NCBI GenBank assembly: GCA_964608765.1
Contig: CAZSPD010000001.1
Span: forward strand, 70,912-134,911
Length of the DNA: 64,000 nucleotides
DNA from: Candidatus Woesearchaeota archaeon
Lineage (GTDB): Archaea > Nanobdellota > Nanobdellia > Pacearchaeales > GW2011-AR1
Direction of reading: 5' to 3'
Shown here in pieces: positions 1 through 64,000 of this stretch. Each line of letters starts with the position of its first letter. Within the stretch, counting starts at the first letter, position 1. A program made the translations under genes and the position numbers. The notes beneath the pieces are model-generated. The model had not been told where the DNA came from. It did no database searches and was given only the letters and a program-made list of their open reading frames with translations.

Positions 1-348
1 TCCTGTTCCAAGTATTTTATATTTTTTAAGATTTATTTCCCACCCTTTAGCTGTTTTTTTACCATATTTCTCAATGTTCTTCGTTATTTGCTGAAGATTA
101 ATTCTTTGCCTATTATCTTTTTGAGTTTTTCTAGAAGTTATTCCTTGTTTTCCAAAATAAGTATGCCCATATAATTTAGTAACAAGTGTTGTTTTAGAGT
201 CTCCCCTCTTTCCTGTCCCAGCCATTCCAGTTCCTCCTCTATGTCCTGATTTCTTGTGTTTTTTTCTAGCACCCCATCCATGAGTCCCCATTTTTCTACC
301 ATGCATTCTTGAAACTTTTTTTCTTTTGTGAGTTTTTTTAATTGTCAT
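1..348 (-). CDS. rpl15: 50S ribosomal protein uL15 (N-terminal part; gene runs off the left edge)
   Basis: Hand translation from ATG at 348 gives MTIKKTHKRKKVSRMHGRKMGTHGWGARKKHKKSGHRGGTGMAGTGKRG..., the Gly/Arg/His-rich uL15 N-terminus. It follows uL30 as in the archaeal spc cluster. Absent from the ORF track because there is no stop in the window. Confidence 0.85.
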   Translation of the reverse strand, partial: MTIKKTHKRKKVSRMHGRKMGTHGWGARKKHKKSGHRGGTGMAGTGKRGDSKTTLVTKLYGHTYFGKQGITSRKTQKDNRQRINLQQITKNIEKYGKKTAKGWEINLKKYKILGTG

Positions 349-349
349 T

Positions 350-712
350 TTATAACATCCTTAATATTAAGTCATTTATTTTATCTCCATTATCTCCTAA
401 AACACCTTTTCCAACTCCAAAATGTTTTTTAGATTCAATTCCTTTTCTTGGAGGGTGTAATCTAAAGAAAGGTTTTAATTTTCCATCTTTATCTTTTTTA
501 CCTCTTTGTTTTACTAATTCTTTGTAAACATCATCCCTAATATCCCCATATGCTACAAAGTCTCTTAATTTTTTAATCATCCCTAATTCTTCTTTTGTTC
601 CTTCTAAAACAACACAAGAGTATTTTCTCCTTATCCTCATTCTATTGAGGGTTTCTTGTATATCATGATTTAATCCTATCTTCCCCGCAATTCTTATTAT
701 TGCAATTGCCAT
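350..712 (-). CDS. rpl30: 50S ribosomal protein uL30
   Basis: 120 aa, MAIAIIRIAGKIGLNHDIQETLNRMRIRRKY... Lies between uS5 and uL15 in the conserved operon order. Confidence 0.9.
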   Translation of the reverse strand: MAIAIIRIAGKIGLNHDIQETLNRMRIRRKYSCVVLEGTKEELGMIKKLRDFVAYGDIRDDVYKELVKQRGKKDKDGKLKPFFRLHPPRKGIESKKHFGVGKGVLGDNGDKINDLILRML

Positions 713-1548
713 TATTCTTTTACCTCCCTAGAATTTGTTTTTTCAAGAGCATCAAAACACGCCTTTATTAAATTAAAACTTGTTCTAGCTTTTCCAAAAC
801 TCTTACTATAAACATCTTTTATTCCAGCAAGTTTTAATACTTTTTTTAATTCATTTGCTACTACTAAACCTGTTCCTTGAGGTGCAGGTATTAAAGTTAT
901 TCTTGCACTTCCTGATTTTCCTGTAACTTTAAATGGAACTGTGTGTAGTTCAGAACAATCACAGTCAAATCCTGAACAAGTTCTAGTAACTTTGATTATA
1001 TTGAGTTTTGCTCTTCTCAAAGCTTTGTCTCTTGCTGGAAGTGTTTCCATTGATCTTCCAGTACCATACCCAATGTGTCCATTTTCATCACCCACTATTG
1101 CCATAGCAGAGAATGTTGGAACATTTCCTTCTTGAGTTTTTCTCTGTGTTTGTCTCCACGCTCTTCTTTTTCCTCCACCAAATTTTCCTTTTGATTGTCC
1201 TATTGAAATTAAATCACTTTTCAGATTCATAAGATAATCAGAAATTTCAGGCTCTAGTATTTTTTTGTTTTTATTTAAAATTTCGTCTATATTTTTTATT
1301 TTTCCATCTTTAACATCTCTTCCAAGTTGAGTTTTAGGTTCCCAATATTCAGAAGGAACTGGTTTATCCCTATCAAAAGGTTTTCTAGTTTCTGGCTTTG
1401 ACTTTTTCTCTTCCCCGCCTTTGTTTGCTTCTTTTGAATCTTCTTTAGGAGCTTCTTTACCTTCACTAGTTTCCTCTAATTCTTCACCAGGAGTTTCAGC
1501 ATATTCATCTACTGGTTCTTCTATTTTTTCTTTTTCTTTCTTTGCCAT
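712..1548 (-). CDS. rps5: 30S ribosomal protein uS5 with acidic/Lys-rich N-terminal extension
   Basis: Core AMAIVGDENGHIGYGTGRSMETLPARDKALRRAKLNIIKV is typical uS5. The first ~70 aa are E/K-rich low complexity. Confidence 0.93.
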   Translation of the reverse strand: MAKKEKEKIEEPVDEYAETPGEELEETSEGKEAPKEDSKEANKGGEEKKSKPETRKPFDRDKPVPSEYWEPKTQLGRDVKDGKIKNIDEILNKNKKILEPEISDYLMNLKSDLISIGQSKGKFGGGKRRAWRQTQRKTQEGNVPTFSAMAIVGDENGHIGYGTGRSMETLPARDKALRRAKLNIIKVTRTCSGFDCDCSELHTVPFKVTGKSGSARITLIPAPQGTGLVVANELKKVLKLAGIKDVYSKSFGKARTSFNLIKACFDALEKTNSREVKE

Positions 1549-1549
1549 T

Positions 1550-2038
1550 TTAGATTTTATCTATCTTTGATTTAATTTCATTGAAAGGTATTTTATTTTT
1601 TAGATGCTCTCCAGCAATCCTTTTTTTATCTGGGAAAAATTCTTTTTTACATTCTATTTTTATTCCAGCGTCAATTAATCCATTTAAAAACGAATATACT
1701 TTATTTTTACGTATTACTCTATTCATCCCTGTATCGAGTATTGGATGTACTAGTTTATTTTTTAGTATTGTTTTTCCAGTTAAGTATCCTGTTAAATAAG
1801 ATGCACTGATTGACTTTAAACTACCACTTGCTTCTTTTGGCCATCCATAATCTTTAAGTTTCCTTGAATCAAAACCAAATATTACTTTATCTTTTGCTTC
1901 ATCGCTCTCTATATACTCGCTAATTATGAACTTATTTGTTTTTCTAAATACAACTCTAGGTTTTTCTGATTTTAGTAGTTTCATTCTTTTCAAATAATCT
2001 GTTTTATTTTCTTTTCTTCTTCTTTTTTGGCTTCTCAT
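1550..2038 (-). CDS. rpl18: 50S ribosomal protein uL18
   Basis: RRRKENKTDYLKRMKLLKSEKPRVVFRKTNKFIISEYI matches the uL18 N-terminal signature. Operon position fits. Confidence 0.92.
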   Translation of the reverse strand: MRSQKRRRKENKTDYLKRMKLLKSEKPRVVFRKTNKFIISEYIESDEAKDKVIFGFDSRKLKDYGWPKEASGSLKSISASYLTGYLTGKTILKNKLVHPILDTGMNRVIRKNKVYSFLNGLIDAGIKIECKKEFFPDKKRIAGEHLKNKIPFNEIKSKIDKI

Positions 2039-2441
2039 ATACTTTTCCTCCTAAATTATCCTTTAAATGTGCTTTGCTTCTAAACATTTTATTTCTTATT
2101 TTTTTCCTTAATTCTTTAACCTCTTCTTTTTTTAATTCTCCTTTTCTTTTTTTATCTGCAACAACCCTTCTTAATTTTCTGGTTAATATAACATAATCTT
2201 TTTTTCTTCGATTAACATTTTTCCTAATCTTTCCAGGACTTCTTTTTTTCTTTTTCTTAATATTTTTTCTTCTTCCTTTTACTTCTTTTATTATAATCGC
2301 CCCATCTTTTTGAAGCATTTTCATATCTTGTTTTGTTATTGCTTCTTTTATTTCTGTTAATCTTTCATTAACAAATACTACTCTTTCTTTACCCACTCCA
2401 AATGTATTTGCAGCTAATTGTTTTTTTGCTCTTAAGTTCAT
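2004..2441 (-). CDS. rpl19e: 50S ribosomal protein eL19
   Basis: MNLRAKKQLAANTFGVGKERVVF... with a highly basic C-terminus. Operon position fits. Overlaps rpl18 by 35 nt. Confidence 0.9.
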   Translation of the reverse strand: MNLRAKKQLAANTFGVGKERVVFVNERLTEIKEAITKQDMKMLQKDGAIIIKEVKGRRKNIKKKKKRSPGKIRKNVNRRKKDYVILTRKLRRVVADKKRKGELKKEEVKELRKKIRNKMFRSKAHLKDNLGGKVYEKPKKKKKRK

Positions 2442-2860
2442 TTCTTTTCCTCCTTCTTAACTTTCTCATCTACTTTTTTATCTTTAGGTTTTGATTTTTT
2501 TTCATTTTGTTTAAGGAATTTGTCTACATTTAATTTGTAAATCTTGATACCCATTTCTTTTGCTTTTTTAGCAATTTCTAATTTTTTCTTTTTTCCAACT
2601 TTTCCTATTAATACAATGTTTTCTTTCTTCACTTTTAAAAGCTGAGAAGCATTGTTTATAATTACAGGTATCTTATTTTCTATTTTACCTTTTTCTTTTT
2701 TATCCTTACAATATCCTACAGAGACAATTGCAGGCTTTCCTTTTCTCTGCTCTCTCATCTTATTGTCTCTACCAGTAGGCCTTCTCCAAATCTGTTTTTT
2801 CTTTCTTCTTACTCCTAATTTTGAATACTTATGAGAGGTGTGTCTTAAGAATTTAGGCAT
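2438..2860 (-). CDS. rpl32e: 50S ribosomal protein eL32 with Lys-rich C-terminal extension
   Basis: PKFLRHTSHKYSKLGVRRKKKQIWRRPTGRDNKMR is the eL32 signature. Has a 4-nt overlap with rpl19e. Confidence 0.9.
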   Translation of the reverse strand: MPKFLRHTSHKYSKLGVRRKKKQIWRRPTGRDNKMREQRKGKPAIVSVGYCKDKKEKGKIENKIPVIINNASQLLKVKKENIVLIGKVGKKKKLEIAKKAKEMGIKIYKLNVDKFLKQNEKKSKPKDKKVDEKVKKEEKK

Positions 2861-2861
2861 T

Positions 2862-3404
2862 TTAAATTTCTACTCCATTTTTTGATATTATAAATATTCC
2901 ATCTTGGAAAACTCTTCTATCTCTGTTTCTAACTCTTGTTGCAACTTCAAAATTCGCAGCTGCTTGTCCTCCAAGTTCCTTATCCACAGATTTTATTGTT
3001 ATAATTTCCTTATCAATTTTTATTTCAATGCCTTTAGGAATAACACATTTTCGAGGTATTTTTTCTCCAAGGAAATTTTTAATTAAAGCTTCATTTCCTT
3101 TTAACTCCACATTTATTGGAAAATGACTAGAACATATTTTAAGTTTGTATTCAAATTTTTCATTTACTCCTTTAATCATATTCCTAATATGCGCACTTAT
3201 TGTATTTGTCATTCTTTTTTCATTTTTTGTAGATAAAGGATGCCCTAATTTTATTTTCCCGTCTTTATTTTCAAATTTTAGTTTTCCGAAATTAAATTCT
3301 CTAGAAGATTCACCCTCATTTCCTTTTACAGTTATTTTTCTTCCTTCCTTTTTTACTTCAACTCCAGATGGAATTTCTATTTCTTGGAAAAATTCTTTTT
3401 TCAT
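2862..3404 (-). CDS. rpl6: 50S ribosomal protein uL6
   Basis: 180 aa, two-domain uL6-like sequence (IEIPSGVEVKKEGRKITVKGNEG...). Lies between uS8 and eL32. Confidence 0.9.
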   Translation of the reverse strand: MKKEFFQEIEIPSGVEVKKEGRKITVKGNEGESSREFNFGKLKFENKDGKIKLGHPLSTKNEKRMTNTISAHIRNMIKGVNEKFEYKLKICSSHFPINVELKGNEALIKNFLGEKIPRKCVIPKGIEIKIDKEIITIKSVDKELGGQAAANFEVATRVRNRDRRVFQDGIFIISKNGVEI

Positions 3405-3405
3405 T

Positions 3406-3786
3406 TTAATAAAAATAAGCTATTAAGCACCCTCCTATACCTTCTTTCTGAGCTTCTTCGTGAGTCATTAATCCTTTATTTGTAGAAACTATAAGTGTTC
3501 CAAGATTTCTTGCTGGGAGATATCTTCTCCTATATTTTTCAATTTGATCCTTATCACAACTTAATCTTGGTTTTACTGCTTTACATTCTGAAATGTCTCC
3601 GATAGTAAGTGTAATTGACTTGTCCTTTGGATTTATTTTATACTTGACTATTGCTTTTTCTTGCTTCATAATTTTGAGTATCTCTATAAGTAGGTTTGAG
3701 ATTCTTTTAATCTCAATATTTTCCTTCTTCGCCTTTTTGGCGTTTTTTATCATATTCAAAGCATCTGCAACTACATCGTGTGACAT
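3406..3786 (-). CDS. rps8: 30S ribosomal protein uS8
   Basis: MSHDVVADALNMIKNAKKAKKENIEI... is a typical uS8 start. I moved the start to the internal ATG at 3786, which abuts the rps14 stop. The track ORF starts 30 nt upstream inside rps14. Confidence 0.9.
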   Translation of the reverse strand: MSHDVVADALNMIKNAKKAKKENIEIKRISNLLIEILKIMKQEKAIVKYKINPKDKSITLTIGDISECKAVKPRLSCDKDQIEKYRRRYLPARNLGTLIVSTNKGLMTHEEAQKEGIGGCLIAYFY

Positions 3787-3787
3787 T

Positions 3788-4018
3788 TTAGTTATATTTC
3801 CTAAAGCCGATTTCATTTGCTATTTCTCTAAAGCACTGTCGGCATAAATTTAATCCATATGATTTTATATGTCCCCCAAATCTACCGCATCTTTCGCATT
3901 TTTTAGTAGCGATTCCAGTTTTCCTTTTTTTAGGGTCATTGTGCTTTATATATTTCTTCTTTACTACTGGCTTTGCATCCAATTGTTTCAGTATTTTTTT
4001 CCAATCGCTTGCTGTCAT
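3788..4018 (-). CDS. rps14: 30S ribosomal protein uS14, zinc-binding (type Z)
   Basis: C-terminal [25 protein letters not shown], a CxxC...CxxC zinc-ribbon uS14 motif. Operon position fits. Confidence 0.92.
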
Positions 4019-4031
4019 TTTTTATCCTGTG

Positions 4032-4529
4032 TTATTTGAATTTTGTTTGGAAGTTTTCTTCCATAAATTTAATTATTTCTTCTGGGGTTATTACTTGTTT
4101 TTTAGAGACTTTTCCTCTCTTTATCTTTCTTTGCCCAACTCTCCTTCCGCTCCTCTTAAATACAATTGTTACATCAAGTCCAATTATTCCAATGTCTCTT
4201 TGATATTCTATTCCCGGAATTTCAATATACTCCTTTATTCCAAACGAAAAATTATTTTCACTTATTTGTTTATACTTTAAAGTGTTATCTATGCTTATTA
4301 GAAGTTTCTTTAAAAGATCATCAAAATCTTTCCTTAATGTTACAACTGCTCCAACTTCAAGTCCAGGCCTTACTCCCCAAGTAGGTATTCTTTTTTTAGA
4401 TTTTATCTTAGCAGGATTTTTATTTGTTAAAATTTTTAAAAGTTTAAACCCTTTTTCTAATCCATCAGCTGTTCCACCAACACCTAACACAACCTTTTCA
4501 ATTTTTATTTTTCTCATTATGTTTTCCAT
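4032..4529 (-). CDS. rpl5: 50S ribosomal protein uL5
   Basis: IKIEKVVLGVGGTADGLEKGFKLLKILTNKNP...WGVRPGLEVGAVVTLRKD is typical of archaeal uL5. Confidence 0.92.
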   Translation of the reverse strand: MENIMRKIKIEKVVLGVGGTADGLEKGFKLLKILTNKNPAKIKSKKRIPTWGVRPGLEVGAVVTLRKDFDDLLKKLLISIDNTLKYKQISENNFSFGIKEYIEIPGIEYQRDIGIIGLDVTIVFKRSGRRVGQRKIKRGKVSKKQVITPEEIIKFMEENFQTKFK

Positions 4530-4530
4530 T

Positions 4531-5181
4531 TTAATTGATTACAATAATTTGTTTAATTAATACATTTATTTTTTCTTTTCCAACATTTATCTCAGCTATC
4601 TTTCTTTCATTATTTATTTTTTCAATCTCTCCAGATTCTCCTGCATGTTTTCCAGCAAAGATAATTACTTTAGATTTTTCAGCTAATTGAAGACATTTTT
4701 CTATTTTCTTAGTTTTAAGATTTATAAGGACAGAATCATTGATTTTACACTTTAATTCAGATAAAAAGTTTCTACCATCACTTAGGTTTAATTGTGTTTT
4801 TTTACCTTTTAGCATTTTTTTATTTATTATTTTTGCAACTTTAGTATTTGCTTCACTTTCTTTTATCTCTTCAACACCTAATTTTCTATTTTTCATAATA
4901 GTAAGTTTATAGTGTTGCTTAGATGTAGTTAAAGTGATCACATCAAATAACATAACTCCTTCTTTCTCATCACGAACTTTCCTTCCATTTAGTAATATAC
5001 TATTTAACCTAATCATTTTTTTGACTTCTCTTCTATTTTGTGCTATTTTTAACAAATCTCTTAATATGATTAATACAGGTAATGAATTTGAAAATCCTAT
5101 ATTTGGTTTAACTACAAATGTAGTTCCTTTTCTTGCTATTGGCCATGTTTTTGGTACAGCGTGTCTTTTTATGCTAGTCAT
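4531..5181 (-). CDS. rps4e: 30S ribosomal protein eS4
   Basis: MTSIKRHAVPKTWPIARKGTTFVVKPN... is the eS4 N-terminal signature. Operon position fits. Confidence 0.92.
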   Translation of the reverse strand: MTSIKRHAVPKTWPIARKGTTFVVKPNIGFSNSLPVLIILRDLLKIAQNRREVKKMIRLNSILLNGRKVRDEKEGVMLFDVITLTTSKQHYKLTIMKNRKLGVEEIKESEANTKVAKIINKKMLKGKKTQLNLSDGRNFLSELKCKINDSVLINLKTKKIEKCLQLAEKSKVIIFAGKHAGESGEIEKINNERKIAEINVGKEKINVLIKQIIVIN

Positions 5182-5624
5182 TTTTTATTCTCCTTCTTTG
5201 CTTTAGTTTTTATCTTTTTTTCACTTTCAGGGATTTTTTTAGATAATTCCTCTTTACTTTCTTTTTTAATTTTAGGTTTTCTATCCACCATTTCAATAAT
5301 CTGAAGATTTGATGGTTGCAATTTTACACTTGCTTTTGAACCATCTTGTTTTTTTACATTTAGGTCTTCAATAATTATTTTTGAGGTTTTAAGATTTACT
5401 GAAAGTATCTTCCCTGTTTTTCCTTTAAATTTACCAATTATTACTTTTACTTTATCTCCTTTTTTAGCAGGGATATTTCTTTGATTAGCTTTTTTCCTTA
5501 ATTCTTTTGAAAGGTTTACACTTACAAATTTCTTTCTTAAATGTAATGGGGCATTTGTTTTGTATTTCCTTTGCTTTCTTGGTTGTTTACTTGACTTCCA
5601 TTTAGTTGAAAATTTTTGTTTCAT
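5178..5624 (-). CDS. rpl24: 50S ribosomal protein uL24 with Lys/Glu-rich C-terminal tail
   Basis: SKQPRKQRKYKTNAPLHLRKKFVSVNLSKELRKK...KKGDKVKVIIGKFKGKTGKI contains a KOW motif. Has a 4-nt overlap with rps4e. Confidence 0.92.
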   Translation of the reverse strand: MKQKFSTKWKSSKQPRKQRKYKTNAPLHLRKKFVSVNLSKELRKKANQRNIPAKKGDKVKVIIGKFKGKTGKILSVNLKTSKIIIEDLNVKKQDGSKASVKLQPSNLQIIEMVDRKPKIKKESKEELSKKIPESEKKIKTKAKKENKK

Positions 5625-5625
5625 T

Positions 5626-6027
5626 TTAATATACTACTGAGGCGATTTTAGCTACTTGAGCCCATCTTTCCTGAACCTCCCTTGCAATTGGTCCTTTAAT
5701 TTGAGTTCCTTTTGGATTCCCTTTTTCATCTTTTAAAATTGCAACAGCATTGTCTTCAAATGCTATTCTCTCTCCATTTAATCTTCTAAATGGTTTTTTC
5801 TGCCTTATAATAACTGCATCAAAGACTTTTCCTTTCATATCTGGAACACCTTTTCTTACAGATACTTTTACCCAATCTGCAATTTTTGCTGCTGTTTGTT
5901 TTCCTTTTTTTGCTTTAGATTTTTTAACTGAAACTATTTTTACTATTTTAGCTCCACTATTGTCTGCAGCAATTAAATTTGTTCCTAGATTTAATGCTTC
6001 TGTTGTCCTTGCACTTATTGCTTTCAT
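5626..6027 (-). CDS. rpl14: 50S ribosomal protein uL14
   Basis: LNLGTNLIAADNSGAKIVKIVSV... is a typical uL14 core. Confidence 0.93.
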   Translation of the reverse strand: MKAISARTTEALNLGTNLIAADNSGAKIVKIVSVKKSKAKKGKQTAAKIADWVKVSVRKGVPDMKGKVFDAVIIRQKKPFRRLNGERIAFEDNAVAILKDEKGNPKGTQIKGPIAREVQERWAQVAKIASVVY

Positions 6028-6028
6028 T

Positions 6029-6394
6029 TTATTTGTTTACCTCTGAAACATCTTTTATTTTTTTGATTACAACAAAATGTATTATTTTACTTAAAGGTCT
6101 GCATTCTTGAACTTTAACTAAATCTCCAACATTAATTTCATTTTCCATAGAGTATAAAAGTCTTGCATGCACTTTAGTTTTTAATCTAGCATATCTTTCA
6201 TATTTTCTTATATACACCATTCTTTCAAATTCTAAGACAATTCTCTTCGGGAATTTTTTTGTAACTATTCCTTCAAATACTCTTCCTCTTGTAACTATTT
6301 TCTTTTCATTTAGAGGCATAGCTATGATTTCTTTTCCTTTTTCTTCCCTTTTGGCACTTTTACCTTTAGCTTCTGTTTTTCTTTTTCTTTCCAT
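6029..6394 (-). CDS. rps17: 30S ribosomal protein uS17
   Basis: TRGRVFEGIVTKKFPKRIVLEFERMVYIRKYERYARLKTKVHA...VGDLVKVQECRPLSK is the uS17 OB-fold signature. Confidence 0.92.
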   Translation of the reverse strand: MERKRKTEAKGKSAKREEKGKEIIAMPLNEKKIVTRGRVFEGIVTKKFPKRIVLEFERMVYIRKYERYARLKTKVHARLLYSMENEINVGDLVKVQECRPLSKIIHFVVIKKIKDVSEVNK

Positions 6395-6411
6395 TTTGTT
6401 TTATTGTTGGT

Positions 6412-6711
6412 TTAATCCTCTATAGAGTTGTTCTCAAAGCCCATCTTAGCAAGAAGAGGTTTTATCTTCTTCATGTGGTCTCCTTGGAGCTCTACTGTGT
6501 TGTTCTTAGAGGTTCCTCCGCATGCAAGCTCGTTTTTGAGAGCCTTTGCGATTTTTTTAATGTCCACGTCTTTGTCAAATCCGCTTATAACTGTGACATA
6601 TTTTCCGTATCTCTTTCTGTCCAGTTTGACATTTATTCTCTGCGAACCTCTTGTGAGGTTTTCCCACTCTATTGCCTGTAAAGGCAATCCTGTTTTCGGA
6701 TCTATTTCCAT
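6412..6711 (-). CDS. translation initiation factor aSUI1 (eIF1 family)
   Basis: 99 aa. RINVKLDRKRYGKYVTVISGFDKDVDIKKIAKALKNELACGGTSKNNTVELQGDH matches the SUI1 domain. Lies between rpl29 and rps17, as in many Euryarchaeota. Confidence 0.88.
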   Translation of the reverse strand: MEIDPKTGLPLQAIEWENLTRGSQRINVKLDRKRYGKYVTVISGFDKDVDIKKIAKALKNELACGGTSKNNTVELQGDHMKKIKPLLAKMGFENNSIED

Positions 6712-6714
6712 AGT

Positions 6715-6906
6715 TTACTTTGTTTCAACACCTCCCTTAGAGGCATTGAATGTTAATATTTTTGCTATTGCTCTTTTAATCTCTTTAGGATTTGCATTCC
6801 CAGTTTTTGAAGCATTTGTTTTTGACTTTAAAAGTTCTATTTTTAATTCACGAAGCTTCTTTTCTCTTTCATCGTCATTCATTTTTGTTATTTCTTTGTA
6901 TTTCAT
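6715..6906 (-). CDS. rpl29: 50S ribosomal protein uL29
   Basis: 63 aa, MNDDEREKKLRELKIELLKSK... coiled-coil uL29 pattern. Follows uS3. Confidence 0.88.
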   Translation of the reverse strand: MKYKEITKMNDDEREKKLRELKIELLKSKTNASKTGNANPKEIKRAIAKILTFNASKGGVETK

Positions 6907-6911
6907 TTTTC

Positions 6912-7583
6912 TTATTTTTTAATTTTATTTATTTTTTTAGCAGGTTTGTTTAGGAATTCTTGTTCATTTATTTTTAATCTTTCTTTGAGATTGTTATCAA
7001 TAGATATTCTATCTTTTAACACAGCATGAGGAGATAAAATACTTACTTTTATTCCAACTGTTCCAGGTTTAGTTTCAGCTCTTGCTTGAGCTCTATCAAC
7101 TACCTTTGCACTGTCCCCAGTTTTTTTTAAATATCCTTGAGCAAATCTCCAAGTTTTAGCTCTTGAACCAGGAAGCTTTCCACTTAACCTTATCTCACAT
7201 CCAAGTGCACCTGCCCTCATAACTCTCTCTAAATTTCTGTATGCTAGTATTTTAAATTTTAATGGACCAAATCTTTCTAATCCTAATGCTATTTCATCTG
7301 CAACTATTTGAGCATCAAAGTCTGGTTCAGTTATTTCTTCAACATCGAGATGCAAGTTTTCAAATTTAAAGTGTTTTCTTAAATACTCATTAATTTCATT
7401 TAATTTTTCTCCGCCTTTACCGATTATTAAGCCAGGTTTATTTGTTGAAATTATTACTTTTTCCCCTACTGGAGTATACTCTATTCTAACCTTACTTATT
7501 TTACCTTTCCCTAACATTTTTTTAATTGATTCTTTTATTGCAAATTCTTCTTTCTTGAGTTTTACAGTTTGTTTTTCTTCCAT
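6912..7583 (-). CDS. rps3: 30S ribosomal protein uS3
   Basis: KH-domain region VIISTNKPGLIIGKGGEKLNEINEYL and C-terminal domain GALGCEIRLSGKLPGSRAKTWRFAQGYL. Confidence 0.93.
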   Translation of the reverse strand: MEEKQTVKLKKEEFAIKESIKKMLGKGKISKVRIEYTPVGEKVIISTNKPGLIIGKGGEKLNEINEYLRKHFKFENLHLDVEEITEPDFDAQIVADEIALGLERFGPLKFKILAYRNLERVMRAGALGCEIRLSGKLPGSRAKTWRFAQGYLKKTGDSAKVVDRAQARAETKPGTVGIKVSILSPHAVLKDRISIDNNLKERLKINEQEFLNKPAKKINKIKK

Positions 7584-7585
7584 GT

Positions 7586-8302
7586 TTATTTTTTACTCTC
7601 CTTAGTTTTATTTTCTTTAACTTTTATTTCAACTGCTTTAAGTCTTATATGGCTTCTTTTTCTTTTAACTCTTCCAAATCTTCCTCTTGGAGCAGGAGCC
7701 CAATTTGCACTTGCTTCAGCAATTACTGGATCAAGCATTTCATGATTGTTTGCATTTCCAGCAAGGCTTTTAAGCAAGATTATGAAATGTTTCGAAGCTC
7801 TTTGAGGATATTTTCCTCCTGCAATTCCTTTTCCTTTTTTATGAGCATACTCTCCTTTCATAGGGACAGCTTTCTTTAATAATACAACTTGTTCCAAATC
7901 TCTTATTGCATCCCCTATTCTTTTACCTTTTACAAATTTGCAAATACTAATAGCATACTTTGTAGATATTGGAATGTTTTTAGCATTAACATAAACTTCT
8001 TCTTTCTTTATTTTTTTTGAAGGTTTTTTAATTTCTTTTGTTTTTTTATCATCAGTTTTCTTTTCTTCTTTTTTCTCGTCTATATTTTTATTTTCAACTT
8101 TTTTATCATCAGTCTTTGTTTTTTCTATCTTCTTATCCTCAATTTTTTCTTCTTCTATTTTCTTTTCTTCAACTTTCATCTTTTCTACTTTTTTTTCAAT
8201 TTTATCTTCTTTTTTTGGTTTATTTTGAATTGCATTTGCTTTAGATTGCTTTTTCATTGCATTTTTTTCTTTTTGATTTGGGTTGTAGTTTTTTTCAGTC
8301 AT
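7586..8302 (-). CDS. rpl22: 50S ribosomal protein uL22 with ~95-aa Lys/Glu-rich repetitive N-terminal extension
   Basis: The C-terminal ~140 aa are uL22-like (AKNIPISTKYAISICKFVKGKRIGDAIRDLEQVV...). The N-terminus is KKIEEEKIEDKKIEK-type repeats. Confidence 0.9.
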   Translation of the reverse strand: MTEKNYNPNQKEKNAMKKQSKANAIQNKPKKEDKIEKKVEKMKVEEKKIEEEKIEDKKIEKTKTDDKKVENKNIDEKKEEKKTDDKKTKEIKKPSKKIKKEEVYVNAKNIPISTKYAISICKFVKGKRIGDAIRDLEQVVLLKKAVPMKGEYAHKKGKGIAGGKYPQRASKHFIILLKSLAGNANNHEMLDPVIAEASANWAPAPRGRFGRVKRKRSHIRLKAVEIKVKENKTKESKK

Positions 8303-8307
8303 TTTAT

Positions 8308-8703
8308 TTATTTCTTGGATTTATGTTTAGTTCCTTTTGTAGCACCAACTCCTGCTTTACTATGTGCAACTCTTGAGCGTGTAAGAGACATTTCACCTAA
8401 TCTATGTCCTAACATTTCAGGTTCAATAATAATTTGATTGAAATTCTTTCCATTATAAACAAATATAGTCATACCCATCATCTGAGGGACAATTATAATG
8501 CCTCTTAAGTGGGTTCTAACTTTTTTTCCTTTTTCAATTTTTATTTTTGCTTGCTTAACAAATTCTTCTATAACTTGGAAATTTCTAAGAACAGTTCTTT
8601 TTTGTCTTGAAGGAAGATATTTTGCAAATTCACGAACTTCTAGTTCTTTTAATTCTTCAACTGTTTTCCCTCGGTACATGTATTGTTTTTTTTGTATTTC
8701 CAT
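8308..8703 (-). CDS. rps19: 30S ribosomal protein uS19
   Basis: IIVPQMMGMTIFVYNGKNFNQIIIEPEMLGHRLGEMSLTRSRVAH is the uS19 signature. Confidence 0.93.
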   Translation of the reverse strand: MEIQKKQYMYRGKTVEELKELEVREFAKYLPSRQKRTVLRNFQVIEEFVKQAKIKIEKGKKVRTHLRGIIIVPQMMGMTIFVYNGKNFNQIIIEPEMLGHRLGEMSLTRSRVAHSKAGVGATKGTKHKSKK

Positions 8704-8704
8704 T

Positions 8705-9400
8705 TTATTTTCTCTTACCTGTTCTTCTTGGCCTTATTAATCCTACTTTTTTACCAGCAGGAGCATTTCTCTTTGCAATCTTACTTTTCACATTCTTTCC
8801 TCTTCCAGATCCGAAAGGATGGTCTATTGCATTCATTTTAACTGCACTTGTTCTAGGCCATAATTTGTTTTTAGCTTTTTTAATATGATAGTTTTTTCCA
8901 GCTTTCATAATTGGTTTTTCAAGTCTTCCATGTCCTGCAATTTTACCAATAACTGCTCTGCAATTAACATTAAATGCTCTTTCTTTTTTTGAAGGGAACA
9001 TAACTAAAACTTTATCCCCTATAATTCTTTCAACTACTGCACTATTCCCTCCAGCTTTCATGAATTTTCCTCCATCTCCTGGTCTTGATTCAATACAGTA
9101 AATTTCAGTTTTAATTGGTACTTTGCCTAGAGCAATAATATTTCCTGGTTTTACATCCTTATTAAATGATATCTCTTGTCCTTCAAACATTCCTTTGGAA
9201 GCAGGAATGTAAAAGTATTCTTTATTGTATGAGATTTTTGCTAAAGGTGCAGAGTGTGCAGATGAGTTTAGTATTTTAACCACTTTTCCATGTCCTTCAA
9301 GTTTTTTAGGATATCTAACTTTATATACAAATGCCTTTGATCTAACTCTATATGTCGGTCCTCCGCGTCCTCTTGCTTGTTGAATTATTCTTTTTGCCAT
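8705..9400 (-). CDS. rpl2: 50S ribosomal protein uL2
   Basis: GGNSAVVERI...MNAIDHPFGSGRGKN is the conserved uL2 C-terminal motif. Confidence 0.95.
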   Translation of the reverse strand: MAKRIIQQARGRGGPTYRVRSKAFVYKVRYPKKLEGHGKVVKILNSSAHSAPLAKISYNKEYFYIPASKGMFEGQEISFNKDVKPGNIIALGKVPIKTEIYCIESRPGDGGKFMKAGGNSAVVERIIGDKVLVMFPSKKERAFNVNCRAVIGKIAGHGRLEKPIMKAGKNYHIKKAKNKLWPRTSAVKMNAIDHPFGSGRGKNVKSKIAKRNAPAGKKVGLIRPRRTGKRK

Positions 9401-9404
9401 TTTA

Positions 9405-9647
9405 TTACATTAAACCTAATTTAGTTGCAAGATCAATTGCAAGATATTTTTTATTTAATTTAACATAAGCTATTTTCTTGTTGTTCTGAGAACTTGTCCT
9501 TATTTTGTCAACTTTGACATTGAATAGATTTTCTATTTCTTTTTTTATCTCAACTTTTGTAGAATTTTCATCTGTTAAGAAAGTTAGAACATTCTCACTT
9601 TCAACTTTCATTATTGCTTTTTCTGTTGCTATAGGTTGTAGTTTCAT
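9405..9647 (-). CDS. rpl23: 50S ribosomal protein uL23
   Basis: 80 aa, TEKAIMKVESENVLTFLTDENSTKVEIKKEIENLFNVKVDKIRT. Lies between uL4 and uL2. Confidence 0.9.
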   Translation of the reverse strand: MKLQPIATEKAIMKVESENVLTFLTDENSTKVEIKKEIENLFNVKVDKIRTSSQNNKKIAYVKLNKKYLAIDLATKLGLM

Positions 9648-10399
9648 TTTTTCTTTTCTCCTAATTTATTTTCAAGTTCTTTAACTGCACTTTCAGTATA
9701 AACTGCAACTCTTCCTAATCCTCCTTCAGCAAGATCCATAACACTTAATTCTGATGCTTGCTTCACGTCAAATAATCCTGTTTTTAATTTTTCATTTTCT
9801 CCTATTACAAATATCATTCCAGCATTTCTCTTGTATTTTCTTCCTCTCATTTTTCCTTTTCCAGCTCTTATTGATTTTTCTTTTATTGAAACAGAATATA
9901 AATTTCCTAAAATGTTTTTTAATTCATTAAGGAGTTCTTTTGTTTTCTTTTTAGTTAATTCTGAAGAAACAATAAAGGGAGCTTTTTTTTCAAGTTTGTC
10001 TATTGTAGAATATTTTTTAAGAATATGTTTTTCTGAGGCTGTCGCAGATATTGATGAGAGTAAAGCTATTTTAGATTCTTTTTTATTTACTTTCAAATCT
10101 CTTATAAATTGAGTTATTTTCGGAGGGTGAGCTCTCATACCTCCTTTAGCATGAGGCACTTCTGCAGCTTGCCAATTGAACTGAGAACCTCTTCTAGTAA
10201 ATACTTTTCTAGGAACTCTTGATTGCCCTCTTCCGTATCCACTTCTCCACACATGCCTTCTATGAACTATCAATCCCTTTGCTGAATGCTGTTTTCCTGC
10301 AACAGGTGAATTAGAGTATGGCTGTTGTTTTTTCTTTGTCTCAACATATCTTGCTACAATATCTTCCCTTATTTTATATTCAAATATTTTAGATTTCAT
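9644..10399 (-). CDS. rpl4: 50S ribosomal protein uL4
   Basis: HRRHVWRSGYGRGQSRVPRKVFTRRGSQFNWQAAEVPHAKGG is the archaeal uL4 signature. Confidence 0.93.
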   Translation of the reverse strand: MKSKIFEYKIREDIVARYVETKKKQQPYSNSPVAGKQHSAKGLIVHRRHVWRSGYGRGQSRVPRKVFTRRGSQFNWQAAEVPHAKGGMRAHPPKITQFIRDLKVNKKESKIALLSSISATASEKHILKKYSTIDKLEKKAPFIVSSELTKKKTKELLNELKNILGNLYSVSIKEKSIRAGKGKMRGRKYKRNAGMIFVIGENEKLKTGLFDVKQASELSVMDLAEGGLGRVAVYTESAVKELENKLGEKKK

Positions 10400-10401
10400 T
10401 T

Positions 10402-11355
10402 TTATCTTCTAACACCTCCAAACTCAAAGTTCTTTTTCTTTTGCATTTTACTTGGTCTCAAAGGAGAAGTTAGTAATATTTGTCTTTTTGCAGGTCCCTG
10501 AACACTTCCATACACTATAATGTAGTCGCTGTTAGTGTCTCCGTAATTTTTAATATTTTTTAACTTACCTTCAGAATCTTCTGATTTAGTTATTTGAAGT
10601 ATTTTTTGATTATAGTGAATTCGTGTAAACATTCCAAGTTGCCCAGCCATTGGGACTCTAAAAGTTACTCGTGCAGGGTGCCACGGACCAATACTCCCTA
10701 CTTTTCTTAATCCTTTTTCAGATTTATGAACCCTCAAAGTTATACCAAATCTTTTTACAGGACCAGAAAACCCTTTTCCTTTAGTTAAACCTCTAATATC
10801 AATTAATTCTCCTTGAGAAAATACTTCACTTATTTGAATTTCTTTATTTAAGTGAGATTTAATAAATTCTAATTTTTCTTCAATTGTCCCTACTAATCCT
10901 ATTTCAGTTAAATCAGGAGCTTTCTTTATTTTTGCTTTTTTAACTTGAGAATATGCAATTACACTTACATCATCACACTCCCCAGAATTTAAATTTTCAG
11001 GAATAGGTTTTCCTGATTTTGGAATCTTAACTACTCTTTTCAGTTCTTTATCAAGATGCTCTAAAAGAATATCTTTTGCAACTTTGCCATTTTTGTAAAA
11101 TCTTATTGAAAAAATCTTCATTGGAGGACACTCTATAACTGTAGAAGGAATAACTATTCTTTTATCTTTAGTCATAGAATTAGGGGTCATATCTTTAACT
11201 TCAACAGAAACCATTCCAGCTTTATAGCCTATAAATCCTTTTATGTTTTTGCCAGAATTAATACTTTTCCAGTTTACACTAGGTAAGAATTTACTGGCTC
11301 TTTTTCTCGGCCAGAATTGCAGACTTCCCTTTCTTGGTGATTTCGGCTGTGCCAT
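10402..11355 (-). CDS. rpl3: 50S ribosomal protein uL3 (first gene of the operon)
   Basis: PRKGSLQFWPRKRA...FIGYKAGMVSV...GKGFSGPVKRFG is archaeal uL3. Confidence 0.95.
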   Translation of the reverse strand: MAQPKSPRKGSLQFWPRKRASKFLPSVNWKSINSGKNIKGFIGYKAGMVSVEVKDMTPNSMTKDKRIVIPSTVIECPPMKIFSIRFYKNGKVAKDILLEHLDKELKRVVKIPKSGKPIPENLNSGECDDVSVIAYSQVKKAKIKKAPDLTEIGLVGTIEEKLEFIKSHLNKEIQISEVFSQGELIDIRGLTKGKGFSGPVKRFGITLRVHKSEKGLRKVGSIGPWHPARVTFRVPMAGQLGMFTRIHYNQKILQITKSEDSEGKLKNIKNYGDTNSDYIIVYGSVQGPAKRQILLTSPLRPSKMQKKKNFEFGGVRR

Positions 11356-11466
11356 TTCTTATATTTGTTAATAGTGCGGATATCATTTTATCCTACCCTG
11401 GAATAGTATTTCAAGAAAAAAGGGGTTTAAAAACCTTATTACACCTACTTTTCAATTTTTTCTAAC

Positions 11467-12174
11467 TTAAGCATTAAAATCTAAAACACTTTCTTTTTTT
11501 ACACTGTCTATTTCAGCTTTCCTGATTATTCTCCCAACTCTTTTAGACATCTCTCTAACAAGTGAAAAATCTTCAGAATTTTTTAATTCAGAAGGGATTT
11601 CTATTTTGTCAATTAAAAAAACATGGCTTATTTTAACTGTTTTAAATTCAGGCTCTTCAAAAATAAAATTTTCTGCAATAGCTTTATCTTTTGTTTTCAA
11701 TGTACAAAAATCAGCTTTTGGAACTTCTTCTCCTTTGCTTCCAGGTTTCCCAGATTTTGGAGCTTTAGGTTTTATTTTAAGTGTTTCTTCACCTACAGAA
11801 AAGCTTAATGCAAAAAAGTTTTTAGGGAATTTATCAATTAAACTTAAAATTTCTAAACCAGACATTTCCTTTTCAATAGAGTAATTTTTAACCCCTTGAA
11901 ATTGTGAGATTTTTTTAAACTCTAATATTCCTTTTAAGTCACTTGTACTAATTATCGAACCAGTTACTTTTGTCTTATTATTTCCAAGTTTTTGAGCGAG
12001 GATTTTGACAAGTTCATTGGCAAATTCAGCTGAGGTTTTTATCGTGTAATTTCCTTTTGAGTTTTTTGCTTCAATTATTGCTCTATTCCTAAACTCTCCT
12101 TTTGAAAATTTTTGAAACTGCAAGTGTACAGAATTGTCAAATCTTTTTTCTTGCACCTTTTTTATAAAATTCAT
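11467..12174 (-). CDS. hypothetical protein upstream of the ribosomal operon
   Basis: 235-aa clean ORF, same strand as rpl3. I recognise no motif. Confidence 0.5.
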   Translation of the reverse strand: MNFIKKVQEKRFDNSVHLQFQKFSKGEFRNRAIIEAKNSKGNYTIKTSAEFANELVKILAQKLGNNKTKVTGSIISTSDLKGILEFKKISQFQGVKNYSIEKEMSGLEILSLIDKFPKNFFALSFSVGEETLKIKPKAPKSGKPGSKGEEVPKADFCTLKTKDKAIAENFIFEEPEFKTVKISHVFLIDKIEIPSELKNSEDFSLVREMSKRVGRIIRKAEIDSVKKESVLDFNA

Positions 12175-12281
12175 AATTATCCTTCTTAAACTTAGTTTAT
12201 AAATTTTATTCTAAAAATAGTTTCCCTTCAATTAACTTTATAAATTCTAACTCTCTTTTTATAAAGGAGAAAAATACAGGC

Positions 12282-13322
12282 ATGGAAGAGGATTACACTA
12301 AGAAAATAATCACAGGGGGAATATTAATTTCCTTATTAGTTTTGTCTTTTTTTCTAATTAAGCCTCTGTTAATGTCGATAGTAGTTGGAATTATTTTAGC
12401 ATTTGTTTTCTCTCCAATATATAATTTTATTTTTAAACGCACTAAAAAGAAAAATTTATCCGGTATAATAGTTTGTTTAATCCTAATTGCAGTAGTTGTT
12501 ATCCCTCTTTGGTATTTAACTCCATTAGCAATAGAAGAATCAATTAAATTTTATATGAAATCTCAGGAGTGGGATTTTGTAACTCCCTTAAAATCATTTT
12601 TCCCTTCAATTTTCAATTCTGATGAATTCGCTCAAGAAATTGGTAGGACAATTAAAACTTTTGTATCTAAGACAGCCAATTCCATTATGAATTATTTTGC
12701 AGACGTAATTTTGAATTTTGCAACAATACTTTTGAAACTAGTAGTAGTGCTCTTTACATTCTTTTTTGTTTTGAGAGATAAAGAAAAGATGGGAGAATAC
12801 ATTAAGAGTTTACTCCCTTTTCCAAAGGAAATTGAAAAAAAACTATTTAAGTCATCTAAAGATTTAACTTTCTCAATACTTTATGGGCAAGTTTTAATTG
12901 GGATAGTAGAGGGAATTATAACAGGTGCAGGATTTTTTATATTTAAAGTTCCAGGAGCATTGCTTTTAACTGCTTTAGCTATGGTGTTTGGAATATTCCC
13001 TATTATTGGAACTTCAATTGTTTGGATACCAGTTGCAATTTACCTATTCTTACAAGGAACTCCTGTAAGTGCATTTGGTGTAATGTTATTAGGATTAATA
13101 GCCTCGTTCCTTGAATCTTTTGTTAAACCTTTATTTATTTCAAGGAGAACAAAAATGAACACTGCAACTATCTTATTTGGAATGGTAGGCGGATTTATGC
13201 TTTTCGGAATAATAGGGGTTGTAATAGGCCCATTGATTTTAGCTTATCTATTTATAATACTTGAAGCATATAGGCACAAAAAGGTCCCAGAAGGAATAAT
13301 CATACCCCCTAAAAAAGAATAA
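12282..13322 (+). CDS. AI-2E family transporter (PerM/UPF0118-like permease)
   Basis: 346 aa, about 7-8 hydrophobic segments. YGQVLIGIVEGIITGAGFFIFKVPGALLLTALAMVFGIFPIIGTSIVWIPVAIYLF resembles the PerM family core. Confidence 0.7.
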   Translation: MEEDYTKKIITGGILISLLVLSFFLIKPLLMSIVVGIILAFVFSPIYNFIFKRTKKKNLSGIIVCLILIAVVVIPLWYLTPLAIEESIKFYMKSQEWDFVTPLKSFFPSIFNSDEFAQEIGRTIKTFVSKTANSIMNYFADVILNFATILLKLVVVLFTFFFVLRDKEKMGEYIKSLLPFPKEIEKKLFKSSKDLTFSILYGQVLIGIVEGIITGAGFFIFKVPGALLLTALAMVFGIFPIIGTSIVWIPVAIYLFLQGTPVSAFGVMLLGLIASFLESFVKPLFISRRTKMNTATILFGMVGGFMLFGIIGVVIGPLILAYLFIILEAYRHKKVPEGIIIPPKKE

Positions 13323-13369
13323 TTATAAAAACTAATTTTCTGATATGTATTAGTGAGTGTTAAAAAGAG

Positions 13370-14857
13370 ATGCAATTGAAAACTCGTTTATTAAAGTGGT
13401 CAGCAGGTGTTCCTGTAGCAATGATAGGAGCAAAGACAGCAGAAGCCATGGGTATTCGTGAGAATGATAGAGTCTCAATTGAAAAATCTTCTTCAGTTGA
13501 CTGTGAAGTTTTCCTTACTGTTGTAAATGTGGTTCAAGGTTTAGTTAAAGAAGGGGAGATAGGAGTTTCTTCTGAAATTAAAGATACATTCCACTTAAAA
13601 GACAAACAATTAGTAGAAGTAAATATAGCAAATTCCCCCAAGAGCTTAGAATATATACGGAAGAAGATAGATAAGAAAAAACTGTCTAAAAAAGAGATTA
13701 AAGAAATAATTAGAGACATTGTCAATAATTCACTTTCTGAACCAGAAATTGCAATGTTTGTTTCAGGCATGTACGAGAATAAAATGACATTTAAAGAAAC
13801 AATACATCTAATAGAATCTTTTGTTGAGTCCGGAGAAAAATTATCCTTTAAAGGAAAATATATTGCAGATAAGCATTGTATTGGCGGAATACCTGGAAAC
13901 AGAACAACTCCTTTAGTTGTTTCAATTTGTGCTGCTGCTGGTTTAATTTTTCCTAAATCCTCTTCAAAAGCAATTACAAGCGCAGCTGGAACAGCAGATG
14001 TCATAGAGTCAATAGCAAAGATAGAATTCTCAAAGCAAGAATTAAAGGATATTATTAAAAAAACAGGGGCATTTATGATTTGGGGAGGTTCAATAGAGTT
14101 AGTACCTGCAGATTCTAAAATAATTAGAATAGAGAAAAAACTTAAGATAGACCCTCACGCTCAACTTCTAGCTTCTATAATGTCTAAAAAACTTGCAGTT
14201 GGAAGTAAATATATTCTTATAGATATTCCATATGGTAAAAATGCAAAAGTTAATTTAAAAGAAGGACTAGAGTTAAAAGGAGCTTTTGAAAAATATGGGA
14301 AACATTTTAAATTGCGTTTAAAAGCTGTTTTAACCCGAGGAGATGAGCCTATTGGAAACGGGGTTGGTCCTTTTTTAGAATTAATAGATATCATAAATGT
14401 TTTAAATCCCTCTGAAAAAGGTCCAGAAGACCTAAAAAAACGATCAATATTTTTAGCAGGGAATTTATTAGAACTTACAAAAAAAGCTAAGAAAGGACAA
14501 GGAGAAAAACTTGCTAAGGAAATACTAGAGTCTGGAAAAGCATTTGAAAAATTTAAAGAAATTATTTCTGCTCAAGGTGGAAATCTTAAAAAAATTAAAC
14601 TTGGAGAATTTAAAAAAGACATTGTAGCAAAAAGAAGTGGAGAGATTAAAGAAATAAATAATAAGAAAATAAATCTTCTCGCAAGGGTTTCTGGGTGTCC
14701 TGCAGATAAAGCAGCAGGATTATACTTACATTTCCATGTTGGAGAGAAATTCAAAAAAGGAGATAAGATATTAACGATTTATTCTGAATCTAAGCCTAGA
14801 TTAAAAGAAGCTCTAAAATATTATTGTTCTGAGAAGCCAATTGTATTTTCTAAATAA
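13370..14857 (+). CDS. deoA: AMP phosphorylase (archaeal thymidine-phosphorylase family, nucleoside phosphorylase II)
   Basis: 495 aa. Has the extra N-terminal domain (LKWSAGVPVAMIGAKTAEAMGIRENDRVSI) typical of archaeal AMP phosphorylase, plus glycosyl-transferase core motifs DKHCIGGIPGNRTTP and TSAAGTADV. Confidence 0.8.
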   Translation: MQLKTRLLKWSAGVPVAMIGAKTAEAMGIRENDRVSIEKSSSVDCEVFLTVVNVVQGLVKEGEIGVSSEIKDTFHLKDKQLVEVNIANSPKSLEYIRKKIDKKKLSKKEIKEIIRDIVNNSLSEPEIAMFVSGMYENKMTFKETIHLIESFVESGEKLSFKGKYIADKHCIGGIPGNRTTPLVVSICAAAGLIFPKSSSKAITSAAGTADVIESIAKIEFSKQELKDIIKKTGAFMIWGGSIELVPADSKIIRIEKKLKIDPHAQLLASIMSKKLAVGSKYILIDIPYGKNAKVNLKEGLELKGAFEKYGKHFKLRLKAVLTRGDEPIGNGVGPFLELIDIINVLNPSEKGPEDLKKRSIFLAGNLLELTKKAKKGQGEKLAKEILESGKAFEKFKEIISAQGGNLKKIKLGEFKKDIVAKRSGEIKEINNKKINLLARVSGCPADKAAGLYLHFHVGEKFKKGDKILTIYSESKPRLKEALKYYCSEKPIVFSK

Positions 14858-14891
14858 CAATTTTTTTAAACTTGAATATTTTTATTCTTAT

Positions 14892-15161
14892 ATGAGATCA
14901 GAAGAGTACAAGGAAAGATTAACAGAGTATTTTAAAAAAAATTTTAGAAAAGGGTATACTGAAGAATCTTTAAAATGGGCATTAGTTAATCAAGGATATT
15001 CTAGAGTTTTGATAGATGCATCATTGGAAAGAGCTCATAAAGAATTAGCAGAAGAAGCTCCAGTAATCAAAGAAAGACCTACTATTAAACACGAAATATT
15101 TGATGAGAACGATAAGCCAATTGAAATAAAAAAGCCTTGGTGGAAAAGAATATTTGGGTGA
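14892..15161 (+). CDS. hypothetical small protein
   Basis: ORF taken from ATG 14892 (MRSEEYKERLTEYFKK...). The upstream part of the track ORF overlaps the deoA 3' end and lacks an ATG. Confidence 0.4.
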   Translation: MRSEEYKERLTEYFKKNFRKGYTEESLKWALVNQGYSRVLIDASLERAHKELAEEAPVIKERPTIKHEIFDENDKPIEIKKPWWKRIFG

Positions 15162-15169
15162 TAGCAAGA

Positions 15170-15181
15170 TTTTTAATATAA
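15170..15181 (+). promoter_or_regulatory. TATA-like box (TTTTTAATATAA) upstream of tRNA-Ser
   Basis: Centre is ~27.5 nt upstream of tRNA position +1 (15203). AT-rich background makes chance matches common. Confidence 0.45.
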
Positions 15182-15202
15182 TGTTCAATTTTAATTCAGT
15201 AT

Positions 15203-15281
15203 GCCTCCGGCGCATAACGGTTTTGCACCTGCCTTGAGAGCAGGGCCTTCGGGCAACCCGGTTCGACTCCGGGCGGGGGCG
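15203..15281 (+). tRNA. tRNA-Ser (anticodon UGA), no intron, no encoded CCA
   Basis: Hand fold. Acceptor GCCTCCG/CGGGGGC (one G-U). Anticodon stem CCTGC/GCAGG with loop CTTGAGA. Long variable arm GCC-TTCG-GGC. T arm CCCGG-TTCGACT-CCGGG. Discriminator G. A GC-rich island in AT-rich DNA. Confidence 0.85.
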
Positions 15282-15317
15282 TTTAATTTTTAAACCATAT
15301 TTACGTAAAGTTAATTA

Positions 15318-16052
15318 ATGGATAAAAAGAGGGAGAAAAAAGGGAAGAAAAAGAATCACAATAAACTTATTTTAGGAATAATTATATTGATTGTATTTGG
15401 ATTTTTTATATACTCTTATTTTACTAAAGGTTTTCTTTATTCAATTGTAAACCTTGACCAAGAAAGTTTAATTGAAACACTTTCTTCACTAGGTCCATTT
15501 TCTTTTTTAGCATATATTTTATTAATTATTATTGGAATTATTTTTGCACCAATACATCCATTTATTTTTTATGTTACAGGAGGAATAGTTTTCGGACCTT
15601 ATATTTCATGGGCACTGACTTTAGTAGGAGTAGCAATAGGTTCATCGATTGCATTTAAACTTTCTCAAAAATATGGAAGAGAATTTGTAGACAAACACGT
15701 TTCAAAAAAACACACTGAGAGATTTGATAAAATATCTGAAAAATACGGTTCACTAGCAATTTTCTTATTAAGATTAAACCCATTAACCTCTTCTGATGTC
15801 TGGAGTTATATTGCAGGGTTAACAAAAATAAAATTTTGGAGATTCATAGTATATACTCTTTTAGGATTAGCTCCTGCAATATTTGTTCAAGTTTACTTTG
15901 GGAAAGAAATTGGAGATAACCCTGTTTTATTTAAGATATTTGTAGGCATTGCAATATTTTATCTTACTGCATTAGTGCTTGGATTATTGTATTTTTTCTT
16001 TGTAAAAAAGAAAAAAGGAAAAGAGAAAACAAAGAAGAAAAAAAATGAATAA
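15318..16052 (+). CDS. TVP38/TMEM64 (DedA/SNARE-associated, VTT-domain) membrane protein, copy 1
   Basis: 244 aa, multi-TM. APIHPFIFYVTGGIVFGPY...LRLNPLTSSDVWSYIAGLTKIKFWRF is the VTT-domain pattern. Confidence 0.75.
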   Translation: MDKKREKKGKKKNHNKLILGIIILIVFGFFIYSYFTKGFLYSIVNLDQESLIETLSSLGPFSFLAYILLIIIGIIFAPIHPFIFYVTGGIVFGPYISWALTLVGVAIGSSIAFKLSQKYGREFVDKHVSKKHTERFDKISEKYGSLAIFLLRLNPLTSSDVWSYIAGLTKIKFWRFIVYTLLGLAPAIFVQVYFGKEIGDNPVLFKIFVGIAIFYLTALVLGLLYFFFVKKKKGKEKTKKKKNE

Positions 16053-16087
16053 AGCACATTTATATAATTTGATTCTTATATTCTATA

Positions 16088-16813
16088 ATGATAAAACAAA
16101 AAAAAATTACTAAATTTTTTAAAGAAAATTGGGCAATCCTGTTAGTAATTTTAATCTTAACTGCAATAGTTATTTTTTCTTATTATTCAAAAGGTTTAAT
16201 TTATTTTATTTTTAATACTGACTCATACTCTGTTGCTGAATTTGTTGATTCTTATGGGGCATTTTCTTATCTAATATTTATGGGTTTAGTAATATTGGAA
16301 ATTGTTTTTGCACCAATACCTCCAATAGCACTTTATATTGCAGGAGGGATATTATTCGGGGCTTTTTTAGGGGGGGTGTTGGTTTTAATTGGAAATTTAA
16401 TTGGTTCATTCATTGCATTTGAATTAGCAAGGAGATTTGGAAGAAAATATGTTGAAAAGAAAGTAGATAAAAACACTAGAGGAAAGTTTGACAAGTTCTC
16501 AGAAAAGTATGGAGCATTTTCAATTTTCCTTTTAAGAATAAATCCTCTCACAACTTCGGATTTATTTAGTTATCTTGCAGGGTTAACCAAGATGAAAAGA
16601 AGTCATTTCCTTGTCGGAACTGTATTAGGATTAGCACCAATGATATTTGTTCACACTTATTTTGGAGACTTTTTTGTAAAAGATTATCCTGTATTGTATC
16701 TTGTACTTGTTTGGGTAAGTATAATTTATTTTATTGGATTTGTATATTTAATTTGGAGAGCTGCAAGAAAAACTAAAAAACAACTTAATCCAAAGCCTAA
16801 ATTAAAATCATAA
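16088..16813 (+). CDS. TVP38/TMEM64 (DedA/SNARE-associated, VTT-domain) membrane protein, copy 2
   Basis: 241 aa, clearly paralogous to the preceding gene (APIPPIALYIAGGILFGAF...LRINPLTTSDLFSYLAGLTKMKRSHF). Confidence 0.75.
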   Translation: MIKQKKITKFFKENWAILLVILILTAIVIFSYYSKGLIYFIFNTDSYSVAEFVDSYGAFSYLIFMGLVILEIVFAPIPPIALYIAGGILFGAFLGGVLVLIGNLIGSFIAFELARRFGRKYVEKKVDKNTRGKFDKFSEKYGAFSIFLLRINPLTTSDLFSYLAGLTKMKRSHFLVGTVLGLAPMIFVHTYFGDFFVKDYPVLYLVLVWVSIIYFIGFVYLIWRAARKTKKQLNPKPKLKS

Positions 16814-18751
16814 AGAAGGAACATCCTCAAAGAAGTTTAATACTCTTAAATCTGGACTCATTAAAGTTACATTGTCTTCTTCAAATCTAACTCCTCTGTA
16901 TATTTTTTGAAGGATTTCTCTTCTAGCTTTGTCTTTATAAAAAACCCAGTATTTTTGAGGGTTAGTTTTATTTAATATTTTCCAAAATGCATCTTGGATA
17001 TTTGGATTTGGAAATTTGGTAAATATTATTGTGTTGCATTCTTCTCCTGGAAAATCAACTCCTCTAGAACACTTTGTAGAGAATAAAACATTCATTTTTC
17101 CATCTTTAAATTTTTTTATCATTGTACCTTCTTTATCTTTATTTTGAAGTTCAATTAAATCTTCGCGGGTGATAGTATGTCTTAAGTCAAATTTTTCCCT
17201 TTCAAATCTATCAGGTAAATCGCTAAAACTATTTACGTGGATTAGCGCAGGTTTTTTTGCAACACCAATACATTTGTCTAATGCTAAAAGATATTTTTTC
17301 CTCTCAGCTTTTCCAGAAGAAAAATTAGAGTATCTACAATCCATCTCTTCCCCTGTTTTAAGAATATTTATTTTCCCAGGATTTTTAGTTTCAGCTTCAA
17401 TAACTTTAAATTTATTAATACCAAAAATTTCAGACAACACATCTTCAGAATGAAGCGTACCTGACATAAGAACTAGGACTTTATTTTTATTAACCATCTC
17501 TTTGAATTTTTTAGCAAGATTTATTGTAACAACATTTGCAATAAGATTATCTTCTCTTTTATCAAATAACACATAAGACTCATTTAAAAATTCTTCAAAC
17601 ATCTTTACTGTTCCTGCAACGTCGTGGACATAACTTTCTTCGTCTATATTTTCAGTAAATTCTGAATTACTAATAAAAATTTTAAATAAGTCATATAGTC
17701 CTGTTTTTTTTAACTCAATTATTTCATTATTTCTTATAAGTTCATTTACTTTTTTATTTACTTTTAAATGATTGATTATTTCTTTAATCTCTTTTATTAC
17801 CTGAAAGTGTTCTTCTTCACTAACCTTTGCATGAATTAGAGAATTTTGTAATCTGTCAATATTGATACTTCTTTGATTTGAAAAACTGTCTAAAAATTCA
17901 TCACACTCGTCGATTATTTCAACTTCAGTAAAAGGCTTTCTATTAAGTGCACTTTCTAGTTTATACTTCAGAGAATTAAATACAATTATATCTGAATCAA
18001 TGTAAGAATTAAATTGTTCATAAAAACTACATCCAGGTTTCCTTTTATAAAAGTAGAAATTTTTTCCTTTTAACCCAGGGTACTTTATTTTTTCTTTTTC
18101 ATCAAGATTTTTTACATCATATTCTTCAGGGACTACTGGGCTCCAATACGGGCACACAGGAGCTATTGACATTCTCTTTATATCAGATACTTTTTCAAAA
18201 TTTTTAGGATTTATTTTTTTATTTTGGTTTAAATATTCTCTTAATCTTCCTATATTTTTCTCCTTTATTTCTATTTTACAAGGTATATTTTTATTGTCTG
18301 CAGATATGTCTTTTGAAATTAATTCTTGTATCTTTTCTCTTTTCCCTTCAAAGATATCATTTAGTTTTGAGTTTACTTCTTTTTTTGATTCGGGGATTGC
18401 ATTTTTATTATCTTCTAAAAATTTGCATTTATGATTATTTCTTCCAGTTATTACAGAAATTTTTAATTTCTTTTTTTTATTATCTAAAATATACTTATTT
18501 TCTTCATAATCTCTTTTGTATTGTTGTTGTAAAGCTTTACTTGGGACAACAATTGATGTTTTTCCTAACTTTCTTGCCACATTTAATGCAATAGCACTCT
18601 TACCTGTACCACACTTACCATGAATAAAGATTATTCTATTTCCTTCTTTTACTGATTTAATGACTTCTTCAACAACATCTTTTTGAGTTTTCCCATTTGA
18701 AAACTTTAAAGGTTCAAGAAATTTGTTTTTTTCATATAAACTCCATGTCAT
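16808..18751 (-). CDS. SF2 helicase, Rad3/XPD/DinG-like
   Basis: Walker A HGKCGTGKS, motif II IIDECDEF, LMSGTLHS, and C-terminal FSTKCSRGVDFPGEECNTIIFTKFPNP. Four Cys lie in the insert between motifs I and II, a possible Fe-S domain. Confidence 0.65.
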   Translation of the reverse strand: MTWSLYEKNKFLEPLKFSNGKTQKDVVEEVIKSVKEGNRIIFIHGKCGTGKSAIALNVARKLGKTSIVVPSKALQQQYKRDYEENKYILDNKKKKLKISVITGRNNHKCKFLEDNKNAIPESKKEVNSKLNDIFEGKREKIQELISKDISADNKNIPCKIEIKEKNIGRLREYLNQNKKINPKNFEKVSDIKRMSIAPVCPYWSPVVPEEYDVKNLDEKEKIKYPGLKGKNFYFYKRKPGCSFYEQFNSYIDSDIIVFNSLKYKLESALNRKPFTEVEIIDECDEFLDSFSNQRSINIDRLQNSLIHAKVSEEEHFQVIKEIKEIINHLKVNKKVNELIRNNEIIELKKTGLYDLFKIFISNSEFTENIDEESYVHDVAGTVKMFEEFLNESYVLFDKREDNLIANVVTINLAKKFKEMVNKNKVLVLMSGTLHSEDVLSEIFGINKFKVIEAETKNPGKINILKTGEEMDCRYSNFSSGKAERKKYLLALDKCIGVAKKPALIHVNSFSDLPDRFEREKFDLRHTITREDLIELQNKDKEGTMIKKFKDGKMNVLFSTKCSRGVDFPGEECNTIIFTKFPNPNIQDAFWKILNKTNPQKYWVFYKDKARREILQKIYRGVRFEEDNVTLMSPDLRVLNFFEDVPSL

Positions 18752-18812
18752 AGGTTATAAAAAATTCAAATAGTATTATAAAATTTGCTATTATAATGGG
18801 ATTATAATGCAA

Positions 18813-19817
18813 TTATAATTCACTTTCTTTTATTTTAAGTTCGCTTTTGTTTTTACAGAGGACATATGCCCTTGAAAATTTATGTTCTCCTAAAAGTTTG
18901 TACTCTGTGTCTTTAAGTTCTTCTAATAAAACACCTATAAATGCTTTCATTTCTTTTTCACTAGGCATTCTTTCATATCCTAGCCTAGCTCTAGAGCTTC
19001 CTACTGCCATATAGCTTTTTAGTTCTATAAATTGGGGCTGAGATTTTTTGATTAATAGAGAATACTCTTTAACTTGCTCTGGAAACATATTTAGGTTTTT
19101 AACCAAATTCATTCTAAAGACTGTTCTTGTTTTCCCCTTTAATCTTGGAAGAAGTTCTAAAGTTTCATTTAATTTTTCCCACGCATCTTTTTTTATGCTT
19201 CTATGAAATCTAATGTACTCTTTTTTATTTGGAGTATTAATTGAAACATATAACTGAGTTGGTAACTGATTTTTTTTAAGTAATTCTTTAATTTTTTCAG
19301 GATATAACCCATTTGTTACAAGGAATGAAGTTTTCTTCCTTTTTCTTAATTCATTTATCAATTCCCCAATATAGGGGTAATTTGTGGGCTCTCCTGAGAG
19401 AGATATTGCAAACTGGGTAGGTTCTTGAGCCTCTCTGTATTTTTTTTGATTTGCTTTACTAAGTTGTTTTTTAGGTGATTTAGGATCTATTTTAAATCCT
19501 TGAAGAAGTTTTCTCTGAGCATTTATACATGAATCAATTATCTCAGAAGGAGAGTCTATTTCTCCAGGTATTTCATTTCCTGTAGTGTACTCAATTGCCC
19601 TCCAACAATGTACACATCTATTGGGGCAGTAAAGAGAAGGGGTCATTTGACAACATAAATGAGAGTTTATCCCATAGAATTTTTCCTTATAGCACACACC
19701 CTCGTCACGCAAAGATTTTTTTGTCCATCTACAAATTTGAACAGCAGAGTGTTCATTTTTTCCAGCTATCTCATAATGTTGCTTCTTTAATATTTTTTTT
19801 ACATTTCTGTCAAGCAT
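18813..19817 (-). CDS. taw1: tRNA 4-demethylwyosine synthase Taw1/TYW1 (radical SAM)
   Basis: KKQHYEIAGKNEHSAVQICRWTKKSLRDEGVCYKEKFYGINSHLCCQMTPSLYCPNRCVHCWR. Carries the Taw1-specific N-terminal Cys region plus the CxxxCxxC radical SAM motif. Confidence 0.85.
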   Translation of the reverse strand: MLDRNVKKILKKQHYEIAGKNEHSAVQICRWTKKSLRDEGVCYKEKFYGINSHLCCQMTPSLYCPNRCVHCWRAIEYTTGNEIPGEIDSPSEIIDSCINAQRKLLQGFKIDPKSPKKQLSKANQKKYREAQEPTQFAISLSGEPTNYPYIGELINELRKRKKTSFLVTNGLYPEKIKELLKKNQLPTQLYVSINTPNKKEYIRFHRSIKKDAWEKLNETLELLPRLKGKTRTVFRMNLVKNLNMFPEQVKEYSLLIKKSQPQFIELKSYMAVGSSRARLGYERMPSEKEMKAFIGVLLEELKDTEYKLLGEHKFSRAYVLCKNKSELKIKESEL

Positions 19818-19887
19818 ATTTTATTCAGATTTCTTACATTTAAAAATTTAGTCACTTCTTTTTTATTTGCTTATTTTCTTACTTATC

Positions 19888-21321
19888 TTATCCTATAAAG
19901 AAACTTAATCCCCAAAATATCATTAACAGTAAAAATAAGAAAAGCAAGAATGTAGTAGATATCTTAAACCATACTTCAGCTCTTTTCTTATTCTTAGTAA
20001 TACTTAATATTGTGAGATAAAAGAATTTACCCCCATCAAATATGCCCATAGGAAGCATATTCATTAAAGCCACACTAATACTTATTAGAACTAACCACCA
20101 TAATAAATTGTATATGAATGTTGCACTTTCAAATTTAGGTTCATAATGTATATGTGCTTTTTTAAAAGAAGACATCCAAGTAATTATTTTTCCTATAACT
20201 CCTTTTCTTTGACTTTCCATATATCCTATTCCAATCCAAGCTTTTCCAGGATTTTCAGGATTCTCCATTAAAGTAATTTCATATTCTTTTATTTCCTTAT
20301 CTACTTTTGTTTTGATTATTACCTTGTCTCCAGGAGAGTATTTAGATAATTCTTCACCTAATTTTTCCCAATCTTTGATTAAGATGCCATCTATTTCTGT
20401 TATTGTTCCTTCTATACTTGCAAGGAAAGCAGGAGAATAATCATATAGTATTAGATAGTGTTTAGACTCCTTTTGCGTTTCTAGTTCTTTCTTATTTGTG
20501 AGATAGGTTTTATTTTGAGTTCTAATCTCACTTATTCCTTCATCATCTATCATAGAAAATATTTTTTCATAGTCTGGATTATCAATTGAGATATTATTCA
20601 CTGATATTATTCCAGGCATTGCAACTATGGAATATGAATAAGTGTTGAATTCCACTCCAGCAGGTGCAAATGCTAAACTAAAAAATAAAAACATTACAAT
20701 AAAAAATAATATTGAAGTAATAAGATTTGCAAATGTCCCTGCTGCTAAGACAGCCATTTGATGGAAATTTTTACTCTTATTCATGCTTTTTTCATCTTGT
20801 TCAACAAAAGCAGCTAAAAATACTGGAAAGAAAAATGGGAAAAATCCAAATCCTGTAGATTTTATTTTAATATTATATCTCCTCATGAATATTCCATGAG
20901 CAAATTCATGAGTTATTGCAACAATTGCTAATATTACTATCCAATAAGTAAAATAAAAAGGAGGCAAGAAATCTAATTTAAATGCTTGAGGCAAATAAGG
21001 AACTAACGGGGTTATTGGAGGAATTTTTATTGCCTTGACAATTGAAGGATATGCAACATAAATATACACTATTTTTCCCAATAAATATATCATAGAACCC
21101 ATCAGAATATATCCTATTCCTATTACAATATAACTTAGAACACTTAGAGTTTTTTTGTATTTCTTTCCAACATTGTTTATAACTTTCATCCCCCATTTTG
21201 TTTTATATAATAAAAGTAATCCTTCTTTCTTCAGATTTTTTCTCTTTACATAAAGAAAAATAGATATAGCAATAACAAAGATTGCAAACAATGTAAGGTC
21301 AATAGCAGTAAAACGATTCAT
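19888..21321 (-). CDS. site-2 protease family (M50) membrane metalloprotease with PDZ-like insert
   Basis: HEFAHG (HExxH) in a TM segment and NMLPMGIFDGG (the NxxPxxxxDG motif). Multi-TM. Confidence 0.85.
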   Translation of the reverse strand: MNRFTAIDLTLFAIFVIAISIFLYVKRKNLKKEGLLLLYKTKWGMKVINNVGKKYKKTLSVLSYIVIGIGYILMGSMIYLLGKIVYIYVAYPSIVKAIKIPPITPLVPYLPQAFKLDFLPPFYFTYWIVILAIVAITHEFAHGIFMRRYNIKIKSTGFGFFPFFFPVFLAAFVEQDEKSMNKSKNFHQMAVLAAGTFANLITSILFFIVMFLFFSLAFAPAGVEFNTYSYSIVAMPGIISVNNISIDNPDYEKIFSMIDDEGISEIRTQNKTYLTNKKELETQKESKHYLILYDYSPAFLASIEGTITEIDGILIKDWEKLGEELSKYSPGDKVIIKTKVDKEIKEYEITLMENPENPGKAWIGIGYMESQRKGVIGKIITWMSSFKKAHIHYEPKFESATFIYNLLWWLVLISISVALMNMLPMGIFDGGKFFYLTILSITKNKKRAEVWFKISTTFLLFLFLLLMIFWGLSFFIG

Positions 21322-21371
21322 CTTTTCCTCTTTGCTTAAAGTAAAATTGAGTTTAAAAGTGTAATGGTGTC

Positions 21372-21536
21372 TTACTTGCTCTTCTTTATAGCTCTAAAAG
21401 CAACTTTGCCACATTTTCTGCACCTTACTTTTCCTTTAAGAACTTTCTGAATATCTGCCCTCATCCTAGATTTGCAATTTTTACAAATAAATACATTCTT
21501 GAATAATCTGTTTTGTGCTTCTGGTATTTTTGCCAT
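21372..21536 (-). CDS. rpl40e: 50S ribosomal protein eL40 (not in ORF track, 54 aa)
   Basis: Hand translation gives MAKIPEAQNRLFKNVFICKNCKSRMRADIQKVLKGKVRCRKCGKVAFRAIKKSK. This has the CxxC...CxxC zinc ribbon and the eL40 N-terminal pattern. Confidence 0.8.
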   Translation of the reverse strand: MAKIPEAQNRLFKNVFICKNCKSRMRADIQKVLKGKVRCRKCGKVAFRAIKKSK

Positions 21537-21580
21537 GATAAATTATTGAAAAATTAGTTTTTAAAGGTTTTTAATTAATT

Positions 21581-21645
21581 GGCTTGTTTAATAAGTCAAT
21601 AAATCATCATATTTTTTAAACAAGAACTACTTATTAAACAAAGCC
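21581..21645. repeat. inverted repeat GGCTTGTTTAATAAGT / ACTTATTAAACAAAGCC (16/17 nt arms, one bulged A, 32-nt spacer)
   Basis: Read directly from the sequence. Lies in the divergent intergenic region between rpl40e and the NYN gene. Confidence 0.8.
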
Positions 21646-21752
21646 TAGACTATCAAAACACTTTTAAACTACACACGATTGATATTGTTAACATGATCCC
21701 CAGTGATCCTACGGGGTCGCTGGATGATTTTTAGTTAGATTTTAAAGATTGA

Positions 21753-22346
21753 TTGTTGCTAAGATATATTGAAAAGGCAATTGTTTTTATAGATGCGGGA
21801 TTTTTATCAAAAGTCAGTTATGAACTTGGCGAAGGACATTATTTTAAATATGATTTAATAAAATTCTCAAAACTTTTATCAGGCAAAATAGAATTAATTT
21901 TCAAACATTTATTTTTTTATAATGCTCCTCCTTTTCAATCTTCAATCCCTTCTGAAGAGGAAAAAAGAAGAAAAACAGATTATGATGAATTTAATGTAAA
22001 ATTGGGCAGGGATAAAGAAGCAACAATCAGAGAGGGGCGATGTCAAAGACTTAAAATTGATGGGAATTATAGGTTTAAACAGAAAGGTGTAGATACTCTG
22101 CTCACAATGGATTTAATGAAACTCCCGGTTGAAGAGCCAAAAATAAAAAACATTATTCTAATTGCTTCAGATTCAGATTTTGTTCCGGTAATCGAACATC
22201 TCAAAAAGTTAGGAATTAATGTTTTTCTTTATACTTATTTTGAAAGAGATAGGAAATCAAAATTCTCAACTTCAAATAAATTGCTTTCAGCAGCTACAAG
22301 GTATTTCAAATTAACTAAAGAAGATTTTCAAAACTGTAAAAAATAA
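21753..22346 (+). CDS. NYN-domain (LabA/DUF88-like, PIN-fold) putative RNase
   Basis: IVFIDAGFL...KGVDTLLTMDLMKL...ILIASDSDFVPVIEHLKKLGINVFLY is the NYN pattern. There is no upstream ATG, so a TTG start is likely. Confidence 0.7.
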   Translation: MLLRYIEKAIVFIDAGFLSKVSYELGEGHYFKYDLIKFSKLLSGKIELIFKHLFFYNAPPFQSSIPSEEEKRRKTDYDEFNVKLGRDKEATIREGRCQRLKIDGNYRFKQKGVDTLLTMDLMKLPVEEPKIKNIILIASDSDFVPVIEHLKKLGINVFLYTYFERDRKSKFSTSNKLLSAATRYFKLTKEDFQNCKK

Positions 22347-22465
22347 AATTAAGAAAGAGTATTCTGAAAAGCGCGTTTGAAAGGAAGTATGTTAAGGAAT
22401 TCTATCAATTTTACATCTAATAGAAACTTTTTTAATTAAACTAAAAGAGATTTGTCAGATTATAA

Positions 22466-22858
22466 TTATAGTTTTCTTTTTATAAATCTCTCACCCTCTA
22501 CATCCCAGTATTCACAATTTCCATTTTCTTCAAGTTCTTCAAACACAACTGAGTCTGGACAAGCAACTTCAAGTGTCTCAAAATTTTCTAAATCCATTAC
22601 ACTTGCTTTCCCATCTTCTTTTGATAGGACTTGAGCTTTTCTTTTTTCCACATTTGGGACTTCAAGTCTTTCGTGCCCTGGAACAACAAAAACTTTCTTT
22701 GTTCCTGTTATTATTCCAACAGCTTCTATCCTGCATTTAGAATGCCCATGTTTCCCTGTTTTTGATACATCCATGCTTCTTATTGTGCAAGGCATACCAT
22801 CTACAAGAATATTTGTTCCCACCTTAGCTTCAGTAGCGTCTATAATTTTTAACACCAT
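22466..22858 (-). CDS. eif5a: translation initiation factor 5A (aIF5A)
   Basis: SKTGKHGHSKCRIEAVGI is the hypusine-loop motif. 130 aa. Confidence 0.92.
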   Translation of the reverse strand: MVLKIIDATEAKVGTNILVDGMPCTIRSMDVSKTGKHGHSKCRIEAVGIITGTKKVFVVPGHERLEVPNVEKRKAQVLSKEDGKASVMDLENFETLEVACPDSVVFEELEENGNCEYWDVEGERFIKRKL

Positions 22859-22899
22859 AAACTAAACAAAAAAAATACATTTATAAACGTTTTTACTCA

Positions 22900-23682
22900 A
22901 TGAATTCTATGGCGTTCCAGAAAAATGATTTTCTAGAAATTGAATTTACAGGAAGAGTAAAGGATGGAGGGGTGTTTGATTCAAATGTGCAAGAAGAATT
23001 AAGTAAATTAAATCCTAATCAAGAAGCAAAACCATTTATTTTTCCACTTGGACAAGATATGTTTCTTAAGGGAGTTGAAAATTTTTTAATTGGAAAAGAA
23101 ATTGGAAGTTATGAAATTGAACTTTCTCCAAAAGATGCATTTGGGTTTAGAGACCCTTCGCTTGTACAAATGATTCCACTCCAAGTTTTTTTAGACCACA
23201 AGATAAATCCAATACCTGGAACAGTTTTAAATTTTGATGGAAGGTTTGGGAAAGTTCTAACAGTTTCAGGAGGAAGAGTAATGATTGATTTTAATGGGCC
23301 TCTTGCAGGTAAAGAAGTTATATACGCTGTGAATGTATTAAGGAAAGTAGAAAGTATAGATGAAAAAACTAAATCTTTGATTGATTTTATATTTAGAAGA
23401 GATTTTGAATATGAAATTCAAGATACTAAATTAATTTTAAAAGCAGATAAAGGATTTAAAGAATATGCAGATTTATTTAAGGATAAATTCAAAGAGATGC
23501 TTAATTTAGATTTAGAAATTCAAGAAATTGAAAAAAAAGTTGAAAAAAAAGTTGAAGAAATACTTGAAACTTCTGAAGTTGGGGAAATACCTGAATCTCC
23601 AGAATCACCAGAATCTCCTGAAGTACCAGAGACCCTTGAAACTCAAGAAACTCTAGAAATCCAAGAAAACCCAGAGGAATAA
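22900..23682 (+). CDS. long-type FKBP peptidyl-prolyl cis-trans isomerase with acidic repeat tail
   Basis: DFLEIEFTGRVKDGGVFDSN...GFRDPSLV...DFNGPLAGKEV are the FKBP/IF-domain motifs. The C-terminus is PESPESPESPEVPETLETQETLEIQENPEE. Alternative start at ATG 22909 (MAFQKNDF) fits the TATA spacing better. Confidence 0.85.
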   Translation: MNSMAFQKNDFLEIEFTGRVKDGGVFDSNVQEELSKLNPNQEAKPFIFPLGQDMFLKGVENFLIGKEIGSYEIELSPKDAFGFRDPSLVQMIPLQVFLDHKINPIPGTVLNFDGRFGKVLTVSGGRVMIDFNGPLAGKEVIYAVNVLRKVESIDEKTKSLIDFIFRRDFEYEIQDTKLILKADKGFKEYADLFKDKFKEMLNLDLEIQEIEKKVEKKVEEILETSEVGEIPESPESPESPEVPETLETQETLEIQENPEE

Positions 23683-23751
23683 ATATAATTTAATTACTTT
23701 TAAGTTACATCAAATAATAATACTTAAATACTCTATTAGTTATATAATTTT

Positions 23752-24282
23752 ATGAAGCAATTAAAAAACTTAGAAGATATAAAGGCAATAGTAATTCCTA
23801 CTTGCGATATTTTTGATTCTGAAAATACAGAAGATTTTAACAGAGCAAAGACAGCAATCAAATTTGTAAATAAAAATAATCTTCCTAAAAAGTGCATAAT
23901 TGCAGGTTTTGGAAATCCAATATGTAGCCCTCAAATTCTTTCTAGCAGTTTAAAAAACCATAAACCTCTTTATAATTACTTAAAAGAAAAAACTGATTGG
24001 ATAATTGGAATTGAGACTAATTCAAGTAATTCAATTGAAAATTTACTTTATACTTTCCCAAAAGAGATTAAAGGAAAGTATGCAATTGTTTCTTTTCCAT
24101 TACACCTTAAAAGATTTAATAGAATTTTGAATGATGCAAAAAAGTCAGGGGTAATATCTGAGGAATTAGATTTAGTTTATGTTCCAACAAAACAAAATCC
24201 TAAATGGATAGTTTATGAAACACTATCTACTTTAAAGTACTTCCTTGTAGGAAAAAACAAATATTTTAGTAATTCTATTTAA
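23752..24282 (+). CDS. DUF218/YdcF-like protein
   Basis: ETNSSNSIENLLY and IVSFPLHLKRF resemble the DUF218 motifs (E..s.nT.eN ... H..R). Weak call. Confidence 0.45.
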   Translation: MKQLKNLEDIKAIVIPTCDIFDSENTEDFNRAKTAIKFVNKNNLPKKCIIAGFGNPICSPQILSSSLKNHKPLYNYLKEKTDWIIGIETNSSNSIENLLYTFPKEIKGKYAIVSFPLHLKRFNRILNDAKKSGVISEELDLVYVPTKQNPKWIVYETLSTLKYFLVGKNKYFSNSI

Positions 24283-24388
24283 TTTACCTCCATTTACTCT
24301 TATTCAGCCTTAATCAGTCTTTTAATGTGTTTTCTAACTTATTCAAATAACAATAATGCTTAAAAACTAAAATAACTTTTCTATAAAC

Positions 24389-25492
24389 ATGGTGAATTCA
24401 TATGAAGAAGGAGATTCTATAGATATTCTCTCTTCAAATATCTCAGAAATAGATAAAGAACTCGAAGAGCTTCTTAAAAAACAATCTGCTAAAATTAAAA
24501 TAATGGGTATTGGAGGAGGAGGAAACAATTCCTTAAGTAGAATGAGAGAAATTGGAATAAAAGGAGGAGAATTAATTGCAATAAATACTGATGCTCAAGA
24601 TTTACTTTATGCTAATGCAGATCAAAAAATACTAATTGGTAAAGAATTAACTCAAGGACTAGGTGCTGGGAGTAATCCTCAAGTAGGGCAAGAAGCTGCT
24701 AAAGAATCTGAATCTGAAATAAAAAAGAAGATTACAGGAAGTGATATGATATTTATTACGTGTGGGTTAGGAGGAGGAACAGGAACAGGTGCTGCTCCTG
24801 TAGTTGCAGGAATAGCAAAAAAACAAGGTGCACTCACAATTGCTGTAGTCACTCTTCCTTTTACAATCGAAGGTAAAAAAAGAATTGAAAATGCAATGAA
24901 TGGTTTAGAAAAATTAGAAGCATTAGTAGATACACTAATTGTAATACCAAATGACAAGCTCTTAGAACTTGCTCCTGATTTACCTCTTCAAACTGCATTT
25001 AAAATAGCAGATGAGGTTTTAACAAATGCTGTTAAAGGAGTTACTGAATTAGTTACTAAAACAGGATTAGTTAATTTAGATTTTGCAGATGTTAAAGCAG
25101 TAATGGTTAATGGAGGTGTTTCATTAATTGGGATGGGAGAAGCAGACAGCCAAAATAGAGCTATTGAAGCTGTTGAAAAAGCAATTAATAATCCATTATT
25201 AGATGTAGATATTTCAAATGCTACAGGAGCATTAGTGAATGTTATTGGAGGTTCAACTATGAGTTTAGATGAATACAAAACAATTATAGGCGAAGTAGGA
25301 GATAAATTAAGCCCAGATGCAAAACTTATTGGCGGTGCTCAAATTGCAGATGATATGGATAAATCAATAAGAGTATTATTAATTGTTACAGGAGTAAAAT
25401 CTTCTCAGATTTTAGGAGGAGGAGAGTCTCTTGATAATATAAGGAGAAGGGAGATTGAAGAAGAATTAGGAATAGATTTCTTTGAAAACTAA
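24389..25492 (+). CDS. ftsZ: cell division GTPase FtsZ
   Basis: GIGGGGNN and the tubulin signature GLGGGTGTGAAPVVA. Length 367 aa. Confidence 0.95.
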   Translation: MVNSYEEGDSIDILSSNISEIDKELEELLKKQSAKIKIMGIGGGGNNSLSRMREIGIKGGELIAINTDAQDLLYANADQKILIGKELTQGLGAGSNPQVGQEAAKESESEIKKKITGSDMIFITCGLGGGTGTGAAPVVAGIAKKQGALTIAVVTLPFTIEGKKRIENAMNGLEKLEALVDTLIVIPNDKLLELAPDLPLQTAFKIADEVLTNAVKGVTELVTKTGLVNLDFADVKAVMVNGGVSLIGMGEADSQNRAIEAVEKAINNPLLDVDISNATGALVNVIGGSTMSLDEYKTIIGEVGDKLSPDAKLIGGAQIADDMDKSIRVLLIVTGVKSSQILGGGESLDNIRRREIEEELGIDFFEN

Positions 25493-25730
25493 AATGTCAA
25501 TAAGTATGAATGTGACTAGAATGATTTTAAATGAGAAAATTGAAGAAGGAAAAAGTTTTTCATTAGAGGAAATTATGAATGAAATAACTATTCAAGGAGG
25601 TTCGAAAAATATTTATGAGGGAGTAAGTGTTGAGTCTTATATTTTAAATCTTAAAAAAAAGGGGATATTAAGATATAATCTTTTAGAAAATACTTACATT
25701 ATTAACCCTGATTTAAAAGATATTAATTGA
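25482..25730 (+). CDS. hypothetical small protein
   Basis: 82-aa ORF overlapping the ftsZ stop by 11 nt. No motif recognised. Confidence 0.35.
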   Translation: MKTKMSISMNVTRMILNEKIEEGKSFSLEEIMNEITIQGGSKNIYEGVSVESYILNLKKKGILRYNLLENTYIINPDLKDIN

Positions 25731-25764
25731 ATAATTTTAAAAACCCCTTAAATATTCTAATAAT

Positions 25765-25944
25765 ATGTTAGAGAAAACAAAATCATTTTTATTAAAGTGT
25801 AAGAGAGTATGGCAAGTCCTAAAAAAACCAACTAAAAAAGAATTTCAATTAACTGCAAAAGTTTCAGCAATTGGAATAGCAATCTTAGGTTTATTTGGAT
25901 TTATTGTTTCTATTTTAATGGGGTTTATTAATTGGAAAGCTTAA
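25765..25944 (+). CDS. secE: protein translocase subunit SecE/Sec61-gamma (not in ORF track, 59 aa)
   Basis: Hand translation gives MLEKTKSFLLKCKRVWQVLKKPTKKEFQLTAKVSAIGIAILGLFGFIVSILMGFINWKA. Has the KPxxxEF motif plus a single C-terminal TM. Sits in the canonical position upstream of spt5-rpl11. Confidence 0.8.
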   Translation: MLEKTKSFLLKCKRVWQVLKKPTKKEFQLTAKVSAIGIAILGLFGFIVSILMGFINWKA

Positions 25945-26074
25945 TGAGTTTATTCTTTCTTTTTTGTATTTTAATTAACCAAACTTTTATAAACACATAA
26001 TTTATAAATTAATATCTGCTTCTTAGATTTTAAGGAGTAGTTAGCGCAAAATAAGCAAAACATTTTGAAATAAA

Positions 26075-26530
26075 ATGATTTTTATAATAAAAGTAACAAC
26101 AAATAAAGAAGATAGAGCAGTAGATATGATTTCTGACAGAGCAAGAAAAAAAGAACTTAGTGTGTATTCTGTTTTAAGACCTCACGGATTAAGAGGGTAT
26201 ATTTTCCTTGAATCAGAAGATAGAGATAGTGCAGAAGAAGCTGTTTTTAATTTACCTTATGTTAAAGGAATAATAGGAAAAACAATAGAATATTCTGAGA
26301 TTCAAGGTATGGTTCAACCAACAATGGAAAGTGTTTCTATAAAAGAAGGAGATGTTGTTGAAATGATTGGTTCAACTCTTAAAGGAGAAAAGGCGAAAGT
26401 TTTAAGAATAGACAAACAAAAAGAAGAAGTTGTTGTCAGTTTATTTGGAGCAGTTGTTCCATTACCTGTAACAGTTAAAATAGATAATGTTAAAGTTATT
26501 AGACGTGAGGATTTAGAAAATGATAATTAA
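26075..26530 (+). CDS. spt5: transcription elongation factor Spt5 (NusG)
   Basis: NGN domain (IFIIKVTTNKEDRAVDMI...LRGYIFLESED) and KOW (GDVVEMIGSTLKGEKAKVLRID). Confidence 0.9.
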   Translation: MIFIIKVTTNKEDRAVDMISDRARKKELSVYSVLRPHGLRGYIFLESEDRDSAEEAVFNLPYVKGIIGKTIEYSEIQGMVQPTMESVSIKEGDVVEMIGSTLKGEKAKVLRIDKQKEEVVVSLFGAVVPLPVTVKIDNVKVIRREDLENDN

Positions 26531-27173
26531 AATACTAGCAGAAGGTGGGGCAATGAAGCCAGGACCAGCTTTAAGTCAAAAGTTAGGCCCAGCAGGAATA
26601 CCAATAAACCAAGTAATTCAAAAAGTAAATGAAGCTACTAAAGATTTTCAAGGATTAAAAGTTCCAGTAGAATTAGATGTTAATCCTAAAACAAAAGACT
26701 TTGAAGTTAGAATTTTTTCACCTCCAGTATCAGGAATGCTTAAAAAAGAATTAGGTATTGCATCAGGTTCAGGAGCTCAAACTAAATATTTAGCTGGGAA
26801 TGCTTCAATAGAACAAATAATTTTAATAGCAAAGACAAAGATGCCTAATTTACTTTGTAAAGATTTAAAATCAGCAGTTAAGGTTGTTGTTGGGACTTGT
26901 GTTAGTTTAGGTGTTTTAATAGAAAATAAACCTGCTAAAGAAGTTGCGCGAGAAATTAAAGATGGAAAATATGATAAGGAAATCTCTCAGATTAAAACAG
27001 AGACATCTTCAGAAAAGAAAAAATTATTGAATGATTATTTCACAGAAATACAAAAGAAACAAGATATTGTATTAAAACAAGAACAGGCAGCTAAACAAGC
27101 AGCAGAACAGGCTGCCCCTTCAAAGACAGCTTCTGCATCAGCAAAAGCAAAAGAGCCAGCAAAGAAAAAATAA
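26520..27173 (+). CDS. rpl11: 50S ribosomal protein uL11 with ~60-aa C-terminal extension
   Basis: GGAMKPGPALSQKLGPAGIPINQV is the uL11 signature. The tail ...KQEQAAKQAAEQAAPSKTASASAKAKEPAKKK is extra. Confidence 0.9.
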   Translation: MIIKILAEGGAMKPGPALSQKLGPAGIPINQVIQKVNEATKDFQGLKVPVELDVNPKTKDFEVRIFSPPVSGMLKKELGIASGSGAQTKYLAGNASIEQIILIAKTKMPNLLCKDLKSAVKVVVGTCVSLGVLIENKPAKEVAREIKDGKYDKEISQIKTETSSEKKKLLNDYFTEIQKKQDIVLKQEQAAKQAAEQAAPSKTASASAKAKEPAKKK

Positions 27174-27188
27174 TTAGCTAATCAAATA

Positions 27189-27200
27189 CTTTATAAATTA
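27189..27200 (+). promoter_or_regulatory. TATA-like box (CTTTATAAATTA) upstream of tRNA-Pro
   Basis: Centre is ~27.5 nt upstream of tRNA +1 (27222). Confidence 0.45.
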
Positions 27201-27221
27201 TAATTAGCTATTTTTTTATAA

Positions 27222-27295
27222 GGGGCTATGGGGTAACCTGGTTAGCCTTCGAGGTTTGGGACTTCGCGATCCCGGTTCAAATCCGGGTAGCCCCA
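27222..27295 (+). tRNA. tRNA-Pro (anticodon UGG), no intron, no encoded CCA
   Basis: Hand fold. Acceptor GGGGCTA/TAGCCCC. Anticodon stem CGAGG/CTTCG with loop TTTGGGA. T arm CCCGG-TTCAAAT-CCGGG. Discriminator A. Confidence 0.88.
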
Positions 27296-27321
27296 CTAAA
27301 TCACCATCACTAAAAAATAAA

Positions 27322-27537
27322 ATGGCAACAAAATTAAAAAAAGTAAAATCAGCTGGAAGATTCGGAGCTAGATACGGAAAGAGAGCTAGAGATAAATTAG
27401 TTCAAGTTGAATCTAAACAAAGAAAAAAACAAAAATGTCCTTTTTGCGAAAAGTTAGGGGTTAAAAGATTAGCAAGTGGGATTTGGAAATGTCCAAAATG
27501 CAATAAAAAATTTGCAGGAGACAGTTATACTGTATAA
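27322..27537 (+). CDS. rpl37ae: 50S ribosomal protein eL43 (L37Ae)
   Basis: From the internal ATG: MATKLKKVKSAGRFGARYGKRARDKLVQVESKQRKKQKCPFCEKLGVKRLASGIWKCPKCNKKFAGDSYTV. The upstream part of the track ORF overlaps tRNA-Pro and is discarded. Confidence 0.9.
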   Translation: MATKLKKVKSAGRFGARYGKRARDKLVQVESKQRKKQKCPFCEKLGVKRLASGIWKCPKCNKKFAGDSYTV

Positions 27538-27542
27538 ATAAA

Positions 27543-27680
27543 ATGGCAACTTACAAGTGTTTTAAATGTGGAAAGAAAGTTACAAACAAAAATCTTGAAA
27601 AAAGATTTCTTTGCCCTTTTTGTGGAAGCAAAATCTTTTACAAGCCAAGAACTAAAGTTAAATTAGTTAAAGCAGAGTAA
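27543..27680 (+). CDS. rpoP: DNA-directed RNA polymerase subunit P (Rpo12/RPABC4; not in ORF track, 45 aa)
   Basis: Hand translation gives MATYKCFKCGKKVTNKNLEKRFLCPFCGSKIFYKPRTKVKLVKAE. Has the CxxC...CxxC zinc ribbon and the canonical position after rpl37ae. Confidence 0.8.
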   Translation: MATYKCFKCGKKVTNKNLEKRFLCPFCGSKIFYKPRTKVKLVKAE

Positions 27681-27699
27681 CATCTACCTAATAATAAAA

Positions 27700-28035
27700 A
27701 TGGATGAAAAAAATATACAAGAAATACAATTTTTAGAGCAAGGAGTTCAAAACATTATTTACCAAAAGCAAGCATTTCAAATGGAATTATCTGAAACTAA
27801 AGACGCTTTAACTGAATTAGAGAGTTCTAAAGATGAAGTGTTTAAAGTAATTGGACAAATCATGTTAAGAACAGAGAAATCTAAGATAAAAGAAGAACTT
27901 TTATCTAAAATAAAGATTTTTGAGATAAGAATCAAAGAACTTGAAAAACAAGAAGACTCTATTACTTCTAGAATAACTAAAATAAGAGATGAGAGCTTAA
28001 AAAAGAAGGATAAACTCAGTAAACAAAATAAATAA
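27700..28035 (+). CDS. pfdB: prefoldin beta subunit
   Basis: 111 aa coiled coil with a central beta hairpin (DEVFKVIGQIMLRTEKSKIKEEL). Follows rpl37ae-rpoP as in other archaea. Confidence 0.8.
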   Translation: MDEKNIQEIQFLEQGVQNIIYQKQAFQMELSETKDALTELESSKDEVFKVIGQIMLRTEKSKIKEELLSKIKIFEIRIKELEKQEDSITSRITKIRDESLKKKDKLSKQNK

Positions 28036-28158
28036 AATAACTAAGGCGAGTTAAGTGAGCCTGAGTGACTTCTATTTACACTGTGTATTTCATTAAAATT
28101 TGCCTAAATCTTGATTGTTATTCTATAAAGACAAAAATATCTAAATAAAATACGAAAT

Positions 28159-28170
28159 GTTTATAAATAT
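28159..28170 (+). promoter_or_regulatory. TATA-like box (GTTTATAAATAT) ~25 nt upstream of the sepF ATG (leaderless-type spacing)
   Basis: Same G/C-TTTATAAA core recurs about 25 nt upstream of several first-in-operon ATGs in this window. Confidence 0.4.
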
Positions 28171-28188
28171 CTCAATTATAAATTTATC

Positions 28189-28578
28189 ATGGTGTTTAAA
28201 AAAATAAAAAAAGCTTTTTCAATGTCAGGTGGAAGAGATGGAGATGAATACATTGAAATCGATTTAACCCAAGAAGAAAGAGACAATAAAGTAATGGTTA
28301 AGCTTTTCACTCTAAAGCAATATGAGGACATTAATGAAGTTCTAAATGCTTTAAGAGAGGGCTATACAATTACTATAGTTGAAATAAAAACTTTAAAGCA
28401 AAAAGACCCTATTGAATTAAAAAGAGCAATTTCTAAGCTTAAGAAGACTACTGATGCTCTTGAAGGGACAATTGCAGGGTTTGGTGAGAATTTGGTTATA
28501 GCAACACCTTCTTTTGCAAAGATACAGAAAGTGGATAAGCCAAAACCAGAACCAAAAGACAAATATAGTGATTATTAA
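28189..28578 (+). CDS. sepF: SepF-like cell division protein (FtsZ anchor, DUF552)
   Basis: VMVKLFTLKQYEDINEVLNALREGYTITIVEIKTLKQKDPIELKRAISKLKKTTDALEGTIAGFGENLVIATP matches the SepF C-terminal domain pattern. Confidence 0.75.
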   Translation: MVFKKIKKAFSMSGGRDGDEYIEIDLTQEERDNKVMVKLFTLKQYEDINEVLNALREGYTITIVEIKTLKQKDPIELKRAISKLKKTTDALEGTIAGFGENLVIATPSFAKIQKVDKPKPEPKDKYSDY

Positions 28579-28664
28579 GATTATTAATCTCTTTTTTTAT
28601 AGAAAAATCAATAAAAATTCTCTTTATTTGTAAATTAGTTTTTATAATTCTATTACAATATACC

Positions 28665-28742
28665 TATATTATACTACAAACACCCTAATTAATCTTAGTT
28701 ACATATATTATACTACAAATACTTTAATTAACCTTAATTGCA
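28665..28742. repeat. two tandem 39-bp imperfect direct repeats (33/39 identical)
   Basis: TATATTATACTACAAACACCCTAATTAATCTTAGTTACA followed by TATATTATACTACAAATACTTTAATTAACCTTAATTGCA. Lies between convergent genes. Confidence 0.85.
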
Positions 28743-28743
28743 A

Positions 28744-29136
28744 TCACACCCTAGTTATTGTGAATAAATTCTTCAAAGCAACTATTATAGTTACAGGAAC
28801 AAAGAGAACTATTAATGCTCCAAAGATTGTTGAAACCAAATCACCTAACCCTATTCCTATAAGTGAACCCCTTACACTTTCCATACCAAATCTACTTACA
28901 ATAACTAATATTGCACCAGATATTAAAAATGCCTGAGAGTCTTTTCCAGATACATTTACTTTAGCACCTATAACAATACCCAATATAACTAATATACCAT
29001 ATATTGGAGAACTATAAGCAGAAATCTTATTTATAGGTATAAAGAAAGTCGTAGCTAATCCTATTACTACTGCTAAAACTACCCCTGTGAGAAATAACCA
29101 GGCTGCAACAATATTTTCATGGGATTTAATTGACAT
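28744..29136 (-). CDS. hypothetical membrane protein (~4 TM)
   Basis: 130 aa, Gly/Ile/Val-rich hydrophobic segments throughout. Confidence 0.5.
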   Translation of the reverse strand: MSIKSHENIVAAWLFLTGVVLAVVIGLATTFFIPINKISAYSSPIYGILVILGIVIGAKVNVSGKDSQAFLISGAILVIVSRFGMESVRGSLIGIGLGDLVSTIFGALIVLFVPVTIIVALKNLFTITRV

Positions 29137-29319
29137 TTTTTATCAAGCTCCTTTTACAAGTTCTTTTAGTATTCAAAATATATAAACTTTATGAAAATGA
29201 AATTATCGTCGTAAAATTAATTCTTTTTTTTTGCGTTTTTCTAAAATATTTAGTAAAAAAAATATATCCTTAAAAATAGAAATATTTATAAACCATCGTA
29301 ACTCCAGAATGATTACAAA

Positions 29320-30933
29320 ATGAAAACGAAAACATTCAACCTTTTGTTTGTAAGTGCATTTGCATTTATGTTTTTAATAGGATTTGCTAATGCAGCAATC
29401 ACTTTAACTTCATCAGTTACTACACTTCCACAAACAAGTGGCGCTTTTAATTTTACTGTTTCAAGTGATCAAAATGAATCTATTAATTTAGATATTCTTT
29501 CTATTTCAGATGGTTCTGGTAAAACAATTTCATTCTCACTTTCTTCTGATCAAGTTGAAATTGACACTGTTTTAAACAAATCACATGTAATCACAGTGGA
29601 TTACACTGTTGAAAGTGGATTTAACTTTGAATTTGGAGGAAGTTATAGTACATTATTAAGTGCAATTGGAAGTATTTCTGAAGAAAAAACAAAATCATTT
29701 GCATTTAAGTCTTCTGACTTTTGTGAATACTCTAATGAAGGAAACTTAAAAGTTACTTTAAGAAGCATTAAAGTTACAAATGGGTTTGGAGATAATAAGA
29801 AATGGTTTGCATTTGACACAATTGAAGCTGAAGTTGAAATAAGGAATTCAGGTAGTGCAGATTTAGAAGATGTTGTTCTAGAATGGGGATTATATAATAC
29901 TAATACAAATAAATGGACAATCGAGATTGATGAAGAAGATGAATTTGACTTAGATAGTAAGGATAAAGAGACAGTAACAATCAAATTTACTTTAGATGAT
30001 TCTATGGATGAATATTTAGAAGATTTAGCAAAAGGAAAATATGTTTTATATGTAAGAGCTACTGGAGAGATAGTTGAAGGAACACATGATGGAGAATATA
30101 CTTGTGCTAGTGTTTCAGCAGAAGGAGAATTAGTTTTAGAGAAGAACTTCCTTGTATTTAGTAATTTGAAAGCTCCTGCAACCTCTCAATGTGACTCAGA
30201 AGCTCACATCTCTGGAGATATCTGGAATATAGGTTCTAAAGACCAAAAAGATGTATCTTTAAGAATTTATAATAAAGACCTTGGATTAGATAAAGAAATT
30301 AAGATAGGAAACTTAAATTCTTTTGAAGACACTGACTTTGATTTTATAATTCAACTTCCAGATGATGCTCAAGAAAAAGCACACACTCTTACTCTAACTT
30401 TATATGATAGAGATGGTGAAGCATTTACAAATAAAGATGGAGATGAATCAAGAGCTACTATTACATTAAATGTTCAAGGGAACTGTGCTGTTGCTAAAGC
30501 TTCAATTACAGCTGTTTTAGAGTCTGGAGGACAAGCAGGTAAAGATTTAGTTGTTAAGGCTATAGTAATCAATAAAGGTAAGAAATCAGCTTCTTATACA
30601 CTAAATGCAGCAGGATATACAGGATGGGCATCTTCAGTTTCACTTGATAAGCCTCTTGTTACACTTAATGCAGGACAATCAGCAGAAGTACTATTAACAT
30701 TTAAAGTTAAGAAAGAAGCTATTGGAGCTAATTTATTTACACTAGAGCTTGTTTCAGAAAACACTCTTGTTGCAAGTCAACCTGTTCAAGTTGAAATAAC
30801 AAAGAAGAAATGGACTTTATTTGGAGATAATGGATTATCAAAAGATAATAAGTACATTTGGGGAATAGGTTTACTTAATTTAATACTTATAATCTTAATA
30901 ATTATTGTTGCAGTAAGAATAGCAAGAAAATAA
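29320..30933 (+). CDS. secreted surface protein with CARDB/NEW3-like beta-sandwich repeats and C-terminal TM plus basic tail (candidate archaeosortase substrate)
   Basis: N-terminal signal peptide MKTKTFNLLFVSAFAFMFLIGFANA. C-terminus ...KYIWGIGLLNLILIILIIIVAVRIARK. Internal LVVKAIVINKGKKSASYTLNAAGYTGWASSVSLDKPLVTLNAGQSAEVLLTFKV is typical of archaeal surface beta-sandwich domains. Confidence 0.6.
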   Translation: MKTKTFNLLFVSAFAFMFLIGFANAAITLTSSVTTLPQTSGAFNFTVSSDQNESINLDILSISDGSGKTISFSLSSDQVEIDTVLNKSHVITVDYTVESGFNFEFGGSYSTLLSAIGSISEEKTKSFAFKSSDFCEYSNEGNLKVTLRSIKVTNGFGDNKKWFAFDTIEAEVEIRNSGSADLEDVVLEWGLYNTNTNKWTIEIDEEDEFDLDSKDKETVTIKFTLDDSMDEYLEDLAKGKYVLYVRATGEIVEGTHDGEYTCASVSAEGELVLEKNFLVFSNLKAPATSQCDSEAHISGDIWNIGSKDQKDVSLRIYNKDLGLDKEIKIGNLNSFEDTDFDFIIQLPDDAQEKAHTLTLTLYDRDGEAFTNKDGDESRATITLNVQGNCAVAKASITAVLESGGQAGKDLVVKAIVINKGKKSASYTLNAAGYTGWASSVSLDKPLVTLNAGQSAEVLLTFKVKKEAIGANLFTLELVSENTLVASQPVQVEITKKKWTLFGDNGLSKDNKYIWGIGLLNLILIILIIIVAVRIARK

Positions 30934-30984
30934 GCTAAATTTCTTATTAACTAATTATTTAAATCATCATTTTCTTATTATCTT

Positions 30985-31536
30985 ATGAAAAAAAAGAGAA
31001 AGAGTAAGAAACAACAATCATCTATTTGTTCAATCTCATTAAGATATTTAACACTCTTAGTAAGCTCACTTGGGAATTTATGGATTTTTTATTTTATATT
31101 TTCACCACTTACAGTCTACTCTTCTTATTTTATTTTAAGTTTATTGTATGATTCAGTAACATTAACAGGGAACATTATTTTTATTGGAGGTGTTAATTCT
31201 CCAATAGAGATAGTTAATGCGTGCGTTGCAGGAGCAGCATACTTTTTATTGTTTATACTTAATCTTTCAATGCCTGGAATTAAATTATCAAAGAGATTTA
31301 AAATGCTTTTATTTGCATTTTCCTCTTTTTTTATAATAAACATAATAAGAATAGTTTCACTTTCAGCTATATTTATTGCAAATAAAAGTATCTTTGAGAT
31401 TACCCATAAAATAACTTGGTATATAGGAAGCATAGTATTTGTAGTCGGTATTTGGTTTTTAGAAGTTAAATTATTTAAAATAAAAGAAATACCTTTTTAC
31501 TCAGATATTAAAACTGTTCTTAAGGATATTAAATAA
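30985..31536 (+). CDS. exosortase/archaeosortase-family membrane protein (short form)
   Basis: 183 aa, multi-TM. Ordered motifs IVNACVAG (Cys), INIIRIVSL (Arg) and ITHKITWYIGSIVFV (His) match the Cys/Arg/His signature spacing of the exosortase/archaeosortase domain. Confidence 0.65.
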   Translation: MKKKRKSKKQQSSICSISLRYLTLLVSSLGNLWIFYFIFSPLTVYSSYFILSLLYDSVTLTGNIIFIGGVNSPIEIVNACVAGAAYFLLFILNLSMPGIKLSKRFKMLLFAFSSFFIINIIRIVSLSAIFIANKSIFEITHKITWYIGSIVFVVGIWFLEVKLFKIKEIPFYSDIKTVLKDIK

Positions 31537-31561
31537 TTAAATTATAAATAAAATAGTAGTT

Positions 31562-32191
31562 TTATTTTTCAAGGCGCTTATTAACTTCTGAAAATACTTC
31601 AATCATAAATCTTTCAGTTACAGGTAATATTTCACAATCACTTACTATTAATTTATAACACGAAGGTCCAGTTTGTTCTATCATACTTTTTTCACCTTCC
31701 TCTATTTGTACAAACATATACTTTCCTTCTGGATCACATCCAGCATTTTCATCTTTCATAATTTCTATATTGAATATATTAAGATTAAGCATATTCCCTA
31801 TTGCAATATTCCAATCACCGTCGCAAAATAAATTTTCTGTTGTAACATCTAAAACCATATAATTTTTTAATTCAAGTTCCCCTTTAAATGGAACTTGTTT
31901 AGTGAGTTTTTTAGGGTCATTTCTAAGATAAATATTGTAAACTGCTGGCTTTCCATTATTTGCAACATTAAAAGGTACCTCGTAAAATATTAATTCACCT
32001 TCTTTAATCACATTAAATGTAATCCCATGATATTTAGTGTGAGAAGGGGATTTCATTATAAGAAAAGCTACAATAATAGCAAGAAAAAATAATAGGATTA
32101 CTATAAAAAACCTTAATAGAAATTTATTCTCCTTTGCTTTTGCCTTTTCGTGCTCACTCAACTCTTTTCCTTTTACTCTTTTTTTATCCAT
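31562..32191 (-). CDS. hypothetical N-terminally anchored extracellular protein
   Basis: 209 aa, single N-terminal TM (FLLRFFIVILLFFLAIIVAFLIM), 4 Cys in the ectodomain. Downstream of the S-layer gene on the same strand. Confidence 0.5.
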   Translation of the reverse strand: MDKKRVKGKELSEHEKAKAKENKFLLRFFIVILLFFLAIIVAFLIMKSPSHTKYHGITFNVIKEGELIFYEVPFNVANNGKPAVYNIYLRNDPKKLTKQVPFKGELELKNYMVLDVTTENLFCDGDWNIAIGNMLNLNIFNIEIMKDENAGCDPEGKYMFVQIEEGEKSMIEQTGPSCYKLIVSDCEILPVTERFMIEVFSEVNKRLEK

Positions 32192-32296
32192 GTTTTTAAT
32201 TATTTTTTTATGTTTATATAATTAATTGTAATTAATATTAATCAATTTTTTCTTTAAATTTTAGTCTTTTTTTAAATATTAAGTTTTCTTTAAATT

Positions 32297-32878
32297 TTAT
32301 ATTCCCATAATATTAAACAGGAACCCATCCACTGTTTTAATTAATTCTTCTGATTGTCCTTCAATGAAAACACAGTTTTCTTCCTGATAAACTTTACTTT
32401 CATTTGCTTCTTTTATTATTATAAAATTATTTGAACAGTCTTTTATTGGCCACTCTTCAGGGCACCCTTCTTCATCAATACACGCTCCCTGAACTCTTAG
32501 AACAATGTCTTTTAGATTTTGAGAAATTTCTGTAGCTGCACCTAATACATCTTCATTTTCATAAAAGAAATAAAGTACTTTTCCAGCATAACTATCTAAT
32601 TTATTTAATTCTTCATCAACTTTTTCAACTTGTTCAGGATTATACTGGAATATAAAATTATAATTTCCTATTGAAAGAACCCAGAATCCATTAGTATTCA
32701 CAAATAAATATCCTTTATAATTTACTTTTTCAACTCCAGAGTTATTCTCTGAAGAATTTCCAAGCATAACATATCCGAATGTGCTTCCAATCATTATGAA
32801 AATTAATATTCCCCCAATGATTAATTGGTTTCTTTTGTTTCTTTTTTCTGCTTCTTTCTTGCTTTCTATTTTTCTCAT
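32297..32878 (-). CDS. hypothetical N-terminally anchored extracellular protein
   Basis: 193 aa, single N-terminal TM (LIIGGILIFIMIGSTFGYVML), 4 Cys in the ectodomain. Immediately downstream of the S-layer gene. Confidence 0.5.
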   Translation of the reverse strand: MRKIESKKEAEKRNKRNQLIIGGILIFIMIGSTFGYVMLGNSSENNSGVEKVNYKGYLFVNTNGFWVLSIGNYNFIFQYNPEQVEKVDEELNKLDSYAGKVLYFFYENEDVLGAATEISQNLKDIVLRVQGACIDEEGCPEEWPIKDCSNNFIIIKEANESKVYQEENCVFIEGQSEELIKTVDGFLFNIMGI

Positions 32879-32917
32879 TTTACTATTAAAAAGAAAGGTT
32901 ATTTAAAGTTTTTTAAA

Positions 32918-32968
32918 GCTCTCGCCAGAGCATTAAAAAAAAGAAAAAAAAGAAAAAAATAAAAAATT
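32918..32968 (-). terminator. oligo-T tracts plus short hairpin downstream of the S-layer gene
   Basis: On the minus strand the stop codon is followed by T6AT7CT8CT8-type runs (32968 down to 32934), then the hairpin GCTCT-ggcg-AGAGC on the minus strand (GCTCT-cgcc-AGAGC as read on plus). Archaeal terminators are oligo-T. Confidence 0.5.
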
Positions 32969-32982
32969 AAAGATTTGCGTGT

Positions 32983-35289
32983 TTACTCAACTACAACTGC
33001 TGTTTCTGTTGAAGTTACTCCTTTGTATTCCTTACTTGTATCTACAACTTTGTTTGTCAGATAAGTAGTCGCTTTTACAGTATCTTCAGCTTCATAACCA
33101 GCAACCAATAGAGCAAGTCTAGTTGTCAAAGTTGAATCATCATAGCCTTTGATTAGGAACTCTCCAGCTCCTATTCCTGTTGCTTCAGTCCAAGCAGCAC
33201 CACATTTAGTGCCACCAACTAATGCAGCAGCAGCTGAATTAATACAGCTTCCACCAACTATAATTAGATTCTTTGATGCAACACTTCCTACTTCAGTATC
33301 TTTAACAAGAATGTTTCCAAGAGTAGCATCCCCTCCTTCAGAGATAATTGTATCACCGCCAATAACTAATACTTTAGCAGTAACTTCCTCTCCATAGTAG
33401 TTGATTTCAAACTCATAGTCATCCTTTGTCTTATCAAAGATAACTTTTGAAGCTAGAGCACCTGGAACATATCCAATAGAGACATCCTTAGTTTCTTTCT
33501 CAAGAGAAAGACCTGTTACACTTGTAACATGTATACTATCTCCAGTTCCTCTTTGTTTAACAGTTGCAGTAATGGTTTGACCATCACTTCCAACATCACC
33601 ATCTTTGGTTTGTTCTTTGAAAATGATGCTAACACCATTTGCATTAAAGTTTGTAAAGTCTGTAGGTAATGTAACATGCATTCCAGTTTCTGAAACAGCT
33701 AAATTGTATAATGGAGTTCCTCCACTAAGGCCAGCAAAGTTTAGATATGCTGTTGTTTTATCTGCAGTAACACCTGAAAGTGTGATTTCAATATCTCCAA
33801 TTTCCTCTTCTAAATTATCTTCGTCAAGAGTAATTGTTTTTCCAGATATTAAATCTTCAATAACTACTTCGTATTTGATGTTTAGAGGATCATCATCATC
33901 ATCATAGTCAATACTTGTAATTTCACCATATAATGTTTGAACTTCATTCAAATCATTATTTTTCATTCTAGTTACTAAGAATCTGTAGTCTTCTTGCAGT
34001 TCTAGACCTTGATTTGCTTTCAAATTATCACCGCTATGACCAAAGATTGCAGGATATTCTGTTGAATTAAAACTAGTAGCTAAAATTAAAGGACGGTCTT
34101 CTTCACCTAATTTAGTTGCAGTTCCATTAGTCCACATAAGTGGAAGTTCATAGTTCTCCATTACAAGTGTAAGTTGTTCCCCAGGTTCAATAGAGATTTT
34201 CTCATATGTTGTTGGGAAATCTAATCCTTGGTATGAAAGACTTATTCCATCAAATGGAACAGGCATTCTAAGAGCATTATCTTCAGTTAAGAAACTATCA
34301 CCATCAGATTTCCATGTTAAAGTTATTGCAGTTAGTTTAGTGCCATCGTCAGCTAAATCTACTTCTAATCCTTTAACATAATCTTTATTTACTTTAACTC
34401 TCTTTCCGTCTTCTAATAATATTTTACCAGAACCAACAGAAAGTTCTACTTTACTAACACCTGATTCTTTTGGAGTATACATTATCTCATTGATAATAAC
34501 ATATGTTCCATCATTAAGTTCATGAGGTGAGTTTAATGATAACATTTTAGTTACTTCACCATCAACATTTAACTTAACGCCCTTATCAGTAACAAACTCA
34601 ATTGAAACACTCTTTCCAGAGATTGTTTTACTCTCTCCTTCACCAATAACTACTTTATTAGCTGAATCAAGTAATTCAATTGTGGTTGCAGTAGTATCTA
34701 GAACATAATACTCTTTACCCATTAAAGGTAAATTAGTCTCTTCTATACTTTCAAGAGCTACACCTCCACTTTTAAATTCAATTTTATAGTCTAGAATTTT
34801 CTCCCCACTACTAAAATCAAATCCTAAAGTAGGTTCTTTATCATTGTAGTTCTTATGAGTAAATAAATGAAGAGCTTTATTTCCTAACTCTATTTTTTGA
34901 GTGTAGTCTACATTTACATCTCCATCTTTGTAAGTTCCATCAGCTAAAAAATTCTTTAATTCTCCTTTTTTAAGAGTCGAGTATGGCACATTTAATGCCC
35001 CTCCTAAGTAGAATTTATTAGAATTTTTTTCTAAAACAAAAGATTCTCCACCTTCAACTTTTATGCTTCCGCCACTAACAGACTTTGACAAAGATTCTTG
35101 AATATTTCCAGCTTGGATAAAATCCAAATTAGAAACACCACTACCTGTTCCATAAACTATAGCTACATTTGCACTGCCCCCTGAAACAAATGGTGCAGGG
35201 TAATTTGCAGCTGCAGCAACACCCATAGTCATGCCTGTCATAAGTGCACTAGCAGCAATTGCCGATATCTTCTTAAAATTAAATTTCAT
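32983..35289 (-). CDS. S-layer protein (Methanococcales-type S-layer N- and C-terminal regions)
   Basis: Signal peptide MKFNFKKISAIAASALMTGMTMGVAAAA. C-terminal NLIIVGGSCINSAAAALVGG...LLVAGYEAEDTVKATTYL resembles the archaeal S-layer C-terminal domain. Strong SD (GGAGGT) lies 8 nt before the ATG. Confidence 0.75.
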   Translation of the reverse strand: MKFNFKKISAIAASALMTGMTMGVAAAANYPAPFVSGGSANVAIVYGTGSGVSNLDFIQAGNIQESLSKSVSGGSIKVEGGESFVLEKNSNKFYLGGALNVPYSTLKKGELKNFLADGTYKDGDVNVDYTQKIELGNKALHLFTHKNYNDKEPTLGFDFSSGEKILDYKIEFKSGGVALESIEETNLPLMGKEYYVLDTTATTIELLDSANKVVIGEGESKTISGKSVSIEFVTDKGVKLNVDGEVTKMLSLNSPHELNDGTYVIINEIMYTPKESGVSKVELSVGSGKILLEDGKRVKVNKDYVKGLEVDLADDGTKLTAITLTWKSDGDSFLTEDNALRMPVPFDGISLSYQGLDFPTTYEKISIEPGEQLTLVMENYELPLMWTNGTATKLGEEDRPLILATSFNSTEYPAIFGHSGDNLKANQGLELQEDYRFLVTRMKNNDLNEVQTLYGEITSIDYDDDDDPLNIKYEVVIEDLISGKTITLDEDNLEEEIGDIEITLSGVTADKTTAYLNFAGLSGGTPLYNLAVSETGMHVTLPTDFTNFNANGVSIIFKEQTKDGDVGSDGQTITATVKQRGTGDSIHVTSVTGLSLEKETKDVSIGYVPGALASKVIFDKTKDDYEFEINYYGEEVTAKVLVIGGDTIISEGGDATLGNILVKDTEVGSVASKNLIIVGGSCINSAAAALVGGTKCGAAWTEATGIGAGEFLIKGYDDSTLTTRLALLVAGYEAEDTVKATTYLTNKVVDTSKEYKGVTSTETAVVVE

Positions 35290-35522
35290 ATTTTTATAAC
35301 CTCCTTTCAGCTATATAATCATGTTGTCTATGACAACCTCTTACCTTCAATTTCGCAGTATAGGGAAACCGCTCAATTGAAACGTCTTAAGGTTAGCCTG
35401 TTTTTCAAGGCTTATTCCCTATATTTCACCCCCAAAGGTGTACTTACCAAAAATCATTTTCCTTTAAAAAGCTTACCCTCTCATAGAGGGACCATTTTCA
35501 CGAGACCTCAAGATTTGAAGGT

Positions 35523-35536
35523 TTTATTTATAAAGG
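35523..35536 (-). promoter_or_regulatory. candidate TATA box (CCTTTATAAATAAA on minus strand) for the S-layer gene, implying a ~210-nt leader
   Basis: Best match to the window's recurrent TTTATAAA core in the 470-bp intergenic region. Alternative weaker boxes exist nearer the ATG. Confidence 0.35.
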
Positions 35537-35637
35537 TTATGCTGTCACTAGAATATAAATACACATTTTTAATGCCAAATACACTAATCTTTTTTTCTAA
35601 AAACAAAACATTTATTAACATATGGTATATAATTGTA

Positions 35638-35662
35638 ATATATGTTAAATTTTAACATATAT
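35638..35662. repeat. perfect 25-bp palindrome ATATATGTTAAA-T-TTTAACATATAT
   Basis: Read directly. A third half-site TTAACATAT lies at 35615-35623. About 100 bp upstream of the wHTH gene. Confidence 0.85.
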
Positions 35663-35760
35663 ACAGAAAATAAACTAAGAACAAGCTTGAATTTACAAAA
35701 GTTATCGACGACAAAATAAAGATGAATTAAACCTAAGATAAAAATAAACTAAAAAATCAA

Positions 35761-36114
35761 ATGGCAAAAGCAAAAACAAGGGAAATAACAATCAAAGAAA
35801 GCAAAGGAGCATTTTCAATATTCAAAACCTCAGATTCCTCTAAAAAAGACTATGATTTCTCAGGAATATTAGCTTTAAGGCAATTATTAAGCAATGAAAA
35901 AGCAAGGATTTTACACCTCTTAAAAACAGAAAAACCCCTCTCAATTTACGACTTAGCTAAGAGACTTAATAGAGGTTTTAAATCAGTAAATGATGATATT
36001 AAACTCCTAAAAAGATTTGGATTTATTGAATTAATACCTGAAAAAACTAAAAACAGAGTAAGGCACAGACCTGTAATTGCGGTTGATAAAATAACAATTC
36101 ACTTAAATATCTAA
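35761..36114 (+). CDS. winged helix-turn-helix DNA-binding protein (ArsR/HVO_A0114-like)
   Basis: LRQLLSNEKARILHLLKTEKPLSIYDLAKRLNRGFKSVNDDIKLLKRFGFIELIP is a wHTH pattern. 117 aa. Confidence 0.6.
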   Translation: MAKAKTREITIKESKGAFSIFKTSDSSKKDYDFSGILALRQLLSNEKARILHLLKTEKPLSIYDLAKRLNRGFKSVNDDIKLLKRFGFIELIPEKTKNRVRHRPVIAVDKITIHLNI

Positions 36115-36617
36115 CCATACACTCTAAATGAAATAATTGTATTTCCTGAAAACTCTTGCTCAGAGCCTCTGTAGTTATTAGTAACTACCCCTCCATCTAC
36201 ATTTAAGAGCATTTTATTGCTTTCCCCCCTACTATCTGAAACATTTATACTAAAAGAATATCCTTTTACAATTCCATTAGGACTTGCTTTCCAACTCTCT
36301 TTTATTAATTCTTTAATTGTATTATTCAATATGACACAAGAATCCATTTCCCTATAACTGCACACTTCCTCATTGTTACACTTAGTGATTAAATCCTGAA
36401 CACTTAAGTTTCCATTTCTATCTTCACACACTGTTGTATACTGAAGAATGGACTGTATAAAGCTCCCAGCTTCATAATCTTCAACAAGATATGAAGGCTT
36501 TTTAAGATAAACTCCTAAAAAAACCAAAAATATTACTGCAACTAATATAATAATTAGTCCAAAACCCACCATCTCTTCTTGCCCTTCTTTCCTAGTTATT
36601 ATATTTCTTAATTTCAT
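36111..36617 (-). CDS. type IV pilin-like protein (class III signal peptide), unknown function; operon gene 7
   Basis: N-terminus MKLRNIITRKEGQEEMVGFGLIIILVAVIFLVFLGVYL: a charged segment, G-Q, then ~22 hydrophobic residues. 4 Cys. Has a 4-nt overlap with the upstream gene. Confidence 0.6.
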   Translation of the reverse strand: MKLRNIITRKEGQEEMVGFGLIIILVAVIFLVFLGVYLKKPSYLVEDYEAGSFIQSILQYTTVCEDRNGNLSVQDLITKCNNEEVCSYREMDSCVILNNTIKELIKESWKASPNGIVKGYSFSINVSDSRGESNKMLLNVDGGVVTNNYRGSEQEFSGNTIISFRVYG

Positions 36618-37141
36618 TTCATATCTCCAAATCCAACTATTATTTTACCTAACTCACACTTAGTAACCCTTTTTCCATTGTAAACCTCCCCCCTACAAAG
36701 TGCAACATAACTATATCTATCTGGAGCATCTGGATTATCTACAATTGTTATGAGATCGCAATTAGGATAATTTCCCTTAGTACACTCAATATTTAAATTT
36801 GCAGAACTTGATTTAGGATAAATTCTTCTAATCTCTAAACTAGTAACCCCCCAAAAATTCCTATACTTTTCAAGATTATCTTTAAGCATCATTACCTTAT
36901 CTAAATCAACACAGTTTGTTCTTTCTCTACCATACGCTGTTTCACAATTAAACTCAGGAGAATTTGCAATTCTAGACGCTAATAATTTAGCATTTTGTTC
37001 TTTAAGCATATTTGCATTTTTATGTAAATTATTTAGAAAAATAGAAATTGCAATCATTCCTACAAGTGCAAAAAATATAAACACAATAACCAGCATAAAT
37101 GACATTTGCTGAATCTTCATCTGTGCTTTTTTATTTACCAT
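36614..37141 (-). CDS. type IV pilin-like protein (class III signal peptide); operon gene 6
   Basis: MVNKKAQMKIQQMSFMLVIVFIFFALVGMIAISIFL. 6 Cys. Has a 7-nt overlap with the upstream gene. Confidence 0.6.
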   Translation of the reverse strand: MVNKKAQMKIQQMSFMLVIVFIFFALVGMIAISIFLNNLHKNANMLKEQNAKLLASRIANSPEFNCETAYGRERTNCVDLDKVMMLKDNLEKYRNFWGVTSLEIRRIYPKSSSANLNIECTKGNYPNCDLITIVDNPDAPDRYSYVALCRGEVYNGKRVTKCELGKIIVGFGDMK

Positions 37142-38097
37142 AATTTACATTCACTCCACTTATTTTTATTATCAATCTCTTCTGCAAAAGAAATTATTGT
37201 CCCAACCTCAGAAGATTCACTAAAATCCTTTAAAAGAGATATCATCTGAATTAGTTCAAAGTCTAATTCTGAATAACAATTTGTTTTTTGAAGAATAAAC
37301 TTTGATTTATCTTTATAGATTGTATATATTTGTTCAGCTCTTTTCATTAATCTATCTAATTGACACTCATACAATTCTTTATCAGAAAATATTGCAGCAT
37401 ACATTAATGCATCTCCTTCATAATACACTCTTGAATTAGTTTTTTGAACATATTTCAATCTAGTTGATATAATAACATCACACCTCTCACTCCCATCAAA
37501 ACACACACTCACACTATCTGTAGGACAATCAGCTTTTCTTTTTTTAATAATAAAGTTTTCATAAGGTGAAGGCTCTTCTCCAATAAATCCTTCTAATTCC
37601 CTTTCAATATCTCTCGGAGTATTAACAAAACAATATATATCACGAGTAGAAGTTATATAGATTAAATCTGCAATTTTAAAAGGCATCTCAAATGGCTTTG
37701 AAAAAACATAAAAATTTCTCCCTTCAACAGGGTTTTTTGAGAAAATATATCTGTTTTGCATTCCTATTTCAAATCTTTCATTTTCACTCCACTCATTAAA
37801 AACTTTCTGGGAGGTTTCTATTGACTGCCTCCCGAATGTACTTAAATTAGAACACCCAACATACACTCTTGCATCACCTTTACTGTCAATTAAAATTCTT
37901 TTTGCACTTTCAAAACTTGATTCAAATGGGTTTGTTAAAATACTCAAACCCATTGCCCCCTGAGCACTTATCTGAGTCTTATAAATTCCGATGAATTTTG
38001 TAACCCCATATATTGCTAGGACAAGAATAAATACTCCTGCGATTATTGCAAAAATCCAAGAGAAAGGCATTTGAATATCTCCTTTTTTATTTTTCAT
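37135..38097 (-). CDS. type IV pilin-like protein (class III signal peptide), 320 aa; operon gene 5
   Basis: MKNKKGDIQMPFSWIFAIIAGVFILVLAIYGV. 9 Cys by my count. Has a 4-nt overlap with the upstream gene. Confidence 0.6.
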   Translation of the reverse strand: MKNKKGDIQMPFSWIFAIIAGVFILVLAIYGVTKFIGIYKTQISAQGAMGLSILTNPFESSFESAKRILIDSKGDARVYVGCSNLSTFGRQSIETSQKVFNEWSENERFEIGMQNRYIFSKNPVEGRNFYVFSKPFEMPFKIADLIYITSTRDIYCFVNTPRDIERELEGFIGEEPSPYENFIIKKRKADCPTDSVSVCFDGSERCDVIISTRLKYVQKTNSRVYYEGDALMYAAIFSDKELYECQLDRLMKRAEQIYTIYKDKSKFILQKTNCYSELDFELIQMISLLKDFSESSEVGTIISFAEEIDNKNKWSECKLW

Positions 38098-38558
38098 TTT
38101 AACAGTTTAACGAGGTTCTCATTACGGTCTTTTTTTATATTAACAAAAAATCTACCATTTTTAACATCAATGCAAAGTCTCCTATTTAAGCTCCCTGGCC
38201 CTGTAACTGTTCTAAGAATATCTATATTTTTAAGGAGCACTCCCCCATATTCACGAGGGAGATAATACATATTTTCATATTCTTTATCTTCAAAACAAAC
38301 TTGAGTTATTTTTTTTGGAAGATGATATTCAAAAGGTTTAGATATTGAATCACTTCTAAATGCACTATTTATTTCATCTTGTAAATCACTTTCAAATTTT
38401 GCCATCTTCGCTATTCTATCTATCTCTAAGAATTTAGATATCCCGTATATTGCAAATGCAATAAATACAACAATAAGGATAATTGAGAAAATAACTCCAA
38501 ACCCCATTTGAATTTGGGCTTTTTTATTTTCTTTTAAATCCCTCTTCTTTAAATTCAT
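38094..38558 (-). CDS. type IV pilin-like protein (class III signal peptide); operon gene 4
   Basis: MNLKKRDLKENKKAQIQMGFGVIFSIILIVVFIAFAIYGI shares the K-K-[AG]-[QD]-IQM-x-F motif with genes 5 and 6. Confidence 0.6.
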   Translation of the reverse strand: MNLKKRDLKENKKAQIQMGFGVIFSIILIVVFIAFAIYGISKFLEIDRIAKMAKFESDLQDEINSAFRSDSISKPFEYHLPKKITQVCFEDKEYENMYYLPREYGGVLLKNIDILRTVTGPGSLNRRLCIDVKNGRFFVNIKKDRNENLVKLLK

Positions 38559-38608
38559 AATTAATTAAATTATTCTTATTTTATAAAGATTTCATTTACA
38601 AAACCTAA

Positions 38609-41110
38609 TTAAATTAATTGTGCAATTTCAAAAGGTCTTACAATTATGCTACACACTCCATCAAAAGGAGAATTCCCATACTCGTCAAAACATTTAACAT
38701 ACAAGTCTTTTGAAGAATCCCAATCTACATAGTGATTTAATCCATCTCCTGTCTCAAACAATATACCGTCTTCTACATCATACACACACGAAACAGTTGA
38801 GTAAACACATTCTGATTCTTCATTAGTTATTATCTTAAGTGAGTTGGACCCCTCGTCTTTAAACACCCTTATTATTGAAGGAGGGTAAGTATCTGTTTCA
38901 ATAACAAAGTTAATCATTGTTTCATCAACATTATCTGCAATATCCATACACTTTATATTCATCGTATAAGCCCCTGCAGGCATATACAGTTCTTCAGTGT
39001 TTGTTGTTAAATAATCCATATCACCATAATTAGAGAAGAATGAATAACTACTTTCGTCATTACTGTTTACCGAATATAAACATTTAGCTTTTCCTCCCTC
39101 TGCTCCATTAGAGGTTAGAACATCTATTTTAATCTCTGCACTTATATCTGGACTTCTTATTGTTGTTCCGTTTTGCTTATTATTTATCCTTGCAGTTTGA
39201 ATTATTAATCTATTTGTTCCAATTAAAATAACTTCATAAGGTACTCCAGTATTTCTTTGATTCTCTTTTGCTACATTGCCTTTATATTCTGGTTTGTCCC
39301 TACATGCAATATAATACTTGTTTTCCTCACTATTTCTAAATTGAGTTAAATTAGTTCTACATCCATAATCAAATCCTGCAATGTAATCATCTATATTTTG
39401 GCTACATCTCTCAAATTCATAACTCATATATTCATAATTCACTTTTCTTGTATCCCATCTACAATCTGCAGGTTCATCTGTATATACTTGGAAATCTTCT
39501 ATATACACTGTTCCAGATTTAATATAAGACCCACTAGAAGGATTACTCTCAAGTATTTTTGGAAGTGTTTTATCTGGACCCATTTGAACACAGAATTCCA
39601 TAACATAATCTACATTATTGATATTCTCCCAGTAATCTGAACATCTAATGTAGAATTTGTAATTTCCCCCATTATCCAAAGAGTATCCTGCATTTTTAAA
39701 TGCCTCACTGCTAGCAGCTACACTTGAAGGAAGCTGCACTGTATGATTCTTTACATATACTGTACCCTCAAACATTGGTTGCATTCTCTCAAAAGCCTCT
39801 TTAGAGGTACCAGTTGTTGGTTCAAGTGAAATCTTACAATACGCTTCTTCATTAGTTTTAAATGCTAATGTAATTGGAGTGTATGTAGGAACACACTTAT
39901 TTGTTCCCCCTCCCTCACCATTATAAATTATCTTTGTTGCAGTAGCTGAGCTTTGATAATCGAATAAATTAGATTGGAAAACCTTTTCACCATAAATCTC
40001 TTTTACAGGCTCTATAATTGGAGCAGACTTATCATTTGGATTACCAATAGTACAAGTCTCATATCCCTCGTTACCTTTATTAAACCAAACACATGCTGCA
40101 CCATAAGTGTGGCAAATATATTCACTGCATCCACTAACTTTATTATCTCCAACACCTATTGTTAAAGAATTACATTTCTCACAATCATTTCCTCCAAGAG
40201 GTGCTTGCCACATTAAAACTCTATAAGTGTAGGTATCACTAGAATATACTTGATATCCAAAAAACATATAGAGTCCAAATGCAAGTGCTACAACTCCTCC
40301 CGCAATACCCATACTTGCTAAAACAGATAGTTTTGCCATCCCAATCATTCCTATTGCTGCAGCAGGTGCAACACTTATCCAAGTTACTAATCTTATATCT
40401 CCCATATTTCTTTCACTTGCAAATTTTTTCATAATAGAATTTATTATTATCGCAACAGCAGCTGCAGCTGCAGCATTCATTAAAAATTGTCCTAAAACTC
40501 CACTAAAGGTAGAGGGATTCCCACTGAAGAATCCTTCATGAATAGGTTTTATTGTATTTAAGAAAGCATCATTTGCAGCAGCGTCTTTTAATATTTCTGC
40601 TTCAAGTGCATTATCTATCATCATTCCAGTTTCAGGATCAATAAACCAAGATTTAACAATTTCTTTACTAGCTTCTCCTCCTGCTTTTTTACTAAATAAT
40701 CTTTTAAAAATATTTTTAGCCCCTTTAATATTTTCACTTGTTTGTTTAATATTATTTACTGAATTTAAAACTGTTACACCTGTTCCAACCGCATTTCCAA
40801 TATTAATTTTTTTTGGAGGGTCTTCTGGTGGAATTGCAATACAAGCCCCCCCAACACATTCTTGACCATCTTCACACACTTTTTCTTTTATACCATTAGT
40901 AATATCACAAGCTCCATTTTTTAATACTCCAGTATAAACCGAATTTCCAACACAAGCTTTACATGAATCTCCTGCTCCAGCAGCACTCACTACCTTAACT
41001 TGACTCTCTCCAACAAGCCACGAAAATGCAACTATTGCAATAACTAATAATAAAATTTGCAAGATACTAATAACCTTCAATTCCTTTTTTCTTCTCTTTT
41101 TATTTTTCAT
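38609..41110 (-). CDS. large polytopic membrane protein with Cys-rich N-terminal knob and repeated Cys-bracketed beta-sandwich-like modules; operon gene 3
   Basis: 833 aa. Signal anchor, then GDSCKACVGN...CEDGQECVGGACIAIPPEDPP, then three Ala/Gly-rich TM segments. The ~520-aa ectodomain has four modules of the type x-C-x-[YW]-[SD] ... Y-x-[YFMV]-x-[IV]-x-C-x-D. Confidence 0.55.
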   Translation of the reverse strand: MKNKKRRKKELKVISILQILLLVIAIVAFSWLVGESQVKVVSAAGAGDSCKACVGNSVYTGVLKNGACDITNGIKEKVCEDGQECVGGACIAIPPEDPPKKINIGNAVGTGVTVLNSVNNIKQTSENIKGAKNIFKRLFSKKAGGEASKEIVKSWFIDPETGMMIDNALEAEILKDAAANDAFLNTIKPIHEGFFSGNPSTFSGVLGQFLMNAAAAAAVAIIINSIMKKFASERNMGDIRLVTWISVAPAAAIGMIGMAKLSVLASMGIAGGVVALAFGLYMFFGYQVYSSDTYTYRVLMWQAPLGGNDCEKCNSLTIGVGDNKVSGCSEYICHTYGAACVWFNKGNEGYETCTIGNPNDKSAPIIEPVKEIYGEKVFQSNLFDYQSSATATKIIYNGEGGGTNKCVPTYTPITLAFKTNEEAYCKISLEPTTGTSKEAFERMQPMFEGTVYVKNHTVQLPSSVAASSEAFKNAGYSLDNGGNYKFYIRCSDYWENINNVDYVMEFCVQMGPDKTLPKILESNPSSGSYIKSGTVYIEDFQVYTDEPADCRWDTRKVNYEYMSYEFERCSQNIDDYIAGFDYGCRTNLTQFRNSEENKYYIACRDKPEYKGNVAKENQRNTGVPYEVILIGTNRLIIQTARINNKQNGTTIRSPDISAEIKIDVLTSNGAEGGKAKCLYSVNSNDESSYSFFSNYGDMDYLTTNTEELYMPAGAYTMNIKCMDIADNVDETMINFVIETDTYPPSIIRVFKDEGSNSLKIITNEESECVYSTVSCVYDVEDGILFETGDGLNHYVDWDSSKDLYVKCFDEYGNSPFDGVCSIIVRPFEIAQLI

Positions 41111-41116
41111 TTTTTA

Positions 41117-43417
41117 TTAGTCCTCAGGATATACACAACACACTCTGTTTGCAGGGCAAACAGCTCCTGTATTTTCTTCTCCTCCTGTGCATGGGTTAGG
41201 ATTATTTATTGTACTAACGCACATTCCTCCGTAGGAAGTAAAGCAATCACTATTACCTGCAATACCATTTTCTGATTCTGATATTGGAAGTGTTGTCTCA
41301 TATCTTTCTAAATCTCCTGTAAGATATTTATCTCCTTTGTAGATAATTTGTTCTACAGTTACATTCTTTTTAACTTCTCCACTTTGTTTTAATTTTTGGA
41401 AAATAGATGTTATTAATTCTGACTCAGGATTACCTTGCTTCCCATTAACTGCAGTTTTATATCCACAATCTCCTAATGATTTAGCTCTTTCAGTTATACT
41501 CATAATAAATTCTTGATTAGTTAAATAAATAGGATAATCTCTTTCTTTTCTTTCATCTTTTTCTTCACTTCCAAAGACAGGAGTACAATCATAAGCCTGT
41601 CCTGTAACTCTTCCTGTTGCAAGTTTATTAGGTTTTCCATCTTTAGTACAATACTGTCCTCTTCTTAAAGAAAGTGTATAACTACTTACCACATTTGGAA
41701 GTTTAAATTCAGATTCATCATAAAACTCAGTTAAAAGACTGTATAGGTTAGGACAATTCCGTGTTCCAAGATTTCCTCCTCCATTACTACACACAACATC
41801 TTCTGGATATATTTTTGTTCCATTAAATGGAAACTCTTTACCATATCCAGGAATAGCATAACATCCACTAACACATCTTGCTGCAAGTTCACCATCAGTC
41901 CACTCAGTCATACTTTTCCTACTTTTATACACAGGAGTTTCATATAGTGCACTTTCAATAACTCCTCCCATTGCACATATTCCAAACCCTTTACTTGAAG
42001 TACCATTCCAAAAATCAAATCCAGGTGGAATTAGTGGAACACACGAACCTTGCATTTCTTTTCTATATTCTTCAGGAACAGTTTCACCATCCCATCTATA
42101 TCCTGGAATCCATTTACATAAAGAAAGAAGATTTTCACATTGTGTTTTAGTTTCAGCAGAAGTACATCCCATCCAAGGATTAAAAACACACGAAGCCTGA
42201 CTTCTTTTTGAATAATCATCTATGCCTTGAATGCAAACAGCATTCCTATAGTCTGCACACTCTTCAACTATTACTTCTCCAGAAGAACAATACATCTTAT
42301 AATATCTGCTTCCAGGAAGATTATATTTAGACACATTTTTTAATGCGTTTCTGTCTGAGGTAAATAATTCCCCTGTTGTTAAGTTTTGATTAATTAAAAG
42401 AGTCCCAGGACTTTCAGCACACCAACTCTCACCATGTTGATATGTTTTTCCATTATATTTACAGCTTAAATCTCCACAAACAAGCCCATTATCATTATTT
42501 GAAGGTTTTAAATTAAACCCTGCTTCCCTATACCCTCTACAAACAGTATTAAGTGTAGAATCACAATTCCCACACGTTGCACTTCCAGAAACACCTACCT
42601 TACAGAGGTTTTCATCATATCCTGTTAAAAAGTGTGTCCAATAGTTAGCATTATTGTATTTACTTGAGTCATATATATTTGCTAAGTTCCCACACGAATC
42701 AAGATAATACACTTTACCTTCATGACAAATTGTGTTTTTAGTTGGAGCACAATCTGAAAGCCCAACCCCATTTATACTCGCAGTACATAATAATCCTTTG
42801 TGAAATCTTATCTCTATTTTATCATATGACTGAGAATTCTTTAAGTGCCCTGAAAGTTCATCTATTCTAGAATTAGTACACCCTGTATTTGTTTTCATAA
42901 CACACGCTACTTCTGTTTCTGTACTTATTACACACGCTCCCACACCTTCATTTAAAGCTATTGAATTAAGTTCACACATTTCTCTTGTTGTAATTTCTCT
43001 TTTTATTTCACCTTGAATCCCAAAATCACTAAACATATTTTTACACTCTTTTTCATTAATAAAATACGCCTCTAATCCAATAACACAACATATTTCTTGA
43101 CAAGCTGGAACTTTTTCTATTGAATTTTGACTCCAGCTTCCCCCAGATTCTAAACACAGTGTTTTAGGAGTGTATTCACTACACTGTCCTGTATTTAGAT
43201 TAACACATGTTCCAGTACATTCAGGAACAGAGCTACATGCATCTTTATACCAGCTTTTGTATTTTGCATCACAAGCATTGATATTATCTGCAGCTTGACA
43301 CCACATTCCACCATCTTTTAATTTTTCACAACATATTGCAGAAATATTTACAGCTCCGAGTATTAATAGTATAAAAGTAAAAATAATCAAACTTGTATTT
43401 TTTCTCATTTTAAACAT
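41117..43417 (-). CDS. secreted cysteine-rich protein (766 aa, about 50 Cys); operon gene 2
   Basis: Signal peptide MFKMRKNTSLIIFTFILLILGAVNISA. Cys are spread over the whole length. C-terminal module SDCFTSYGGMCVSTINNPNPCTGGEENTGAVCPANRVCCVYPED. Confidence 0.55.
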   Translation of the reverse strand: MFKMRKNTSLIIFTFILLILGAVNISAICCEKLKDGGMWCQAADNINACDAKYKSWYKDACSSVPECTGTCVNLNTGQCSEYTPKTLCLESGGSWSQNSIEKVPACQEICCVIGLEAYFINEKECKNMFSDFGIQGEIKREITTREMCELNSIALNEGVGACVISTETEVACVMKTNTGCTNSRIDELSGHLKNSQSYDKIEIRFHKGLLCTASINGVGLSDCAPTKNTICHEGKVYYLDSCGNLANIYDSSKYNNANYWTHFLTGYDENLCKVGVSGSATCGNCDSTLNTVCRGYREAGFNLKPSNNDNGLVCGDLSCKYNGKTYQHGESWCAESPGTLLINQNLTTGELFTSDRNALKNVSKYNLPGSRYYKMYCSSGEVIVEECADYRNAVCIQGIDDYSKRSQASCVFNPWMGCTSAETKTQCENLLSLCKWIPGYRWDGETVPEEYRKEMQGSCVPLIPPGFDFWNGTSSKGFGICAMGGVIESALYETPVYKSRKSMTEWTDGELAARCVSGCYAIPGYGKEFPFNGTKIYPEDVVCSNGGGNLGTRNCPNLYSLLTEFYDESEFKLPNVVSSYTLSLRRGQYCTKDGKPNKLATGRVTGQAYDCTPVFGSEEKDERKERDYPIYLTNQEFIMSITERAKSLGDCGYKTAVNGKQGNPESELITSIFQKLKQSGEVKKNVTVEQIIYKGDKYLTGDLERYETTLPISESENGIAGNSDCFTSYGGMCVSTINNPNPCTGGEENTGAVCPANRVCCVYPED

Positions 43418-44228
43418 AGGGAAGACTTCTTACTGCAAATCTAAAATCCTCCATGGTATTTAAGTCAGTTACAACATATATTTTTGAATCATCTCCTTTT
43501 CTATGCTTTTCAACTCTCATATAAGGATTATCATACATATATGCTTCAGGCATAGCATCTCCAATATTCATTTCCCAAATTAAAATATTCTTTGATATTT
43601 CAAGCATTTCATGTAAACTACTGCTTATCTCAATATTAAAGTTTCTGTATGTTTCAGATTCGTCTCCTTTTTTAAGTGCAAGTGTACTATTAAAATCAAC
43701 TAATATTGTCCTTGGAAGTATTTTAACATAGTTCTTTCCTCTATTCAAATTTACATCATATCCTTTATCTTTATAGCTTTTTTCTAAGCTTACAAAACAA
43801 TTATCAACAGTTTCTTGTATAGAATTTAATATTTCAGATTCAATATGTTCAGTTAAAAATGGTTCTTGATTAATGCAGGGTAATGTTAAGTATTCATCAG
43901 TGTAGCACAAATATCTGACATATTTAGCATCTTCTTTATCACTCCTTTTATAAAGATACCCTGTTCTTTCATCTGTAATATAATTTCCTCCTTGGGATTT
44001 TATAATGAGTGTATTTTCTTCAAATTCTTTCTCAACACAAGTTCGGATATATCCTATAGGATTTTTAGTGTCTTTTCCTCCAGATGGAAACAGTTTTGGA
44101 TAATATAAAATAATTAAAGCAATGATTGCAACAACAAGAAGTGCTATAATAATAAATATAGTAACTTGTCCTCTAAAATTTTTTGGAAGAATTTCTATCT
44201 TTCCTCCTTTCTCCTCTTTTACATTCAT
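43410..44228 (-). CDS. type IV pilin-like protein (class III signal peptide), 272 aa; operon gene 1
   Basis: ...LPKNFRGQVTIFIIIALLVVAIIALIILYYP: R-G-Q followed by a hydrophobic helix. Has an 8-nt overlap with the next gene. Confidence 0.55.
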   Translation of the reverse strand: MNVKEEKGGKIEILPKNFRGQVTIFIIIALLVVAIIALIILYYPKLFPSGGKDTKNPIGYIRTCVEKEFEENTLIIKSQGGNYITDERTGYLYKRSDKEDAKYVRYLCYTDEYLTLPCINQEPFLTEHIESEILNSIQETVDNCFVSLEKSYKDKGYDVNLNRGKNYVKILPRTILVDFNSTLALKKGDESETYRNFNIEISSSLHEMLEISKNILIWEMNIGDAMPEAYMYDNPYMRVEKHRKGDDSKIYVVTDLNTMEDFRFAVRSLPYV

Positions 44229-44305
44229 TTTTTATTAAGGAAATAGTTGTTTAAAAATATTTCTTAAATAAGAAGTATACAATTAATTTATTTTATAATA
44301 GAAGC

Positions 44306-45025
44306 TCAATCATCATTTTCAACTCTTGGAGCAAGAATATATGAAATTTCAATATTTTCTGTTCTTACATCCATCTTTAAAGGATGGTCATTTGCAAAAT
44401 TTAAAACTGTTTTTTCAGATAATTTAGATGCTTTTATGAATTTTTGCAAATACTCTAAACTGTATCTTGCTTTACATGATTCTGCATTTATATTTGCCTC
44501 ATCACTTGAAAATTCAGTTCTAGCAGAATTTAATCCTTTTGCCTCAATAATATATTTATCTTCTTTAACAATAAACGAACACGCATCAGCAACAACTATG
44601 CAATCTTCAACAGAATCTATTAAATCTTGAGATTTTAATTCAATTCTAGCACTATATTCTAGACTTGGCATTTCTTTATCTTCACTTTCAATATCAATTA
44701 AACTAAGTACAAAATTCCTTCTTATTCTATCATCCATTTGTATATGTAATAAGTTTTCTTTTTTTTCAAGAGTTAATTGCCCTCCACTTCTTTTTAAGAT
44801 TCTCTTAAGACTATCTAAATTAACTCCTAAACTCTCATTTCCACTCTCAAATTCAGAAAAAGCTTTTCTAGGTATTTTTAAACTAACCATTGCAACATTG
44901 GCTGGATCTATTGCTGTTATACTCAATCCAAACTCATTTATTTTTATCTTTACTTCTGTAACTAATTCAGAAATTAACTCAATTGATTTTGATAAAGCAC
45001 CTGCATTTTCAAGCTTAATTTTCAT
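44306..45025 (-). CDS. pcn: DNA polymerase sliding clamp PCNA
   Basis: 239 aa. LSKSIELISELVTEVKIKINEFGLSITAIDPANVAMVSLKIPRKAFSEFE is the typical PCNA N-terminal domain. Confidence 0.88.
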   Translation of the reverse strand: MKIKLENAGALSKSIELISELVTEVKIKINEFGLSITAIDPANVAMVSLKIPRKAFSEFESGNESLGVNLDSLKRILKRSGGQLTLEKKENLLHIQMDDRIRRNFVLSLIDIESEDKEMPSLEYSARIELKSQDLIDSVEDCIVVADACSFIVKEDKYIIEAKGLNSARTEFSSDEANINAESCKARYSLEYLQKFIKASKLSEKTVLNFANDHPLKMDVRTENIEISYILAPRVENDD

Positions 45026-45110
45026 AATTATAAAAGAAACCTTTGTTTTTTAAGTATTGCTATTGTTAAGTATAGGATAATTATTAAAATCCTCTGAGGT
45101 ATGTAAACTA

Positions 45111-46727
45111 ATGGAATTTAAAGAAATTTCCTTTAAAGAGAGGAGAATAAGAAAAATTACTAATCTCTATTATTCAAATCCTGAAATACAAAAGGCAATT
45201 TTTGATTTCTCAAAAAATAGAGAAATTTGTCCAAGATATTTTGAAGGATTTGGAAAAAGACCAGATTCTTTTGAATACTCTGGAGATGTGTTTGAGCTTG
45301 TTAAAAGAGGAGCAACTTCTTTTAATTGTTCAGAAGAACTTTGGTCAGATCCTCTTAAAATTGAAACAGGAATGACAGAAAGGCAATTGAATGAATTAAG
45401 AATAGGATGGGACTTACTAATTGACATAGACTGTAAATATATTGATTTTAGTAAAAAAGCAGCACAGGCAATAATCAAAGTGTTTAAACAACACAAGATT
45501 AAAAATTATGGAATAAAATTTTCAGGCAATAAAGGATTTCACATAATTCTTCCATTCAAAGCCTTTCCAAAAGAAATAGCAGGAGAAAAAACAAAAGACT
45601 TATTTCCAGAATTACCTAGAAAAATCCTTTCTTACGTAAGATTCAAAGCAGAAGAAGAGATGAATAATTTAATTTCTGAAGATGAATTAGCTTCATTTAA
45701 GGATACAGAAATAAAAAAAGGAATAAAGTGTAATAATTGTAGGGAACTTGCTCAAGAATATGAATTAGTTGAGTATTTTTGTCCTAAGTGTTTTAGAAAA
45801 GAAATAAAAAAAGTTTTTTCAGAAAAAAAGAAGGACCTTAAATGTCCTGATTGTAGAACTCTCTTTAAAATAAATAAAATAGAAAAAATATATGAGTGTA
45901 AAAAATGCAATATTTCTTCAAGAGATAAACCAGATAATTTTTCTCGCCATGTTGAAATAGATTTATTTGAATTAATGGGTTTAGATTTAATACTTATTTC
46001 TCCAAGACATTTATTTAGAATGCCTTACTCTCTTCACGAAAGTAGCGGATTAGCAAGCATAGTGCTTAGTGAAAAAGAACTAGAAAATTTTGATTTAAAA
46101 GATGCTAATCCATTAAATGTTCAAATAAAAAACTTTATGCCAGATTCTAAAGATAATGAAGCAGGATATTTAGTTAGAGAAGCTTTAGACTGGGTAAAAC
46201 AAAATCAGATTTATGCAGGGGAATCAAAAGAGATTTTAAGAGGAAAATATGCAGATTTCAAACCAATAAAAATTGATAATATTTTAGATGAGCAATTTCC
46301 ACCATGTATTAAAAATATTCTTAAGGGAATGGCAGATGGAAAAAAACGATCCTTATTTGTACTCATTAATTTCTTTCGTTCAGTTGGAATGGAGAAAGAG
46401 GAACTTGAAAAAAGAATTTACGAATGGAATAAAAAGAATAACCCTCCTTTAAGAGAAGGATATGTTTACTCTCAACTTTCATGGGCATATAAAAGAAAAC
46501 CAATACTACCTCCAAATTGCAGAGAATTTTATCAAGGGATTGGGGTTTGTGAACCAGATGAGCTTTGCAACCACATCAAAAATCCTGTAAATTATTTAAT
46601 AAGAAAAAATTATCTTTCAACAAATAAATCTGAAAGAAAATTAAAAGATAAATCTGCAAAAAAGTCTCCTAGCACAACTAGAAATTTACAAAATAAAAAT
46701 AAAATTAAAAACCCTAAATCAAACTAA
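45111..46727 (+). CDS. priS: fused DNA primase: PriS catalytic domain + zinc-ribbon insert + PriL-CTD-like Fe-S domain
   Basis: PriS motifs DLLIDIDC and FSGNKGFHI. Insert has 4 CxxC pairs. The C-terminal FPPCIKNILKG...RSLFVLINFF...NCREFYQGIGVCEPDELC resembles the PriL C-terminal 4Fe-4S domain (4 Cys). Confidence 0.75.
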   Translation: MEFKEISFKERRIRKITNLYYSNPEIQKAIFDFSKNREICPRYFEGFGKRPDSFEYSGDVFELVKRGATSFNCSEELWSDPLKIETGMTERQLNELRIGWDLLIDIDCKYIDFSKKAAQAIIKVFKQHKIKNYGIKFSGNKGFHIILPFKAFPKEIAGEKTKDLFPELPRKILSYVRFKAEEEMNNLISEDELASFKDTEIKKGIKCNNCRELAQEYELVEYFCPKCFRKEIKKVFSEKKKDLKCPDCRTLFKINKIEKIYECKKCNISSRDKPDNFSRHVEIDLFELMGLDLILISPRHLFRMPYSLHESSGLASIVLSEKELENFDLKDANPLNVQIKNFMPDSKDNEAGYLVREALDWVKQNQIYAGESKEILRGKYADFKPIKIDNILDEQFPPCIKNILKGMADGKKRSLFVLINFFRSVGMEKEELEKRIYEWNKKNNPPLREGYVYSQLSWAYKRKPILPPNCREFYQGIGVCEPDELCNHIKNPVNYLIRKNYLSTNKSERKLKDKSAKKSPSTTRNLQNKNKIKNPKSN

Positions 46728-46756
46728 AAAATAAAAATAATCAATTTTATAAAAAT

Positions 46757-46768
46757 GTTTATAAATAA
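46757..46768 (+). promoter_or_regulatory. TATA-like box (GTTTATAAATAA) 25 nt upstream of the ATG of the 1100-aa gene
   Basis: Same core and spacing as at sepF and the FKBP gene. Implies a leaderless or near-leaderless mRNA. Confidence 0.4.
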
Positions 46769-46786
46769 GAAATCTCTTCTTAAAAG

Positions 46787-49700
46787 ATGAAAAGAGAAGT
46801 GGTTTTTGTATTATTATTTATCTCAATATTACCTTTTTTAAATTTTACACTAGCAGCAGAAGAAGATAAAGTTGAGTTAGGTTACTCTTGCTTAGAAAAG
46901 TCAATAAATCAAACAGGATGTTCTTCACTTAATTTTGAAGGAAAAGTTTTTGCTTACCTCGCATCAGGGCTATGTGGAAAAGAATTATCTGAAGATAATC
47001 AATCTAATCAGTGTTGGCCAAAAGCAGGATGTAAACTAAAATCAACAGCTCAAGCAATTTTAGCTCTAAACAAAAAAACAGACATGGAATTAGCAGAAAA
47101 ATGGCTTTTAAAACAAACAGCTGTTCCTTCTGGAATTGACTGGTTCTTAGAAATAGAAGTCCCAAGTGGTGAAACAACTTGTCAAATTTTGTATCCTGGC
47201 TCACCACCAGCAAAAATAACTATTAGGGAAAATAAAACTCTCTCTTCTGGAGCAGGAAGCCAATTAAAACTTGCTCAAGGAGGATACTGGTTAAGAATAG
47301 ATCCTTCATTGTACAATAAAGAAATCTATATTTCATGTGAAAGACAATTCATCACAACACTATTATTTACAAAATCTAATTCTCAGACTATACATGTTTC
47401 AGAAACTGTTAGTGGAGCAGGAGCAGGAGGAAATGTTAGTGAAAAAGTAACTTCACTTTGCTTTGCTCAAAATGGAGTGTGTAATTATGAAGGAAGTTTG
47501 TGGGCAGCACTTGTTTTAACATCTAGAGGTTATCATGAAGAAGTGCAAAACTTTTTACCTTACCTCATTACAATGAAAGATGAGCCTTCTAATTCAATCT
47601 ATATTCCTGAATCATTTTTATATTATCTAACAAATAAATTTAGAGTAGAATTACTTTTGAAACAAAAATACTCTTCATATTGGGAAGAATCTGGAAATAG
47701 ATATTATGATACTGCACTTGCATTACTTCCTTTAGCTTCTGGAAAATATGATGAAAACTCTAATGAAAAATCTAATGCTAAAGAATGGCTTTTATCAGTT
47801 CAACAAAAAAATGGATGTTGGAACAATGGGAACATAAGAGACACTGCATTTTTACTTTATTCTATTTGGCCTAAAAATCCTTTTTCACCCGTAGGAGAGT
47901 GTGAATATAATTGGGATTGTCCAAGAGTAGATTGTAAATATGCTTGGTGTGAAAAAGGGGTATGTAAATATGAATATGATGGAAGTTGCATTGGAGATGT
48001 TATTTGTAAGTCAGATTCAGATTGTCCTGCTCCAGAATATTCTGAAAACTTTTGTGATGGAAACACAGTTTACAGAGAAACATATACTTTTTCTTGTGAA
48101 ACCTCAAAAGGAACTTGTAAAGTAAGAGACACTAAAAGAGATGTAATTAAATCATGTTCAAAATCAGAAAAGTGCGAAGATGGTAAGTGTATTCAAGATT
48201 CTTGTAGCTATCTTAATCCTTGTCCAAAAGGATATGATTGTGTAAGTGGTTCGTGTATTGAAATAGGGGGAGAGTGTAAGGTTGATAGTGAGTGTGAAGT
48301 TTATAATTATGAAACAGACCCTTTTTGTTCTGATAAATCAACTGTTTCTAAATCTTCCTACACCTACTTTTGTAATACTAAAAAATTAGTATGTGAGCCA
48401 AATAAAGATAAGACAATTACACTTGAGAAATGTTCTAGTTCTCAAAAATGCGATGAATATTCAGCAATGTGTGTAGATAAGGACGAACCTGAATGTGACG
48501 GATTTCTTAAGTGGTGTCCTTCAGGGTATAAATGTTCTAATGGTAAGTGTATTCTTAAAGGAGGCGAAGGAGAAGAAACCCCTAAAGGGCAATGCGAAAT
48601 AGCAGGGGATTGCGACTACAAAGAATGTAAAGTTGCAGAGTGTATAAAAGGAACTTGTTTATGGGAGTATGTTGAATGTAAGAATAATGATTTCTGTTGC
48701 TCTCCTGGATGTAATTATTCTAATGATAATGATTGTGGAGATCCCCCTGAATGCACCTCTGATTCAGATTGTGTAGGTTATGATTATGATTCATCACCTT
48801 TTTGTGATGGAAAACCTTCAAACTATAAAATCATAACAAATCTTTATAATTATACTTGTGTGGATTTCAAGTGTAGCCCGAATATAAGCAGTATTTTAGT
48901 TGAAGATTGTTTACCTTCTCAAGATTGTTACAGTGGAACTTGTTATAACCAATCTTCTACTTGCGAGTGTGTAGATAATTATGGTTGTAGTGTAGGGTAT
49001 AAATGTGTTGATTGTGAGTGTGTAAAGTTAGGAAAAAATGAGTGTATAGATTCGTGGAATTGCGGTTATGATGAAGATTGTGTAAATGAGAAGTGTGTTC
49101 CACTTAAGTGTACTAAAGATGGTGATTGTTATTTTGGATTATGTGTAGATGGAGAGTGTGCTCCATCAAAAGACTGTAAAAGTAAAGGATATTATTGTAA
49201 ATCTAAGTCAAGCTGTGATGCAGGTAATGGAGACATAATGCAAGATTATTCTTGTAAAGAAGATTTGCTTGTTTGTTGTAGTAAAGATTCTGAGCTTTTA
49301 ACTTGCGAGAAGGAGGGAGGAATAATCTGCGCATATAATGAAGTGTGTGTAAATGGAGCTTCTCCTATGACTTCAGATATCTTTTGGGGAGAAGTGTGTT
49401 GTGTTGGAGGAAAATGCTCTTCAGAAAAAGGTGGCTCTGATTTACCAGACAATTCAATCTATTGTGTAGATGAAGGAGGAAGATGTGCTAGTGAAGGTTA
49501 TTGTGAAAGTAATGAAGTTGAAAAACCTTATTTATGTGATTCTTCTTATCAATCTTGCTGTATTAAGTCAAGCTCAGGGGGATCAAGTTCTGGAAAATCT
49601 AAGAAAGGGGGAGCTTGGGTGATAATCATTATACTTTTAATTTTAATTATACTTGCAGTTTTAGGAATAGTATTTAGAGATAAAGTAAGAACTGAGTGGA

Positions 49701-50089
49701 TGAAAGTTAAAAACAAGCTAAGTGGAAAAAAATCTAAAAAAACACCTCAAGGTCCTCCAGGATTACCTTCATCAATGCAGCCAAATTCTCAAGGAAGAAT
49801 TTCTCCAAGAAGAATTTTACCTCCAGGGCAATCTGCTACAGGGCAGGCACCTCCAGGTTCTAAATTCCCTATGAGAACAGTAGGTCCTCCAATGTCAATG
49901 CCTCCTTCACAACCACCAAGACAAACTCCACTAGCAAGAACTTCGCCAACCACACCTCCTCAAACTACTCCAACTCAACAACCTCAAACAGGAACACAAT
50001 CAAAAACTCCTGAGAAGAAAAAAGATGAAAAATCTAAAGAAGATTTAGATGATGTCTTAAAAAGATTAAGGGAAATGGGTGACAAATAA
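46787..50089 (+). CDS. giant modular Cys-rich surface protein: signal peptide, alpha/alpha-toroid-like (prenyltransferase/terpene-cyclase-repeat-like) domain, tandem Cys-rich modules, TM, Pro/Gln/Thr-rich cytoplasmic tail
   Basis: 1100 aa. N-terminal signal peptide. Repeated helix motifs STAQAILAL, GSLWAALVL, YDTALALLPL, IRDTAFLLYSIW. Repeated C-x-SDSDC...FCDG...Y-x-C modules. TM WVIIIILLILIILAVLGIVF. Tail PQGPPGLPSS...PPQTTPTQQPQTG. Confidence 0.6.
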   Translation: MKREVVFVLLFISILPFLNFTLAAEEDKVELGYSCLEKSINQTGCSSLNFEGKVFAYLASGLCGKELSEDNQSNQCWPKAGCKLKSTAQAILALNKKTDMELAEKWLLKQTAVPSGIDWFLEIEVPSGETTCQILYPGSPPAKITIRENKTLSSGAGSQLKLAQGGYWLRIDPSLYNKEIYISCERQFITTLLFTKSNSQTIHVSETVSGAGAGGNVSEKVTSLCFAQNGVCNYEGSLWAALVLTSRGYHEEVQNFLPYLITMKDEPSNSIYIPESFLYYLTNKFRVELLLKQKYSSYWEESGNRYYDTALALLPLASGKYDENSNEKSNAKEWLLSVQQKNGCWNNGNIRDTAFLLYSIWPKNPFSPVGECEYNWDCPRVDCKYAWCEKGVCKYEYDGSCIGDVICKSDSDCPAPEYSENFCDGNTVYRETYTFSCETSKGTCKVRDTKRDVIKSCSKSEKCEDGKCIQDSCSYLNPCPKGYDCVSGSCIEIGGECKVDSECEVYNYETDPFCSDKSTVSKSSYTYFCNTKKLVCEPNKDKTITLEKCSSSQKCDEYSAMCVDKDEPECDGFLKWCPSGYKCSNGKCILKGGEGEETPKGQCEIAGDCDYKECKVAECIKGTCLWEYVECKNNDFCCSPGCNYSNDNDCGDPPECTSDSDCVGYDYDSSPFCDGKPSNYKIITNLYNYTCVDFKCSPNISSILVEDCLPSQDCYSGTCYNQSSTCECVDNYGCSVGYKCVDCECVKLGKNECIDSWNCGYDEDCVNEKCVPLKCTKDGDCYFGLCVDGECAPSKDCKSKGYYCKSKSSCDAGNGDIMQDYSCKEDLLVCCSKDSELLTCEKEGGIICAYNEVCVNGASPMTSDIFWGEVCCVGGKCSSEKGGSDLPDNSIYCVDEGGRCASEGYCESNEVEKPYLCDSSYQSCCIKSSSGGSSSGKSKKGGAWVIIIILLILIILAVLGIVFRDKVRTEWMKVKNKLSGKKSKKTPQGPPGLPSSMQPNSQGRISPRRILPPGQSATGQAPPGSKFPMRTVGPPMSMPPSQPPRQTPLARTSPTTPPQTTPTQQPQTGTQSKTPEKKKDEKSKEDLDDVLKRLREMGDK

Positions 50090-50102
50090 TTTTTAATTAA
50101 AA

Positions 50103-50672
50103 TTAATTTTTTTTACCTTTACTTCCAACACTTTCCTTTTTTTTACCTTTATTCTTATTACTCTCACTTCCTATGCTTTTACTTTCATTACTCCCACTCT
50201 CTTTATTTTCAATTTCTTTAACTTTCTTTAAAGCCTCTTTATATTTTTCTTGCATCTTTGCATTTTCCAGTCCAATCATTCTTGCAAGTTCTTCATATCC
50301 ATGAAGTCTTCTAGTTAATTCACTAAGGATTTCAGTCCACCCATTATTAGTTAGAACAATGTTTTCTGGACTTATAACTTCTACATTAGCAGGCATATAT
50401 TTGAACACAACCATCGCCAAATATAAAATACTTTCAACTTCGAGTTCAACTTCTGCAAATGTGCTATAAAACTCTTTGTTCTCCTCTATTTTAATTGGCT
50501 CATTTACTTTTTTATTTATAACCTTAACACCTTTTTCTTCATTTATCTTTTTTATTATTTCTTCGAGAGTCTCAACAAGATGCTCAGGAGGTCTTCCTAA
50601 TATTTCGAGTATTATTGTAGAGTATATTACTCTCTTTTTTTCATCTTCTCTATCTAAATTCACTTTTTTCAT
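50103..50672 (-). CDS. hypothetical cytoplasmic protein
   Basis: 189-aa ORF. No motif recognised. Lys/Ser-rich tail. Confidence 0.45.
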   Translation of the reverse strand: MKKVNLDREDEKKRVIYSTIILEILGRPPEHLVETLEEIIKKINEEKGVKVINKKVNEPIKIEENKEFYSTFAEVELEVESILYLAMVVFKYMPANVEVISPENIVLTNNGWTEILSELTRRLHGYEELARMIGLENAKMQEKYKEALKKVKEIENKESGSNESKSIGSESNKNKGKKKESVGSKGKKN

Positions 50673-51246
50673 TTTCTTTTTTCTTTAACAAAAATAAAAA
50701 ACCAACTAAAGCACAAAGCAAAACTAGCCCATAAATTGATATTTTACTCTTATCTGATTTTTCAGTGTTGTTTTTGCTTTTTATATCTTTTGAATTTATT
50801 TCATTTAACATAATTACTTCTGACTCTTCTTCAGCTTCATTAACTTCATTCTCTTCCTCATCATATGGAACAAATTTATAGTAAATTGTTTTTCTTTCTT
50901 TGGACTCATTTTCACTCTCTTCATCATCTTCCACTAATTCCTTCTCTTCCTTATTATCTTCACTCTCTTTTTTCTTTTCACCACTAACACAAGCTAGTCC
51001 TTGTTCTTTAATTTTTTCAAGAGTTGTCTTACCTATTCCCACTACGTTTATCAAATCATCTACACTATTAAATGGGCGAGAATCAATTATTGATTGAGCT
51101 TTTACAGCACCTATTCCAGAGAGTTTATCCAATTCTTCTAAAGAAGCTGTGTTAATATTAATTTGATTTTTTTCACATAGTGAAGAAACATTTACTAAAT
51201 TTAGAACTATGAAAAATGCTGCGAAAAAAAGCAAGATATTTTTCAT
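50650..51246 (-). CDS. ComEA-like extracellular helix-hairpin-helix DNA-binding protein with C-terminal TM anchor
   Basis: Signal peptide MKNILLFFAAFFIVLNLVNVSS. ININTASLEELDKLSGIGAVKAQSIIDSRPFNSVDDLINVVGIGKTTLEKIKEQG is the ComEA (HhH)2 signature. Followed by an acidic linker and a C-terminal TM. Confidence 0.75.
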   Translation of the reverse strand: MKNILLFFAAFFIVLNLVNVSSLCEKNQININTASLEELDKLSGIGAVKAQSIIDSRPFNSVDDLINVVGIGKTTLEKIKEQGLACVSGEKKKESEDNKEEKELVEDDEESENESKERKTIYYKFVPYDEEENEVNEAEEESEVIMLNEINSKDIKSKNNTEKSDKSKISIYGLVLLCALVGFLFLLKKKENEKSEFR

Positions 51247-51277
51247 TCACTTAACCATGCTAGAGTTATTTTAAGGA

Positions 51278-51754
51278 TTATTGTGTTACATTATACTTTT
51301 CAGAAAAATCAATATATTCTATTTCTATTCTTCTTCCATTTTTCTTTCTTTTTGCAATTAATATTCTTGAGAATACCCTATTCTCAATTAACCATAAACA
51401 CATACCTCTTTCAGAGGGGTCTAAATATCCATTACTCTTAACTTCAAGTCCTATTACTTCATACTTTCCACCTTCATCTTTTTTAAAACACACAAAATCA
51501 GGGAAACCTGTTCCAATACTTAGAGCTTTTAAAAAAGGATTGTATTTTCTTTTTGCAGGAACTATTTTGTTTTTTTCATAGTCAATATTATTCACCCATT
51601 TATTAACAATCCACCCCATATTTTCTAGATTTTCACGAACTTTAGCTTCAAATCTTCTCCCAGCATCACGGTTTTTCTTACCTTGATTTGAATAAGATGT
51701 TTTAGATTGTTTTTTAGTTGTATTGCCTGATTTCTTTTTCATCTCCTTTTCCAT
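51278..51754 (-). CDS. Hjc-like PD-(D/E)xK nuclease (Holliday junction resolvase family) with Lys-rich N-terminal extension
   Basis: GRRFEAKVRENLENMGWIV ... GFPDFVCF ... VIGLEVKSNG matches the G-x-x-F/E-R, PD and E-x-K arrangement of archaeal Hjc-type endonucleases. Confidence 0.55.
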   Translation of the reverse strand: MEKEMKKKSGNTTKKQSKTSYSNQGKKNRDAGRRFEAKVRENLENMGWIVNKWVNNIDYEKNKIVPAKRKYNPFLKALSIGTGFPDFVCFKKDEGGKYEVIGLEVKSNGYLDPSERGMCLWLIENRVFSRILIAKRKKNGRRIEIEYIDFSEKYNVTQ

Positions 51755-51819
51755 AAAAGATGAAGAATTCTTACTTATAAAAAGGTTTTTAGATAGGATA
51801 GAGTATAATCCTTAGATTT

Positions 51820-52008
51820 TCACCCAATTAATCTATTAAAAATAATACCTACTGCAATAACAATTAACACAACAGGTAACCATGGAACATAAAAATCAAT
51901 AACATCCATTTCCCTTAATAACCATAAACTTGCAAATACTAAAATAATAAATCCTAAAAAAGGAAATCTTCTTCTATAAACTGTTCTATGATATCTTCTT
52001 CTAACCAT
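51820..52008 (-). CDS. small membrane protein (2 TM)
   Basis: Start moved to internal ATG 52008 (MVRRRYHRTVYRRRFPFLGFIIL...), which abuts the stop of the upstream gene. Confidence 0.4.
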   Translation of the reverse strand: MVRRRYHRTVYRRRFPFLGFIILVFASLWLLREMDVIDFYVPWLPVVLIVIAVGIIFNRLIG

Positions 52009-52009
52009 T

Positions 52010-52195
52010 TTATAAGTCTCTTGCTTGCAGAGTTCTTCTTCCATTAGCCTTTGCTCGTTTTATAGCTTCATCTAAAATTTCTTCAACTTTTCTTTCAAGA
52101 GCAATTTCAACTTCATCTGCAACACTACTTATTGCATTATCCTTATCCAGTTCTTTAACTCTTGGACGAATATTTGATTTTATTATTAATCCCAT
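52010..52195 (-). CDS. histone-fold-like small protein (DUF1931-like)
   Basis: 61 aa. ...VADEVEIALERKVEEILDEAIKRAKANGRRTLQARDL resembles the alpha2-L2-alpha3 end of archaeal histone-fold proteins (AK.nGRkTl...D). Confidence 0.5.
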   Translation of the reverse strand: MGLIIKSNIRPRVKELDKDNAISSVADEVEIALERKVEEILDEAIKRAKANGRRTLQARDL

Positions 52196-52220
52196 TATAA
52201 AAATAATAGACTTTAATTTA

Positions 52221-53690
52221 TTAATTTTTAGTTTTTGATTTATTTTCTTCTTCAGGCCTCATTAAAGGAAAAATAACACACTCTCTAAGGGGTTTATCCA
52301 TTAAAAATGCAAATAATCTTTCACTTAATCCAAACCCGCATGTAGGAGGCATACCATATTTAAGAGCTTCAACAAAACTTTTATCATGGTCCATACTTTC
52401 TTCATCTCCTGCCTCTTTTTGTTTTGCCTGTTCCTTAAATCTTTCTTCTTGATCTAAAGGGTCATTTAATTCTGAATACCCATTACCAACTTCACTTCCT
52501 GCAATTATAACTTGAAATTGCTGAACCTTCCTTATGTCTTTTGGATTTCTCTTTGCTAGCGGAGTAAGTTCAACTGGTTGCCCTGTTAAAAACCCTGGAC
52601 CAGATAATCTTTTTCTACAATACTTCCAAAGTTGATCAACTAATCTCCATTTTTCAAGAGAATCATCATAATCTACTTTTAATTCATCTAATTTTTTCTT
52701 TATCTCCCCAATATTTGCTTTGTAAATATCTATTTTTGTTTCTTTTTTTATTAAAGATTCAAAATCATATACTTCCCATTTTTTTGAGAAATCTACTTTA
52801 TGTCCGTGTATTTCAAACTTTAATTTTCCAAAAACATCCTTTGCAATTTTCTTATACATTTCTTCAACAAGTTTCATTCCATCTTCATAATTTGCATATC
52901 CCCAGTAAAATTCCATTTGAGTGTAATCTTGTAAGTGTTCCATGTCCATCCCTTCATTTCTAAATTGCCTTCCAATTTCAAATGTTTTTTCATATCCTGC
53001 AACCATAAGTTTTTTTTGCCACAACTCCCCCATTGAGATTCTCAAATAAACATCTATATCTAGTGCATTATGATGAGTTGTAAATGGCCTAGCTGTTGCA
53101 CCTCCTGCAGAAGTTTCAAGAATAGGAGTTTCAACTTCTAAAAATCCTTTTTCAATAAGAAAACTCCTTATTGTATTCCAGAATTTAGATTTTTTAATAA
53201 ACATTTCTTTAATTTCTTCATTCATTAATATATCCAAATATCTTTTTCTGTATCTATCCTCATCATTTTGTAATCCTTTCCATTTTTCAGGAAGAGGAAG
53301 AATAGATTTTGAAATTATTTCAATACTCTTTACAAGAATAGAAATTTCACCTGTTTTTGTTTTTATTATCTCTCCTTCAACTCCAACAAAATCTCCACTA
53401 TCAACATATTTTTTAAAAAATTCTCTTGATTTTTCAGGTGTTATTTTTTCTTGAAGAACTAATTGAACATCTCCTGTTCCATCTCTTAAAACACAGAAAG
53501 CAATTTTTCCTAAATCCCTTTTAGTCATTAATCTTCCAGCTGTTTTAACTTTTGTTTTCAATTTACTTTGAGAACACTCTAAACACGTTTGCTTTTTAAG
53601 ATATTTGTTAGGATAAGGGTCTGTTCCTTCTTTTTTTAATTCACCAAGTTTCCTTATTCTTTCACCCACTATTTGTTCTTCACGCCCCAT
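52221..53690 (-). CDS. lysS: lysine--tRNA ligase, class II
   Basis: Collinear with bacterial LysS by eye: OB-fold region AGRLMTKRDLGKIAFCVLRDGTGDVQL, RYRKRYLDIL, EVETPIL, ARPFTTHHNALDIDVYLRI, FEIGRQFRNEG. Confidence 0.9.
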   Translation of the reverse strand: MGREEQIVGERIRKLGELKKEGTDPYPNKYLKKQTCLECSQSKLKTKVKTAGRLMTKRDLGKIAFCVLRDGTGDVQLVLQEKITPEKSREFFKKYVDSGDFVGVEGEIIKTKTGEISILVKSIEIISKSILPLPEKWKGLQNDEDRYRKRYLDILMNEEIKEMFIKKSKFWNTIRSFLIEKGFLEVETPILETSAGGATARPFTTHHNALDIDVYLRISMGELWQKKLMVAGYEKTFEIGRQFRNEGMDMEHLQDYTQMEFYWGYANYEDGMKLVEEMYKKIAKDVFGKLKFEIHGHKVDFSKKWEVYDFESLIKKETKIDIYKANIGEIKKKLDELKVDYDDSLEKWRLVDQLWKYCRKRLSGPGFLTGQPVELTPLAKRNPKDIRKVQQFQVIIAGSEVGNGYSELNDPLDQEERFKEQAKQKEAGDEESMDHDKSFVEALKYGMPPTCGFGLSERLFAFLMDKPLRECVIFPLMRPEEENKSKTKN

Positions 53691-53734
53691 GCTTATAAAT
53701 AAAATTATTTAGTTTTTATATTTAATCTTTATAT

Positions 53735-54025
53735 TTAATTTTTATTTTTTAATTTAAAATGAATAAATAATCCAACTATACTTATTAAGAATAAAATTGC
53801 CCCAGATAAACTGTAGTTATTTGGATCTAATCCCTTAATAACATTTCCAGAAACATTTGTTGAAATAAGGAGTATACTAATCACAAACATAATTCCAAAC
53901 ATACTTAAAATAATTTTACTTCTATAAGACATTGGTTTAGTATCCTGATAATCTTTATTTTGAATTTTAGCTTCGCTTAACTTAGGATTCTCTTTAAAAT
54001 CATACACTCTGTATTCTTGCTTCAT
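53735..54025 (-). CDS. small membrane protein (2 TM)
   Basis: 96-aa ORF with two hydrophobic helices. Has a 4-nt overlap with rnhA. Confidence 0.4.
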   Translation of the reverse strand: MKQEYRVYDFKENPKLSEAKIQNKDYQDTKPMSYRSKIILSMFGIMFVISILLISTNVSGNVIKGLDPNNYSLSGAILFLISIVGLFIHFKLKNKN

Positions 54026-54456
54026 TTTTTTCTAATAAATCTTTGCTTTCTATATCCCTGATTATCTAGCTCTTCATTTAAAATTTCATCTACAATCTTT
54101 TGGAATTTATCTGTTCTTGGAACGTGAATATATTTTATTTTTTTAAAATTCTCTTGGAGTTTCTGCACCTTCAAAAACAAAGGAAGTATTCTTTCATTTT
54201 TGACTTTATACTCTCCAAGCAATTGTTTAACTACAAGCTCAGAATCTAAAAAACAAGTTAATTCATTTTTAGTAACGTGAGAAGCTAATTCTAATGCTAA
54301 AATTAGTCCTTCATACTCAGCTACATTATTAGTAGTATTTTCACCTATAAATTTACTTGACTTTGTTAAAATATTTCCTTGCTTCCTTACAATTGCAGCA
54401 ACTGCCCCTGGCCCTGGATTACCTCTAGCACCTCCATCACTATTTGTACATATCAT
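54022..54456 (-). CDS. rnhA: ribonuclease HI (type 1)
   Basis: DGGARGNPGPGAVAAIV...TNNVAEYEGLILALELA is the RNase H1 catalytic core pattern. Confidence 0.85.
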   Translation of the reverse strand: MICTNSDGGARGNPGPGAVAAIVRKQGNILTKSSKFIGENTTNNVAEYEGLILALELASHVTKNELTCFLDSELVVKQLLGEYKVKNERILPLFLKVQKLQENFKKIKYIHVPRTDKFQKIVDEILNEELDNQGYRKQRFIRKK

Positions 54457-54570
54457 TATTATAAATTTATTACAATGGGGTTTATAAAATATTCTCGAAT
54501 ATAACTCCCACTATAAAGAATTTTTTATTATTGTTTCTTAATTGAAAAATAAAACTAATTTTACTTAGAG

Positions 54571-54846
54571 TTATATATGTAATATTTTGAAACCCTTAAA
54601 GTCTTGAAACTTTTCTGAACGCATATCTACCCCTCTTATTTGAGAGTGTTTATGCCCTTTTTTACATATTTCAACAACTTTGTCAACATCAGAGGAGTTT
54701 CCTTCTAAAAAAATTTCAACTCTACCATCCTCAAGATTTCTTACAAATCCCTTTACATTATGCCTTTCTGCATTTTCTTTAACAAATCCTCTAAAGAAAA
54801 CATCCTGCACTGTTCCATCAATATACATTCTTACAGCTTTTTTCAT
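54571..54846 (-). CDS. acyP: acylphosphatase
   Basis: 91 aa. GTVQDVFFRGFVKENAERHNVKGFVRNLEDGRVEIFLEG is the acylphosphatase signature. Confidence 0.88.
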   Translation of the reverse strand: MKKAVRMYIDGTVQDVFFRGFVKENAERHNVKGFVRNLEDGRVEIFLEGNSSDVDKVVEICKKGHKHSQIRGVDMRSEKFQDFKGFKILHI

Positions 54847-54915
54847 ATTCTCTAGTACACTACATTATATTTAAAGAGATTATTAAACATTTTGATACAC
54901 CCCATTTACACAAGT

Positions 54916-55515
54916 TTAAATTCCTCTATAATCTAATTCATTATTTACAGCTGCAATTGTTTGTGAAGCAAAATATGTTTTATCTCCAATAGAAACTAAT
55001 CTACATATTTTCTTTAATCTTTTTAATTCTTTTTTTGGGAGCCCTTTATGGTCCCCAACTATAAATACACATTTTTCAGGAATTTTTGCTTCCCTTATAT
55101 TTTCTCCTTCTTTATCTAAAATAAATATTGTATTTCCTTCCTTAACTAATTCTTCAATAACATCTAAGAAACTTTTTTTCTCAATAAAACATCCTGGGAC
55201 AACTTCTGTTTTTTTACCTTCTTTATACTTATATAAAATCTTTTTAATTAAATTTCCAACATCTTTTTTAGATATCTCTGTACTATCTTCAACTTGGATT
55301 TCAATATGCTTTGGGGGGTCAGGCATTCCATAAAAAACAAAATGAAATTTTACATCTTTTCTAAACCCCCGAGACAAAAATACTCCTTGTATTAAACTAT
55401 GTATAGCAATATCCATTCTACCTGCTTTCATTAAATTTCCACCCTTTTCAGAGTATTTTGAAAGATAATTTCCTGATGTTGCAGCTGAACCTGAAAAATA
55501 CACAAATTGCCTCAT
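54916..55515 (-). CDS. trmY: tRNA (pseudouridine54-N1)-methyltransferase TrmY (SPOUT, DUF358)
   Basis: GRMDIAIHSLIQGVFLSRGFRKDVKFHFVFYGMPDPPKHIEI closely resembles the Mj1640/TrmY family. Confidence 0.8.
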   Translation of the reverse strand: MRQFVYFSGSAATSGNYLSKYSEKGGNLMKAGRMDIAIHSLIQGVFLSRGFRKDVKFHFVFYGMPDPPKHIEIQVEDSTEISKKDVGNLIKKILYKYKEGKKTEVVPGCFIEKKSFLDVIEELVKEGNTIFILDKEGENIREAKIPEKCVFIVGDHKGLPKKELKRLKKICRLVSIGDKTYFASQTIAAVNNELDYRGI

Positions 55516-55565
55516 ATTAATTTATAAATCCCATTCTTTAAGAATATTTTGGGATTAATAATACT

Positions 55566-56333
55566 ATGGGAAAAGAATTATTTAAACTATCTAAAGAACT
55601 AGGAATAAATTCCAGATACCTCACAGAAGAAGAATTTATTCACTACAGGGGTAACCGCCCAAAAAAAGACGACATGTTAAATTATCTTTTAGAAATTAAT
55701 AAGGCTATAGAAGAAGATATTATTCTAATAGGAGGATTCTGCCTTCACCCTTCTTTATTAGGACACAGAACAATAAGAAGAATAAGTAATGATTTAGATT
55801 GTATTACTACAAAACAAGGGATAATTTCATTACACAATTCTTTTAAAAATAAAATATTTTTAACTCTAAATTATAAAGATATTTTTCTAGACTATAAAGG
55901 AGTTCCATTTGGATTTGACATTAAAGACACTCATGGGTGGGAGATTCCAGATGATTTCTATTTAGATACAAGAGAATTTAAATTTAAAGAGACTAATTTA
56001 AAAACCATTTCTCCAGAATATTTAATTGCTCTAAAAGCTAGAAGAAGCAATTTAAAAGGAAGGATTTACGGGAAAGACAGATTAGACACAGTTGCTTTAA
56101 TTGTTGCTCCTTACTTTAAAAATAATCTTAAAAAAGTTGATTTAGAAAAATCGTCTGAATTAATTAGAAAACATTCTGCTTTAGATTATCCTGACGCACT
56201 AAGCTACATAGGCTCACTTAAACAGGGAACTTCTCAATTAAATAAACTAGAAAAAGAAATATTCTCACAAGAACACAACCAGTTTTTAAATAACTTAAAA
56301 AAATCTTATAATTCTTATAATTCTTTTACTTAA
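55566..56333 (+). CDS. hypothetical protein, possible minimal nucleotidyltransferase (AbiEii-like) fold
   Basis: LIGGFCLHP...RRISNDLDCIT (G-G...D-x-D) and ALKARR...GKDRLDTVALI loosely match the NTase/AbiEii pattern. Weak. Confidence 0.3.
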   Translation: MGKELFKLSKELGINSRYLTEEEFIHYRGNRPKKDDMLNYLLEINKAIEEDIILIGGFCLHPSLLGHRTIRRISNDLDCITTKQGIISLHNSFKNKIFLTLNYKDIFLDYKGVPFGFDIKDTHGWEIPDDFYLDTREFKFKETNLKTISPEYLIALKARRSNLKGRIYGKDRLDTVALIVAPYFKNNLKKVDLEKSSELIRKHSALDYPDALSYIGSLKQGTSQLNKLEKEIFSQEHNQFLNNLKKSYNSYNSFT

Positions 56334-56343
56334 AATACAGGCT

Positions 56344-57222
56344 TTATTTGCGAATTTCCTGCATAACAAATTCAGGTTTAGCAAATATTTCTTTTCCTCT
56401 AAATATTTTATACATTCCCACAAACCTGTCTTCACAAAATACACTTACAATTGAATTTATTCCCCACCCTTTATCTTCAATTAAATCTTTTTTATGTATA
56501 GGTTTTCCAGTTAATATTTGCTTTAAATTATCTTCTTCTATTTTTACAATAGGGTAAACTTTTGTAACAATCTCAGCAGGAATAATAATTTTCCTCAATA
56601 ATTCTTCATTTCCATTTCTATATTCTTTAACTGCTTCTTCAAATTCATAAATATTAATAGAACACTCTTCACTAAAAATACCTGCACTAATTCTCCTTAA
56701 CTCTAACATATGTGCTCCTACCCCTATTTCTTTACCCAAATCATCTATTAATTTTCTTATATAAGTTCCACCTTCACATTTTACTTTAAACAAAATATTT
56801 TTATCTTTTTTTTCAAGTAATTCAAATGAATAAATCTCCCTTTGCCTATTTTGCCTTTTAACTCTTGATTTAACAGGGGGCATCTGAGTTATTTTTCCCA
56901 TGAATTTATCTTGGATAGTTTTTCTAATTAATTCAGTATCAACATCTTGGTGAATTCTCATAACACCTACATACTCTTTATCTTCTCCTAAAAAATACCC
57001 TGTAAGCTTACATGCTCTATTTAATGCAATAGGTAAAACTCCTGTAACTTTAGGGTCAAGTGTTCCAAAATGAGATGTTTTTCTTAATTTCAAACCCTTG
57101 CACACAAACTCCGAAACACTAAAGCTAGTGGGTCCAGAAGGTTTATCTAAATTAATTATTCCAAATTCAAGTAGTTCCTTAAGTGATTTCTTGTTTTTTA
57201 TTTGTTCTAAATCCATAACCAT
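56344..57222 (-). CDS. cbf5: H/ACA RNP pseudouridine synthase Cbf5 (TruB family) with PUA domain
   Basis: INLDKPSGPTSFSVSEFV...HFGTLDPKVTGVLPIALNRACKL is the TruB catalytic Asp motif. C-terminal PUA-like region. Confidence 0.9.
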   Translation of the reverse strand: MVMDLEQIKNKKSLKELLEFGIINLDKPSGPTSFSVSEFVCKGLKLRKTSHFGTLDPKVTGVLPIALNRACKLTGYFLGEDKEYVGVMRIHQDVDTELIRKTIQDKFMGKITQMPPVKSRVKRQNRQREIYSFELLEKKDKNILFKVKCEGGTYIRKLIDDLGKEIGVGAHMLELRRISAGIFSEECSINIYEFEEAVKEYRNGNEELLRKIIIPAEIVTKVYPIVKIEEDNLKQILTGKPIHKKDLIEDKGWGINSIVSVFCEDRFVGMYKIFRGKEIFAKPEFVMQEIRK

Positions 57223-57316
57223 CTTAAGATTTAATAATTTAAAAGATTAATCTATGTTTTTTGAATATACATTACAATATATAGTTTAAAGTATATATTC
57301 AACAATTCAGATAAAA

Positions 57317-58024
57317 TTATATTTCTCCTTTAAGATATTTTTTTCGTTCTTCCTCAGGAAACTTTTCTATAGAATACCTTAACATTGTTCTAGGCATTTC
57401 CTTATATCTTTCTTTTAAAAATATCTTTAATACTTCTTTATTTCTTTTTCCAACTTCTCTAAGCATCCATCCTACAGCCTTATGTATTAAATCGTGTTCA
57501 TCATTTAATAGGGTTTTAGAAATAGCAAGTGTCTCCCCAAATATTCTTTTTTTTATAAATGCGTGAGTTGAAACAATAGCTATTCTCCTTTCCCACATGT
57601 TTTTAGATTTTGCAAGAAATCTTATTATTTCACTTCCATCAACACTTGAAAAATCTCCAACAATATTTGGTGCACTTAAATCAACTAAATCCCAATTATT
57701 TATATTATGGGTATTTTTTAAATAAAACTCAAATATTTGTCTTTGCTTTAGTTTATCTTTTTTAGATTTATTATACTTATTTGTAAGTATTATTAACGCA
57801 ATTAATCTGTGTTCGTGTATTTTGCTATTTAAAAGAACCTGTAAATCTTTAAAGGATAATTCAGTATATTTTTTTGCAATTGTTCTTTGAATAGGAACTT
57901 TTATTCCTATAAATATATCTCCTTCCCCATACTCCCCTTTACCTGTTTTAAAATATCTTTGAAGGGTTTTAGCTTGTTCAGGATTTTTAGCTTTATCAAT
58001 CTCTTTTTTTAATTCATCTAACAT
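57317..58024 (-). CDS. DNA alkylation repair protein (AlkD-like HEAT-repeat glycosylase family)
   Basis: AKTLQRYFKTGKGEYGEGDIFIGIKVPIQRTIAKKY and NNWDLVDLSAPNIVG are typical of the DNA_alkylation family. Confidence 0.75.
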   Translation of the reverse strand: MLDELKKEIDKAKNPEQAKTLQRYFKTGKGEYGEGDIFIGIKVPIQRTIAKKYTELSFKDLQVLLNSKIHEHRLIALIILTNKYNKSKKDKLKQRQIFEFYLKNTHNINNWDLVDLSAPNIVGDFSSVDGSEIIRFLAKSKNMWERRIAIVSTHAFIKKRIFGETLAISKTLLNDEHDLIHKAVGWMLREVGKRNKEVLKIFLKERYKEMPRTMLRYSIEKFPEEERKKYLKGEI

Positions 58025-58097
58025 CTTTAGATAACAAAAACATTTTAGTTTTTATATTTAATTTAACTTTTTAATATAGTATAATCTTGAAATAGAT

Positions 58098-58670
58098 TTA
58101 TTTCTGAAGCGCTACTCTAACTGGCTTAGACGCTTTTTTAGGTTTTTCAGTTTGATGTTTTGCTTGTTTTGCCTTATCTTTTTGGAATTGTTGAGTTTCT
58201 TCTATACTTGCTTTTTCTTTTTCAGCTTTTTCTTCTTTTTTCTTTTCATCATCTTTATCTTCAGCAGGTTTTTGCATTGATTCCTTCATTTTTTGCATCA
58301 TACTCTTTTTACTTTCAAGTCCTTCAAGAGCTACTTTTTTCATCTTTTCCTCTCTTAATTTCTTAAATTTAAGAACATCAGGATAATCTACAAGATAAGC
58401 TGTAACTATTCCCTTTTCTTTTACTGCTTTTACTTTTATTTTATGAGGATGTTTTTTTATACCTCTAGCCCATAGAAATTGATTCAAATCTTTGTCAAGT
58501 TTTACTTTTTTTAAATCTCTATTCTCTACTCCCATGTGTCTAGCTAAGAATTCTTTTATTGTTTTTATTGCCTTAGGAGTTTTTCTATACCTTGGGACAA
58601 CCATACTTTTTTCTCTTAGAGGTATTACATACTCTCTTTCAATTTTAGTGTCTTGTTTTTTTTCAGCCAT
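58098..58670 (-). CDS. rpl31e: 50S ribosomal protein eL31 with ~95-aa Lys/Glu-rich C-terminal extension
   Basis: REYVIPLREKSMVVPRYRKTPKAIKTIKEFLARHMG...VKLDKDLNQFLWARGIKKHPHKIKV is the eL31 core. The second half is K/E/M-rich. Confidence 0.88.
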   Translation of the reverse strand: MAEKKQDTKIEREYVIPLREKSMVVPRYRKTPKAIKTIKEFLARHMGVENRDLKKVKLDKDLNQFLWARGIKKHPHKIKVKAVKEKGIVTAYLVDYPDVLKFKKLREEKMKKVALEGLESKKSMMQKMKESMQKPAEDKDDEKKKEEKAEKEKASIEETQQFQKDKAKQAKHQTEKPKKASKPVRVALQK

Positions 58671-58671
58671 T

Positions 58672-59130
58672 TTAATTCTTTCCTATTTCTTTAATCGAAT
58701 CAGTTTTTTTATTAAAAACCTCTCTTAGCACATATCCCCATTCACTTTGAAACATAAATTTTATTGCATCTGCTTCTGAAGGGTCATCAAAAGTATTCAA
58801 ATATATTGCAACTCTGTGCCTATCTTTTTTGTAATTTGCTTCTACAATTGCTTTTCCTTGCGGACCTTCATATATTATTGTTTCTTTGTAATCTTTATAC
58901 CCAGGAGTATTTTCAAAAAACTTTTTTTCTTTTGGAGAAATTTTATTTATTCTTTTCCATCCATATGGATACAAGTTTACATCACTAAAATCAGGTTTTC
59001 CATTAACTACAAACAATCTTACTTCATTTTCATGAGGATTTTCCTGAATATCTTCTAAAGATAATTTACTTTCCAGTGATCTATTACTATATATATTGTG
59101 CCTTGAATATTTTGGATTTTGATTAATCAT
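58672..59130 (-). CDS. hypothetical protein inserted between rpl39e and rpl31e
   Basis: 152-aa clean ORF, tightly packed (1-nt gaps on both sides). No motif recognised. Confidence 0.45.
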   Translation of the reverse strand: MINQNPKYSRHNIYSNRSLESKLSLEDIQENPHENEVRLFVVNGKPDFSDVNLYPYGWKRINKISPKEKKFFENTPGYKDYKETIIYEGPQGKAIVEANYKKDRHRVAIYLNTFDDPSEADAIKFMFQSEWGYVLREVFNKKTDSIKEIGKN

Positions 59131-59131
59131 T

Positions 59132-59335
59132 TTATCCTAAATGTGATTTCCTCCCTTTTCTTGGTTTAATATGAAGTTTTGTTCTTCTCCAAGACCTTTT
59201 TCTATTAGTCATAACTGAAGGATGTACTTTTTTTCCTTGTCCATATTTTTTAAGCACAGCCCAAACAGGAGCCCATTTTGTCTGCTTTGCTTTTTTTGCA
59301 AGAATCTTTTTTTTATGTTTATTTTTTATAGGCAT
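59132..59335 (-). CDS. rpl39e: 50S ribosomal protein eL39
   Basis: KKAKQTKWAPVWAVLKKYG...RKRSWRRTKLHI matches the eL39 pattern (AK..n..vP.W........rr.WRRtkL). Confidence 0.85.
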   Translation of the reverse strand: MPIKNKHKKKILAKKAKQTKWAPVWAVLKKYGQGKKVHPSVMTNRKRSWRRTKLHIKPRKGRKSHLG

Positions 59336-59336
59336 T

Positions 59337-59765
59337 TTACTTTACTCCTTCTAAGAATTTTTTCCCTTTGTCAGTTAATATTCTTCCTGGTTTTTTACTT
59401 TTTACACCTCTTATTGGTTTTTGGATTTCAGTAAATCCTGCTTTATCTGATTGTTGTAATATCACTCTAATTATTTTTCCAGAGCCCTTTGAGAATTTCT
59501 CAGGTTTAAATCCTCTATTCTTTTTTGAGCCGTACTTTGTCCTTAATCTTTGAACTCCTACTGAACCTGTTTTGTAAATATTTCTTAAAACAGAAGCTGT
59601 TCTTTTATACCAAAAATCTTCATCATCTATAGGCCTTTCTTTTCCTGCACCTGATTTTACAAATTTAGCCCATTCAGGTTCTTTAAATTCAGGCATTTTC
59701 TTTAAAGCTTCTGCTAACCTTAAATTATATTCCTGAGCTTTCATATCATACACCGGGTTTTCCAT
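59337..59765 (-). CDS. rps19e: 30S ribosomal protein eS19
   Basis: PEWAKFVKSGAGKERPIDDEDFWYKRTASVLRNIY...GVQRLRTKYGSKKNRGFKPEKFSKGSGKIIRVILQQ is the eS19 signature. Confidence 0.9.
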   Translation of the reverse strand: MENPVYDMKAQEYNLRLAEALKKMPEFKEPEWAKFVKSGAGKERPIDDEDFWYKRTASVLRNIYKTGSVGVQRLRTKYGSKKNRGFKPEKFSKGSGKIIRVILQQSDKAGFTEIQKPIRGVKSKKPGRILTDKGKKFLEGVK

Positions 59766-59930
59766 CTTAATTTCTAACTAATTTACTTGGCTTGTCTCTC
59801 GACAATAGATTAACTCTTTGAGTTATTTACCTATAAGTTAGGATTAAACAGGGTTTATAAATTATTTGGTAGAAGAAACGACTGAATAAGTGAAACGAGG
59901 ATATAGATGAAACAGAAAACAGGACATTAA

Positions 59931-60200
59931 TTAAGAAGATAGTACTTTCAAATCTTTACTCATATCTCTTCTCCACTTCTTAATAACTATAGTGTATCCT
60001 ATTATTCTTGAAGTGTAATGGCTTCCGAGATTTTTCATTATTTTTTCATCAATCTCTTTTAATTCTTCTCTATCTCTACAGCAACTCTTTAATACAGATA
60101 CTTTAACATTCTTTGTACTATCAAAATGCTGTCTAAGATTAGACATAAATTGCTCACTCACACCATTTTTCCCTAATTGTATTTGTCTCATTGCAGGCAT
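59931..60200 (-). CDS. YhbY/CRM-domain RNA-binding protein
   Basis: IQLGKNGVSEQFMSNLRQHFDSTKNVKVSVLKSC... is the CRS1/YhbY pattern. Confidence 0.7.
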   Translation of the reverse strand: MPAMRQIQLGKNGVSEQFMSNLRQHFDSTKNVKVSVLKSCCRDREELKEIDEKIMKNLGSHYTSRIIGYTIVIKKWRRDMSKDLKVLSS

Positions 60201-60246
60201 TTTTATTATTTTTTATTCTCCTTTCTTATTTTCCTTTTTTAGTGTT

Positions 60247-60645
60247 TTAGTCTTGATTTGGGTTTTTATTTTGGATATACTTCTCAATATCTCTTTTCTT
60301 TACTTTAATTATCTTTGGGGTTTTTCTTATTCCCCATGTTCCACTTTTCATTGTTTTATTTTTATATACTTCTTTTCCTGTAAATTGATGAACATTTACA
60401 TTTTTTTTATTGTCTCTCCAGTCTTGACTTTTAGAAGCACAAATTATGGCAGCACTTTTTATTTCTTTTTTTGAAGGCTTAGGGTCTATTTTATCAATAA
60501 CACAAAAAGGACTTCCAGGATTAGCCGTGTGTAAGATTATATTCTCTTTTCCATTGTAAGAAGAAACTAACTCATCATTGTTTTTAGAATCTTTTCCTAA
60601 AAGTATTTTTGTTCCAGAAAAAAGAAAATATTCTCTAAATTTCAT
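60247..60645 (-). CDS. NFACT-R (DUF814) RNA-binding domain protein
   Basis: SGTKILLGKDSKNNDELVSSYNGKENIILHTANPGSPFCVI matches the DUF814 motif (i.vGrn...Nd.L....d.w.Ha....GshvvI). Confidence 0.7.
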   Translation of the reverse strand: MKFREYFLFSGTKILLGKDSKNNDELVSSYNGKENIILHTANPGSPFCVIDKIDPKPSKKEIKSAAIICASKSQDWRDNKKNVNVHQFTGKEVYKNKTMKSGTWGIRKTPKIIKVKKRDIEKYIQNKNPNQD

Positions 60646-60688
60646 ATATTAACTAAGAAAATATTCTTTAAAAATTCTATGAATAGTT

Positions 60689-61171
60689 TTATTTCTTTTT
60701 TATTAGCCAATTATTCACAATCTTTAAACACTTTTTTTGATTAGCCCAAGTAAGTGTTTTTAGAGCTTCATTAAAGTTTAACCACTTGTATCCATTATGT
60801 TCAATTGGATCTAGTTTTATTTTTTTATCGTCTTTTTCTACTTCAATTGCAAATAAATGATAGGTTTGTCCAACTTTATCAGGTCTATCCCATAATCTTT
60901 TAGCATACAAATACTCTCCTTTTTCTCTAAATCTTTTTACTTTTAATACCTTTAAGCCAGTTTCTTCTTCAACTTCTCTTATAGCAGCTCTTTTTTTACA
61001 TTCAAATCTTTCAATTTTTCCTTTTGGAAACTCCCACCCCTTCCAGTGCTTTTTTCTCTTAAGAATTAAATATTCTATTTTTCCTTCATCAGTTTTATAA
61101 TAAGTTACCCCAAAAACAGCTTTCCTATATTTTCCTTTTTTGTTTTTATCCTTATTATTTTTTTTCTTCAT
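60689..61171 (-). CDS. NUDIX hydrolase
   Basis: Nudix box GWEFPKGKIERFECKKRAAIREVEEETGL (GX5EX7REUXEEXGU). Confidence 0.88.
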   Translation of the reverse strand: MKKKNNKDKNKKGKYRKAVFGVTYYKTDEGKIEYLILKRKKHWKGWEFPKGKIERFECKKRAAIREVEEETGLKVLKVKRFREKGEYLYAKRLWDRPDKVGQTYHLFAIEVEKDDKKIKLDPIEHNGYKWLNFNEALKTLTWANQKKCLKIVNNWLIKKK

Positions 61172-61487
61172 TTTTTATTTCTTCTTTCTCCTTAAACATC
61201 TTAGTGATAACCATAATTCCAATGACACAGATTGCAGTAACACCTATTGCAGTTACAAATGCTCCTTGAGCAGGGCTTTTTTCTGAAACTTTTTTTACAA
61301 ATTCTGTAATTGCATCTCTCCAAGTAAGAGCAATTAAAAAACCAAATGCAGCAAGCATAGCTGTTCTCATCTCTTTTCTAAATTCTCTTTTAAATTCCTT
61401 TGCTTCACTTTTAGTTTTATCTTTTATTTTTTTAGCACTATTTTTACCTTTTTCAATTATTTCTTTTCTAGATATTTTCTTTACCAT
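61155..61487 (-). CDS. small membrane protein (2 TM, DUF5654-like)
   Basis: AMLAAFGFLIALTWRDAITEFV then a second TM. Abuts the RuBisCO stop codon. Confidence 0.45.
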   Translation of the reverse strand: MVKKISRKEIIEKGKNSAKKIKDKTKSEAKEFKREFRKEMRTAMLAAFGFLIALTWRDAITEFVKKVSEKSPAQGAFVTAIGVTAICVIGIMVITKMFKEKEEIKNEEKK

Positions 61488-62753
61488 TTATTTTTTCCAG
61501 TGCTTTAATGCTATTTTTAATTCTCCATGATTTTCAGAGTACTCTTTAAGAGATTGTTTTTTCATGAATGCTTCAATAGACTGTCTCATTGCTCTTGCTC
61601 CTGCAATTGTTCCGTCAGGATGCCCATGCACCCCTCCGCCAGCTTGTATTACAACATCTGTTCCCATTGATTTTAATATTTCTGGAATAACTTGAGGATA
61701 CAATCCCCCAGATGCTACGCCTAATACAGGCTTTGTATTAAACCATCTTTGCTCAAGATTATTTTTTGTGGAAGGTATAAATTGAGTTTGAATTTTTTTC
61801 TGAATATCTAAAACCTCTTTTTCATCTCCACTCATTTTACCATGCACTGCACCTATATGAAGAGTATCTACACCAACCATTCTTGCTAATTGAGCAATAA
61901 CTTTCATAGACATTCCATGGTCAGGATTTCTATCGTACATTGCATGTCCTGCTCTGTGTGCATGAATCGGAAGCTTAGTAAAATTCCTTGCTGTTTGGAG
62001 TGCTCCCCATCCTAAGGTTAAAATATCTAACATAATATAATTTCCACCATTTTCTTCAACAAACTTTATTCTTTTTTTCATCTCTTCACTTTCAGCAGTA
62101 CAATTAATTAAATAGACTTTTTTTTCTCCTGTGAACTTCTCAGCTTCCCTACATGCTTTAATTGTTAATAAAAATCTTTTTTTAAAATTATTAAAACTTT
62201 GACTTGTAAGGTTTTCATCATCTTTAACAATATCGCACCCTCCAATCCAAGATTCATATGCAACTCTTGCATGATTTTTTTCATCTAACCCGACTTTAGG
62301 TTTAATTATTGTTCCAATAAAAGGTCTTTTTTGTATTTTCATTAATTTCCTTAAACCTTTAATACCATATCTTGGACCTCTAAAACTTTTAAGCATTTTT
62401 TCAGGAATTCTAAAATCTTCCCACAAGATTCCTTTTACAGTTTTCATTCCATAGATATTTCCCCCTACACTCGAGAGTATTTCTGGGAGATTCCCCAACT
62501 CAAATAATTCAATAGGATAAGCTATTCTAACTCTTTTTTCTTTTTCATTTAGATAATATATTTTTGGAGCTAGCTTTTTAATAATCTCTTTATTAATTGT
62601 TCCAATATTAGTCCAAGTCCCTATTGAACTTTCTCCTGCAACTTCTTCTGATACTTTTTTAAGACTCAATCCTTTTGCAGGACTTATTTTATACTGACAT
62701 ATAACATCTGTATTTTTTGGTTTATATTTTAAATCTAAAAATGTTCCTTTCAT
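61488..62753 (-). CDS. rbcL: ribulose-1,5-bisphosphate carboxylase large subunit, form III (archaeal type)
   Basis: 421 aa. GTIIKPKVGLDEKNHARVAYESWIGGCDIVKDDENL contains the carbamylated-Lys/KDDE region. HAHRAGHA and GGGVHGHPDG are present. There is no small-subunit gene. Confidence 0.9.
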   Translation of the reverse strand: MKGTFLDLKYKPKNTDVICQYKISPAKGLSLKKVSEEVAGESSIGTWTNIGTINKEIIKKLAPKIYYLNEKEKRVRIAYPIELFELGNLPEILSSVGGNIYGMKTVKGILWEDFRIPEKMLKSFRGPRYGIKGLRKLMKIQKRPFIGTIIKPKVGLDEKNHARVAYESWIGGCDIVKDDENLTSQSFNNFKKRFLLTIKACREAEKFTGEKKVYLINCTAESEEMKKRIKFVEENGGNYIMLDILTLGWGALQTARNFTKLPIHAHRAGHAMYDRNPDHGMSMKVIAQLARMVGVDTLHIGAVHGKMSGDEKEVLDIQKKIQTQFIPSTKNNLEQRWFNTKPVLGVASGGLYPQVIPEILKSMGTDVVIQAGGGVHGHPDGTIAGARAMRQSIEAFMKKQSLKEYSENHGELKIALKHWKK

Positions 62754-62836
62754 TTTTCCTCTTTTATTTTTATTATTTTAATATTACTAAGAGATTTTTA
62801 GTTTTTAAATTATTCTTATAAATAAATTAAATATTT

Positions 62837-63001
62837 TTATTTTCCGCAATAAGTTAATTCATATTTTTTATTGTGAAACTCTTTACACGCCTTGCAATTA
62901 GAATGTCTTGGGCATGTTAAATCAGGACACCTACATTTGGGGTTATAGGTTTCATCTATTTTTTCTTCATCCTCTAAAAAAGGATACTCTTCATCTTCCA
63001 T
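62837..63001 (-). CDS. small Cys-rich protein (not in ORF track, 54 aa)
   Basis: Hand translation gives MEDEEYPFLEDEEKIDETYNPKCRCPDLTCPRHSNCKACKEFHNKKYELTYCGK, with a C-x-C-x5-CP-x5-C-x2-C-x3-H-x9-C pattern. Lies directly upstream of rbcL on the same strand. Confidence 0.45.
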   Translation of the reverse strand: MEDEEYPFLEDEEKIDETYNPKCRCPDLTCPRHSNCKACKEFHNKKYELTYCGK

Positions 63002-63006
63002 GAATT

Positions 63007-63543
63007 TTATCTCTTTTTTCTCTTTTTATTACTACTCTTTTTCTTCTTTTCTCTATTAAAACTGATTCTTTTATTTGCCCAGTATGCAACATAAATCAAA
63101 AATCCCAATGCAATTCCTAAGATTATAAACCTCATTAAATCGTCCATATATTCCCAGTATCTACTTGTCCCATAGATTATGAACATTAAACTTCCAAACA
63201 TTAATCCACCTGATATTGAATTTATATTTATGAATATCATACCTAGAGAAATAATTAATACTCCAAAAATTAAACTTATTATAAACATTTTTTTTGAGTA
63301 TTCTTTATTAGCTAAATCATATTCTTCATTACATTTTTGATACATTTCTTGTTGCTCTTTTCTTTGTTCTTGTAACTCAGAATCACTAAAGCTTTGATCG
63401 TATTCTGCAGGAGGATAAATTACACTATAATCGCAATATTCACCATATCTTGGCTCCTCATAGATTAATTTTGTCCCAAACACACAGAACATAAGAAAAA
63501 TTATTGCTATTGCAACACCAATAGCAGTTTCTTTTACTTTCAT
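63007..63543 (-). CDS. hypothetical membrane protein
   Basis: 178 aa, N-terminal TM, then a Cys-containing loop, three more TM segments and a basic tail. Confidence 0.45.
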   Translation of the reverse strand: MKVKETAIGVAIAIIFLMFCVFGTKLIYEEPRYGEYCDYSVIYPPAEYDQSFSDSELQEQRKEQQEMYQKCNEEYDLANKEYSKKMFIISLIFGVLIISLGMIFININSISGGLMFGSLMFIIYGTSRYWEYMDDLMRFIILGIALGFLIYVAYWANKRISFNREKKKKSSNKKRKKR

Positions 63544-63608
63544 TTATTTTTAATAACCTCTTCTTTATGAATATAATTTAAAAGGAATATTTAAAGTTTA
63601 TTTATTCT

Positions 63609-64000
63609 TTAAAATAATCCTCTCTTTATAACTACTATGTCAAAAGAACTAGTTGTAGTTTCAAGAGGATCTCCACCACATTTTACCACTACTTTAAATG
63701 TTTGTGTACAAGGAGAAACCTCTAAAGGAACATCAATTTGTATGAGTTTTGTTCCTATTCCCTCCTCAACATCCCCAAAAGTAATATCTTTTACTCCAGG
63801 ATATATATCCTTTAAAGGATTTGTCCACCCATTTTTCATACACGCTCTATTTGAAGTAGCTTCTTCCACAACTATCGAAAAGTTACATCCATTTCTATTA
63901 GGACCCCATAAACTAGGTTTATCAGGAGCAAATGCTATTGGAATTCCAAAACCTTTTGTCCCTTGTTTAACAGTAGCAGTATTTTTGCTTCCAAGTCCAA
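63609..64000 (-). CDS. hypothetical protein, C-terminal part (ORF stays open to the right window edge)
   Basis: The frame of the 86-aa track ORF stays open upstream to position 64000 (...GLGSKNTATVKQGTKGFGIPIAFAPDKPSLWGPNRNGCNFSIVVEEATSNR...). Likely part of a larger secreted protein. Confidence 0.4.
   Translation of the reverse strand, partial: GLGSKNTATVKQGTKGFGIPIAFAPDKPSLWGPNRNGCNFSIVVEEATSNRACMKNGWTNPLKDIYPGVKDITFGDVEEGIGTKLIQIDVPLEVSPCTQTFKVVVKCGGDPLETTTSSFDIVVIKRGLF

What the first reader, a model, noticed from the sequence alone, without database searches (positions are those of the whole stretch)
36111..44228. Seven-gene translationally coupled operon: five type IV pilin-like proteins plus two very large Cys-rich proteins, with no assembly machinery nearby
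All seven minus-strand ORFs are packed with overlaps of 4-8 nt or gaps of 50 nt or less (43417/43410, 41117/41110, 38609/38558, 38097/38094, 37141/37135, 36617/36614). Five products begin with a short charged segment, then G/A-Q/D, then a ~20-residue hydrophobic helix, which is the archaeal class III (prepilin) signal architecture. The five N-termini are FRGQ-VTIFIIIALLVV, KKAQ-IQMGFGVIFSIIL, KKGD-IQMPFSWIFAIIA, KKAQ-MKIQQMSFMLVIV and KEGQ-EEMVGFGLIIIL. Three of them share an IQM-x-F motif right after the putative cleavage site. Between pilin-like gene 1 and genes 4-7 sit a 766-aa secreted protein with about 50 Cys and an 833-aa polytopic protein with repeated ectodomain modules. I recognise none of the mature domains. 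The window has no PilB/FlaI-type ATPase, no PilC/FlaJ platform and no prepilin peptidase. One candidate function is a cell-cell attachment fibre with tip adhesins in a host-dependent archaeon. That interpretation is inference.
Basis: partly seen in the sequence, partly recalled or inferred. Interest (0 to 1): 0.8.

Follow-up and report, generated by a model that had tools for sequence, protein, structure and literature searches.

The report
Prepilin-like surface adhesin gene cluster
Seven tightly packed genes in a tiny host-dependent (DPANN) archaeon encode five pilin-like proteins and a split giant adhesin-like surface protein; the block is conserved in hundreds of related genomes, is uncharacterised, and is a plausible cell-attachment device.

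Summary
All seven minus-strand ORFs are at the stated coordinates. The block recurs in at least 301 species-level genomes of Woese-/Pace-/Nanoarchaeota.

Five products carry a conserved prepilin-type (class III) site, [KR]-[GA] followed by Q/x, directly before a ~22-residue hydrophobic helix. At -1, G/A is 74/74 in P1 and 56/56 in P5. At +1, Q is 74/74, 45/46 and 44/45 in P1, P6 and P7. Leader length varies from 0 to 47 residues. None of the other 16 window ORFs with an N-terminal hydrophobic segment has this motif.

The 766-aa protein is Sec-secreted, has 50 Cys, and matches no known family. The 833-aa protein has an N-terminal hydrophobic helix plus three central ones, and a confident stalk of tandem Ig-like domains. 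The two are fused into one protein in 27 cases elsewhere, so they act as one unit.

Two refinements:
- The block is probably two transcription units, P1+766+833 and a quartet P4-P7.
- It sits in a cell-envelope gene island with S-layer genes and pacearchaeosortase.

No pilus ATPase, platform or peptidase lies in the window. No secretion-type ATPase lies within 10 kb in any of 88 loci. Published Woesearchaeota MAG surveys do report flaI/J/K.

Best reading (about 0.5): a minor-pilin or pseudopilus-like complex presenting an adhesin. This is a new variant of a known kind. Function is inferred.

The parts
43410..44228 (-). P1: prepilin-like protein (272 aa). Leader MNVKEEKGGKIEILPKNFRG, then Q+1 and a hydrophobic helix, then a ~230-aa ectodomain with 4 conserved Cys. 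It always lies immediately upstream of a large Cys-rich protein.
   Evidence: ORF. (-1 G/A 74/74, +1 Q 74/74, +5 F 73/74). (P1->BIG junction <=20 nt in 62/67). (841 representative clusters). (no known family).
41117..43417 (-). N-type large protein (766 aa). Sec-type signal peptide (…GAVNISA|ICCEK), 50 Cys, no membrane anchor. Probably the distal ectodomain subunit of the split giant protein.
   Evidence: (about 34 invariant Cys in 39 orthologues). (no Pfam or PDB match). (30% identity, E 3e-45, to the N-terminal half of fused 1,040-1,385-aa proteins).
38609..41110 (-). C-type large protein (833 aa). N-terminal hydrophobic helix, small Cys-rich beta domain (aa ~49-92), disordered linker, three hydrophobic helices (aa ~205-284), then a ~530-aa stalk of tandem Ig-like beta-sandwich domains with about 20 invariant Cys.
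   Evidence: (AF2: residues 300-830 at pLDDT ~90, all-beta). (Foldseek: 422 PDB hits at E<=1e-3, all tandem Ig/Fn3 adhesion or surface proteins). (Big_13 in 10/28 members).
38094..38558 (-). P4: prepilin-like protein (154 aa), KKA|QIQMGFGVIFSIILIVVF. First gene of the quartet.
   Evidence: -1 G/A/S 46/54; +6 F 53/54. (N-terminal 83 columns homologous to P5, hhalign probability 97.6%). (TATA-like element upstream in 62% of loci).
37135..38097 (-). P5: prepilin-like protein (320 aa), KKG|DIQMPFSWIFAIIAG. Long N-terminal helix, then a beta-sheet domain, then a C-terminal helical bundle. 8 invariant Cys.
   Evidence: (AF2 pLDDT 84.9, pTM 0.79, helix 12-58). (no PDB or viral fold match at E<=1e-3). 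(658 homologues, all unnamed).
36614..37141 (-). P6: prepilin-like protein (175 aa), KKA|QMKIQQMSFMLVIVF.
   Evidence: +1 Q 45/46, +3 K/R 46/46, +5 Q 45/46, +6 Q 43/46, +9 F 44/46.
36111..36617 (-). P7: prepilin-like protein (168 aa), KEG|QEEMVGFGLIIILVAV.
   Evidence: +1 Q 44/45, +3 E 44/45, +6 G 45/45, +7 F 45/45.
44250..44257 (-). Candidate archaeal TATA box (TTTTTAAA) about 26 nt upstream of the P1 start codon. This spacing fits a leaderless transcript of unit A. Inferred.
   Evidence: sequence. (similar element in 43/79 P1 genes).
38579..38587 (-). Candidate internal TATA box (TTTATAAAA) about 25 nt upstream of the P4 start codon, in the conserved 50-nt gap. Possible promoter of unit B. 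Inferred.
   Evidence: sequence. (conserved gap). (37/60 P4 genes).
35761..36114 (+). Convergent neighbour: HVO_A0114-type winged-helix regulator. It is conserved between the cluster and the S-layer-like gene and is a possible regulator. Association is by synteny only.
   Evidence: PF25212, E 1.8e-15. (present in 42 loci at this position).

Best explanation
The region holds two adjacent, co-oriented units that are conserved across Woese-/Pace-/Nanoarchaeota.

Unit A consists of P1 (prepilin-like) and a split giant surface protein. One part of that protein is the 766-aa, Sec-secreted, disulfide-rich distal domain. The other part is the 833-aa subunit, which is held in the membrane by hydrophobic helices and raises a stalk of about five tandem Ig-like domains.

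Unit B is a translationally coupled quartet of prepilin-like proteins (P4-P7).

Proposed mechanism: the five prepilin-like proteins are inserted via Sec. A FlaK/PibD/EppA-type class III signal peptidase encoded elsewhere cleaves them after the conserved G/A. They then bundle through their N-terminal helices into a short type-IV-filament-like assembly. That assembly could be a minor-pilin 'priming/tip' complex or a pseudopilus. It would be driven, if at all, by an ATPase/platform pair encoded elsewhere. P1 would couple this assembly to the adhesin pair, so that the Cys-rich domain is displayed at or beyond the S-layer for attachment to other cells or surfaces.

Shown here: the gene structure, the conservation, the processing-site motif, the hydrophobic helices, the even sets of invariant Cys, the Ig-like stalk, and the fusion of the 766 and 833 types.

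Inferred: cleavage, helix bundling, which protein contacts which, and the attachment function.
For: (1) The class III-type site is conserved while the leader varies.
- P1: -2 K/R 69/74, -1 G/A 74/74, +1 Q 74/74.
- P5: -1 G/A 56/56.
- P6: -1 A/G/S 46/46, +1 Q 45/46.
- P7: -1 G/A/S 44/45, +1 Q 44/45, +3 E 44/45.
- Leader lengths range from 0 to 47 residues.
- The motif is absent from the other 16 window ORFs with an N-terminal hydrophobic segment.

(2) The hydrophobic segments are TM-length, not Sec h-regions. The P5 model has a 47-residue N-terminal helix followed by a beta-sheet. P4 and P5 are homologous over the first 83 columns only, and P6/P7 and P1/P5 only over the N-terminus. This is the usual pattern for pilins.

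(3) A coupled quartet plus a fifth pilin-like gene plus large non-pilin proteins is the architecture of minor-pilin/adhesin modules. Junctions overlap in most of 45-67 loci.

(4) The 833-aa protein has a confident tandem Ig-like stalk whose best PDB matches are adhesion proteins: the GhpA grappling hook, NCAM, Sidekick and RTX adhesin repeats.

(5) The 766 and 833 types are fused in 27 proteins, and the P1+BIG unit duplicates as a unit.

(6) Every family has an even set of invariant or near-invariant Cys, which fits extracytoplasmic disulfides.

(7) Literature:
- Woesearchaeota MAGs mostly carry flaB/H/I/J/K (PMC11606122, PMC5994134).
- Archaeal major pilins and machinery are often encoded at separate loci (PMC6098224).
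- Archaeal T4P loci often hold five or more minor pilins plus large Cys-rich adhesin or S-layer-like proteins, and a nanoarchaeal ATPase clade had no identifiable cognate pilins (PMC4858521).
Against: - No secretion ATPase, platform protein or A24 peptidase is in the 64-kb window. No T2SSE-type ATPase is within about 10 kb in any of 88 loci, 1.4 Mb in total.
- One preprint states that T4P components are missing in DPANN genomes (10.1101/2020.05.14.094862).
- None of 190 family members matches a Pfam pilin model. The window proteins match no NCBIfam pilin model.
- Only P1 fits the strict FlaFind hexapeptide pattern as I recall it (not re-checked against a source). P4-P7 have polar residues at +3 to +6.
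- The confident P5 model has no solved-pilin match. Its helix segment 31-60 has low pLDDT, so packing of the helix on the globular domain is not shown.
- No candidate major pilin is in the cluster.
- The 833-aa protein is polytopic and cannot leave the membrane on a fibre.
- The neighbourhood (S-layer-like gene, PACE-CTERM putative S-layer protein, pacearchaeosortase) fits an envelope-structure role equally well.
Confidence: 0.5

Rival explanations
1. Membrane-anchored envelope complex, not a filament. The five small proteins keep their leaders and act as type II signal-anchor proteins. Their conserved N-terminal helices pack with the hydrophobic helices of the 833-aa protein. The complex organises or anchors the S-layer or pseudoperiplasm, for example as a spacer or pillar under the S-layer.
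For: - The cluster is conserved next to an HTH regulator and an S-layer-like gene (34 of 42 loci with the HTH). It is also near pacearchaeosortase and its PACE-CTERM putative S-layer protein.
- The 833-aa protein is polytopic with a roughly five-domain Ig-like stalk of pillar-like dimensions.
- No ATPase is ever nearby.
- No pilin model or fold match was found.
- Coupled translation suggests an equimolar complex.
Against: - A signal anchor gives no reason for an invariant G/A at -1 and K/R at -2 at the exact n/h boundary when leader length varies from 0 to 47 residues. These are the determinants of prepilin peptidases.
- Neighbouring TM-anchored envelope proteins (c9, c10) lack the motif.
- Synteny with PCNA and primase shows that part of the neighbourhood conservation is general collinearity, not functional linkage.
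Confidence: 0.25
2. Bindosome- or T2SS-like pseudopilus. The processed pilin-like proteins form a short membrane-proximal pseudopilus whose job is to export or position the large Cys-rich proteins through the S-layer. They would not themselves act as an adhesive fibre.
For: - Class III signals occur on non-filament surface proteins in Sulfolobus bindosomes (PMC6098224; 10.64898/2026.04.22.720090).
- A quartet of coupled pilin-like genes parallels GspH-I-J-K (knowledge of T2SS).
- The 766-aa cargo-like protein is Sec-secreted and has no anchor.
Against: - No secretion ATPase, platform protein or secretin-like partner lies in or near any locus.
- There is no homology to Gsp or Bas proteins.
- The 766 type is covalently fused to the membrane subunit in 27 proteins. 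Such fused forms need no separate export device.
Confidence: 0.1
3. Competence-like DNA-uptake pseudopilus. One major-like plus four minor pilin-like proteins (as in ComGC-GG) would work with a secreted ComEA-like DNA-binding protein encoded about 6 kb away.
For: - A secreted helix-hairpin-helix (HHH_3, E 1.6e-16) protein lies at 50650-51246 and recurs near the cluster in several loci.
- The count of five pilin-like genes matches ComGC-GG.
- Ultra-small archaea and bacteria are reported to carry competence genes (PMC9938205).
Against: - The HHH gene is separated from the cluster by PCNA, primase and a 1100-aa gene, and sits in generally collinear territory.
- The Com system has no counterpart of the two giant Cys-rich proteins.
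- No ComGA/GB/EC lies nearby.
Confidence: 0.06
4. Chance ORFs or an annotation artefact in AT-rich DNA.
For: The genome is about 30% GC, where long spurious ORFs are uncommon but short ones occur.
Against: All seven ORFs have hundreds of full-length homologues at 25-80% identity with invariant Cys patterns and conserved order.
Confidence: 0.01

Closest known systems
Archaeal type IV pilus (TFF) loci with several minor pilins plus large Cys-rich adhesin or S-layer-like proteins. Examples are clade/system 1 (Epd-type, Methanococcus maripaludis) and Thermoproteales subclade 4G (Makarova, Koonin & Albers 2016, PMC4858521).
   Same: - Several (five or more) small proteins with class III signals.
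- Large signal-peptide or membrane proteins with conserved Cys in the same locus.
- A positive residue at -2, G/A at -1 and (in EppA substrates, from my own knowledge) Q at +1.
- System 1 is reported in some DPANN (10.64898/2026.04.22.720090).
   Different: - No ATPase, TadC/FlaJ platform or peptidase in the locus in any of 88 genomes sampled.
- No sequence match to any arCOG- or Pfam-derived pilin model available here.
- The large protein is polytopic and split or fused in a lineage-specific way.
- The mature domains are new families.
Bacterial minor-pilin/PilY1 operon (fimU-pilVWXY1Y2E of Pseudomonas aeruginosa) and the T2SS GspH-I-J-K quartet.
   Same: - A set of four or five co-transcribed pilin-like genes plus a large non-pilin, Sec-secreted protein.
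- The operon lies away from the pilB/C/D machinery.
- Stoichiometric (coupled) expression, expected for a priming or tip complex.
   Different: - No homology to these proteins.
- No G|F-T-L-I-E motif and no methylation domain context.
- The large partner here includes an integral-membrane subunit.
- Different domain of life. This is an analogy only.
Sulfolobus bindosome (Bas) and other class III-signal surface proteins that are not filaments.
   Same: Prepilin-type signals on proteins with sizeable, non-pilin ectodomains. A possible short membrane-proximal assembly rather than a long fibre.
   Different: No sugar-binding domains, ABC transporters or BasE/F ATPase/platform genes nearby.
Tandem Ig-like repeat adhesins and stalks (Aureispira GhpA grappling hook, RTX adhesin extender repeats, metazoan IgSF adhesion molecules, Deinococcus HPI S-layer).
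   Same: The 833-aa C-terminal ~530 residues fold as a chain of beta-sandwich domains (Foldseek E down to 1.4e-11; Big_13 hits).
   Different: - Only the generic fold is shared: identity is about 10%, and TM-scores are low because of domain orientation.
- The conserved Cys pairs, the central hydrophobic helices and the partner proteins are unique to this family.

Membership tests
Class III (prepilin-type) signal peptide proteins / archaeal type IV pilin-like proteins | A short, positively charged leader ending in [KR] at -2 and G/A(/S) at -1, immediately before the hydrophobic segment (the cleavage site lies N-terminal to the H-domain). | tested here: met
   -1 G/A(/S): P1 74/74, P4 46/54, P5 56/56, P6 46/46, P7 44/45. 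-2 K/R in 74-93%. Leader length is variable. The window sequences fit, except that P7 has E at -2 and P5 has D at +1.
Class III (prepilin-type) signal peptide proteins / archaeal type IV pilin-like proteins | A ~20-25-residue hydrophobic N-terminal helix retained on the mature protein, continuing as a long alpha-1 helix. | tested here: met
   (a single TM-length hydrophobic segment in each). (P5 model: helix 12-58). Only P5 was modelled, and residues 31-60 have low confidence.
Class III (prepilin-type) signal peptide proteins / archaeal type IV pilin-like proteins | Strict FlaFind pattern [KRDE][GA][ALIFQMVED][ILMVTAS]x3 (pattern recalled from Szabo et al. 2007). | tested here: inconclusive
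   By direct reading, P1 (RGQVTI) fits. P4 (KAQIQM), P5 (KGDIQM), P6 (KAQMKI) and P7 (EGQEEM) fail at +3/+4 because of polar residues. The pattern is from memory and was derived from few lineages.
Class III (prepilin-type) signal peptide proteins / archaeal type IV pilin-like proteins | A match to curated pilin or archaellin N-terminal models (Pfam Class_IIIsignal, Pilin_N, TadE, Flp; NCBIfam arch_flag_Nterm). | tested here: not met
   (window proteins, E<=1). (116 P4/P6/P7 and 74 P1 orthologues, E<=0.05). Only noise-level TM hits were found. P5 orthologues were not scanned as a set.
Class III (prepilin-type) signal peptide proteins / archaeal type IV pilin-like proteins | A globular domain with a pilin fold similar to solved pilins. 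| tested here: not met
   The P5 model (pLDDT 84.9) has no PDB match at E<=1e-3. The PDB sequence-profile searches gave only non-significant N-terminal hits: PilE1 at E 0.25 for P4 and archaeal flagellin at E 1.3 for P1. P1, P4, P6 and P7 were not modelled.
Class III (prepilin-type) signal peptide proteins / archaeal type IV pilin-like proteins | Actual cleavage by an A24-family prepilin peptidase (PibD/FlaK/EppA). | not testable with these tools
   This needs N-terminal proteomics or an in-vitro cleavage assay.
Type IV filament (TFF) system | A cognate secretion ATPase (PilB/FlaI), platform protein (PilC/FlaJ/TadC) and class III peptidase in the same genome. | tested here: inconclusive
   Absent from the 64-kb window. 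No T2SSE-type ATPase lies in about 10-kb flanks of 88 loci. The rest of this genome could not be read. At lineage level, the literature reports flaI/J/K in most Woesearchaeota MAGs (PMC11606122, PMC5994134), but one preprint says T4P parts are missing in DPANN (10.1101/2020.05.14.094862).
Minor-pilin + PilY1-type tip adhesin module | Homology of the large protein to PilY1/PilC adhesins, or of the small proteins to FimU/PilV/W/X or GspH-K. | tested here: not met
   Searches found no such hits. The resemblance is architectural only.
Tandem Ig-like (Big/Fn3-type) surface adhesin or stalk proteins | Repeated beta-sandwich domains detectable by structure or profile. | tested here: met
   For the 833-aa protein: confident all-beta C-terminal 530 aa; 422 PDB matches at E<=1e-3; Big_13 10/28, Y_Y_Y 6/28, DUF4625 5/28.
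Operon (single transcription unit of seven genes) | No internal promoter; junctions tight throughout. | tested here: inconclusive
   Junctions are tight, except for a conserved ~40-nt gap before P4. TATA-like hexamers are enriched 18-36 nt upstream of the start codon for P1 (54%) and P4 (62%) only. No transcript data are available.

The most novel reading that the evidence does not exclude
The cluster encodes a lineage-wide host-contact organelle of Woese-/Pacearchaeota. Five processed pilin-like proteins would form a machine-independent (or minimally powered) helical bundle that carries a giant disulfide-rich protein. The central hydrophobic segment of that protein would not be an anchor in the symbiont's own membrane. 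It would insert into the host membrane and initiate the tight junctions or cytoplasmic bridges seen between DPANN cells and their hosts.
Probability: 0.1. Interest if true: 0.85.

Novelty: new variant of a known kind. Interest (0 to 1): 0.6.

Why it matters
Woese- and Pacearchaeota are among the most abundant uncultivated archaea, and their genomes suggest dependence on other cells. How they attach to partners is unknown.

This cluster is conserved in at least 301 species-level genomes, and its families have hundreds of protein clusters in metagenomes. It combines prepilin-type proteins with an adhesin-like giant protein, and every component is annotated 'hypothetical'. It is a concrete, testable candidate for their attachment apparatus.

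It may also supply the 'missing' cognate pilins noted for nanoarchaeal pilus ATPases (PMC4858521).

It adds six protein families with no match in Pfam, NCBIfam or PDB sequences (the 833-aa family has only generic Ig-like domain hits), and one fold with no PDB match (P5).

If the proteins prove to be uncleaved, the strictly conserved G/A-Q boundary motif would itself need a new explanation.

Tried and rejected
- **Exact-sequence contig look-up.** The 833-aa protein and its identical cluster member were 'not on record'. The rest of the source genome (a 215-kb contig) could not be read.
- **Genome scans.** The first genome scan, with a single sequence, found nothing. The profile scan worked.
- **Third homologue search.** The A1 profile added only one new sequence, because the candidate list saturated at 8000. 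The 833 model therefore rests on 28 sequences.
- **Sequence-family searches.** Pfam and NCBIfam on all seven proteins gave nothing. PDB sequence-profile searches for all seven families gave nothing significant.
- **Scans of family members against Pfam.** Sets of 116, 74 and 39 members hit no pilin or adhesin model for the small proteins or the 766 family.
- **Foldseek on the P5 model.** No match at E<=1e-3 against PDB or viral structures.
- **766 versus 833 homology.** Rejected by direct BLASTP. They are linked only through fused proteins.
- **Two 5-TM, ~240-aa proteins (15318-16813) as PibD/FlaK-type peptidases.** Rejected: they are DedA/VTT family.
- **The 5-TM c12 protein as a prepilin peptidase.** Rejected: it is pacearchaeosortase.
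- **Link to the arCOG01314/arCOG02884 'novel secretion system' and to DPANN family cls.004306/NEQ255 (PMC5898192, PMC6393860).** It could not be mapped without those sequences, so the lead is left open.
- **Rfam.** Only the tRNA was found.
- **phmmer of P1 against 1.84 billion representatives.** The 150 best hits listed are all same-length, same-family proteins, so it showed no bridge to known pilins.

Full report
**1. The observation**

I call them P1 (272 aa), 766, 833, P4 (154 aa), P5 (320 aa), P6 (175 aa) and P7 (168 aa).

The window is about 30% GC. It carries archaeal housekeeping genes typical of DPANN archaea:
- form III RuBisCO, AMP phosphorylase, FtsZ, SepF and ribosomal proteins;
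- PCNA;
- a protein that matches both primase subunit families, so probably a fused PriS-PriL primase.

None of the seven proteins matches any Pfam or NCBIfam model.

The 766-aa protein has exactly 50 Cys and a Sec-type signal peptide. The 833-aa protein has 26 Cys, an N-terminal hydrophobic helix and three central hydrophobic helices. Each of the five small proteins has one TM-length N-terminal hydrophobic segment.

**2. Conservation**

A homologue search with the 833-aa protein found 28 relatives. Contigs carrying them show the same seven genes in the same order, flanked by PCNA on one side and by an HVO_A0114-type HTH regulator plus an S-layer-like gene on the other.

A profile scan of one genome per species found 301 confirmed loci. 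Most carry Woesearchaeota, Pacearchaeota or Nanoarchaeota names; the rest are labelled only 'archaeon', and two carry bacterial names. I fetched 80 of them.

I called and clustered ORFs over 88 loci, 1.4 Mb in total. The consensus order is:

PCNA | [P1 + large protein] x1-3 | large protein, P4, P5, P6, P7 | <HTH | S-layer-like> c9 c10 <c12 <c14

P5 alone has 658 homologues in the protein database, all unnamed. P1 has 841 representative clusters at 50% identity. The ORFs are therefore real genes under selection, and the arrangement is not chance.

**3. The N-termini**

I aligned 45-74 orthologues per family. Counting residues around the putative site gives the following.

| Family | -2 K/R | -1 | +1 Q | Other conserved positions |
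|---|---|---|---|---|
| P1 | 69/74 | G/A 74/74 | 74/74 | +5 F 73/74 |
| P4 | 40/54 | G/A/S 46/54 | 29/54 | +6 F 53/54 |
| P5 | 49/56 | G/A 56/56 | not conserved | +6 F 56/56 |
| P6 | 39/46 | A/G/S 46/46 | 45/46 | K/R+3, Q+5, Q+6 near-invariant |
| P7 | 36/45 | G/A/S 44/45 | 44/45 | E+3 44/45, G+6 and F+7 45/45 |

The leader before this site varies from 0 to 47 residues.

Of 21 window ORFs with an N-terminal hydrophobic segment, only these five have the motif. The neighbouring TM-anchored envelope proteins c9 and c10 do not.

A basic residue at -2 and G/A at -1, at the boundary N-terminal to the hydrophobic domain, is the recognition site of prepilin (class III) peptidases (PMC6098224, PMC4858521). 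From my own knowledge, Q at +1 is characteristic of EppA-processed Epd pilins. I take this as strong, though indirect, evidence for class III processing.

Against formal membership:
- Only P1 fits the strict FlaFind hexapeptide pattern as I recall it.
- No window protein or orthologue hits any Pfam pilin model, and the window proteins match no NCBIfam pilin model.
- PDB profile searches give only non-significant N-terminal matches: PilE1 at E 0.25 and an archaeal flagellin at E 1.3.

**4. Structures**

P5 was modelled with 102 homologues. The model has pLDDT 84.9 and pTM 0.79. It shows a helix over residues 12-58, then an antiparallel beta region, then a C-terminal helical bundle. Foldseek finds no PDB or viral match at E<=1e-3, so the mature domain has no recognisable relative. 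The helix segment 31-60 has low confidence.

Profile-profile comparison shows that P4 and P5 share homology over their first 83 columns (probability 97.6%). P6/P7 and P1/P5 share only the N-terminus. This is the usual situation among pilins.

The 833-aa model used 28 sequences. It is confident (pLDDT about 90) from residue 300 to 830 and is all-beta there. Foldseek returns 422 PDB matches at E<=1e-3, all of them chains of Ig/Fn3-like domains:
- fragments of the Aureispira grappling-hook protein GhpA;
- PTP-delta, NCAM, Sidekick, contactin and cadherins;
- RTX adhesin repeats;
- the Deinococcus HPI S-layer.

Ten of 28 family members hit Pfam Big_13. This part is an adhesin or stalk-type ectodomain.

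The 766 family has about 34 invariant Cys and no Pfam or PDB relative.

**5. The two large proteins are one unit**

They are not similar to each other. However, 27 proteins of 1,040-1,385 aa in other loci combine a 766-type N-terminal half with a hydrophobic region and an 833-type C-terminal half. The match of the 766-aa protein to one such fused protein is 30% identity, E 3e-45.

Architectures over the 88 loci are split pair (30), fused plus split pair (18) and two fused (4). P1 precedes each unit, and P1 plus its large protein duplicate together. By the usual gene-fusion argument, the 766-aa and 833-aa proteins of this window work together, probably with P1.

**6. Transcription units**

Junction distances across loci are as follows.

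| Junction | Spacing |
|---|---|
| P1 -> large protein | <=20 nt in 62/67 |
| P4 -> P5 | mostly overlapping or tight |
| P5 -> P6 | mostly overlapping or tight |
| P6 -> P7 | mostly overlapping or tight |
| large protein -> P4 | conserved gap, median 43 nt; <=20 nt in only 6/49 |

TATA-like hexamers lie 18-36 nt upstream of the start codon in 54% of P1 genes and 62% of P4 genes. The figure is 0-20% for P5, P6, P7 and the large proteins. In the window these elements are TTTTTAAA at 44250-44257 and TTTATAAAA at 38579-38587.

I therefore read the block as two adjacent units, [P1-766-833] and [P4-P7]. This is inference from sequence, in an AT-rich genome.

**7. Machinery and context**

The window has no T2SSE-type Walker A protein. 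Its polytopic proteins are an AI-2E transporter, two DedA/VTT paralogues, an M50 peptidase and pacearchaeosortase; two short ones remain unidentified, a 130-aa four-helix protein with no Pfam match and a 149-aa ORF that was not scanned. No T2SSE-type ATPase lies in the roughly 10-kb flanks of any of the 88 loci. I could not read the rest of the source genome.

The literature is mixed:
- Most Woesearchaeota MAGs are reported to carry flaB/H/I/J/K (PMC11606122, PMC5994134).
- TFF 'system 1' occurs in some DPANN (10.64898/2026.04.22.720090).
- One preprint states that T4P components are missing from DPANN genomes (10.1101/2020.05.14.094862).
- Makarova et al. noted a nanoarchaeal ATPase clade whose cognate pilins could not be found. 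They also noted that archaeal T4P loci often hold five or more minor pilins plus large Cys-rich adhesin or S-layer-like proteins (PMC4858521).
- Major pilins are often encoded away from the machinery (PMC6098224).

The neighbourhood is an envelope island. It holds an S-layer-like protein (32983-35289), pacearchaeosortase (NF033505, E 4e-62) and its PACE-CTERM 'putative S-layer protein' (NF033506, E 1e-121).

**8. Interpretation**

The best-supported reading, with confidence about 0.5, has four parts:
- The five proteins are class III-signal, pilin-like proteins, processed by a peptidase encoded elsewhere.
- They bundle into a short type-IV-filament-like assembly, either a minor-pilin/priming complex or a pseudopilus.
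- P1 links this assembly to the split giant protein.
- The giant protein's Ig-like stalk and disulfide-rich distal domain serve attachment.

The main rival, at about 0.25, is a non-filament envelope complex of uncleaved signal-anchor proteins, related to S-layer organisation. It fits the context and the lack of machinery, but it does not explain the invariant -1/-2 positions.

Lesser rivals are a secretion or bindosome-like pseudopilus (about 0.1) and a competence-like DNA-uptake pseudopilus working with the nearby ComEA-like protein (about 0.06).

**9. Novelty**

The general kind is known: a pilin-like gene set with large Cys-rich surface proteins. This cluster differs in five ways:
- it is consistently separated from any machinery;
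- its large protein occurs in split and fused forms;
- its quartet-plus-one organisation is its own;
- six of its seven protein families have no match in Pfam, NCBIfam or PDB sequences, and the seventh (the 833-aa family) has only generic Ig-like domain hits;
- it is very widely conserved in Woese-/Pacearchaeota.

I rate it a new variant of a known kind, interest 0.6.

Noticed in passing
window 29320-31536: A pacearchaeosortase (30985-31536, NCBIfam NF033505, E 4e-62, conserved Cys/Arg/His positions) lies next to its presumed substrate. The substrate is a CARDB-containing PACE-CTERM 'putative S-layer protein' (29320-30933, NF033506, E 1e-121) with a C-terminal TM and basic tail. Together with the S_layer_C-like 768-aa protein (32983-35289), the region 29-50 kb is a cell-envelope gene island.
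   Followed up: partly
window 46787-50089 (+): A 1100-aa protein with 90 Cys. It has a signal peptide, a weak squalene-cyclase/TED-like segment (aa ~297-347), many Cys-rich repeats, one C-terminal TM and a proline-rich tail. It is conserved beside primase and PCNA in 20 loci. Function unknown.
   Followed up: partly
window 50650-51246 (-): A secreted helix-hairpin-helix protein (HHH_3, E 1.6e-16, ComEA-like DNA-binding module) with an N-terminal signal peptide. It recurs near the cluster in several loci with two small unknown genes (c15, c29). It is a possible extracellular DNA receptor.
   Followed up: partly
window 45111-46727 (+): A single 538-aa protein matches both the small (PF01896) and large (PF04104) primase subunit families. 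It appears to be a fused PriS-PriL primase, divergent from PCNA. The PCNA-primase pair is syntenic with the cluster in 26-32 loci, which looks like general collinearity.
   Followed up: no
window 35290-35760: A 470-nt gene-free stretch lies between the S-layer-like gene and the HTH gene. Roughly 35330-35520 looks richer in G+C than its surroundings by eye. There is no Rfam match. It could be a long 5' UTR or promoter region of the S-layer-like gene, or an unknown RNA.
   Followed up: partly
window 31562-32878 (-): Two conserved TM-anchored proteins (c9, 193 aa; c10, 209 aa), each with four Cys (most of them conserved), always follow the S-layer-like gene (28-30 loci). They have no family match, and they lack the [KR]-[GA]-Q motif.
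   Followed up: partly
window 38609-41110, N-terminus; alignment A1: The N-terminal helix of the 833 family has its own conserved pattern, K-x-[IL]-[AS]-x-x-[QE]-I-x-I-L-V-I-A-T-I-A-F-S-W. I could not tell whether this is an uncleaved anchor, a Sec signal or an atypical class III-like site.
   Followed up: no
window 15318-16813 (+): Two tandem paralogous 5-TM DedA/VTT-domain proteins (244 and 241 aa; PF09335, E ~1e-26). I first suspected prepilin peptidases because of their size and topology.
   Followed up: yes
loci L002, L031, L047, L074, L076 and others: In many Pacearchaeota the P1 + large-protein unit is present two or three times, often as one fused 1,040-1,385-aa form plus one split form. 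The P4-P7 quartet stays single-copy. Some loci have unrelated genes inserted between the units (for example L030, L056, L075).
   Followed up: partly
window 13370-14857 and 61488-62753: AMP phosphorylase-like (495 aa) and form III RuBisCO (421 aa) genes are both present. These are the enzymes of the nucleotide-salvage AMP pathway, which from my own knowledge is common in DPANN genomes.
   Followed up: no

Follow-up and report, generated by a model that had tools for sequence, protein, structure and literature searches.

The window (the whole 64,000-nucleotide stretch of DNA that was analysed) carries an open reading frame on the forward strand, with an ATG start, 1100 amino acids (aa) and a stop codon. 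The encoded protein consists, in order, of a signal peptide, a head of ~345 aa, a Cys-rich region of 560 aa, a transmembrane (TM) helix and a Pro-rich tail. Hydropathy analysis gave exactly two hydrophobic segments, at aa 3 to 26 (signal peptide) and at about aa 944 to 963 (TM helix), and an equivalent N terminus was seen in the family members inspected. There are 90 Cys residues in total, 80 of which lie in aa 366 to 925 (14.3%).

46787..50089, + strand: complete open reading frame, type I membrane protein (ORF call; a 215-kb contig in public collections encodes the exact protein, without a name)
46787..46858, + strand: signal peptide, aa 1-24, ...LNFTLA/AEED (hydrophobic segment aa 3-26; predicted cleavage site)

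A preliminary description of this DNA had proposed a modular surface protein of 1100 aa, and its open reading frame, Cys-rich region, single TM helix and tail were all confirmed. The motifs quoted in it were located at the expected positions, namely, STAQAILAL at aa 86 to 94, GSLWAALVL at aa 236 to 244, YDTALALLPL at aa 307 to 316 and GCWNNGNIRDTAFLLYSIW at aa 343 to 361 in the head, and the Cys-unit motifs CPKGYDCVSGSC at aa 479 to 490, CPSGYKCSNGKC at aa 577 to 588 and CSVGYKCVDCEC at aa 734 to 745. Three elements had been missed in it: a 112-aa beta insertion, the modules D1 to D3 and an invariant C-terminal peptide.

Fold of the head

In the AF2 model (pLDDT 88.2; pTM 0.84), the head starts directly behind the signal peptide and is helical, with the beta-sandwich of 112 aa placed between helices 5 and 6.

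46859..47122, + strand: N-terminal helical part of the head, aa 25-112, five helices (AF2: aa 26-43, 50-60, 64-69, 84-94 and 101-109)
47123..47476, + strand: inserted all-beta (sandwich-like) domain, aa 113-230 (AF2: ten strands, aa 117-228; block pLDDT mostly 96-98)
47477..47890, + strand: C-terminal helical part of the head, aa 231-368, eight to nine helices (AF2 of aa 229-368, pLDDT 90.9)
47786..47821, + strand: QW-type motif WLLSVQQKNGCW, aa 334-345 (pattern match; aligned to repeats of squalene-hopene cyclase [SHC] 8pak_A)

The N-terminal helical part holds STAQAILAL and a degenerate QW-like WLLKQ...W, and the C-terminal helical part holds GSLWAALVL, YDTALAL, the QW motif and ...LYSIWP. 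When the C-terminal part (half-head) was searched with Foldseek, the top 19 matches were all alpha/alpha-toroid proteins, each at an E value of 0.5 or higher; they included OSC (prob 0.92), the C3b/C3d TED (C3b prob 0.90, TMq 0.59), SHC (prob 0.84, TMq 0.54), C4b, alpha-2-macroglobulin (A2M) and transcobalamin. The best TM-scores were those of the C3b/C3d TED (TMq 0.52 to 0.60, 20 to 21% identity); intrinsic factor was also listed, and FTase-beta appeared at rank 24 or lower (prob ≤0.23). The whole head gave a sole full-span match, to the alpha6/alpha6 barrel of intrinsic factor (2pmv_B; TMt 0.52, prob 0.77), which at E 0.31 is not significant. In Pfam searches at E ≤1, SQHop_cyclase_C was detected in 5/37 family members (best E 8.2e-5) and TED_complement in 4/37, and both mapped to aa 294 to 347 of the window protein. 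Neither reached its gathering threshold with the head alone (16.1 bits versus a cut-off of 26.1 and 14.4 versus 22, respectively), and the full-length window protein scored 12.9 and 10.6 bits. In addition, a PDB profile search matched SHC 8pak_A on the QW repeats at E 0.45. Across 255 family proteins, the QW pattern [FYW][LIVM]x3Qx2-5GxW was found in 186 (the QW motif, in 186 to 232) and the YDTA signature in 230.

Singly, the toroid matches are weak (Foldseek E 0.3 to 5, Pfam under the gathering score, PDB profile E 0.45). Because the Foldseek lists, sub-threshold Pfam matches, PDB profile and QW motif agree, however, the four together favour the terpenoid-cyclase/prenyltransferase/TED alpha/alpha-toroid class for the modelled head, at the level of the fold. 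The earlier suggestion that the N-terminal ~360 aa are toroid-like was thus supported as to fold class by the comparison with prenyltransferase, terpene-cyclase and TED folds that it had called for, although every single match was statistically weak and the toroid would take up only ~230 of the ~345 head residues, with aa 113 to 230 forming the beta-sandwich. For the insertion itself, Foldseek returned only weak Ig-, FN3- and adhesin-like matches. Across the family, the head is conserved at ~50% identity, and numerous Trp, Cys and polar positions in it are invariant.

Stalk, membrane-proximal modules and tail

Between the head and the membrane-proximal modules lies a stalk insert of ~430 aa with the module order A1-B1-C1-B2-C2-A2-B3-C3-C4-C5.

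47891..49174, + strand: stalk insert of variable length, putatively disulfide rich, with 62 Cys, aa 369-796 (family length comparison; module map)
47900..47989, + strand: A1 module, aa 372-401, C-x5-C-x4-C-x4-C-x4-C-x7-C (module map; equivalents in P0001, P0002, P0123 and P0139)
48005..48205, + strand: B1 module, aa 407-473 (local alignment; HMM i-E 4e-17)
48203..48256, + strand: C1 four-Cys unit, aa 473-490, ending in ...CPKGYDCVSGSC (module map)
48275..48472, + strand: B2 module, aa 497-562 (local alignment; HMM i-E 3e-17)
48494..48550, + strand: C2 four-Cys unit, aa 570-588, ending in ...CPSGYKCSNGKC (module map)
48593..48736, + strand: A2 module, extended by CCSPGC...DNDC, aa 603-650 (module map)
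48752..48943, + strand: B3 module, aa 656-719 (local alignment; HMM i-E 3e-15)
48962..49159, + strand: C3 to C5 short Cys units, aa 726-791 (module map)

The number of Cys residues in the insert was even in 127/127 members, from which the stalk is predicted to be extracellular, oxidised and disulfide bonded. Pairwise local alignments of B1, B2 and B3 scored 84 to 120, compared to means of 34 to 45 for shuffled sequences in which every Cys was held in place (z = 6.8 to 9.2), and 0 of 2000 such shuffles attained the observed score. Since the Cys-fixed shuffles scored far lower, the similarity of the B modules exceeds what Cys composition accounts for. Echoes in the DNA about 750 nucleotides apart, described previously, were located as two pairs (GATTCAGATTGT at 48014 and 48761; TGTGATGGAAA at 48053 and 48803). 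The proposal of at least three Cys-rich modules of ~65 aa therefore stands insofar as these are genuine repeats, but the modules belong to an accessory, lineage-specific insert and do not define the family, in which the insert ranges from 9 to 820 aa with a median of 16 aa. An HMM of the B modules located 26 copies, distributed over 14/255 family proteins, and gave no hit in the Cys-fixed shuffled controls; no Pfam model matched the B module (~62 aa, 8 Cys), which was found only inside the DPANN family. Other family members carry B modules, DUF7107 (PF23416), MopE-type (PF11617) or DUF4215 (PF13948) repeats at this position, and their arrays of short Cys units score as DUF7107. The window protein itself gave no score for DUF7107, MopE-type or DUF4215; its C units (C-x5-C-x5-C-x4-C) resemble half-units of the DUF7107-scoring arrays.

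The remainder of the protein comprises the following features.

49175..49279, + strand: D1 six-Cys module, aa 797-831, C-x6-C-x5-C-x12-C-x6-CC (family-invariant; conserved Cys columns, 122/128 members)
49304..49417, + strand: D2 six-Cys module, aa 840-877, C-x7-C-x5-C-x16-CC-x4-C (family-invariant; module map)
49463..49561, + strand: D3 six-Cys module, aa 893-925, C-x6-C-x5-C-x10-C-x6-CC (family-invariant; module map)
49616..49675, + strand: TM helix WVIIIILLILIILAVLGIVF, aa 944-963, followed by RDKVR (hydropathy; family conservation)
49676..50038, + strand: cytoplasmic Pro/Lys/Thr/Ser/Gln-rich low-complexity tail, aa 964-1084 (composition)
49805..49825, + strand: conserved PRRILPP inside the tail, aa 1007-1013 (PRRIxPP in the family consensus)
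50039..50086, + strand: C-terminal peptide EDLDDVLKRLREMGDK (consensus across the family, E[LMI]D[DE]VLKKLK[ED]MGK-COOH)

D1 and D3 are homologous (hhalign prob 94%, P = 1.3e-7), and in a profile search D3 aligned weakly to beta-defensin 106 (E 0.33). Beta-defensins have the pattern C-x6-C-x4-C-x9-C-x6-CC, and the D1/D3 spacing (C-x6-C-x3-5-C-x9-12-C-x5-6-CC) corresponds to this six-Cys pattern, the likeness being one of spacing; D1 and D3 are part of a tethered archaeal ectodomain, whereas a beta-defensin is a secreted peptide. The TM consensus in the family is WIWILLILIxLVxLGIIFRDKLR, and in the window protein a K/R-rich stretch follows the helix. The cytoplasmic tail of the window protein (135 aa, 18% Pro) is of low complexity and Pro-rich, and its composition suggests that it is also disordered, as the preliminary description had it. 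The C-terminal peptide (ELDDVLKKLKEMGK; DLDDVLKRLREMGDK at the end of the window protein) was present in 113/119 members and 79/82 species-level genes, and it was found in no other gene among 3814 ORF segments from the window and 83 loci. Almost no other part of the protein is as conserved as this peptide.

Family and gene neighbourhood

The family comprises 903 representatives at 50% identity, and species genomes contain 397 loci; almost all are labelled Woese-, Pace- or Nanoarchaeota (DPANN) in public records, which bears out an earlier guess that the homologues are from DPANN. A typical member has ~606 aa, and the window protein is unusually long. It matched members at E 1e-136 to 1e-89 among the 120 listed and has all of the family hallmarks, i.e., the head at ~45 to 60% identity, D1 to D3 at aa 797 to 925, the WIWILL...FRDKLR TM helix and the ...VLKKLKEMGK-COOH end. 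A primase gene lies upstream in 63/64 loci and a PCNA gene in 56/64; the window gene shares this synteny, and one copy per species genome was present among the 80 loci listed. From the conserved housekeeping synteny, the gene is core and vertically inherited. In 60/61 short-gene loci, a partner gene encoding a D2-bearing protein is adjacent. The partner protein has no Cys module other than D2, and a D2 HMM matched 26/47 downstream ORFs and none of the controls. The closest relatives of the window protein also have the ~430-aa stalk insert and also are without an adjacent partner gene; the window version represents a sub-clade in which the stalk was expanded by three B modules and the partner gene was lost. 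The family is already in public collections but has no name or annotation in the databases consulted, and no ligand, partner or phenotype for it was found in the searchable literature.

Proposed role and alternatives

The best overall explanation, to which we assign a probability of about 0.55, is that the family consists of type I membrane surface receptors or adhesins with a noncatalytic head, specific to one DPANN clade. The head, which keeps the structural QW and YDTA signatures and has no thioester or cyclase acid motifs, would be a binding module that captures an extracellular ligand, which could be a component of the host surface or a small molecule that is scavenged. The stalk would set the projection of the head from the membrane, with lineages re-tuning this distance by insertion or deletion of Cys modules. 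In species having the partner protein, D2 may mediate lateral association with it, and the C-terminal peptide, on its flexible tail, would dock the protein onto a cytoplasmic factor. The preliminary suggestion of an adhesin or receptor thus seems reasonable as a presumptive role. The genome-reduced Woese-, Pace- and Nanoarchaeota are abundant but uncultured, and little is understood of the ways in which they attach to hosts and feed on them. Within one clade the family is nearly universal; it lies in synteny with replication genes, is nameless in the databases consulted and combines a conserved head of the binding type with a stalk whose length varies ~90-fold between species. Together with the conserved C-terminal peptide, these properties make it a concrete candidate for host or ligand contact. 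The C-terminal peptide and a recombinant head offer experimental handles, whose value holds even if the function proves to be structural.

A more specific version, which we regard as quite improbable, sees the family as DPANN-specific receptors at the host interface that form a new architectural class. The cyclase/TED-like toroid with its inserted beta-sandwich would capture a hydrophobic or isoprenoid ligand derived from the host, or a component of the host envelope; the C-terminal peptide would couple occupancy or position to cytoplasmic machinery, and rapid insertion and deletion of disulfide modules would tune the reach to different host envelopes. Capture of a host-derived ligand, if true, would suit lipid- and cofactor-auxotrophic episymbionts.

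Alternatively, the protein might be a cell-envelope scaffold, a pillar that connects the S-layer or outer envelope with the membrane and, via the C-terminal peptide, with a cytoskeletal or division factor, the stalk length corresponding to envelope spacing. The finding of a single copy in each species genome represented among the listed loci, the housekeeping synteny, the invariance of the membrane-proximal modules, TM helix and C-terminal peptide, and a stalk that acts as a length-variable spacer would all fit. However, the strong conservation of the globular head exceeds the needs of a spacer, and the ~90-fold variation in stalk length among related species is hard to square with a fixed envelope gap, so that a scaffold is unlikely.

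A membrane-tethered extracellular enzyme on an (alpha/alpha)6-type barrel, e.g., one that is glycoside hydrolase/lyase-like or isoprenoid modifying, is distinctly unlikely. Many enzymes use toroid folds, the beta insertion shows sub-threshold similarity to the pectin-binding GUB_WAK_bind in 12/37 family members (Pfam), and residues E235 (YEGSLW) and D308 (YDTA) are invariant, with Q293 and Q339 nearly so; E235 and D308 could be catalytic by analogy with (alpha/alpha)6 glycosidases. These acidic residues, however, lie within the repeat signatures YDTA and YEGSLW, typical structural elements of repeats; no glycosidase or lyase family was matched in Pfam or NCBIfam, and the structural neighbours all belong to the SHC/OSC/TED/intrinsic factor/prenyltransferase branch. 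With SHC and OSC (Pfam SQHop_cyclase_C/N and Prenyltrans), the family shares helical hairpin repeats, the QW motif WLLxxQxxxGCW, the inner-helix TAQAILAL and YDTALAL, in addition to the recurrent sub-threshold matches and the Foldseek probabilities given above. Unlike terpenoid cyclases, it would have a single toroid with an inserted beta-sandwich, all of its scores are below the family thresholds and the head lacks DxDD(TA) and DDxxD. Among 255 family proteins, the class II motif DxDDTA occurred in one, outside the head, DxDD was not conserved in the head, and the class I motif DDxxD occurred in 37, in acidic linkers in the examples inspected and in no conserved alignment column of the head; the site that looks homologous to DxDDTA reads [YF]YDTA, with one Asp only. 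Moreover, the family protein is secreted, probably disulfide bonded and tethered by a C-terminal TM helix, whereas terpenoid cyclases are cytoplasmic or monotopic.

Very unlikely is a receptor that scavenges a corrinoid or other cofactor, with the ligand held between the alpha/alpha barrel and the beta domain. Intrinsic factor and transcobalamin are composed of a barrel plus a beta domain of ~110 aa, a composition that the head resembles, and they recur among the half-head matches, intrinsic factor (2pmv_B) being also the sole match to the whole head. Against this, the E values are 0.31 to 5.8, better half-head matches are obtained with TED and SHC proteins, the position of the beta domain differs (an insertion in the family, C-terminal in intrinsic factor and transcobalamin), and neither Cobalamin_bind nor DUF4430 gave a Pfam signal in the window protein or 37 members. 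Auxotrophy of DPANN, as reported in PMC11329633, would be in keeping with scavenging.

Despite the TED TM-scores and the sub-threshold TED_complement matches, a covalent thioester trap or adhesin like A2M or the complement TED, to which the preliminary description had alluded, is most improbable and is essentially refuted by the missing CGEQ motif: C[GA]EQ occurred in 1/255 family proteins, at residue 403 and therefore outside the head, no conserved Cys lies near a possible site apart from that of GCWxGN, which has no conserved Gln or Asn at i+3, and Pfam matched no A2M, MG or CUB domain in the window protein. As with the TED of complement C3/C4 and A2M, the head would be a toroid that serves for binding outside the cell. 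In those proteins the TED is an insert in a CUB beta-sandwich; the domain relation is reversed in the family, in which the beta-sandwich would lie within the toroid.

Architecture and distribution of the protein family

The preliminary description of a large modular surface protein was borne out by the open reading frame, in which all of the quoted peptide motifs were located where expected and the two short DNA repeats were placed at 48014/48761 and 48053/48803:

46787..50089, (+), modular surface protein, ATG start, 1100 aa

Hydropathy analysis of the protein revealed exactly two hydrophobic segments, a signal peptide (aa 3-26) and a transmembrane (TM) helix (approximately aa 944-963). Past the TM helix lie a K/R-rich stretch and a 135-residue tail that is 18% proline. 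Of the 90 cysteines, 80 fall within aa 366-925 (14.3%); the TM helix and the tail have none. The topology is thus type I, with the Cys-rich part extracellular. The GC content of positions 48001-50000 (0.356, versus approximately 0.28-0.31 in the rest of the window) probably reflects composition rather than foreign origin, since the rise coincides with the Cys/Gly/Pro-rich part of this reading frame.

The protein belongs to an uncharacterised family of DPANN archaea, of which it is an enlarged version. The members share a constant order: signal peptide, a head with '...LYSIWP' at its end, an insert that varies, three membrane-proximal six-Cys modules (D1-D3), a TM helix (consensus 'WIWILLILIxLVxLGIIFRDKLR'), a Pro/Arg-rich tail with PRRIxPP, and a C-terminal peptide. 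The cysteine spacings across the family are C-x6-C-x5-C-x9-12-C-x5-6-CC for D1, C-x7-C-x5-C-x16-CC-x4-C for D2 and C-x6-C-x3-5-C-x10-11-C-x5-6-CC for D3. D1 and D3 are homologous (hhalign probability 94%, P = 1.3e-7), and their spacing is that of the beta-defensin signature; direct comparison gave a single defensin match, of the family profile to beta-defensin 106 (E = 0.33).

A first search with the head returned no fewer than 523 clusters at 90% identity; at 50% identity there were 903 representatives with E <= 1e-3, 490 of them with E <= 1e-30, and 397 family loci were found in 185,579 species-representative genomes. Nearly all of the 80 loci listed were labelled Woesearchaeota, Pacearchaeota, Nanoarchaeota or 'archaeon'. 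Two records labelled 'Patescibacteria group bacterium' (loci L023 and L054) are contigs of less than 3 kb with heads approximately 50% identical to the archaeal family, and these are probably mis-binned archaeal fragments rather than transfers to CPR bacteria. Source names among the first-search matches shown were all 'hypothetical protein' or blank, Pfam found nothing in most family members, and no prior description of the family was found in the searchable literature; the exact protein is already in public data, without a name, on a 215-kb contig. Taken singly, the parts of the protein belong to or resemble known kinds; in the searched libraries and literature no known family matched the whole, in which a toroid with a beta-sandwich inserted in it is combined with Cys modules of defensin spacing, a TM helix and an invariant peptide at the C terminus.

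Fold of the head

An AF2 model of aa 1-420, built with a 119-sequence family alignment (pLDDT 88.2, pTM 0.84), consisted of five helices (aa 26-109), a ten-strand all-beta domain (aa 117-228) and nine helices (aa 234-360), with aa 371-420 unstructured. Foldseek comparison of this model with the PDB gave no match at E <= 1e-3; the list was mostly Ig-like noise drawn by the beta insert, and the sole match spanning the head was the alpha6/alpha6 barrel of human intrinsic factor (2pmv_B; probability 0.77, TMt 0.52, E = 0.31). Because local alignment is penalised heavily by an insertion of 112 residues, the contiguous C-terminal helical half (aa 229-368) was modelled alone (pLDDT 90.9). The top 19 Foldseek matches of this half all belonged to one superfamily, the alpha/alpha toroids, at E values of 0.5-8, none individually significant. 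They comprised oxidosqualene cyclase (probability 0.92), the thioester domain (TED) of C3b/C3d (probability 0.84-0.90, TMq 0.52-0.60, approximately 20% identity), squalene-hopene cyclases (8pak_A, probability 0.84, TMq 0.54; also 1sqc), C4b, alpha-2-macroglobulin and transcobalamin; squalene-hopene cyclase 3sqc, farnesyltransferase-beta, intrinsic factor and drimenol synthase followed lower in the list.

Sequence profiles pointed the same way. Against Pfam/NCBIfam the protein gave only sub-threshold matches, all within aa 296-355, to SQHop_cyclase_C, TED_complement and squalene cyclases, and 37 heads scanned singly against Pfam matched SQHop_cyclase_C in five cases (best E = 8.2e-5), TED_complement in four and SQHop_cyclase_N in two. 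The family profile searched against PDB sequences aligned two consecutive repeats ('YDTALAL...WLl.vQ..dGCW') with squalene-hopene cyclase 8pak_A at E = 0.45. A canonical QW motif, [FYW][LIV]x3Qx2-5GxW, occurs in 186 of the 255 family proteins; the copy in the window protein reads WLLSVQQKNGCW (aa 334-345). Residues of the head that are invariant, or nearly so, across the family are K85, T87, Q89, E235, Q293, D308, Q339 and the tryptophans. Since these several lines converge, with no single score significant, the helical head is predicted to form a ring of the terpenoid-cyclase/prenyltransferase/TED toroid fold, and membership at the superfamily level is probable. The toroid-class head proposed earlier from the peptide motifs was therefore largely right but incomplete, as it had passed over the beta insert. 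Within that insert the family carries a near-invariant cysteine pair (consensus AGxCLSL ... ISPxCY), both members of which are missing from the window protein (AGSQLKL ... IDPSLY; aa 159 and 175, nucleotides ~47261-47263 and ~47309-47311), a joint loss that fits a disulfide pair.

The family head lacks the functional signatures of those toroid proteins that act as enzymes or carry a thioester. Neither DxDD nor DDxxD was conserved among the 255 family proteins, and DxDDTA occurred in one, outside the head; membership in the terpene-cyclase enzymes was ruled out by the absence of the DxDD and DDxxD motifs. Binding of the thioester/alpha-2-macroglobulin type, which the preliminary description had also entertained, was rejected, as a CGEQ-type motif was found in 1 of 255 proteins, again outside the head, and MG and CUB domains were absent.

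The variable stalk and the neighbouring genes

Between head and membrane (aa 369-925) the modules run A1-B1-C1-B2-C2-A2-B3-C3-C4-C5-D1-D2-D3. The three B modules, the repeats of approximately 65 residues recognized at the outset (B1, 407-473; B2, 497-562; B3, 656-719), were aligned in pairs, with 2000 shuffles that left each Cys position fixed as the control. The scores of 84-120 against shuffle means of 34-45 (z = 6.8-9.2; 0 of 2000 shuffles as high) indicated that the repeats remain significant once Cys composition is controlled. An HMM iterated from the three copies (consensus CTSDSDCEALEYESDNYCSDDSTVYKDVYTYTCDTSVGECEEEKTEELVETCSSSEECEAGEC) matched 26 copies, spread over 14 of the 255 family proteins, and had no matches in the Cys-fixed shuffled version of these proteins. 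Across the family the insert is 9 to 820 residues long (median, 16), falling below 20 in 89 of 127 members, and the same position is filled in different members by B modules, DUF7107 arrays, MopE-type motifs, DUF4215 repeats, multiple D1-like units or even a domain poor in cysteines. Because contents and length differ in this way at one position, the ~65-residue modules are an accessory, lineage-specific stalk and not part of the family core. The number of cysteines in the insert is even in all 127 members, a finding in favour of complete disulfide pairing.

The family is syntenic as well as clade restricted. In 63 of 64 loci the gene directly upstream, in the same orientation, is a fused PriS-PriL primase (gap, 59 nt in the window and 11 nt in related loci L002 and L003), and PCNA lies on the far side of the primase in 56 of 64. 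The downstream side carries, in opposite orientation, an MJ0538-like gene (62 of 66 loci) and a ComEA-like HHH gene (47 of 66), which in the window are convergent to the surface protein gene and overlap each other by 23 nt. In loci whose family gene has a short stalk insert, a partner gene directly follows on the same strand; its product has a signal peptide, a beta-rich ectodomain of approximately 300 residues, a single six-Cys module and a TM helix, and ends in a short basic tail.

Genes flanking the family gene in the window and partner genes in related loci
45111-46727, (+), primase with small (PF01896) and large (PF04104) subunit domains in one polypeptide
50103-50672, (-), MJ0538-like protein
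50650-51246, (-), ComEA-like HHH_3 protein with signal peptide and C-terminal TM helix
L002 8769-10052, L001 8841-9959 and L003 8814-10088, same strand as the family gene, partner gene

The D2 HMM matched 26 of 47 partner reading frames and 0 shuffled controls, and the D1 and D3 HMMs did not match the partner; the D2 matches suggest that family protein and partner may pair laterally through D2-type modules. The partner gene is absent from the window. It was present in 60 of 61 short-gene loci and absent from 7 of 8 long-stalk loci with enough downstream flank (Fisher P = 6e-8), and the MJ0538-like gene begins 10-183 nt past the stop codon in 8 of 9 long-stalk loci; in short-gene loci the median distance is 1632 nt. 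Since the long-stalk genes are more closely related to one another than to other members (three B modules each; head identity to the window protein, 54-79%), the association of partner loss with stalk expansion may go back to one evolutionary event. The possibility that the stalk insert arose from the lost partner was considered and rejected, as no similarity was found and the partner ectodomain is Cys-poor.

The tail peptide and the proposed function

The extreme C terminus carries the peptide E-[LMI]-D-[DE]-V-L-K-K-L-K-[ED]-M-G-K-COOH in 113 of 119 members, with near variants in three others, and the peptide was found in 79 of 82 complete species-level genes. None of 3814 reading-frame segments from the window and 83 related loci carried it in another gene, which locally rules out a sorting signal shared by several proteins. 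Because docking motifs are usually built as a flexible linker that ends in an invariant peptide, a cytoplasmic partner of the peptide may be expected. The peptide is similar in spacing to the ESCRT-III MIM1, with V, L and M at i, i+4 and i+7 and a basic residue between, and we considered the possibility that the tail, which also bears PRRIxPP, binds a Vps4/CdvC MIT domain. This appears unlikely, because DPANN archaea are reported to divide by an FtsZ-based mechanism and Cdv proteins have been reported solely from the other three superphyla (PMC7617429, PMC8970359).

A hypervariable stalk is set between a conserved head and invariant membrane-proximal and C-terminal elements; as to function, we infer a non-catalytic binding protein. 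The head would bind a ligand or host component without catalysis, the stalk would display it at a membrane distance tuned by lineage, and the tail peptide would link the protein to a cytoplasmic factor. Rival explanations are that the protein is an envelope scaffold, that it is a tethered enzyme despite the missing cyclase motifs, or that the head binds a cofactor as does intrinsic factor, the source of the one head-spanning structural match. A thioester trap, the sole rival so graded, is essentially excluded by the motif and domain evidence.

Two further conserved proteins are encoded beyond the primase. A 766-residue secreted-type protein (41117-43417, -) has 50 cysteines (6.5%) and no Pfam domain and, located beyond PCNA, is conserved in 41 of the 64 related loci; the D1/D3 HMMs gave it no score, and its C terminus, CFTSYGGMCVSTINNPNPCTGGEENTGAVCPANRVCC, has C..C..C..C..CC spacing as in D1 and D3. 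A 272-residue protein without a Pfam match (43410-44228, -) adjoins two large proteins (766 and 833 residues), both without a Pfam match above threshold. It is conserved in 46 of the 64 loci, and its N terminus (...KNFRGQVTIFIIIALLVVAII...) resembles an archaeal class III (prepilin-type) signal peptide.
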